From the NCBI GenBank assembly GCA_038231275.1, contig JBBRLQ010000059.1:1-20663 (forward strand): a DNA stretch of 20,663 bases. Direction: 5' to 3'. Numbering within the stretch: position 1 is the stretch's first letter; every line of letters starts with the position of its first letter. A model generated the notes under the pieces. That model made no database searches and had not been told where the DNA came from. It saw only the letters and a list, made by a program, of their open reading frames with translations. The position numbers and the translations under genes were made by a program. The DNA comes from Polyangiales bacterium. Lineage in GTDB: Bacteria; Myxococcota_A; Polyangia; Polyangiales; Polyangiaceae. This document shows, piece after piece, positions 1-20,663 of the stretch.

Positions 1-311
1 GGCGCGTGGCACCTCCCGAGGTTGCTGCCGAGGACATCCGGAGTATTCTTCTGGGGGTCGCAGGACCCCAGGGAGCCGAGGACGTCGTGAACGCCGCCGA
101 ACAATTGATCGAGCAAGGACGCGAGCAAGGACGCGACGGATTGCGTACCGCCATCGTGCGCGTCCTCGGGGCGCGCTCGTTGCCTCTGAGCGAGGTCGGA
201 TGCGCCCGTCTCGCTTCGTGCTCCGAGTTCGCGACGCTGACGCGGTGGCTCGAACGTGCCGCGACCGCGGCTTCGGAGGCCGAGGTCTTCGCCAGCGAGA
301 GCGCACTCTGA
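1..311 (+). CDS. C-terminal part of Rpn-family (recombination-promoting nuclease / putative transposase)-like protein, probably 5'-truncated by the window
   Basis: AEQLIEQGREQGR..LRTAIVRVLGAR...RLASC....LTRWLERAATAASEAEVF matches the typical EQGREQG repeat plus helical tail of Rpn/DUF4351-like proteins; stop TGA 309-311. Confidence 0.65.
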   Translation, partial: RVAPPEVAAEDIRSILLGVAGPQGAEDVVNAAEQLIEQGREQGRDGLRTAIVRVLGARSLPLSEVGCARLASCSEFATLTRWLERAATAASEAEVFASESAL

Positions 312-428
312 ATCGGGAGCCGAACCGGCCGGCCGGCGGCATCGCTACCGGCTTCACGCCCAGCGTGGAGTAAGGCGACAACCATCGCGAGCTCGTAGGA
401 AGCACAATCGTGCGTTCGACCCCGGGAG

Positions 429-615
429 ATGGCGGTCGCTGCGGGCATCAAGCGGCCCGTGAGCCCGCACTGATTGCGCCACAGCCACGCCTCGCACGCC
501 CTCGACCGCGGCGCCCCCGTCCACCTCGTCCAGGCGACCCTAGGCCACGCCTCTAGCCACCACGTCGCGTCACGCGCGCCCGACCGACTCGAGCGCCTGT
601 TACGTGAGTGCCTAG
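429..615 (+). pseudogene. Tyrosine recombinase (XerC/D / integrase) C-terminal remnant
   Basis: AAGIKRPVSPH*LRHSHASHALDRGAPVHLVQATLGHAS, then after a frameshift near 554 ATTSRHARPTDSSACYV; HxLRH and LGH motifs present; in-frame TGA at 471-473 where W is usual; catalytic Tyr missing; no N-terminal domain. Confidence 0.85.
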
Positions 616-711
616 GGCCCGAGGCGATCCGGCGATCTCGGCATGCTCTTCGAGCGCTTTCCTCGAGCGCACGTCGCACGTCGCGTAGTCGGTAGCGCTT
701 CTCGGGAGCCG

Positions 712-1971
712 CTACGCGCGCATAGAAGAACGGGCGAGCACCACGACGTTGCGCTGCGCCATCGGCGCATACGCTTCGCCTGGATCGAGCACGGGAACGA
801 GTCGTACGTCGTCGAACTCAGCGCGCATCGCGCGCTCCACCTCTTGGAGGATGCCAGCTCCGCCGAGCACCCCGATGACGTTGATCGCGAAGCCTCCGCC
901 CGGGCGAAGCGCGCGACGGACGTCGGCGAAGAACGCGCGACTGGCGAAGGGCGCAGCGAGCTCTCGGCCGTCGAAGGCGTCTACAACGATCGCATCCCAC
1001 GTGGCCGCGGGTGCTTGACGGATAAACGCCGCGCCATCGTCGATGGTGATGGATAGGTTCGGGATGTCCCCCAGGCCGAACCAGCGCCTCGCAAGGTCGA
1101 TCACCAGCGGATCGGACTCGACGAGATCGAGCGCGACGCCCGGACATACGCTCGCCAGTTGTCGAACGCCGACCCCGCCCCCACTGCCGACGCAGAGCAC
1201 CCTGCGCCGCCTTTGCGCGCGCGTCGCGGCGAGGAGAAGCAGGTCGATGTAGAACCATCCCGATCGGTCGGGTTGCAGGATGGAAGCGCGCGACCAGACG
1301 ATCTCGCCGGACGTGTCCTCGAAGACCATCTCCCGATGCCCGCCACGATCACGAACGACAATGGTGCGCTCGCCATCGGAGACGCGCTCGAGAACGCGTT
1401 CCCCACGGATCAAATCGGCGACGCGTGCGATGCCGCGCGAAGCGGACTTGGGCAGCTGGCCGCCTGACCATGTCTGCGCGCGAACGCCGAAGGACGCCCG
1501 CGCAATCGCCAGCCGGGGTAGCAGCCTCTCGACGGCCGCGATGTGATTGTCCGAGAACGCACCCCCGCAGCGACCGAGCATGAGCCCGCCGATGGGGCTT
1601 CCTCGAACGGCGAGGAAGGCGAGCATCGAGTGGCGTCCTCCGATCGGAGCGGCGAAGTCGCGATGGTAGGCGAACTCACGAACCGCTAGCTCACCGAGAA
1701 CGCGCGTGTCCACGGCGACGCCGCGCGCGGCGATGGCAGTGGCCTTCGTCGGCGCGATCTCGCTCTGGTAGTCGATGCGCAGGATCGCTGCGTCGAGCCT
1801 CGCGGCGTCGACGTTGATGGTCGTCGTAGGTGCGCCCTTCGTGGCGAAAAACGCGGCGTCAAAACCAACGGACGACCGAAGCGCTTCGAGCACGACGCGC
1901 TCGAACGTCCCCGCGTCGGGGACCTCTTGTGCCAGTGCGACAGGATCGAAATCGTAGCCAGACACGCTCAC
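712..1971 (-). CDS. Spermidine synthase-like SAM-dependent methyltransferase with N-terminal GAF-like domain
   Basis: VLCVGSGGG motif I, VESDPLVIDLARRWFGL, DDGAAFI, WDAIVVDAFDG, ALRPGGGFAINV; N-terminal half has GAF-like HSMLAFLAVRGSPIGGLMLGR..FSD. Start placed at GTG 1971 (or 1965), not 2160. Confidence 0.75.
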   Translation of the reverse strand: MSVSGYDFDPVALAQEVPDAGTFERVVLEALRSSVGFDAAFFATKGAPTTTINVDAARLDAAILRIDYQSEIAPTKATAIAARGVAVDTRVLGELAVREFAYHRDFAAPIGGRHSMLAFLAVRGSPIGGLMLGRCGGAFSDNHIAAVERLLPRLAIARASFGVRAQTWSGGQLPKSASRGIARVADLIRGERVLERVSDGERTIVVRDRGGHREMVFEDTSGEIVWSRASILQPDRSGWFYIDLLLLAATRAQRRRRVLCVGSGGGVGVRQLASVCPGVALDLVESDPLVIDLARRWFGLGDIPNLSITIDDGAAFIRQAPAATWDAIVVDAFDGRELAAPFASRAFFADVRRALRPGGGFAINVIGVLGGAGILQEVERAMRAEFDDVRLVPVLDPGEAYAPMAQRNVVVLARSSMRA

Positions 1972-2125
1972 GGCACCAAGGGTACGTGGTTCTCGTGAAC
2001 TGTCCGCCGGCGATCCCGTCGTCGCTGCCTCTTCTCCATCCCCGCTCCCGTTGTCTTCGATCAAGCAGCCGGGACGACGACGGCTCGGATGACTGCGTTC
2101 CTTCGCCAGGCGCTCAAGTGGCGCC

Positions 2126-2335
2126 TTAGGACTGCGCCGGGAAGCTCGCTGTAGCCGCACGCATCTCGGTCATGTCATGCACGCAAGCGTCTCGAGCGGG
2201 CGCGTCTGAGCAAACGCCCGCGCCGAATGCGTGGGCGCAGGAATGGCCGGCCTTGAGGATGCACCGCACGAGCGCGCCGTCGGCTAGGCGCCGGAAGGAC
2301 ACACCGCACGGTGGGTCGGCGTCGGCGAAGTTCAC
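2126..2335 (-). CDS. Small Cys/His-rich hypothetical protein
   Basis: 69 aa ORF directly downstream of and co-oriented with the HTH gene; C..(x14)..CILKAGHSCAH resembles a metal-binding knuckle. Confidence 0.35.
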   Translation of the reverse strand: MNFADADPPCGVSFRRLADGALVRCILKAGHSCAHAFGAGVCSDAPARDACVHDMTEMRAATASFPAQS

Positions 2336-2366
2336 GAAATAGCCAAAGGAGTTTGTGAGGTCACTA

Positions 2367-3026
2367 CTACGACGAACGGCGCGTACGCGCGAAATCAGGC
2401 AGCAAGGCCATCAGATCGGCGAAGTGGCGCTCACCGGTCGGCGACGGCTCGCGAGCCGAAGACGCGGGGTGGGTGACGACGCTGCGCGTGATGGCTTCGT
2501 TGCGCTTTCGTTGCTCCTCCTCCCACGCCCGCTGCTCTCTGTCGTGCTGCGCCTGCGCGTGGAGCGCGGCGTCGGCCTGCTCTTGTTGCCATTGGTCCAC
2601 GTCTTGGCCCGCGTAGACCTCGGCGTCCACGACGCCTTCTGACGCGGCCGCCCGCTTCGGGCGCGCGACGGGCGGAGGGCGCTTGTCCTGGTCGAGAAAC
2701 TGCGCGTGGAGCGTGCGCACGACCTCAACGGGCTGGGCGTGTCGGGGATCTTGACCCAGTGCGATCACCACTTCCTGCCAAGTTTTGCCTTGGGCGAAGA
2801 GCGCGAACGCCTTGGCGACGACCGGTCCGGGGGCGACGCCGATGATGCGTCCCTTCGCTTGCGCCATCTCTTCGACTTCCTTGCGCGGAAAGTGAGCGAC
2901 TCCTCGCTCGTCGCACACGAACGGCAAATCCCCCGCCGCTTTCATCCTCCGCACTTTGCTCCGATCGATTCCAAGAAGGCGCTCGACGCCTTTGCTCTTA
3001 AGCCAGAAGGTCTTTGCAAACGACAT
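2367..3026 (-). CDS. Excisionase/MerR-like helix-turn-helix DNA-binding protein
   Basis: N-terminal WLKSKGVERLLGIDRSKVRRMKAAGDLPFVCDERGVAHFPRKEVEEM fits the Xis/HTH_17 pattern; possible second HTH (AFALFAQGKTWQEVVIALG); GGAG upstream of ATG; divergent from the main operon. Confidence 0.7.
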   Translation of the reverse strand: MSFAKTFWLKSKGVERLLGIDRSKVRRMKAAGDLPFVCDERGVAHFPRKEVEEMAQAKGRIIGVAPGPVVAKAFALFAQGKTWQEVVIALGQDPRHAQPVEVVRTLHAQFLDQDKRPPPVARPKRAAASEGVVDAEVYAGQDVDQWQQEQADAALHAQAQHDREQRAWEEEQRKRNEAITRSVVTHPASSAREPSPTGERHFADLMALLPDFARTRRSS

Positions 3027-3150
3027 GTGACTCCGACGGTAAGGAGCGCCCCGCGGTCTAGGACCGACGCGCGTCGCATCAAGTGTTGCTGCTCCTCACC
3101 TAACGCCTGTCGGCCCCTCGCCATGACAGTTGCGTACGATCGGCCGGCCG

Positions 3151-3219
3151 GAAAAGCGGTCGCGGCTCCCTCGAGAATTGCCGAGCCGTTCTTCACGAGG
3201 CGGTCGAAAAGCGGTCGAA
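3151..3219. promoter_or_regulatory. Direct repeats in divergent intergenic region (candidate operator)
   Basis: GAAAAGCGGTCG at 3151-3162 and 3206-3217; GCGGTCGAA at 3200-3208 and 3211-3219. Confidence 0.3.
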
Positions 3220-3346
3220 GGGCGTGCCTCAATCGGCGGGACATGGATTGCGCAGCGCGTTCCGCACGTCCATTACAGGAAGACAACGGAAGCGCGCCGC
3301 ACCGAGCGCGCGCTAGCCCGCCCATCACCCACCAGGAGGCGCTGAC

Positions 3347-3880
3347 ATGGCGTTTACGATGACGAACGTCTCGCACGCACGCGAGATGCTGGAACAGGCT
3401 CACAACAAGGTCGAACGTGCCCAGCTCACCATGGCGAAGATCCGCGAGAAGGCGGAGAGCGCGATCGCGACGGGCATTCAGATCGCCGAGGTGAGCGGCA
3501 CCTCGTTCGCATTCGGGTACGCGAACGGTCGCTGGGGCGAAAACGGCGAGCTGGCGTTCGGCGGCGTCCCTGTGGACCTTGGCGCGGCGGTCGTCCTGCA
3601 TGGCGTCGCCTTCCTTGGCGGCCTCGGCAAGTACGCCGAGCACGGGCACAATCTTGGAACGGGCGCGCTCGCCGCGTGCGGCTACCGCACGGGCGCGCAG
3701 ATTGGAGCCGCCGCCGCGAGCAAGCAGCACGCGCGGGCCCCAGGGCAGTTCGGCGGACAGGCGCCGCCGTGGCTCTTCGCCAACCCGGCGCAGCCGGTGT
3801 TCCCGCACGCGGCCCCGGCGGCGCCGGCGGCCCCGCAGCAACCCTTTGTTCCTCAGAATTTCGCGCCGCCGCAACGCTGA
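3347..3880 (+). CDS. Hypothetical membrane-associated protein, first gene of the putative virion operon
   Basis: AGGAGG RBS; N-terminal coiled coil, Gly-rich hydrophobic helices (VPVDLGAAVVLHGVAFLGGLG), P/A/Q-rich tail. Confidence 0.75.
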   Translation: MAFTMTNVSHAREMLEQAHNKVERAQLTMAKIREKAESAIATGIQIAEVSGTSFAFGYANGRWGENGELAFGGVPVDLGAAVVLHGVAFLGGLGKYAEHGHNLGTGALAACGYRTGAQIGAAAASKQHARAPGQFGGQAPPWLFANPAQPVFPHAAPAAPAAPQQPFVPQNFAPPQR

Positions 3881-3915
3881 CGTGAACGCCCCCCAACCAA
3901 GAAGGACGGACCACC

Positions 3916-4536
3916 ATGGACGGACGACAGATGATCGTGGGCGCGGAGCCTGACTACGACAAGTTGATGGTGGGAGGCGAGCCCTCGCCCCATCCCCACC
4001 AGCCCTACGGGCCTCCTCCCCACCCGTACGGGCCGCCGCCGCAGGCTTACTACCCGCCGCCGCAGCATCACGGGCACCATCCGCAGCACCACCCGCACGC
4101 GCATTACGCGCCTCCGCCTCCGCCGCACTACGCGCCCGCGCATGCGCCCGGCCCTCCGCCTCCGCCTCGGCACATCGTGAGCGAGCCCCTGACGAAGTCG
4201 CGCGACTTTCCTATCGGTTTCTCCGCGTTCGGGATTCCGCCGGGGCCACCGATCGAAATCGAGGTGAAGCCGCAGGTGCTCTTCAAGGGCAAGCGGCTCG
4301 CCGTGGCGAACTCCATCTGCAAGGACTTCGTGATCGTCGACATCAAAGTAGGGACGGCCGCGCAGCTCGCAGCAACCGGAGAGATGAGCGCCGAAGCGTT
4401 CAGCGCGCTCGCGGTCGACACCAAGATGGAGTTCGACACGGCGGCGCCAGGGACGACGATCACGATTCGCGTGCGCAACATCTCGGCCGCGCCCTCGAAC
4501 TTTCTCGCGGTGCTCTACGGCGCCGTCATGACCTGA
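3916..4536 (+). CDS. Candidate single jelly-roll capsid-like protein with Pro/His-rich N-terminal arm
   Basis: AAGGA RBS; IVGAEP/MVGGEP leader, P/H/Y low-complexity arm, then ~110 aa with about eight alternating-hydrophobic beta segments. ORF is secure, the fold is inference. Confidence 0.55.
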   Translation: MDGRQMIVGAEPDYDKLMVGGEPSPHPHQPYGPPPHPYGPPPQAYYPPPQHHGHHPQHHPHAHYAPPPPPHYAPAHAPGPPPPPRHIVSEPLTKSRDFPIGFSAFGIPPGPPIEIEVKPQVLFKGKRLAVANSICKDFVIVDIKVGTAAQLAATGEMSAEAFSALAVDTKMEFDTAAPGTTITIRVRNISAAPSNFLAVLYGAVMT

Positions 4537-4551
4537 AGGAGCCCGCTCCTC

Positions 4552-4953
4552 GTGTACTCGCCGCGCTTTTGCTTGCGATCGTTCGAGACCGCCGCCCGGG
4601 CGGAGCGCGAGAACGTGCTGATGCTCCTCTTCGAGGCGCTCATCGCTACCAACGTCGCGTACTTGCGCGCGCGTCCGCAGACGCCGGGACTCTACGCGAG
4701 CGGCATTCGCTACGTCGAAGAGCCTCCCGGCGAGGAAGACTGGCAAGACATCCCCGAGACGCTCGCCCGCGGAACCGGCGATTGCGAGGACCTTGCGTGC
4801 TGGCGCATCGCCGAGCTCCGCGTGCGCGCCGGAGAGCATGCGCATCCCTTTCTGAAGTGCGCCGCCAGAGACGACGGCGTCCTCTATCACGTCGCCGTTC
4901 GGCGCCTCGACGGCAGTCTCGAAGATCCTTCGCGTGTGCTCGGAATGCACTGA
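4552..4953 (+). CDS. Transglutaminase-like cysteine protease (Cys-His-Asp)
   Basis: AAGGAG RBS, GTG start; EDWQDIPETLARGTGDCEDLA (C78), YHVAV (H113), EDPS (D125) follow the GDCED...H...D order of the transglutaminase-like superfamily. Confidence 0.8.
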   Translation: MYSPRFCLRSFETAARAERENVLMLLFEALIATNVAYLRARPQTPGLYASGIRYVEEPPGEEDWQDIPETLARGTGDCEDLACWRIAELRVRAGEHAHPFLKCAARDDGVLYHVAVRRLDGSLEDPSRVLGMH

Positions 4954-4968
4954 ACCAGGAGAATACCG

Positions 4969-6906
4969 ATGCCCTTTGTGCTGCTTCTCATGGGGGCGGT
5001 GACGTTGGCTCTCGTCGCCTCGAACGGGTCGGCGAAGACGCCGAAGCCCGCCCGCTCTCCGTACAACCTCGATCCCGATCTCAACCCGCTGCTTCGCGCG
5101 CAGATCGAAGCGGCCCTCCACGGTGAGAATGATCCGTCGCATCTCGAAGCCTTCGCGAGCGGGCTCGAGAGCCGTTATCCCTACGCCGCGGGGTACCTGC
5201 GCACGAAGGCCGCCGTCCTTCGTCGCATGGGGACGGGAGCGCCTGCGCCCGCGGCCCTTCCTCCGGCTTCCGTCCCGATGGGTATCCCTCACCCGTCGTC
5301 GCCCGCGGCGGCGCTGCCCGTCGACGGGCTCGACGCGAACCTTCCCGACAACGTCCGCTTCAACGTCGTGGAGCTGCTCACGAGCGGGAGCGATCCGGCC
5401 GTGATCGAGACGTTCGCCGCGCAGCTTGGCAGCTTCCCGCTTGCCCAAGCCGCGCTCCGCATGCGTGCCGCGTTTCTTCGCAGCCTCACGCCGCAACAAC
5501 CCGGGCGGCCAGCCTCGATGGGACTCCCGAGCGTGCCCTCCCCTGCCCCTGCGCCTGCCCCCGCGCCTGGGCCCGCGCCTTCGCTGCGCATCCCCGGCCT
5601 CGATCCGAACATGCCGCCGGAGCTTGCGATGCAAGTGGCGCAAGCGCTCATGACGGAAAACGATCCCAGCAGGCTGCGGGAGTTCGGAAACGCGCTGCAA
5701 GCGTCGTTTCCGTCCGCGGCCACGCTGCTGCTTGCGAAGGCGAACGTGATGCCGGCGCCGCGGGCGCAGCCGAGTCCGGAGCCTGCGCCCAGCGCCCCTC
5801 TGCCTCCCTCCTTGCCCGTTCCGTCCTTCCCCGTGCCTTCGTTCCCCCTCCCCTCGGGACCCGGCCTGCTCGACGCCGGCATGACGCCCGAGGATCAAGC
5901 GCGCATCGTGACGGCCCTCAGCAGCGAGACCGACCCCGACAAGCTCCGTCAACTCGCCCACGCCGTCGCCGCTCGCTACCCGAAAGCCGCACTCCTTCTC
6001 ACCACCAAGGCGGACGCGATCGCGACCCTCCTTCTTGGCCCTCGGCCGCCCGCGATTCCAGCTCCGGCGCCGGCCCCCGCAATCCCCGCAAGCCCGGCGT
6101 TCCCGGTGCCCTTCTCTCCGCCGCTTCCCTCCTCGCTCCCGCCGCCGGCCTCCGGGAAGCGCACGTACAAGGTGCAGAGCGGGGACTTCCCGATCAAGAT
6201 CGCAAAGAAATACGGGCAGCCCGAAAGCGCGTGGAAGGAGCTCGTCGCCGCGAACCCGAACAAGCGGCGGGCGGCCGACGGAAACTTCAAGAGCCTCCTG
6301 CCGGGCGAAGAGCTCGTCATCCCTTCTTCGTGGCCCGATCGCGAGCTCGTCTTGGCCCCGGCCAAGGCGCCGAACCCTCCACCGACTTCGCCCGCGCCGA
6401 CTCCGTCGGCGGCTCCTGCCGGAGCTCTCGTTCCGCCGGGCGCCGCGGCTCTCGACCCAGGCATGCCCGCCAACGTCGCGCAGGCGGTGCTGACGGCACT
6501 CGCGACCGAAAGCGATCCAGCCACGCTTCGAGGCTTCGCCGCCTCCATCATGGCGACGTATCCGATCGCAGCAGGCGTTCTCCTCGCCAAAGCCAATGCC
6601 GTCGGCATCCTGGTGGTGGCGGCGCCTGGCGCCGCGTCGAAGCCCGCAGCGCCGCCGCGCGGCGCGCCGACGAGCGGCGGATCCACCTACCGCGTCGTGG
6701 CGGGGGACTCGCCGAGCCGCATCGCCAAGCGGCTCACCGGCACGGAGTCCCGATGGCCCGAGCTCGTCGCCGCCAACCCGCAAAAACCCAAAGCGCCCAA
6801 CGGCAACTTCAAAAGTCTGCAACCCGGCGACGTCCTCCAGCTCCCGCCGTCCTGGAGCACCGCCACCACCCCTACCAACGGAGCGCCCACCGCGGCGCGC
6901 GCGTGA
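4969..6906 (+). CDS. Membrane-anchored protein with five ~50-aa helical repeats and two LysM domains
   Basis: AGGAG RBS; hydrophobic N-terminus; five LDxx(M/L)...ExDP..L..FA......YP.AA..L..KA repeats with Pro-rich linkers; LysM-like TYKVQSGD...IAKKY...ELVAANP...LLPGEELVIP and TYRVVAGDS..RIAKR...ELVAANP...LQPGDVLQLP. Confidence 0.85.
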   Translation: MPFVLLLMGAVTLALVASNGSAKTPKPARSPYNLDPDLNPLLRAQIEAALHGENDPSHLEAFASGLESRYPYAAGYLRTKAAVLRRMGTGAPAPAALPPASVPMGIPHPSSPAAALPVDGLDANLPDNVRFNVVELLTSGSDPAVIETFAAQLGSFPLAQAALRMRAAFLRSLTPQQPGRPASMGLPSVPSPAPAPAPAPGPAPSLRIPGLDPNMPPELAMQVAQALMTENDPSRLREFGNALQASFPSAATLLLAKANVMPAPRAQPSPEPAPSAPLPPSLPVPSFPVPSFPLPSGPGLLDAGMTPEDQARIVTALSSETDPDKLRQLAHAVAARYPKAALLLTTKADAIATLLLGPRPPAIPAPAPAPAIPASPAFPVPFSPPLPSSLPPPASGKRTYKVQSGDFPIKIAKKYGQPESAWKELVAANPNKRRAADGNFKSLLPGEELVIPSSWPDRELVLAPAKAPNPPPTSPAPTPSAAPAGALVPPGAAALDPGMPANVAQAVLTALATESDPATLRGFAASIMATYPIAAGVLLAKANAVGILVVAAPGAASKPAAPPRGAPTSGGSTYRVVAGDSPSRIAKRLTGTESRWPELVAANPQKPKAPNGNFKSLQPGDVLQLPPSWSTATTPTNGAPTAARA

Positions 6907-6911
6907 CCCTC

Positions 6912-8426
6912 ATGACCGCGATTCGACAGCACGATGTGACCCTCACGGAGGGGACGTTCAGCGTCGTCCTCACCCGTCAAAAGCGCGTCCTTGCCACCAT
7001 CACGGCGCCGCTATCGCCCCTCGGCCCGCTTCATCTCGTGTTTGAGATGGACCGCGGCCTTCACCCGGACATCCTCCGCCGCGAGGCGCTCGCGAAGCGC
7101 GGACTGCACCCGTCGCAGATCATGGTCGGCGGCATCTTCGGCGACATCGGAAACTTCGTCAGCAAGGCCGCCGACACCACGTTCAACACCGCTTCGAAGG
7201 CCGTCACCACCGTGGCGCGCCCCGCTCTGCACCTCACGCGCGATGCGGTCTCGCACGCGATGAATGGCATCTCGCAGATCACGCCCTTTCTCCCGGCGCA
7301 TCTCAGAAACGACATCAGCAACGCCGCGCGCGTCGTCGCGCGCGCACGCCTCGGCGACCTGACCGCCAAGCAGTTCATTCACACGATCGGCCAAGCCGCC
7401 AAATCCGGCGTCGGCGCCGCGCGCCACATCGGAGACGCCCTGCTCGACGGCTCGCGGCTCGTCGCGAGAGTCGTCGATGTGCCCATGCACGTGCTGAAAA
7501 ACGTGCCCGGGGTCGGCAACGTCGTCGCGACGATTTCGCCGTTCCAGAAGTTTGACCACATGATCGCCGCGGTCCAGCGCGGCGATCTCCACGCGCTGAA
7601 AGAGATGGTCGCGAGCGATCTGCACACCTTCCAAGGCGTAGCGTCGCTCATTCCCGGCATTGGCACCGGCATCAGCGCGGGGCTCGAAGCAGGGCTCGCC
7701 GCGCTCGACGGCGGAAGTCCTCTCGAGATCGCCATCCACGCGGCCTACGGAGCGATCCCCATCCCCATCGGCATCCGCTCGGTGACCGACGCGATCGTCG
7801 GCGCAGTCATGGAGCTGGCGAAGTCCGGCAACGTGACCGACGCCGCGCTTGCGGCGGCGCGCAGCCGCGCGCCCGCCGGCTTTCCGCGCGACGTGTTTGA
7901 CACCCTCGCCCGCATTGTCGCCAAGAAGGTGTCGATTCAAAACGCCGGCGCCGCGCTCGCGAGCCACTACGTCGATCGCTTTGCAGGACAGGCGGGCTCG
8001 CATCTTCTCGGCGAAGCGCAGCGTCTGGTCGGCAGTGGCGCGCGACTTTCCGGTCCGCTCGCTCCGAAGCTCGGCGAGATGGCGGGCCGGGCGCTCGGCG
8101 TCGGAGGAGAGTGGTCGGGCGACGACATGCGCGCGTGGGGCCTTCCAGGTCGGCACGTCACCCTCGGCGGGGAGGAGCCCGTCGCGTACGCGGTCGGCGG
8201 CGAACAGCCCACGGCGTACGTGGTCGGAGGTGAGGAGCCCTTCGCGCTCGCCGTGGGCGGCGACTACGAAGTCGGCGGCGAAGAGCCGCCGGCCTACGCG
8301 GTGGGCGGGGAGGAGCACTTCGAGGTGGGCGCCGCGCCCGAGCTCGGTGGGATTTCGCCGGAGCTTCTGGCGATGCTCCCCCATCCGTCCGAGTGGCTCT
8401 CGGGCCGCGGCCACCACGGAGGTTGA
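6912..8426 (+). CDS. Hypothetical 504-aa Ala/Gly-rich helical protein (candidate internal virion / DNA delivery protein) with C-terminal VGGEEP repeats
   Basis: ATG 6912 lies 5 nt after the previous stop; MVGG followed by amphipathic IFGDIGNFVSKAADTTFNTASKAV; LIPGIGTGISAGL hydrophobic segment; acidic repeats at C-terminus. Confidence 0.75.
   Translation: MTAIRQHDVTLTEGTFSVVLTRQKRVLATITAPLSPLGPLHLVFEMDRGLHPDILRREALAKRGLHPSQIMVGGIFGDIGNFVSKAADTTFNTASKAVTTVARPALHLTRDAVSHAMNGISQITPFLPAHLRNDISNAARVVARARLGDLTAKQFIHTIGQAAKSGVGAARHIGDALLDGSRLVARVVDVPMHVLKNVPGVGNVVATISPFQKFDHMIAAVQRGDLHALKEMVASDLHTFQGVASLIPGIGTGISAGLEAGLAALDGGSPLEIAIHAAYGAIPIPIGIRSVTDAIVGAVMELAKSGNVTDAALAAARSRAPAGFPRDVFDTLARIVAKKVSIQNAGAALASHYVDRFAGQAGSHLLGEAQRLVGSGARLSGPLAPKLGEMAGRALGVGGEWSGDDMRAWGLPGRHVTLGGEEPVAYAVGGEQPTAYVVGGEEPFALAVGGDYEVGGEEPPAYAVGGEEHFEVGAAPELGGISPELLAMLPHPSEWLSGRGHHGG
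8100..8351 (+). repeat. Coding repeat array of nine (V/L)G(G/A) units, partly 30-nt periodic
   Basis: VGGE...LGGEEPVAYA VGGEQPTAYV VGGEEPFALA VGGDYE VGGEEPPAYA VGGEEHFE VGAAPE LGG. Confidence 0.85.
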
Positions 8427-8429
8427 CCC

Positions 8430-9128
8430 GTGCACGCCTCGCAGACCCATCGCCAGCAGGACATCAACTTCGGCGATCGGACGAAGTTGACCGGCTCGAC
8501 GACGAAGACGCTCGCGTGGATGAACCTCGACGAGTCGGCGTCGTTCACCGTGTACGCCGACGCCCGCTTCACCGCCGGGCCGCCGGCGGCGCTGCCGCAC
8601 CTCGCGGCCATCGTCACGATCGAATGGGGCGCGGGCGCGGCGACGGTCTCCGCGGAGTACCGCATCGTGGGGCGGCTCCGCGTCCCGCTCGCCGCAAGCG
8701 CGATCCGCGTGGAAGGCCACCTCGAGGACGTCCGAGGATTGCCCGTCCCCGGCGACGTCGTCGCCGAGGTGGCCGCCTTCATCGCCCGCGGCACGGACGG
8801 CGAGACGATACCCAACGCGCAGACGCGGGTGCAGTCCGGCGCGCAGGGCATCCTCAGCACGCGATCCGAGCGCGTCCTCGCCGTCGAGGGGTTCAACGCA
8901 GGGGCAGGCTCCCTCTGGGTGATGCTCTTCGAGGGGCCAGCGTTGCCAGCCGCGGGCGCCGCGCCGCGCATGGCGGCGCCCGCCCCTGCCGGAGCGCCCT
9001 TCCGCATGCGACCGGCGAGCGCGCGAGAATTTCTAGGAGGCGTCGTCTGGGCGGCCAGCGCCGCGCCGCTCACCTTCACGCCGGTGCCGGGAGCCGCCCT
9101 CTACCTCGAAGCGGAGATGGTGCCATGA
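8430..9128 (+). CDS. Beta-rich two-domain hypothetical protein (candidate second capsid / vertex / spike protein)
   Basis: GGAGG RBS, GTG start; alternating hydrophobic strands in both halves (SFTVYAD, IVTIEWG, IRVEGHL; VLAVEGFN, LWVMLFE, GVVWAAS, LYLEAEM). Confidence 0.65.
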   Translation: MHASQTHRQQDINFGDRTKLTGSTTKTLAWMNLDESASFTVYADARFTAGPPAALPHLAAIVTIEWGAGAATVSAEYRIVGRLRVPLAASAIRVEGHLEDVRGLPVPGDVVAEVAAFIARGTDGETIPNAQTRVQSGAQGILSTRSERVLAVEGFNAGAGSLWVMLFEGPALPAAGAAPRMAAPAPAGAPFRMRPASAREFLGGVVWAASAAPLTFTPVPGAALYLEAEMVP

Positions 9129-9889
9129 CCGCGCGGGCGGACGAGATCGCGCGCTACGCGCGCAAGGCGCACGTCGTCGTCGAGGCGTGGAGCTCGCTGT
9201 TTGGGCTGCCGCCCACGATGCGCTCGCTCGTCCGGGTGATGGCTGTCGCCGAGTTTGAGACGCATCTGGGCGACGCGCGCGGATGGACGGGCGAGCACAA
9301 CTGGGGAGCGATCGTGAAGCGGACGCTCTCCGCGCTCGAACGCGCCACGCTCGCCGGACAGGGCATCACCGCCGAGGGAGGCAGCACAGCGCTCGCCGCC
9401 GCGCGCGCCCTCTTGCCCGCGGCGTCCAATGAAGCGCTCCACATCGATCGCTCTCCAGGGCGGGGACACCACTTCGCCTGGTTTTGGGCTTTCCCTTCGG
9501 ATGCCGAAGCCGCTCGGAAGTTTCTCCAGGTGCTCGTCGTGCAGAGGCCCGGCGTGCGCGCCGTGCTCGAGCACGACGACGTCACGGACGTGGCGCGCGC
9601 CATGTACGACGCGCACTATTACGAGGGCGACAGCGTGAACGATCCGGAGGCGAACGTGCGCGCCTACGCGCGACGCCTCCGTGAGCTCGAGCCGCGCATC
9701 GCGGATGCGATCCTCGCCCCGCTGCCCCCTACCCCGCCCGCGCCGGGCAACCCGACCGCGCCGGGCAACCAAGCCGTCGACACGCCGCCGAGGTTCGCGC
9801 CGCGTTCCGTCACCGCCGGCGTCCATGTCTTCCTCGGCGCCATCGTTCTGCTCTTCGGATCGATCCTCGCGCGCGGCGGCCATCGATGA
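9125..9889 (+). CDS. Lysozyme-fold / glucosaminidase (GH73-like) peptidoglycan hydrolase with C-terminal membrane anchor
   Basis: ATGA overlap; MAVAEFETHLG...HNWGAI...FWAFPSDAEAARKF...AMYDAHYYEG resembles the A..E..G / N.FGI / F..F.S / GY motif order of GH73-like enzymes; Pro linker, then VFLGAIVLLFGSILA. Confidence 0.6.
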   Translation: MTARADEIARYARKAHVVVEAWSSLFGLPPTMRSLVRVMAVAEFETHLGDARGWTGEHNWGAIVKRTLSALERATLAGQGITAEGGSTALAAARALLPAASNEALHIDRSPGRGHHFAWFWAFPSDAEAARKFLQVLVVQRPGVRAVLEHDDVTDVARAMYDAHYYEGDSVNDPEANVRAYARRLRELEPRIADAILAPLPPTPPAPGNPTAPGNQAVDTPPRFAPRSVTAGVHVFLGAIVLLFGSILARGGHR

Positions 9890-10653
9890 GCGGCCTTTTC
9901 CCCACCGTGGTGGTCGCCAGCGATTTGCGATCGCTCAAAGATCGCATCAACCCGCAGGTCTCCCTCGTCGACGCGATCGTGCAGCGGACGGCGTCTCTCG
10001 ATGCCGCGACGCGCGGCGAGTGGCAGGCCTTCGCCGCGCAATGGCGTGAGTTTTTTGGCAGCGATGGCTTTCTGACGTCGTCGCAGATGGACGCGGGCCA
10101 AGCGCTCGAAAGGAAGCTCCGCGATCTGAAGTCGGTCCTCTCCTCGCAATGCCCAGGGGTCCCCTCCCCGGCTCCGAAACGCGACGTCCCGTTTCTTCCC
10201 ACGTGGGTGACGCCAAACCTTGTGCGCGAGCAGAAGACGCGCATCGGGCCGCGCGTCCGAGACGTGGGGCGGAAGGCGGCTCAGGCTCCCGGGCTTGAGG
10301 AGGGCGTCCGCCGCGCGTGGGCAGAGTTCCATCACGCGTGGTCGGCGTTTGAGAGCGAGGCCGAAGAGTGGACCCATGGCGCCGCGCAATGGATGAATGC
10401 CCTCGCCTTCGAGGACGTCCTTCCCGAGTGGGAGGACGCGATCGCGATGGCGAGCGCCGGGTTCGCCGCGCCGGCGCCCGCGCCCGCGGAGACCTGGTTT
10501 CCACCCGCGCGCGGCGTCGCGCCAGGACTGCCGGTGCCTGCCGCGTCGGCGGGAACATCCACATCCGCGGGGAGCGGAGCCGCGGTCCTCGCCATCGGCG
10601 CGGCCGTCCTTGTGGTCGGCGTGGTCCTCCTCAAAGGCAGCCATCCCTCATGA
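9886..10653 (+). CDS. Tail-anchored membrane protein with two tandem W..F...W..F helical domains
   Basis: ATGA overlap; internal duplication; C-terminal AAVLAIGAAVLVVGVVLLK. Confidence 0.75.
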   Translation: MSGLFPTVVVASDLRSLKDRINPQVSLVDAIVQRTASLDAATRGEWQAFAAQWREFFGSDGFLTSSQMDAGQALERKLRDLKSVLSSQCPGVPSPAPKRDVPFLPTWVTPNLVREQKTRIGPRVRDVGRKAAQAPGLEEGVRRAWAEFHHAWSAFESEAEEWTHGAAQWMNALAFEDVLPEWEDAIAMASAGFAAPAPAPAETWFPPARGVAPGLPVPAASAGTSTSAGSGAAVLAIGAAVLVVGVVLLKGSHPS

Positions 10654-11057
10654 GCGGCCTCCTCCCCACGGTGGTCACGCCCGACGACGTGCGCGCGAGC
10701 AAGGCCCGCCTCGATGCGTTTGCCCGCGCCTTCGATCGCAGCGTCACCGCGTGCCCGCGGCTTGCTCCGTCTATCCACCAGAGCTGGTCCGATTTCTATC
10801 GCGGATGGCGGCGCTTTGCCGATGCGGATCCTTCGTGGTTTCACGCCGCGGCCGAGTTCGACGCCGCCCAGCAGTACGAGGAGCACTTGATCGCCTGGCA
10901 GGCGCAGCTCGGCCCTCTCTGTCCGATCGCCGGTCCTTCTCTCACAAGGCCCCCGGGTGCGTCGTCGACAGGAACGGTCGAAACCACCATCAAGACGGTG
11001 GCCATCGCGGCAGCGGTCGTGGCCGTCGCGCTCGCCGTACGGGAGATCACGCGATGA
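10650..11057 (+). CDS. Tail-anchored membrane protein, single-domain paralogue of the upstream gene
   Basis: ATGA overlap; MSGLLPTVVTPDDVR vs MSGLFPTVVVASDLR; WSDFYRGWRRF; C-terminal VAIAAAVVAVALAVR. Confidence 0.75.
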   Translation: MSGLLPTVVTPDDVRASKARLDAFARAFDRSVTACPRLAPSIHQSWSDFYRGWRRFADADPSWFHAAAEFDAAQQYEEHLIAWQAQLGPLCPIAGPSLTRPPGASSTGTVETTIKTVAIAAAVVAVALAVREITR

Positions 11058-11989
11058 ACGAGTCTCACGCAAGCACCTCTCGGATCGCCAAGCGGTCGCC
11101 AAGCGATCGCCACGGCTTCGACGCCCAGGACGATGGGCCATTCGTCCCCGACGACCTCGTCCAGTGGGTGCACGAGCAGATCGCACGCGGCTGCTCGCTC
11201 CTCACGCTTCGGCAGCGCGCCGACGAGGGCGAGACGCTTGTCTGCAACGCGCCCCTGCCCGGCGACGGCGCGCAGAGCGTCGCGGCCTCGATTCACCTGC
11301 GCGCCGCGGCAGAGGGCCGCTTTCTCCGCGGTCCGACGCTCTTCGTCCTCTACGCCTTCAAGGACATCGCGCGGGAGCACTGCGACCGCAAATCGTTCCG
11401 CGTCGAGGGCGAAACGTTCTCGCGAAGTGGGGAGACCGAGCCTCCGACGGTCAGCGGGATCAACGCGATGCTGATGCGCCACGCCGAAGGCGCCACCAAG
11501 ATCGCGCTCGGCCACACCTCGCACATCATCGAGCAGTACAAGGTGCTCCTCCAGCAGCGGGACCGGCGCATCACCGAGCTCGAGACGTCGCTCCGCGAGG
11601 CGTCCGCCATGCGCGAATCGCTCGTCATGCTCGAGCACGAGCGCGCCCTCGCGCTCCACCGGGCGAAGGACGACGAAAAGCGCAGCGACTTCATGCGCGA
11701 CAAGCTCGATCTCCTCATCCCCGTCGTCGCCGGGAAAATGCTCGGGGCAGGCGGCTCCCCCGTGCCGCCGATCGTGAACGACGAGATGCTGCGCCAGCTT
11801 CTCGGTTCGCTGTCGCCCGACCAGCTCACGAAGCTCCAGAGCATTCTCGGTCCGGACCAGCAGGCCGTCGTGGGCGATCTCTACATGAGGTACGCGCAGC
11901 GCTCGCGCGATCCCAACGTGGCGGCCGCGGCGAAGCGCGAAGCGGCGCAGTCGCGCGGCGCCCCCGACGAAGCACGAGGGAATGACTGA
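11054..11989 (+). CDS. Hypothetical protein with alpha/beta N-domain and coiled coil
   Basis: ATGA overlap at 11054, GGGAG upstream; GC3-rich coding pattern; coiled coil LLQQRDRRITELETSLRE. Confidence 0.7.
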   Translation: MNESHASTSRIAKRSPSDRHGFDAQDDGPFVPDDLVQWVHEQIARGCSLLTLRQRADEGETLVCNAPLPGDGAQSVAASIHLRAAAEGRFLRGPTLFVLYAFKDIAREHCDRKSFRVEGETFSRSGETEPPTVSGINAMLMRHAEGATKIALGHTSHIIEQYKVLLQQRDRRITELETSLREASAMRESLVMLEHERALALHRAKDDEKRSDFMRDKLDLLIPVVAGKMLGAGGSPVPPIVNDEMLRQLLGSLSPDQLTKLQSILGPDQQAVVGDLYMRYAQRSRDPNVAAAAKREAAQSRGAPDEARGND

Positions 11990-12033
11990 AGGGACGTCCA
12001 CGCAGCCGCACGCGAAAGGTTCAGGGAGCAGGC

Positions 12034-12231
12034 ATGAACGAAGCAAAAACAATCTTGAGCAAAAGAGGCGACCAGGCGGTCAAAGCCGGGCGTCTGTTCC
12101 TGGACGCGATCTGCGGCGACGACCGCGATCACGTCGAAAGCGAAACACCTTACGCGACCCACGCCGTAACCCCGGAACGGTCGCTCCTCATCATCGACGC
12201 CGAGCTCGAGGACGAAGGAAGGAAACCATGA
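12034..12231 (+). CDS. Small acidic hypothetical protein
   Basis: GGGAG RBS; stop overlaps next start (ATGA). Confidence 0.55.
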   Translation: MNEAKTILSKRGDQAVKAGRLFLDAICGDDRDHVESETPYATHAVTPERSLLIIDAELEDEGRKP

Positions 12232-12593
12232 GTGAAAATCATCATCGACCGCCGCATCACCCGCAAACGCTGACGCGCTTCCGAGGGCTACGCGGGGAAT
12301 ACGGAAATCTCGAGGTGCGAGCCGAGTCGGCGCATGCCGTCCGCTTTCAGCTCACAGGGGAGTTTCTGGATCTGAATCGGAACGACGCGCAGGAGATCAT
12401 CCGGGTCCTCGCGGCATGGCTCGCCGAGCCGGTAAGCCGCATCGTCATCGACAACGATGGCGGCTCCACCACCGTGGTGGTCGACAACGACGCCGCTCCG
12501 CACGCTCGCCGGACGGAGGTCGTCGTGGTGGAGAACGAGGCGAGCGAACGTTCCCACGTCGAAGGAGGAAATCACCCACGACGCCCTTCCTGA
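12228..12593 (+). CDS. Hypothetical protein (121 aa)
   Basis: AAGGAAGGA RBS, ATG 12228 (MSENHH...), globular-looking composition unlike the Arg-rich upstream extension. Confidence 0.6.
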   Translation: MSENHHRPPHHPQTLTRFRGLRGEYGNLEVRAESAHAVRFQLTGEFLDLNRNDAQEIIRVLAAWLAEPVSRIVIDNDGGSTTVVVDNDAAPHARRTEVVVVENEASERSHVEGGNHPRRPS

Positions 12594-12628
12594 CGCGGAT
12601 TGACGCCCCTGTAAGGGCGACGTCCGCG
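12594..12628 (+). terminator. Imperfect stem-loop right after the last gene of the operon
   Basis: CGCGGA..CGCCC-CTGTAA-GGGCG..TCCGCG; no strong U-tract. Confidence 0.3.
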
Positions 12629-12818
12629 ACACCGTTTGTCCAATCGGGCGAGAGATTGCCGCCCACCCGTGAGGGTCTGCTCCTCCGGCGCCTCGCGCGC
12701 CAAATAGTAAAGCGCCTGTGGCGCTTCCTTCGAGCGCGAACGAGTCTCTGAGTGCCGCCGCGCACGCGCTCTGTGCGCGGCAATTTCCGAGTCCGCGGAT
12801 CGATCGAGAGAGCGAGAC

Positions 12819-14654
12819 ATGAACATCGCGCGCAAAAGCGCTGAGAACGCGAAGAGAAGCGCCCATGATCGTGACGCGCGACGCGCGCATCGCCGCCTCG
12901 CGCGCGTGCGGATCGCGTCGCTGCGCGCGAAGATGAAGGCGGCCATCGCCGCGCGCAACGCGAAGATGAAGGAGATCGTCGCCACGTGCCGCGAGCAGCG
13001 GCGAGCGGTGCGCGTGCAGATCAAGACGATGTGGAACGACGGCCGGCGCGCGATCCGTGAACGCGCCGAGGCGGAGCGTCAACGCGTCCGCGACGAATGC
13101 GACGTGGAAAAGGACCGCGCGAAGCAGGCGTGCGACTCCGCGATCGATCTCGTGCGCGCCGAGCTAGCCGCGGAGAAGAAGCGCGCCGCCGAGGAGCGTC
13201 GCATCGGGCGTGAAGAGCGGACGCGCCATCAGGCGCTCACGCGCTCGCACGTCACGGGCGCGGCGCACACGTTCGTCGTGCGCGCGGCCATGCTCGGGGC
13301 CCTCGGCCCGCTCTTCGAGCGCGTGCGACCCGCACCGGGCCAGTCCCGTCCCGAAGCGATCCTGCACTATGCGGAGACGCACCCCGAGCAGGTGCATGCG
13401 GTTCTGCACCCCGGCGCAGACCGCGCCATCGCGGAGACGAAGGCGGAGATGGCCGCCGCGGTGCGGGCGATGGGCGCGCCGACGACGCGGGATCTCGAGC
13501 GCGCGCTCCGATCACGCAAACGCAGCGCGACGACCGAGGTGTCGAGACCGAAAGCGTCCGAGCCGAAGGCGACACGCGCGGCGGGCCGCGTGGAGCCCCC
13601 CGCCGCGGCATCGTGGACGGGTGACGGCTACGACGACCGGATCCTCTGCTCGCGTTGTGGCTGCAAGGGCGGGCAACATCGCGGCTCCGATGGCAAGTGC
13701 CCGAAGACGGCCGCATGGGGACGCCCTGCGCCCGATCCGATGTCGAACCATGCGCTCGACAAAACGGCGCTCGACGCCGCCCTTGCGGCGTACTGGTCCG
13801 CCAACGCCACGTTCTACCGGCCTGTGACGGCCCGCGGGAAGGACGATGCGGCGGTGCCAGCCGAGCGTCCGCCGAACGCGTACGAGCAGAAGAAGGCCGC
13901 ACGCGTCGACCGCATGCGCGCGCGCGCGGACAAGAAGAAGGCCGAAGCAGCGGGGGCGTTCATGCGCGCGGACAGCATCGCGTCAGTGATCCCGGCGGGT
14001 CAGCCGATCCTTGTCGGACACCACTCCGAGAAACGCCACAGGCGCGATATCGCGCGCATCGACCAAGGTTTCCGCAAGTCGTTCGAGCTGACGCGTGAAG
14101 CGGAGCAGCTTGCGCGTCGCGCCGACTTCGCCGAGCGAAACGATGCGATCTCGAGCGACGATCCGAACGCTGTCGACAAGCTTCTCGCAAAGCTCGCAGA
14201 GCTGAACACGAAGCGCGCCCGCTGGAAGCTCGTCAACGAAGCCGTCCGTGCCGCGAAGAACGAGGGCGACCTTCGCGCGTCGCTCGCGCGCCTCGGCGTT
14301 AACGAAAACCTCGCTTGCGATCTCCTCACGCCCGACTTCGCCGGCCGCATGGGCATCGCCGACTATCAGTTCAAGAATGCTGGCTCCGAAGCGCGTCGTC
14401 TTGAGCAGCGCATCAAGCAGCTCGAGACCGCGGCGAAGGCGCCGGAGAAGCCGGCCGAGACGATCGGGCACGCGCGCATCTACGAGGCCGACAGCCGCGT
14501 GCGCGTGGAGTTCCCGACGATACCCCCGGAGGGCGTGCGCAAGAAGTTGAAGGGCGCCGGCTTCCATTGGTCGCCGACCGTGGGCGCATGGCAGCGGCAC
14601 GCGAGTAGCGGCGCTTGGTACCACGCGCGCGAAATCGCCGCGGCGATGACGTGA
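12819..14654 (+). CDS. Fusion: basic coiled-coil domain + Cys/His knuckle + DUF3560-family domain
   Basis: C-terminal IPAGQPILVGHHSEKRHRRDIARI, ISSDDPNAVDKL, RVRVEFPTIP...LKGAGFHWSP..GAWQR are DUF3560 hallmarks; central CSRCGCKGGQHRGSDGKCP. Confidence 0.8.
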   Translation: MNIARKSAENAKRSAHDRDARRAHRRLARVRIASLRAKMKAAIAARNAKMKEIVATCREQRRAVRVQIKTMWNDGRRAIRERAEAERQRVRDECDVEKDRAKQACDSAIDLVRAELAAEKKRAAEERRIGREERTRHQALTRSHVTGAAHTFVVRAAMLGALGPLFERVRPAPGQSRPEAILHYAETHPEQVHAVLHPGADRAIAETKAEMAAAVRAMGAPTTRDLERALRSRKRSATTEVSRPKASEPKATRAAGRVEPPAAASWTGDGYDDRILCSRCGCKGGQHRGSDGKCPKTAAWGRPAPDPMSNHALDKTALDAALAAYWSANATFYRPVTARGKDDAAVPAERPPNAYEQKKAARVDRMRARADKKKAEAAGAFMRADSIASVIPAGQPILVGHHSEKRHRRDIARIDQGFRKSFELTREAEQLARRADFAERNDAISSDDPNAVDKLLAKLAELNTKRARWKLVNEAVRAAKNEGDLRASLARLGVNENLACDLLTPDFAGRMGIADYQFKNAGSEARRLEQRIKQLETAAKAPEKPAETIGHARIYEADSRVRVEFPTIPPEGVRKKLKGAGFHWSPTVGAWQRHASSGAWYHAREIAAAMT

Positions 14655-14666
14655 AGGAGAAGGAAC

Positions 14667-15407
14667 GTGCTCACCCGAAAACAAGCGAAGGAGCAACGGC
14701 GAGGGATCCAGCGCGACATCAACCGCGACTTGAAGATGAAGGAGCGCGCGAAGCTGCTCGCGACCCGGCAGAAGCTCCGCGATGCGCACGCCCACAAAAA
14801 GGAGCGCATGAAGGAGCTGGTCGAGCGATGCCGCTCCGAAAGGCTCACCATCCGCGCGCGGCTCAAGGAGATGCGCGCGCGTATCCTGCAGGAGCTGCAC
14901 GACACGGCGCGGCTAGAGCGCCAAGCCGCGCGCGACGCGTGCCTTCTTCGCAAGGGCGACGGAAAGACGACGTGCGCGACGGCGATCGCGTGCGCGCGCC
15001 GCGACTACCTTGCCGAGAAAACCTACCAGCAAGACATGCGACGCATCGAGCGCGCTAACCGCGAGCGCCATCGTGCCGCGCGCGTCCATAGGTCGCGCGC
15101 CGAGCGTCGCAGCGAGTCGGACGATGAAGTGCGCCAGAACATCAGCGCCGAGCTCGTCGCGCTCTTCGAGCGCGTGAAGCGGTCCATCAAGGCGATGCCC
15201 CGCATGTCGCGGACGGAGGTGTTCCTGAAGTACGCGGAGGAGAACCCGCACGAAGTGTTCGCGGTGATCGAGGACAAGACCGAGCGGCTGATTCGCGACC
15301 TCGAGCGAAAACACGCAGAGGCCGTGAGACAAGCGCGCCCTCGCAAGGCGTCAGCCTCGCGCTCTCGTTACACCGCGTCGGAGCTCTCCTCGGCGGTCCC
15401 CTTCTGA
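14667..15407 (+). CDS. Highly basic coiled-coil protein, paralogue of the N-terminal domain of the upstream gene
   Basis: AAGGAG RBS, GTG start; shares MKE.V..CR, ER...RD.C, LFERV, SR.E..L.YAE..P..V.AV motifs. Confidence 0.8.
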   Translation: MLTRKQAKEQRRGIQRDINRDLKMKERAKLLATRQKLRDAHAHKKERMKELVERCRSERLTIRARLKEMRARILQELHDTARLERQAARDACLLRKGDGKTTCATAIACARRDYLAEKTYQQDMRRIERANRERHRAARVHRSRAERRSESDDEVRQNISAELVALFERVKRSIKAMPRMSRTEVFLKYAEENPHEVFAVIEDKTERLIRDLERKHAEAVRQARPRKASASRSRYTASELSSAVPF

Positions 15408-15891
15408 TGCTTGAGGCGTCGACCACCGACAAACACCGCGAAGACCTGCACGCGTGCGGCGATGGAGCGCGCAAATTCCTAGGAACCATCACTGAACGTC
15501 CATCACCCGTGCTTGCATGCGCAGGAAAGATGGACATCGGCCCTGGAAAATGGGCTATCGCTCGATCCCGAGAACCGTGGGGAAGAACATGTAAGCAGCG
15601 CTGAACAAAACGCGAATCGCCGAGTCTGTCACCGTTGGAAGCGGTGGCTGGCTTGGCCAGCAGGACTCGGCGAATCGTCTTACCCGGACGTGAAGCCAGA
15701 GTAGGGGACCTCCATGTCTCGCGCAACCCAAAAAGGAAGCGCCGGCTACAAGGTTCCGAGGTGGCAAGCGTCGAGCGGAAACCCGCTCCGTAAGCCGATT
15801 CGAGCTGCGCATGAGCGGCCAATCCTCTGACTTTGGGCTGCGGGTGCACCGGGCGGGTCCTGGTGCGTGACCGCGAGAAACGAGAGCGACG

Positions 15892-17076
15892 ATGTGGACG
15901 ACGTGGAATCCGGCCGCGGCGATGACGTTGGATACGAGCGATGACCCGGGCCTAAAGAAGCGCCTCCGTTTCCAGGAGCGACTACGAGAACGCTTCGTGA
16001 TGTCGGAGCTGCGCGAGCACTCCACCTTCAGTTCAATGAGGCGCGGGCCTTGGGCCGTCTTCCGCGTGATCCTCGACCATCTCGGGGACCGCCCTGAGGC
16101 CTGGCCTGGCATGCGGCGGATCGGCCGCCAAGCCGGTTACACGAGCCTGCGCTCTGTCGCGGCGTTCGTCCACGCGCTCGAGGCAGGCGGGTTCCTGTGC
16201 TTGCGTCGTGAGCACCTGTCCGACGGTACCGAGAGGATCTTCTACTCGCTTGGCCCCTCGGCGTTCGAGGCGCTCGAGGCCTTCGAGACGCGCTGGCCGC
16301 GAGGGAACGGACCGACGGTCGCCCCCGCAAAGCCACGTCCGGCCCTGGAAACCGTTGCCCCCCCCCCCGCAATGGTTTCTCCGCCCCCCCCCGCAGGGGT
16401 TGCGGGGAAACTAAGATCTCCAGATCTAAGAGAACCTTCTTCTTCTTCGGAAGACCTCCCGATCTGGAACGGCACCGCCGAAAAAGAAGAAATGGATCAA
16501 ACTCCAGTGGTCGAGACGGCGGAAACCAAAGAGGCGGTCGTGCGCGAAGCGTCGACAACAGCCAACACGCCTGTGGAAGACGCTGGCGTCACTGCCGCCC
16601 TTCACGCCATCCTCCGTACGCTCAACCCCACGTGGCTGCTCGCGACGGCACCCTCGCTTGCGACCTACGACGCGGACGTCGTTGTGAAGGCGCGGGCGAT
16701 CCTTCAGAGCCTGCCGCCCGAGGGCGACGCTACGGCGCTGTTCGGCGAAGCCGCCGCCGGCGCAATGCTCAAGTCGAAGGGACAAACGACCCTTCGTTAC
16801 GTGTGCAAGACGTCCGAGCACTTCATCGCGCACGTCGATCGCAAGCGCGCTCACGACGCAACCGAGGCGAAGAAGGCCACCCGCGCCGCTCAGCAGGCCC
16901 GTGACGAGGTTTTCGGAGTATCCACGCGCATCCCCCCCGCTTCAGCTTCTCGGGCTTCGGAGAGGCGTGTAGAAGCGTCGGTTGATGCTATGCGGGCAGC
17001 GATGCAAGCGGCCGCGCGGGAGAGATCGAAGACTGGGGAGTTGTTCCCTGGGGCAATCGAAAGGAAAGCGTCATGA
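15892..17076 (+). CDS. Winged-HTH replication initiator-like protein (phage replisome-organiser / plasmid Rep type)
   Basis: VILDHLGDRPEAWPGMRRIGRQAGYTSLRSVAAFVHALEAGGFL matches HTH_36-like initiators; Pro-rich linker coded by short repeats; start uncertain (15892, 15922 or 16000). Confidence 0.65.
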   Translation: MWTTWNPAAAMTLDTSDDPGLKKRLRFQERLRERFVMSELREHSTFSSMRRGPWAVFRVILDHLGDRPEAWPGMRRIGRQAGYTSLRSVAAFVHALEAGGFLCLRREHLSDGTERIFYSLGPSAFEALEAFETRWPRGNGPTVAPAKPRPALETVAPPPAMVSPPPPAGVAGKLRSPDLREPSSSSEDLPIWNGTAEKEEMDQTPVVETAETKEAVVREASTTANTPVEDAGVTAALHAILRTLNPTWLLATAPSLATYDADVVVKARAILQSLPPEGDATALFGEAAAGAMLKSKGQTTLRYVCKTSEHFIAHVDRKRAHDATEAKKATRAAQQARDEVFGVSTRIPPASASRASERRVEASVDAMRAAMQAAARERSKTGELFPGAIERKAS

Positions 17077-17573
17077 ACACGGCAGAGGCCGCGAAGGTAC
17101 CCCTGCCCTCCTGGCTTACCCACCATGTCTTCGGGATGGTGTCGCTGCGGAGACGCGCAACGCTGGCACTGCTGTTTGCGGCGAGGACGCCGAGCAAAGC
17201 CCTCGCCGCGCGGATCCATGACCTTCCCCGGATAGGCCTACAGGCCGTCGCGAGAGAGGCGATCAAGAGAGCGCGCCTCGGGCTTCCCGAGCTGACCGGG
17301 GCGGAGATCGACGCGATTCACGCGGAGGCCGAAAGGCCTGAGCGCGACGAGCAAGAACGTTGGGAGCAAGAACAGCGACAGCGCGACGAGGACCGGGCCA
17401 CTGAGGATGCCGTGCGGCTTGCGGCGAGGATGACGAGGGAGCAACTCTACGAGCTTGTTGCCGGTCTCGATCACGGTCGCCGCACCATCCTGCGGATGGC
17501 ATTGCTCTTGGCCGCAGCGCCCACGCCAACAAACGTCATCCCAATCGGCCGCGTTCGGGACGCCGTGCTGTAG
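17073..17573 (+). CDS. Hypothetical protein coupled to the rep-like gene
   Basis: ATGA overlap, AAGGA RBS; ends NVIPIGR-type tail. Confidence 0.6.
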   Translation: MNTAEAAKVPLPSWLTHHVFGMVSLRRRATLALLFAARTPSKALAARIHDLPRIGLQAVAREAIKRARLGLPELTGAEIDAIHAEAERPERDEQERWEQEQRQRDEDRATEDAVRLAARMTREQLYELVAGLDHGRRTILRMALLLAAAPTPTNVIPIGRVRDAVL

Positions 17574-17769
17574 ATCTCGACCCGGCCCTCCCCGGCCCTC
17601 CCCGGCTGACCTCGGGCGAAGGCCGCTGGTTCGTGCTTCCCGAGCGTGCTGGGGAGCAGACATTTCTAAGTCACCGGAATTCAGGTCTCTGGGGACTTAA
17701 AATTCTCGCGCGGGTCGTTGTCGAGGATGAGGCGCGCATCCGTGATGCGCTCCTCCGCCCAGGATGGCG

Positions 17770-18080
17770 CCCGCTTACCCGCAGCCCCGCTTACCCGCAG
17801 CCCGGAGTCCCGCAGCCCCGGCATCCCGCAGCCCCGGCATCCCGCAGCCCCGGCATCCCGCAGCCCCGGCATTCCCCGCTTACCCGCAGCCCGGAGTCCC
17901 GCAGCCCCGGCATCCCGCAGCCCCGGCATCATGGCCCCGGCATCCCCCGCTTACCCGCAGCCCCGGAGTCCCGCAGCCCCGGAGTCCCGCAGCCCCGGCA
18001 TCATGGCCGCGGCATTCCCCGCTTACCCGCAGCCCCGGAGTCCCGCAGCCCCGGAGTCCCGCAGCCCCGGCACCCTGCAG
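17770..18080. repeat. Octamer-periodic tandem array (candidate centromere parS/parC or iterons)
   Basis: 15 copies of CCCGCAGC alternating with CCCGGCAT / CCCGGAGT / CCCGCTTA; higher-order 71-72 bp unit starting at 17875, 17946 and 18018; ends ~50 bp upstream of parA. Confidence 0.9.
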
Positions 18081-18129
18081 TACCGCCCACAACTTGGCCC
18101 GGGGTCGGGCGGGCGGGTAGGGTTCGCGC

Positions 18130-18780
18130 ATGTTTGTTATGGCGTTTGTTTCGATGAAAGGCGGGAGCGGGAAGACAACGCTCTGCACCAATGTCGCTGC
18201 CGCGGTTCATGGCACCGGCCAGCGCGTCCTTATTCTCGACGCGGACCCGCAGGGAAGCGCCCTGGCATTTTGCGCCCGAGGCGCCGAGATGAATCACGAC
18301 ACTCCCTCTTGCTTCGCCGTTGACGGCAGCGCGCTTCGCCGCGACGTCGATCGGCTCCGCCCATCGTGGGATCTGATCTGTATCGACTCGCCGGCCCGGC
18401 TGGGCAAGGAGACGCGAAACGCTATCCTCGCCGCGGACATGACGGTGCTGCCGGTCACCCCGGGTCCTTACGACTTGTGGGCAGCCAGGGAGACAGCCGA
18501 AATCATCGAAGAGGCACGCGCGTCGAAAGATGTGATCGCGAGGTCGGTGCTCAACCGAACGTCGCGCACAAAGCTCGCGCAAAAAACAGAGCGTGCACTC
18601 TCCGAGCTTGGAATCGATTCGCTCGACACCACGGTCGGATCGAGAACGGTGTTCGGCGAGGCGGCTCTTGTTGGCCGCGGCGTCGTTAGCCACGCACCAA
18701 CGAGCGATGCCGCTCGCGACGTGCGGCGGCTCGTGTCAGCCATCTTTGCCGCCCACGAGGGCGTGGAGCGAGTCGCCTGA
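18130..18780 (+). CDS. parA: ParA-family (type Ib / ParF-like) partition ATPase
   Basis: Deviant Walker A KGGSGKTT, A' LILDADPQGS, Walker B ICIDSPA; short, no N-terminal HTH. Confidence 0.93.
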   Translation: MFVMAFVSMKGGSGKTTLCTNVAAAVHGTGQRVLILDADPQGSALAFCARGAEMNHDTPSCFAVDGSALRRDVDRLRPSWDLICIDSPARLGKETRNAILAADMTVLPVTPGPYDLWAARETAEIIEEARASKDVIARSVLNRTSRTKLAQKTERALSELGIDSLDTTVGSRTVFGEAALVGRGVVSHAPTSDAARDVRRLVSAIFAAHEGVERVA

Positions 18781-19091
18781 TGAAAGAGCCTCTGTTTTCT
18801 GTTCCGCGCGTAATGCCGAAGCCTGTCGATGAAGCCGCCGCTTCGGCGTTCCTTGCAGACGAGCGGCCCGCGAAGCACGTGGTGGACGCGAGGGAAGGGG
18901 AACTGCGAGCGTCACCGAAGAAGTCGTCGAAGCCGGCGCCCGAACCGGCAATCGCGTCGACGGCATCTTGCCACCTCACGGTTGCTGTCCCTCCCGGCGC
19001 CCTGCGGAAGCTCCGCCAGCGCGCGCTAGACGAAAACACAACGGTGCGCGAGCTCGTCGTCGGGACGCTCGTGCGCGAAGGACTGATCTAG
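18780..19091 (+). CDS. Ribbon-helix-helix partition partner (ParG-like)
   Basis: TGATG coupling to parA; disordered N-terminus and C-terminal HLTVAVPPGALRKLRQRALDENTTVRELVVGTL (beta-alpha-alpha). Confidence 0.75.
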   Translation: MKEPLFSVPRVMPKPVDEAAASAFLADERPAKHVVDAREGELRASPKKSSKPAPEPAIASTASCHLTVAVPPGALRKLRQRALDENTTVRELVVGTLVREGLI

Positions 19092-19212
19092 GCACGTGAA
19101 GCTCGCGAGGCTCTCGGAGCGAGCCCTCCGGAGTCGGGATCGAGCCGCTCGTGGTCACGGTCGGATCGCGCGGCGCGTTCGGTGAAGCGATGCACGGCGG
19201 AGCGCACGCGGT

Positions 19213-19337
19213 CTGGAAACATTCACGGTTCATCGGGCGCCGGCCGGCACGCTCAAGAAGCTCCGTCAGCGCGCCTCGACGAGAACACCACGGTGCGGCA
19301 TCTCGTCCTCGCGCTGCTCACCAGCGCCGGGCTATAG
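19213..19337 (+). pseudogene. Frameshifted second copy of the RHH domain
   Basis: FTVHRAPAGTLKKLRQRA / -1 nt / LDENTTVRHLVLALLTSAGL*, clearly homologous to 18975-19091; in-frame stop upstream at 19183 and no ATG/GTG start. Confidence 0.75.
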
Positions 19338-19472
19338 CCCGATGGGCACGCCGTGGCGCACAGGCCAAGCCCGATGAAGAAGCCTGGTCCCAAGGGATCC
19401 ATGCAGATCGGCGTAGCCAAGTGGCAACTGCCCGCGGGCGGGCGTATATATTCACTAGTACGAGTTTCCCAA

Positions 19473-19646
19473 ATGACCGCGAAGCCCAACTACTCCGAGC
19501 CGACCAGCGACCCGCGCCTCACCGAGGATGCGACGCCGGCCAAAGTGCGCGAGGCGAAGGACGCGGCGCGCCGTGCGCGCATCGCGCTAGCGGTCGAGCA
19601 CTCGCTCTCGGACAATGCCCTTCTGCTCGCTCGTCTCTCGAAGTGA
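19473..19646 (+). CDS. Putative antitoxin of the Doc-family pair
   Basis: 57 aa, ends SDNALLLARLSK like Doc-associated antitoxin tails; GTGA overlap with doc; TATATT -10-like box near 19447. Confidence 0.6.
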   Translation: MTAKPNYSEPTSDPRLTEDATPAKVREAKDAARRARIALAVEHSLSDNALLLARLSK

Positions 19647-20095
19647 AGATCGACGACGTCGTCTTTCTCGACGAGAGCGACGTGGTTGACATGCACGCGC
19701 GTGCTCTCGCAGCCCATGGCGGGCTCGATGGCGTCCGCGAACCGGCAACGCTCGCCGCGACGACGGGCGCTCCTGAGACGGCGGCGCGCAACGGGTACAT
19801 GACAACGATCGCCGAAGTCGCCGCGACCTACGCCTTCGGCTTCGCGCGCACGCAAGTTTTCGTCGACGGGAACAAGCGCACGGCGGTCCTCACGATGACC
19901 GGCTTTCTCGGAGCAAACGGCTACCGTCTCGTGCTCGATCCCGACAAGTGGGAGGCGATCATCCTCGGCGTATCGACGAAGCAGATCGATCGCGACCAGC
20001 TTGCCGTCGTGGTCGCCGAGGAAATGGGTCGCGCTGCGGGCGCGAAGGATTCGGATGGAAGGCCCGTTGCGGTGTGGGGCTCGATCGAGCCATAA
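19643..20095 (+). CDS. doc: Doc/Fic-family (death-on-curing) toxin with variant motif QVFVDGNKR
   Basis: FLDESDVVDMH....HGGLDGVRE..., AATYAFGFARTQVFVDGNKRTA....FLGANGY. Confidence 0.85.
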   Translation: MKIDDVVFLDESDVVDMHARALAAHGGLDGVREPATLAATTGAPETAARNGYMTTIAEVAATYAFGFARTQVFVDGNKRTAVLTMTGFLGANGYRLVLDPDKWEAIILGVSTKQIDRDQLAVVVAEEMGRAAGAKDSDGRPVAVWGSIEP

Positions 20096-20180
20096 ATTTC
20101 CACCTCGGCGACGGTCACCGTCGGCGCTCGCAGCGGAGGGGAAAGCGCCGTCGACGATCGCGCGTGCTCGCGCCAGCATG

Positions 20181-20236
20181 GCAGAGCAGGGGATTGAAAA
20201 TCCCCGTGTCCACGGTTCGATTCTGGTCTCGCCGCA
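20181..20236 (+). pseudogene. Degenerate 3' two-thirds of tRNA-Phe(GAA); probable att site remnant
   Basis: AGAGCA-GGGGA-TTGAAAA-TCCCC-GTGTC...GGTTCGATT: perfect anticodon arm and T-loop, but T-stem mispaired (CACGG/CTGGT), no proper acceptor stem or D-arm 5' strand. Confidence 0.8.
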
Positions 20237-20262
20237 GCGTGCTCCCCGCATTGGGGACTCGG

Positions 20263-20663
20263 TGATGGACGACAATTACTTCTGCAGGTCGACGACAACT
20301 ACTTCTGCAGGTTGATCGCCGTTCTGACGGCGCGTGCGAGGCTCCGGCCCGGAGTTCCGGGCCGGCCCCGGGGCTCCCGGAGCCCCGATGGTCACGGACG
20401 CGCAGGTCAAGTTGCTGAGGAAGAAGATGGCAGAAGGAAAGACGATCGCGACGGCTGCTGCGGCGGCCGGCATGAGCGAGCGCAGCGCGTATGCCTGGAA
20501 GCAGGGAGCGCTGCCTAGCGCAACGAAGACGGGACGGCCATGGCGCACGCGGCCCGATCCGTTCGACGAGGTCTGGGACACCGAGCTGATACCCGTGCTC
20601 AAGGCCGACGAGCACGGCGTGCTCGAGGCCACGACGCTCATCGCCGACCTCCAGAAGCGTCAC
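20263..20663 (+). mobile_element. IS21-family insertion sequence, left end (continues beyond window)
   Basis: TG terminus followed by two 22-bp direct repeats GACGACAA(T/C)TACTTCTGCAGGT (20268-20289, 20291-20312), then istA start. Confidence 0.85.
20388..20663 (+). CDS. istA: IS21 transposase IstA, N-terminal part
   Basis: MVTDAQVKLLRKKMAEGKTIATAAAAAGMSERSAYAW...WRTRPDPFDEVW; open to the window end (absent from the ORF track because no stop). Confidence 0.88.
   Translation, partial: MVTDAQVKLLRKKMAEGKTIATAAAAAGMSERSAYAWKQGALPSATKTGRPWRTRPDPFDEVWDTELIPVLKADEHGVLEATTLIADLQKRH

Follow-up and report, generated by a model that had tools for sequence, protein, structure and literature searches.

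The window, that is, the whole stretch of 20,663 nucleotides analysed (contig JBBRLQ010000059.1 of a Polyangiales bacterium), carries a divergent regulator, a ten-gene operon with the gene of interest (the target) in second position, a DUF3560/primase-like gene and a group of maintenance genes. Coordinates, strand and a short description are given for each feature.

2367..3026, minus strand: HTH_17/excisionase-like regulator, divergent (Pfam HTH_17, E 2.6e-5, under the curated cut-off; phrog_66 excisionase/regulator, E 6e-5)
3027..3346, no strand: intergenic region of 320 bp between the divergent regulator and the operon, presumed promoter/operator
3347..3880, plus strand: first operon gene, 177 aa; Gly-rich hydrophobic segment at about 69-94, P/Q-rich tail
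3916..4536, plus strand: target, jelly-roll gene; ATG start, 206 aa
3916..3978, plus strand: conserved N-terminal motif MIVG ... DYDxLM ... GxEP (target residues 1-21, from the alignment)
3979..4188, plus strand: P/H/Y-rich disordered tether (target residues 22-91)
4189..4536 including the stop codon, plus strand: jelly-roll domain with predicted self-association (target residues 92-206)
4552..4953, plus strand: putative transglutaminase-like Cys-peptidase-like protein, 133 aa; always adjoins the jelly-roll gene
4969..6906, plus strand: LysM protein, 645 aa (Pfam LysM, 2.8e-9; phrog_380 endolysin, 8.1e-22 over two stretches)
6903..8426, plus strand: conserved Gly-rich protein, 507 aa; relatives in 8/8 genome loci
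8430..9128, plus strand: tandem jelly-roll/beta-sandwich protein, 232 aa; second capsid or vertex candidate
9125..9889, plus strand: 254-aa protein with a C-terminal hydrophobic anchor at 231-249
9886..11057, plus strand: pair of paralogues (9886-10653, 10650-11057), both with a hydrophobic anchor at the C-terminus
11054..11989, plus strand: product of the final conserved module gene, 311 aa; looks helical and coiled-coil-like by eye
12819..15407, plus strand: DUF3560/primase-like gene plus a gene paralogous to its N-terminal portion (Pfam DUF3560, 1.7e-32; phrog_19458 primase, 1.3e-22)
18130..20095, plus strand: maintenance genes, namely partition ATPase ParA, an Arc-like small ORF and a Fic/Doc toxin-like gene

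Operon, mobile element and distribution

The target is a real gene, as initially annotated: GC3 is 0.83 with GC1 above GC2, as is usual for coding sequence on this contig (68% GC), and at least 138 homologues with 24 invariant alignment columns, every one inside residues 116-204, mean that the pattern is not due to chance. Its place as second gene of the operon is likewise confirmed, gene 3347-3880 preceding it and itself beginning after the 320-bp intergenic region. The target starts 35 nt past the end of 3347-3880 and is preceded by AAGAAGGA; GGAGG lies 7 nt before the ATG at 3347. A sigma-70 consensus scan returned 0 promoter-like sites in 2300-12900. Searches of Pfam, PHROG and NCBIfam gave no match for the target, 3347-3880 or 11054-11989, nor for 9125-9889, for which a profile search against PDB sequences was also negative.

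Gene order of the ten-gene module is identical in 27/27 longer related loci (8/8 genome loci and 19/19 metagenome loci of at least 7 kb). Five of the ten products carry a hydrophobic anchor. The jelly-roll domain (55-62% identity) and the peptidase-like neighbour (54-61%) are the most conserved products, compared with 33-44% for 8430-9128, over the seven genome loci other than L001. Relatives of the HTH_17 regulator lie upstream of the module in L001, L002, L003, L006, L055 and L077; those of 3347-3880 lie directly upstream of the jelly-roll gene in 6/8 genome loci, 14/19 long metagenome loci, L011 and L100; those of 11054-11989 occur in 7/8 genome loci, plus L018 and L019.

Several module products are of a type acting on peptidoglycan. 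Protein 4969-6906 has a hydrophobic segment at 1-19, internal repeats and LysM peptidoglycan-binding domain(s), and its slot is occupied by PG_binding_1 proteins in L080, L089 and L100; the slot of 9125-9889 holds SLT in L047 and L100, PG_binding_1 in L048 and M23 in L080. The paralogues 9886-10653 and 10650-11057 match each other's locus in tblastn, and their starts overlap the preceding stops by 4 nt, as does that of 6903-8426. The latter has no PDB or Pfam match (best ESM Atlas score 0.83, unnamed); its C-terminal tail holds four hhVGGE/D repeats that resemble the target N-terminus, in the window clade only. A shared hhVGGE docking peptide as a general feature was rejected, with clear copies in the tails of 2/29 relatives (L001, L020) and a looser pattern in three further tails (5/29 by script count).

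The 133-aa peptidase-like gene adjoins the jelly-roll gene in 8/8 genome loci and 19/19 long metagenome loci, lies within 620 bp of it in L017, L018 and L019, and adjoins it in every locus with room for both. Invariant in 12 sequences are G76-D77-C78, D80, H113, E124 and P126-S127, with D125 in at least 90%. Matches to Transglut_core were found for 1/12 members (9.3e-4) and for the L100 homologue (6.8e-4), both under the 23-bit cut-off, and the LapG-type protease 4u65 was weakly matched at GDCEDyA (E 0.53). Like LapG-type proteinases, this putative transglutaminase-like Cys peptidase has a GDCEDxA motif round the catalytic Cys, with Cys and His invariant and an acidic pair following; unlike them it is only 133 aa long and lacks a signal peptide, and it resembles them only weakly.

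Beyond the module, the DUF3560/primase-like gene and its paralogue presumably form the replication module; in many loci their relatives are located downstream of the ten-gene operon, and none of the DUF3560 papers listed deals with function, judging by title and opening lines of the abstract. The maintenance genes match ParA_partition (NCBIfam, 7.6e-54), DOC_P1 (8.7e-11) and the Arc-like phrog_2639 (6.4e-3). Flanks across loci carry an integrase (L003), HTH_17/MerR regulators, ParA, DUF3560, Prim-Pol and Doc. In the window, Pfam, PHROG, NCBIfam and a Walker A scan gave no match to HK97, terminase, portal or FtsK/HerA; ParA is its only P-loop protein, and the two matches of the six-frame Walker A scan both fall outside the frames of called genes. 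Neither the window nor the scanned loci yielded a gene for a relaxase, a coupling protein, a VirB4-type ATPase or a pilus; in the window no tRNA was found, and its two ends share no exact overlap as long as 12 bases. The elements are roughly 20-30 kb, integrative or circular, of Polyangiaceae-like myxobacteria, and the evidence supports a mobile-element setting devoid of any other recognisable capsid gene.

The jelly-roll domain family comprises 3009 representatives at 50% clustering, its members having no Pfam or functional PHROG annotation. It is sporadic, being present in 4/401 genomes of the phylum (the window's own among them), and the conserved module is common in peat and soil metagenomes. 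With the domain as tblastn query, no relative was found in 50,697 GenBank phage records and no match among 72,556 plasmids; two distant relatives used as queries gave no match in phages either. Pattern scans of IMG/VR, whose labels are automatic, confirmed no contig with the jelly-roll family, with P0157 or with the 6903-8426 family. The scan with the peptidase family gave one contig, G401 (29.9 kb, 97-bp terminal repeat, complete-looking), the only IMG/VR contig that carries the module; no HK97, terminase, portal or FtsK/HerA match was found in it. The scan with the tandem TM-anchored relatives gave one contig, G402 (86 kb), which was rejected as a module carrier: it encodes only a distant 137-aa jelly roll (E 1.8e-5) and none of the module. 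G401 and G402 gave no match to PF05065, PF03354, PF03237 or PF01580. The lack of a cultured-phage relative and the single IMG/VR contig with the module count against a capsid. Literature searches on double jelly-roll Myxococcota prophages, Myxococcota jelly rolls and integrated single jelly-roll viruses gave no paper on the target family.

Some family members carry two to four tandem copies of the domain on long linkers. Three relatives with three or four copies (P0164, P0166, P0170; the three read) start with an N-terminal hydrophobic segment. This arrangement is more in keeping with binding modules on a tether than with a lattice subunit and, as a point against a capsid, is ill-suited to a strict lattice protein. 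In none of the 30 relatives scanned does the jelly roll share a chain with a glycoside hydrolase or any other catalytic domain.

Layout, predicted fold and self-association of the target

Three parts make up the target: the N-terminal motif is short, the linker behind it is P/H-rich, disordered and variable, and the C-terminal beta domain (residues 92-206) spans about 115 aa. Within the motif, hhVG is found in 42/52 homologues and DYDxL in 50/52; its model pLDDT is about 50. The P/H/Y-rich arm of the initial annotation is present (29 P, 14 H and 6 Y among the 75 residues 21-95) and is both disordered and variable as proposed, with pLDDT 47-63 in the AlphaFold2 model and a linker of 40-154 aa (median 84.5; P 19%, H 15%; n=50 homologues). 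A Kyte-Doolittle scan agreed that there is no signal peptide and found no hydrophobic segment, so that the protein stays cytoplasmic unless carried out.

The C-terminal domain was modelled with pLDDT 82-98 (AlphaFold2, 10-residue blocks, residues 91-206). Strands were placed at E95-107 (FPIGFS), E113-117 (IEIEV), E122-130 (FKGKRLAV), E138-145 (FVIVDIKV), E151-153 (near AQL), E182-188 (TITIRVRN) and E194-205 (FLAVLYGAV). All eight segments originally proposed as strands are in the sequence and seven were modelled as strands of at least three residues; the eighth, MEFDTA, was reduced to a two-residue bridge (175-176). The eight-stranded fold itself held up, with a confident model that can be aligned to eight-stranded jelly rolls almost from end to end: in sequential structural alignments with the SPV1, STIV A223 and P23-77 VP17 barrels, 103-112 of about 115 residues are covered at rmsd 2.6-3.7. 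The top single structural match is the SPV1 178-residue capsid chain (a chain of 6oj0). Cellular jelly rolls also match (PHM 8.3, GOLD 7.7, nucleoplasmin 7.4, discoidin and CBMs about 6); Ena matches score below capsid matches. The model thereby supports a predicted eight-stranded jelly roll as the C-terminal domain.

Foldseek against PDB gave no match for the target at E <= 1e-3. One BFVD Foldseek match (plant-virus coat protein, 9.4e-4; rmsd 31 over 244 columns) was discarded because its alignment crosses the disordered tether. Searched with the domain profile, the full set of PDB sequences gave chance-level rows only (best, alanine racemase, E 0.024); the nearest ESM Atlas clusters, with scores of 0.94-0.95, are unnamed proteins mostly recorded from viruses and serve as a lead only.

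Oligomer formation, one of the checks proposed with the initial annotation, is predicted. Three copies of residues 88-206 gave a complex score of 0.62 (runs 0.71, 0.62, 0.40) versus 0.09 for the best control. In calibration, the mark set for the tool was reached by 20/30 solved homo-pairs and 1/23 single chains, counts that apply only roughly to a three-copy job, the calibration having used two copies and its own alignments. The runs agree in at least 90% of contacts, with partner pLDDT of at least 81. The predicted interface is asymmetric, as in rings or lattices, and involves the most conserved loop, 150-163; partner contacts number 98, 173 and 89 in the three runs, with no single ring size. 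Invariant residues are not enriched at it (12/24 versus 51/119 domain residues, own count). These models support head-to-tail self-association of the jelly roll as a prediction.

The second jelly-roll candidate, 8430-9128, has the highest GC3 (0.89) and matches tandem jelly-roll proteins in Foldseek, including STIV MCP (5e-4) and PRD1 P3 (3.4e-3). It superposes poorly on double jelly-roll (DJR) capsid proteins (TM 0.2-0.29), its best two-domain match is a vertex protein, and its profile found nothing relevant among PDB sequences. No paralogy between the two jelly-roll proteins is detectable, the hhalign probability for the target domain and 8430-9128 being 0.1.

Candidate roles of the target

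The target was initially annotated as a candidate major capsid protein of the single jelly-roll type. From that annotation, the fold and the predicted self-association stand; the capsid role, and the major one in particular, keep the rank of candidates. Our best reading, held tentatively and at rather less than an even chance, is a virion shell protein of a portoglobovirus-like virus that has no packaging ATPase; virion formation, the shell role, stoichiometry and tether processing are what we infer here. The target would be a cytoplasmic structural protein with an N-terminal docking motif, a variable P/H-rich tether and a C-terminal jelly roll that packs head-to-tail with copies of itself, and would form the capsomers of a tailless, membrane-containing virus packaging its DNA with no dedicated ATPase, as in archaeal portogloboviruses. 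The other shell or vertex subunit would come from protein 8430-9128, functions at the inner membrane and in entry or exit would fall to the membrane-anchored products and those that bind or degrade peptidoglycan, and the adjacent transglutaminase-like Cys peptidase may trim or cross-link the tether.

Protein 8430-9128 could instead be the main shell protein, and the target a virion protein of another kind (vertex, spike, decoration or receptor-binding), its motif acting as anchor, the tether as stalk and the oligomeric jelly roll as distal head. The layout, with an anchor motif, a flexible stalk and a C-terminal jelly-roll head, resembles that of spike and fibre proteins; one of the three complex runs, with 173 contacts, has roughly double the number, as expected of a closed trimer, relatives carry two to four tandem heads on linkers, and 8430-9128 combines the highest GC3 with matches to the STIV and PRD1 major capsid proteins, these at low TM. 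That low TM (0.2-0.29) is also a difficulty, 8430-9128 failing to superpose as a DJR capsid protein and finding its best two-domain match in a vertex protein; moreover, the target jelly roll is more conserved than 8430-9128, whereas receptor-binding heads usually vary fastest, and its own top structural match is the SPV1 capsid chain. We regard this assignment as distinctly unlikely.

Somewhat less unlikely, and still improbable, is a role outside any virion. The operon would then belong to an integrative plasmid-like element, as its cargo or transfer machinery, and would act at the cell envelope, where cell-wall remodelling, surface exclusion, adhesion and vesicle-mediated transfer are examples of what it might do; the jelly roll would be an oligomeric lectin-like or scaffold module. 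The many cellular jelly-roll matches (PHM, GOLD, nucleoplasmin, discoidin, CBMs), the wealth of peptidoglycan-binding or -cleaving and membrane-anchored products, the ParA, Doc and DUF3560 genes typical of plasmids, the absence of the family from cultured phages and near-absence from IMG/VR, and the relatives with a hydrophobic segment ahead of tandem copies all agree with it. The target, however, has neither signal peptide nor hydrophobic segment, the conjugation genes sought were not found in the window and scanned loci, no catalytic domain is fused in the 30 relatives scanned, and the 72,556 plasmids gave no tblastn match; the SPV1 match and the self-association predicted, of ring or lattice type, favour a different role. 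By analogy with the arm-linked jelly-roll subunits of Bacillus endospore appendages, the target might chiefly be a substrate of the adjacent enzyme, cross-linked via its P/H/Q-rich tether into a covalent coat or fibre with no capsid. The strict pairing of the two genes would fit, as would the enzyme's invariant Cys, His and Glu, its D125 (kept in at least 90%) and its weak Transglut_core and LapG-type similarity; yet the matched LapG (4u65, E 0.53) was deposited as a protease and not as a cross-linker, Ena matches fall below capsid matches, and a mobile element of sporadic spread is ill-suited to a host-benefit coat or fibre, which leaves this role highly improbable.

Relation to known viruses and cellular jelly rolls

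One single-barrel and one two-barrel protein in the module recall what we take to be the arrangement of the Helvetiavirae small and large capsid proteins (P23-77 VP16/VP17; SH1, HHIV-2, HCIV-1). Unlike these, the element has no FtsK/HerA packaging ATPase (window; no PF01580 in G401 and G402), and its jelly-roll genes are separated by three genes and show an hhalign probability of 0.1. With PRD1-type pentons (STIV A223; PR772 124-residue chain 6q5u_O) the target shares the jelly roll; its partner 8430-9128 superposes poorly on DJR capsid proteins, and no packaging ATPase was found. It differs from cellular jelly rolls (PHM C-terminal domain, p24 GOLD, nucleoplasmin, CBMs) in having no copper-site, cargo-receptor or histone-chaperone context, in its place on a sporadic mobile element, and in its lack of a signal peptide or enzyme fusion (30 relatives).

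Portogloboviruses have circular dsDNA of about 20 kb, with single jelly-roll hexamers and pentamers over a lipid layer, two jelly-roll shell proteins, and subcapsomer and membrane proteins (PMC8459092). SPV1 and FLiP are given as having no packaging ATPase (PMC8812541); single jelly-roll dsDNA viruses that have none are represented by only two archaeal isolates so far and are assigned a position close to the root of one lineage of viruses (PMC8812541, PMC8459092). The likeness to Portogloboviridae (SPV1 VP4/VP10, PDB 6oj0) lies in an element of 20-30 kb, two jelly-roll genes, five anchored products and no packaging ATPase, with terminal repeats in G401. The differences are as follows: profile searches against PDB sequences found no sequence similarity to the target; the host is bacterial and not a hyperthermophilic archaeon; the target has, in addition, a conserved motif at its N-terminus and a long P/H-rich tether in its N-terminal part; the element has an adjacent transglutaminase-like peptidase gene and a two-domain tandem as second jelly-roll protein; and it carries ParA, DUF3560, Doc and sometimes an integrase.

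A bolder proposal, offered as speculation and more doubtful than the shell role itself, is that these elements are the first bacterial counterparts of the portoglobovirus plan: temperate, tailless, membrane-containing and devoid of a packaging ATPase, with a shell of the target, a minimal single jelly-roll protein of 115 residues, plus the tandem jelly-roll vertex protein, and a long P/H-rich tether to inner layers trimmed or cross-linked by the transglutaminase-like enzyme. The jelly-roll module, which recurs in thousands of proteins without annotation, among them forms with two to four tandem copies, would on this proposal record steps from single to multiple jelly-roll capsid proteins. If true, a bacterial group with this plan would widen the virus lineage to both prokaryotic domains and provide a mesophilic, genetically tractable myxobacterial system in which the origin of capsids from cellular jelly rolls is directly testable. 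The ten-gene module is the sign of a kind of mobile element that had not been described before, and virus-detection pipelines miss it almost wholly (one IMG/VR contig). Even if the element is non-viral, a large protein family has been defined that is strictly paired with a small transglutaminase-like enzyme.

Operon layout

The contig (20,663 bp, 68% GC, one entire contig) belongs to a myxobacterial MAG of 9.3 Mb in 164 contigs that is 94% complete. The target ORF, 3916-4536 (+), encodes 206 aa, with a GC3 of 0.83 and a codon-position pattern that is coding; it is preceded by a AAGAAGGA site. It lies 35 nt downstream of gene 3347-3880, which follows a 320-bp gap from a divergent HTH_17 regulator gene, and on this basis its placement as second operon gene in the initial annotation is upheld. 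Genes between 6903 and 11989 are joined by 4-nt overlaps with one exception (GTG 8430, 3 nt after the stop at 8426); the overlaps and short spacings indicate a single tightly packed operon.

Order of genes in the operon. Positions are those of the window.
3347-3880, hydrophobic segment-bearing protein
3916-4536 (+), target
4552-4953, 133-aa protein
4969, LysM or PG_binding protein, N-terminal hydrophobic segment
6903, glycine-rich protein, 507 aa
8430, beta protein, 232 aa
Variable slot
One or two paralogues, anchors C-terminal
11054
DUF3560/primase-like genes, 3' of the operon

This order is identical in 8/8 species-representative genome loci and in 19/19 metagenome loci of at least 7 kb. The variable slot holds a protein with a C-terminal anchor in the window, and SLT (L047, L100), PG_binding_1 (L048) or peptidase M23 (L080) in related loci. 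In the 133-aa neighbour a GDC...H...E-PS pattern is invariant and D125 adjoins E124 in at least 90%; similarity to the transglutaminase core and to the LapG type is weak. Its gene still adjoins the jelly-roll gene in three distant loci (L017, L018, L019), whose jelly rolls have 35% identity or are matched only via the domain profile.

An hhVGGE/D peptide occurs four times in the C-terminal tail of 6903-8426 (8187-8306), resembling two copies at the target N-terminus (3928-3984); the tail repeats are confined to the closest relatives of the window (L001, L020). Within 12819-15407, the DUF3560/primase-like gene is followed by a gene (14667-15407) paralogous to the part that encodes its N-terminal ~200 residues, and in relatives two or three such genes are often consecutive.

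Anatomy, fold and predicted self-association

At least 138 homologues of the target were found at E <= 0.01 (word-indexed search); the few that are named are Polyangiaceae, Polyangiales or soil-metagenome proteins, every one 'hypothetical'. A three-part anatomy was read from an alignment of 52 homologues: an N-terminal motif of MIVG, often twice, then DYDxLM and GAEP (hhVG in 42/52 sequences, DYDxL in 50/52); an unalignable linker of 40-154 residues (median 84.5; P 19%, H 15%); and a C-terminal domain of 111-130 residues with 24/24 invariant columns. The domain-only profile matched 3009 representatives of 50% clusters at E <= 1e-3, 1205 of them at <= 1e-10. Some members of this wider family are bare domains of 121-127 aa, and others carry 2-4 tandem copies with P/A-rich linkers. 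Among 30 scanned relatives none had a Pfam domain, and four had weak matches only, to PHROGs of unknown function.

The AlphaFold2 model (52-sequence alignment) has pLDDT 82-98 at residues 91-206 and ~50-60 elsewhere. Together with a strand check it confirms the compact beta-domain first noted from sequence; seven of the eight strands then proposed are model strands of at least 3 residues, and the eighth is a 2-residue bridge. Foldseek gave zero PDB matches at E <= 1e-3; its weak rows are jelly-roll-type sandwiches (a phage tail-fibre tip, the furin P domain, SPV1, plant-virus coats).

Structural matches of the target, with match values. PR772, 124-residue chain.
PHM, 8.3
STIV vertex protein A223, 8.2
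HCIV-1, 8.0
HHIV-2, 8.0
Nanovirus coat (FBNSV), 7.7
TMED1 GOLD, 7.7
P23-77 VP17, 7.2
Nucleoplasmin, 7.1
PR772 (6q5u_O), 6.6

Three copies of residues 88-206, folded with controls, scored 0.62 (runs 0.71, 0.62, 0.40) vs 0.09 for the best control, with contact agreement between runs of at least 90% and partner pLDDT of at least 81. The mark was reached by 20/30 solved homo-pairs and 1/23 single chains, counts that calibrate only roughly because the target was run with its own alignment and three copies. The predicted interface is asymmetric: face 1 comprises residues 96-103, 117-133, 164-170 and 195-204; face 2 comprises 136, 139, 150-172 and 189, and contains the highly conserved loop-helix 150-163. 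Such an interface would be the head-to-tail contact expected for rings or lattices; partner contacts per run (98, 173, 89) are compatible with a ring closed at three or with a larger one. The interface shows no enrichment of invariant residues (12/24 vs 51/119 domain residues).

Kind of element and role of the target

Genes flanking the module include ParA, an Arc-like ORF, Doc, DUF3560 and HTH_17/MerR regulators, with a tyrosine integrase in L003 and a Prim-Pol in L006. The family is sporadic (4/401 genomes sampled across the phylum, that of the window among them), and some copies lie within 100-143 kb contigs and are thus integrated there. Terminase, portal, HK97 capsid, tail, FtsK/HerA ATPase, relaxase and type IV secretion genes were not found in the window and flanks scanned. 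Searches of GenBank phages and PLSDB plasmids found no family relative; the nearest ESM Atlas clusters are unnamed and mostly recorded from viruses, a lead only. The single IMG/VR contig with the module (G401; 29,914 bp, 97-bp terminal repeat) has relatives of 3347, the jelly-roll gene, the peptidase, 6903 and, weakly, 8430, as well as DUF3310, SLT, PG_binding and DNA-methylase genes, and none of the hallmark families tested. If G401 is a complete genome, its jelly-roll proteins are the sole visible capsid candidates.

What fits the data best is a cytoplasmic structural protein, assembled into rings or lattices and tethered through its N-terminal arm, that belongs to an element with the organisation of a tailless, membrane-containing virus. 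That the target is a shell protein of such an element is plausible, if somewhat short of probable; the major subunit may be either the target or 8430-9128. If the element truly lacks a packaging ATPase, PRD1-type and P23-77-type viruses would be ruled out; portogloboviruses and FLiP lack this ATPase as a rule (PMC8812541). The portoglobovirus plan combines ~20 kb of circular dsDNA with hexamers and pentamers of single-jelly-roll proteins, with subcapsomer proteins and with a lipid layer inside (PMC8459092), and it agrees in outline with the gene content of the element. A non-virion role at the envelope, to which the cellular jelly-roll ties, the anchored tandem-copy relatives and the near absence of the family from virus collections point, is rather unlikely; a spike or vertex role is slightly less likely again, and a coat or fibre built by the transglutaminase is highly improbable.

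The fold of the target is of an already known kind. In the sequence libraries and literature searched there is no description of the protein family, of its make-up from anchor motif, P/H tether and minimal jelly roll, of its strict association with a small transglutaminase-like enzyme, or of this type of element.

Further observations on the window and related loci

The right contig end (18130-20095) has the look of a plasmid-style maintenance module, with genes for a ParA partition ATPase and for a Fic/Doc-type toxin-like protein of 314 aa and, in addition, a small Arc-like ORF. Gene 712-2160 (-) lies beyond the conserved module, at the left end, and may belong to host or cargo DNA; its 482-aa product has a methyltransferase domain of spermidine-synthase-like type (fused MFS/SpdSyn-type hit, 48 bits vs a 40-bit cut-off). 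One module locus (L005, contig DATKOH010000051.1) is labelled Gemmatimonadaceae, not Myxococcota, which could reflect mis-binning or a wider host range; a second jelly-roll gene copy, truncated and inverted, lies at its end (L005:348-1).

Three metagenome relatives read for their 3-4 tandem copies (P0164, P0166, P0170; linkers ~40-60 residues) start with a hydrophobic segment flanked by Arg on its C-terminal side and by no positive charge on the N-terminal side; under the positive-inside rule their domains would lie on the cytoplasmic face.

The IMG/VR viral contig G402 (L104-L109; 86,414 bp, terminally repeated, CheckV 100% complete) has a bare 137-aa distant domain relative (L104:6922-7335, profile E 1.8e-5) and a TnpB-like 653-aa ORF nearby (sequence read by eye). 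The four Pfam families tried on it (HK97 capsid, two for terminase, FtsK) gave no match.

The genome of the window has a second, divergent version of the gene pair (L011; 327-755, 759-1604) on its 5.4-kb contig C78, on which no relative of the peptidase was seen. It consists of a 3347-3880 relative and, 4 nt on, the gene for a 281-aa protein with a different, helical-looking N-terminal part; over its C-terminal 105 residues this protein has 36% identity to the target jelly roll. A PG_binding-like protein and anchored proteins follow.

Follow-up and report, generated by a model that had tools for sequence, protein, structure and literature searches.

The adenovirus protease (adenain) and the core proteases of ASFV and poxviruses are cysteine proteases that cut virion precursors after Gly-Gly or Ala-Gly, and in the adenain/Ulp fold the histidine comes before the cysteine. 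Double-glycine leader peptidases, the C39 domains of ABC exporters, act as papain-like cysteine proteases on N-terminal leaders ending in G-G, G-A or G-S, which they remove. The adenovirus fibre and P5 of PRD1 combine an N-terminal docking tail with a stalk and a jelly-roll knob. We know of no role of the transglutaminase fold in virion maturation, and the mobile elements of myxobacteria are, to our knowledge, almost unknown. The adenovirus protease follows the strict site rule (M/I/L)XGG|X, as given in the available part of PMC4246237, and LapG, a bacterial transglutaminase-like cysteine proteinase (BTLCP, Pfam Peptidase_C93), cuts between two alanines according to the available part of PMC4694147.

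The window analysed here, a stretch of 20,663 nucleotides from a Polyangiales bacterium, contains a nine-gene operon (3347-11989, + strand, to which all coordinates below refer). All nine show synteny with Polyangiales MAGs and, at greater distance, with the Sandaracinus plasmid pSa001, described in the available part of PMC8048970 as only the second autonomously replicating myxobacterial plasmid known. This operon, conserved in Polyangiaceae MAGs and on the plasmid, has no characterised counterpart. Three of its products, P0001, P0002 and P0004, are encoded in its first half and had been read in an earlier note as a possible adenovirus-style maturation system, in which a cysteine enzyme (P0002) acts on a capsid candidate (P0001) and on P0004 at shared VGG motifs. 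The motifs named there, MIVGAEP and LMVGGEP in P0001, IMVGG at residues 70-74 of P0004 and nine (V/L)G(G/A) units at the P0004 C-terminus, are all present in the translations; positions 3931-3984 encode MIVGAEPDYDKLMVGGEP, residues 6-23 of P0001. The two proteins are otherwise unrelated, as had been stated, since BLASTP between them gives no significant match (best E 1.5).

With patterns defined post hoc from data already seen, VG[GA]E[EDQ]?P occurs twice in P0001, three times in P0004 and never in the other 18 called proteins of the window (4822 aa), while [VI]G[GA][ED] occurs twice and six times, respectively, against none in the remaining called proteins; for either pattern, none of 2000 composition-preserving shuffles of P0001 or P0004 reached the observed counts. 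The motifs in P0001 and P0004 are real and not due to chance. The first full unit of the P0004 tail, GRHVTLGGEEP, resembles GRQMIVGAEP of the P0001 leader over 9-11 residues, and acidic aromatic x-G-G or x-G-A units are found at the N-terminus of P0001 homologues in locus L007 and on pSa001 as well as in the P0004 tail of the window clade. Judged by these sequences, the motif appears to move between the two protein types.

P0001 (206 aa; 3916-4536) has 138 homologues, and its ATG at 3916 lies about 9 nt downstream of a putative RBS, GAAGGA. Translation, alignment A3 and an AF2 model divide it into leader, stalk and knob. The leader (residues 1-23; 3916-3984), MDGRQ-MIVGAEP-DYDKLM-VGGEP, was delimited by translation and homologue counts and consists of three conserved elements, R-x-M-I-V-G, D-Y-D-x-L and G-[GA]-E-P; in the family as a whole, the conserved N-terminal signature spans 25-45 residues. 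Conservation of the leader, on which the idea of a functional motif depended, holds among the 114 homologues of at least 170 aa: 79 carry at least one copy of [MTIL][IMV]VG within their first 30 residues (31 of them two), and 105 carry a DYDxxL-like element. Loss of the leader motif falls mostly within one clade (24/110), and the spacing from DYDELM to G-[GA] differs by 1-5 residues among homologues. Across six-frame ORFs of all loci (about 216 kb), R-x-M-I-V-G is confined almost entirely to the N-terminus of P0001.

P0004 (504 aa; 6912-8426), with 133 homologues, comprises a conserved N-domain (residues 1-48), a variable linker, a core (about 72-360) and a variable tail, as delimited by translation and alignment A1. 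It has no Pfam, PHROG or NCBIfam match, nothing usable in the PDB by sequence or profile, and nothing in the ESM Atlas (best 0.83). IMVGG (7119-7133) marks the junction between the linker and the conserved core, which opens with phi-F-D-D-I-G. Column counts over 114 homologues give T (74) or V (33) at position 72, G (54) or A (52) at position 73 and G (83) at position 74, and among the 98 tripeptides found ahead of the core, 42 are TAG, 18 VGG and 9 TGS; on this alignment, IMVGG sits on a moderately conserved [TV][AG]G that opens the core. The nine acidic tail units (8100-8351; translation and pattern counts), mostly x-Y-A-V-G-G-E-E-P, start at residues 397, 418, 428, 438, 448, 454, 464, 472 and 478, and Tandem Repeats Finder reports a 30-nt period at 8164-8263 (3.3 copies, 70% matches). 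Unlike the leader, this tail is not a conserved feature of its family: VGGEEP-type tails are clear in just 11 of 114 P0004 homologues, all of one clade. Thus, the array cannot be a general substrate of the enzyme, and nine sites at 10-residue intervals resemble a multivalent binding array or a low-complexity expansion more closely than they resemble maturation sites. The strict adenovirus rule is fitted by LMVGG|E and IMVGG|I only; P4 in the tail units is A, V or E and lies outside it. The likeness to adenovirus and ASFV is an analogy of site chemistry only.

The gene for P0002 (133 aa; 4552-4953) directly follows P0001, as noted earlier, starting 15 nt past its end. Alignment, AF2 model and fold matches describe P0002 as a minimal transglutaminase-fold cysteine hydrolase. 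Its catalytic codons lie at 4783-4785 (Cys78), 4888-4890 (His113) and 4921-4926 (Glu124-Asp125); D77, C78, D80, W84, R85, H113, E124 and P126 are invariant in 29 aligned sequences sharing 54-86% identity, and no fewer than 90% of them have D125. The sequence begins with the conserved, polar stretch MY(A/S)P(R/H)F, and a hydrophobicity scan shows neither a signal peptide nor a hydrophobic segment. In the AF2 model (pLDDT 88.7), Cys78 opens helix 78-92 and His113 lies on strand 109-117, giving a papain-like geometry with the residue order Cys-His-Asp. Of the 12 top-ranked PDB fold matches, ten belong to transglutaminase-like cysteine proteases or isopeptidases (3isr three times, LapG four times, TglA, TgpA and PeiW), although these 12 Foldseek matches are weak (E 0.04-0.33, TM 0.36-0.43); across the fold matches E is at least 0.016, with 0 of 500 at E ≤0.001. 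Sequence and model together support P0002 as a predicted transglutaminase-fold Cys-His-Asp protein with an intact Cys78-His113-Asp125 triad. The earlier assignment to a transglutaminase-like family distinct from the adenovirus protease agrees with this residue order and with fold matches that are transglutaminase-like rather than adenain-like: Cys78 precedes His113, and neither adenain/Ulp nor ASFV or poxvirus core proteases appear among the 50 best fold matches listed.

P0002 itself matches no Pfam family, Transglut_core (PF01841) included. It appears to share the catalytic core and fold class of Transglut_core, yet P0002 and its close relatives fall short of the model (one of the 29 family members, E 0.18), whereas wider relatives reach it: among 56 representative relatives linked to P0002 at E below 1e-30, eight match and two exceed the curated cut-off of 23 bits (P0368, 28.5 bits; P0510, 26.9 bits). 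The Peptidase_C93 model is matched by one of the 29 members (E 0.015), under its 27-bit cut-off. P0002 has 339 close homologues, and clustering of its wider family at 50% identity gives 2759 representatives, 1896 of which lie at E ≤1e-10; many of these relatives are tandem copies in which the first lacks the cysteine. P0002 thus stands for a very large, unnamed family without a Pfam, NCBIfam or PHROG model of its own.

Among described enzymes, the LapG type shares with P0002 the order Cys-His-Asp and the surroundings of the cysteine, W..E.L..G.GDCED.A, over which LapG-type 4u65 is aligned as its sole PDB sequence match (E 0.24-0.48). P0002 differs in being about 50 residues shorter, in lacking a signal peptide and in failing the Peptidase_C93 model, and neither a LapD-like partner nor a large adhesin is encoded nearby. 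The likeness to C39 systems lies in the putative substrate, as the P0001 leader has G-[GA] at its end, ahead of E-P. Here, however, there is no ABC transporter, the cargo is a protein of about 200 aa instead of a peptide, the spacing to G-[GA] is variable, and P0002 matches C39 neither by sequence (Pfam) nor by fold.

Against this background, we tentatively favour a leader-peptidase or recognition system, with a logic nearer to LapG and the double-glycine leader peptidases than to adenovirus maturation, as a possible rather than a probable account of the locus. The P0001 leader would be a terminal recognition peptide and P0002 its reader. P0002 would be cytoplasmic, bind the leader and cut after the small-residue pair G-G or G-A, by parallel with cleavage between alanines by LapG and after GG by double-glycine leader peptidases. 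In the window clade, the P0004 tail would have gained copies of the leader unit and so become a second client. G-[GA] of the P0001 leader and, in P0004, [TV]-[AG]-G are candidate positions for the cut. The data establish the motifs with their conservation pattern, the catalytic triad and the synteny, and indicate the fold class; the assignment of P0002 as a protease and not another hydrolase, its action on the leader and the position of the cut are our inference. The hydrophobicity scan finds no hydrophobic segments in P0001, P0002 or P0004, so that the three proteins would share a compartment. If processing is true, leader-peptidase logic would be added to the transglutaminase fold. A minimal cysteine hydrolase beside a protein with a conserved terminal peptide offers a concrete and cheap assay for the P0002 family.

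The expected pairing of motif and enzyme is borne out in part. The P0002 gene adjoins a P0001 homologue in all nine loci that hold the DNA in question, and on pSa001 a tandem P0002 adjoins the P0001 homologue; yet loci without the MIVG leader retain the enzyme, namely L005, whose leader also lacks G-[GA]-E-P, and L007, where, as on pSa001, the leader has a different form. Loci whose P0004 relatives have other tails still carry the P0001 leader and the enzyme. A co-variation of leader type with tail type was considered and rejected, as MIVG...GAEP leaders persist in loci whose P0004 tails are His-rich. Conservation is much stronger in P0002 than in the leader, and the P0002 family is also much broader than those of P0001 and P0004, which suggests, on sequence comparison, that its substrate may be more general or a different one. 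A complex prediction for P0002 (A2) with residues 1-45 of P0001 (A3) scored 0.00 and 0.00 against a mark of 0.32 and counts neither for nor against the pairing.

Docking without cleavage, a doubtful alternative, would have the P0001 leader and the P0004 tail units anchor both proteins on one shared partner, for example a further operon product, a particle or a membrane complex, with P0002 doing something else. P0001 would then be fibre- or spike-like, docking by its N-terminal tail and carrying a knob at the far end of a flexible stalk, and its architecture is compatible with this: behind the short conserved N-terminal motif lies a Pro/His/Gln/Tyr-rich, predicted disordered linker (residues 24-94; 3985-4197; pLDDT 46-61), variable in length and sequence in alignment A3, and then a jelly-roll-like beta-sandwich (residues 95-206; 4198-4533; pLDDT 81-98), the family's conserved core, which holds almost all of the 35 invariant columns of the alignment. 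The motifs are terminal and carried on disordered linkers, the P0004 array is multivalent with its nine units, the AF2 model places a short strand, at low confidence, at MIV (residues 6-8), and G-G is not strictly kept in the units (VAGE, VSGD, TGAE). The BFVD matches of P0001 include minor tail proteins and collagen-plus-C1q-type proteins of stalk-plus-knob build. However, the fold matches are all weak, at E of at least 1e-3 (the best BFVD match, an uncharacterised protein, has E 1e-3), the candidate partner is only hypothetical, with neither a penton or capsid partner nor any sign of a virion in the window, and one P0001 clade has lost the motif, which most P0004 tails also lack.

An unlikely alternative is that P0002 is a cell-wall enzyme, a stem-peptide amidase, endopeptidase or isopeptidase, to which the VGG motifs are unrelated, and that together with LysM-containing P0003 and membrane-anchored proteins it opens the wall so that the element can be released, enter or be transferred. 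P0002 has the pseudomurein endoisopeptidases PeiW and PeiP among its fold matches. The next gene encodes P0003 (645 aa; 4969-6906), which by Pfam and hydrophobicity scan has an N-terminal anchor or signal (hydrophobic residues 1-22), five helical repeats with Pro-rich spacers and two LysM stretches (E 2.8e-9); phrog_380 matches its LysM part only, and the pSa001 protein in the corresponding position carries the annotation of a peptidoglycan-binding protein. On pSa001, the operon further encodes a peptidoglycan-binding protein, an M23 DD-metalloendopeptidase and an LRAT (NlpC/P60-type) protein. With peptidoglycan-binding proteins in the operon and peptidoglycan-cleaving ones on the plasmid, a cell-wall substrate is a live alternative. 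A lead only comes from the 232-aa beta-rich protein (8430-9128), conserved with the operon (tblastn, 10 of 12 loci; alignment A4), whose protein-language-model neighbours are XepA-domain and Uroviricota clusters at 0.89 and which matches nothing in the PDB by profile. Against a cell-wall role stand the absence of a signal peptide or hydrophobic segment from P0002, a conservation that is very high and unusual for a lysin, the many tandem relatives with a Cys-less first copy, and the lack of a match to any PHROG lysin family.

It is quite unlikely that the resemblance is a low-complexity coincidence, in which a fast-evolving acidic repeat of P0004 came to look like the P0001 leader with no shared function. 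Besides the restriction of the tail class to one clade, the copy number of xGG[ED] varies among close relatives (7 in the window protein, 4 in P0005, 2-3 in P0006 and P0007), P0004 tails elsewhere are mostly His-rich or Ala-rich, and a G+C content of 68% favours Gly, Ala, Glu and Pro. Chance similarity of this kind is difficult to reconcile with the lack of matches elsewhere among the called proteins of the window (4822 residues), the shuffling result, the likeness of leader and first tail unit, and the similar units at the N-terminus of P0001-type proteins in L007 and on pSa001.

Very unlikely, in our estimate, is a further reading, namely that the operon is a morphogenetic module of unrecognised non-tailed, membrane-associated Polyangiales viruses or virus-like episomes, in which the knob protein and P0004 are precursors bearing a portable GG-type targeting peptide that the transglutaminase-fold protease removes during assembly. 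The designation of P0001 as a capsid protein finds no structural match in Pfam, PHROGs or NCBIfam. By Foldseek, the knob has generic beta-sandwich matches only, none below E 1e-3; the best PDB match is the furin P domain (E 1.9e-3), and the capsid proteins IBDV VP2, PhMV coat protein and SPV1 (TM 0.38/0.42) rank lower (E 0.014-0.023). Nor does the proposed virion setting gain ground from the neighbouring genes: Pfam, PHROGs and NCBIfam identify no capsid, portal, terminase or packaging ATPase among the window genes, and tblastn against 50,697 phage records gave no match for P0001, P0002, P0004, the 232-aa or the 308-aa protein. No literature joining a transglutaminase-like fold with a virion maturation protease was found, and the available parts of a myxobacterial virus preprint (10.64898/2026.09.14.751636) and of PMC8048970 hold nothing on this operon. 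The leader-peptidase reading does not require a virion context, and none is shown. If particles exist, they would define a new virus group; if neither processing nor particles exist, a conserved linear motif without an assigned role is left.

The operon is best explained as part of a Polyangiales-specific (Myxococcota) mobile element, which occurs integrated, on small contigs or on a plasmid. The first gene of the operon encodes a 177-aa protein (3347-3880; GC3 call and hydrophobicity scan) with a helical N-terminal part and a hydrophobic Gly-rich segment at residues 69-87; it has no family match, tblastn matches at the same position in 8 of 12 loci and a weak match to the 177-aa protein of pSa001 (E 2e-5). 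Downstream of the 232-aa gene, tblastn and hydrophobicity scan describe a conserved protein of about 250 aa (9128-9889, start uncertain) with a C-terminal hydrophobic anchor at residues 226-252 and no family or PDB match, and a 255-aa protein (9886-10653) with such an anchor at 225-254. The last conserved gene (11063-11989; tblastn, 12 of 12 loci) encodes a 308-aa protein with a coiled-coil C-terminal half that matches its 308-aa counterpart on pSa001 at E 3e-14 (BLASTP). The P0001 beta-sandwich is related to a 278-aa pSa001 protein (hhalign probability 96.6%, E 6e-10). A 288-aa pSa001 protein was rejected as a P0004 homologue (hhalign probability 3%, E 0.014) and is a positional analogue only, and P0004 matched none of the plasmid records. 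An anti-phage defence system was likewise rejected, PADLOC matching none of the nine operon proteins scanned. A literature search on DUF3560 gave only Klebsiella and E. coli papers.

Finally, it is hardly credible that P0002 is a true transglutaminase which hardens an assembly through Gln-Lys isopeptide bonds with the P0001 stalk as acyl donor: its fold belongs to the transglutaminase superfamily and the stalk has the Pro/Gln/His-rich composition typical of transglutaminase substrates, but no Gln is conserved in the P0001 leader or stalk, Gln is present only once in the P0004 tail units, and the closest solved relatives of P0002 are hydrolases.

The operon lies in a window of 66-73% G+C, within a run of plus-strand genes that extends from 3347 to about 12600 according to codon-position G+C, in which neighbouring genes are 3-35 nt apart or overlap slightly. 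Its first gene (3347-3880, likewise placed by codon-position G+C) encodes a protein of 177 aa that has a single hydrophobic segment, and it is followed by the genes for P0001 (206 aa, 3916-4536), a protein with leader, stalk and C-terminal domain, for the cysteine enzyme P0002 (133 aa, 4552-4953), for P0003 (645 aa, 4969-6906), which has a hydrophobic anchor at its N-terminus and two LysM domains, and for P0004 (504 aa, 6912-8426). A 232-aa beta-rich protein (8430-9128), two proteins, each of about 250 aa and with a C-terminal hydrophobic anchor (9128-9889 and 9886-10653), and a 308-aa coiled-coil protein (11063-11989) complete the set, all on the plus strand. Upstream, an HTH_17/excisionase-like gene and a methyltransferase gene are divergently oriented, while genes for a DUF3560 protein, ParA, an Arc-like protein, Fic/Doc and, at the window end, an HTH protein are located downstream.

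The leader of P0001 contains MIVGAEPDYDKLMVGGEP, encoded by bases 3931-3984. In P0004, residues 70-74 read IMVGG, and the stretch between residues 397 and 480 includes nine (V/L)G(G/A) units (nt 8100-8351), which are underlain by a 30-nt tandem array at 8164-8263. P0001 and P0004 together contain the pattern VG[GA]E[EDQ]?P five times, and it is absent from the remaining 4822 protein residues encoded in the window; for this pattern and for [VI]G[GA][ED], none of 2000 shuffles reached the observed count. BLASTP of P0001 against P0004 aligns GRQMIVGAE with GRHVTLGGE and DYDKLMVGGEPSP with DYE---VGGEEPP, and detects no similarity beyond the motifs (best E 1.5). The earlier note was thus right about the motifs and about the two proteins being otherwise unrelated.

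Conservation of the motifs differs between the two families. Leader counts for P0001 are based on the 114 sequences of at least 170 aa among the 120 listed of 138 homologues. The family combines a conserved leader with a Pro/His/Gln stalk that varies and a C-terminal domain (about 110 residues) that is highly conserved. At least one [MTIL][IMV]VG unit is present within 30 residues of the start in 79 of the 114, two such units in 31, a DYDxxL-like element in 105 and a [VMLST][GA][GA][ED]x element in 78, which shows that the leader is conserved. The 35 sequences lacking the strict [MTIL][IMV]VG unit include 24 from one clade (SH-aLRT 94 in a quick C-domain tree), and several of the others are near-misses, e.g., MIIG or MMVG.

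For P0004, 133 homologues were found and 114 analysed, six with a query coverage of just 20-45% being excluded. The family has a well-conserved core, and IMVGG is located at the junction between a variable linker and this core, where the tripeptide preceding phi-F-D-D-I-G, found in 98 homologues, is TAG in 42, VGG in 18 and TGS in 9. The tails are highly diverse: an RMVQPL-like end is present in 67 of the 114, in many cases after His-rich repeats, and only 16 carry at least two acidic x-G-[GA]-[ED] units. The 11 clear acidic arrays belong to one clade (SH-aLRT 97.9, tree from the core alone), so that the tail units, in contrast to the P0001 leader, are not a conserved feature of the family. 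As the array in this clade comes after the ancestral R-V-L-R-P-phi motif, it is an appended extension.

Close homologues of the enzyme P0002 number 339 and are 133-148 aa long. Across 29 aligned sequences, D77, C78, D80, W84, R85, H113, E124 and P126 do not vary, and D125 is almost constant. In its confident AF2 model (pLDDT 88.7), a helix starts at Cys78 and His113 is located on a strand. Foldseek returned no strong match, but ten of the twelve best were transglutaminase-like cysteine proteases or isopeptidases (E 0.04-0.33), including 3isr, LapG, TglA, TgpA and PeiW, and the sole PDB sequence match is the LapG-type protease 4u65, aligned around the catalytic Cys. P0002 itself lacks a signal peptide, and none of the Pfam, NCBIfam and PHROG models matches it. 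A profile search yielded 2759 relatives among 1.84 billion representatives; Transglut_core was matched by 8 of 56 scanned from the 150 listed, two of them above the curated cut-off. Together, the conserved residues, the model, the weak fold matches, 4u65 and the Transglut_core relatives mark P0002 as a predicted divergent, minimal member of the transglutaminase-like superfamily, in agreement with the class proposed earlier.

A scan of genome contigs revealed 12 loci with operon relatives, all in Myxococcota MAGs except one binned as Gemmatimonadaceae. The proteins of this locus group with those of Polyangiaceae, and its binning is probably an error, or the locus was transferred. The MAG JAYTOU01 carries two different whole-operon copies on two contigs. 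The order of the nine genes is kept across the loci, and in all nine with sequence upstream of the P0004 homologue, the P0001 and P0002 homologues are adjacent. An MIVG-type leader is present in seven of these nine; the P0001 homologue of L005 retains only DYDALLH, and that of L007 has acidic YETGG/YDTGA units instead. The VGGDEP tail is found only in L001. The enzyme is kept in L005 and L007 without MIVG. Leader and P0004 tail thus do not co-vary, and the enzyme outlasts both. In L005, the P0002 homologue (7811-8203) has Asp125 replaced by Cys (E-C-P-S) and Glu79 by Lys, while Cys78, His113 and Glu124 are kept.

P0002 also matches the plasmid pSa001 of Sandaracinus amylolyticus MSr10575 (47% identity). 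This 210-kb plasmid (NZ_CP070226.1) carries a distantly related syntenic operon at 10207-18957, with ParA nearby. Its genes encode, in this order, a 177-aa relative of the first operon protein, a 278-aa protein with a C-domain homologous to that of P0001 (hhalign probability 96.6%), a tandem P0002 with a first copy lacking the Cys, a peptidoglycan-binding protein, relatives of the 232-aa and 308-aa proteins and, last, an M23 DD-metalloendopeptidase, which has a C-terminal anchor, and an LRAT (NlpC/P60-type) protein. The N-terminus of the 278-aa protein contains DYFEVGGAEDY and GYGGE units.

The earlier note had placed these proteins in a possible adenovirus-style virion maturation system. Pfam, PHROG and NCBIfam detected no capsid, portal, terminase or packaging ATPase among the window genes, tblastn of five operon proteins against 50,697 phage records gave no match, and the nine operon proteins matched no PADLOC defence model. 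The locus flanks contain ParA, HTH/MerR regulators, DUF3560, one Prim-Pol and ordinary chromosomal genes, and neither integrase nor virion genes. The P0001 C-domain is a confident beta-sandwich in the AF2 model, which portrays it as a jelly-roll-like knob on a stalk. Its best structural neighbour is the furin P domain (E 1.9e-3), followed by IBDV VP2, a tymovirus coat protein and the SPV1 capsid protein, and its BFVD neighbours are uncharacterised small viral proteins, minor tail proteins and collagen-C1q proteins. These matches are generic, and none has E < 1e-3. A capsid role is not demonstrated, and the virion frame is unsupported.

The cleavage rule of the adenovirus protease, (M/I/L)XGG|X (PMC4246237), fits only two of the P0001 and P0004 sites, and the fold of that protease differs from that of P0002. 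LapG, the nearest solved relative of P0002 by sequence, cleaves between two alanines (PMC4694147). The closer analogy would be a recognition peptide, the P0001 leader, read by P0002 as a papain-like enzyme accepting small residues; by analogy, this is our tentative choice. A pure docking motif is a doubtful but conceivable reading. P0002 could act on a cell-wall substrate, with the VGG motifs unrelated to it; we regard this as unlikely. Coincidental low-complexity sequence is rather improbable, and cross-linking is highly improbable.

Many P0002-family members are tandem doubles or triples, and 47 of the 150 listed representatives have at least 230 aa. In the tandem relatives inspected, including that of pSa001, the Cys of the first copy is often replaced (GDAED, GDSED, GAAGP), which suggests a pseudo-enzyme and enzyme pair. 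Several representatives (P0364, P0381, P0387, P0411; also P0378 and P0487) contain an intein-like insertion directly before the catalytic Cys, with the pattern G-D-[C...H-N]-C-E-D-L-A, backed in three by Pfam Intein_splicing or Hint matches, all below cut-off; their catalytic Cys would be the +1 residue of the intein.

In P0003, a helical repeat some 45 residues long (D-P-x-x-L-x-x-F-A-x-x-L-x-x-x-Y-P-x-A-A-x-x-L-x-x-K-A) occurs five times, with Pro/Ala/Ser spacers between the copies. Sequence and PDB searches with the 232-aa protein gave no match; its nearest protein-language-model clusters, XepA-domain and other Uroviricota (score 0.89, 178-187 shared features), are a lead only. The spermidine-synthase-like methyltransferase (712-2160, minus strand) matches PADLOC mad2 (E 6e-18). 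The DUF3560 protein (12819-14654), the C-terminus of which has a match (E 1.3e-22) to a PHROG with primase annotation, has an Arg/Glu-rich N-terminal region in common with the next gene product (14667-15407); tblastn places both at the same positions in several loci, and at some there are two or three consecutive paralogues of this kind. The ORF at 17633-18157 contains repeated S-R-S-P-G-(I/V)-P-Q-P-R-H units and has a weak Cornifin match; because its codon statistics are not coding-like, this stretch, which separates the 17073 gene from parA, may consist of non-coding repeats. The Arc-like protein adjoins the Fic/Doc protein (18780-20095), and a helix-turn-helix ORF (20334-20663) continues past the window end.
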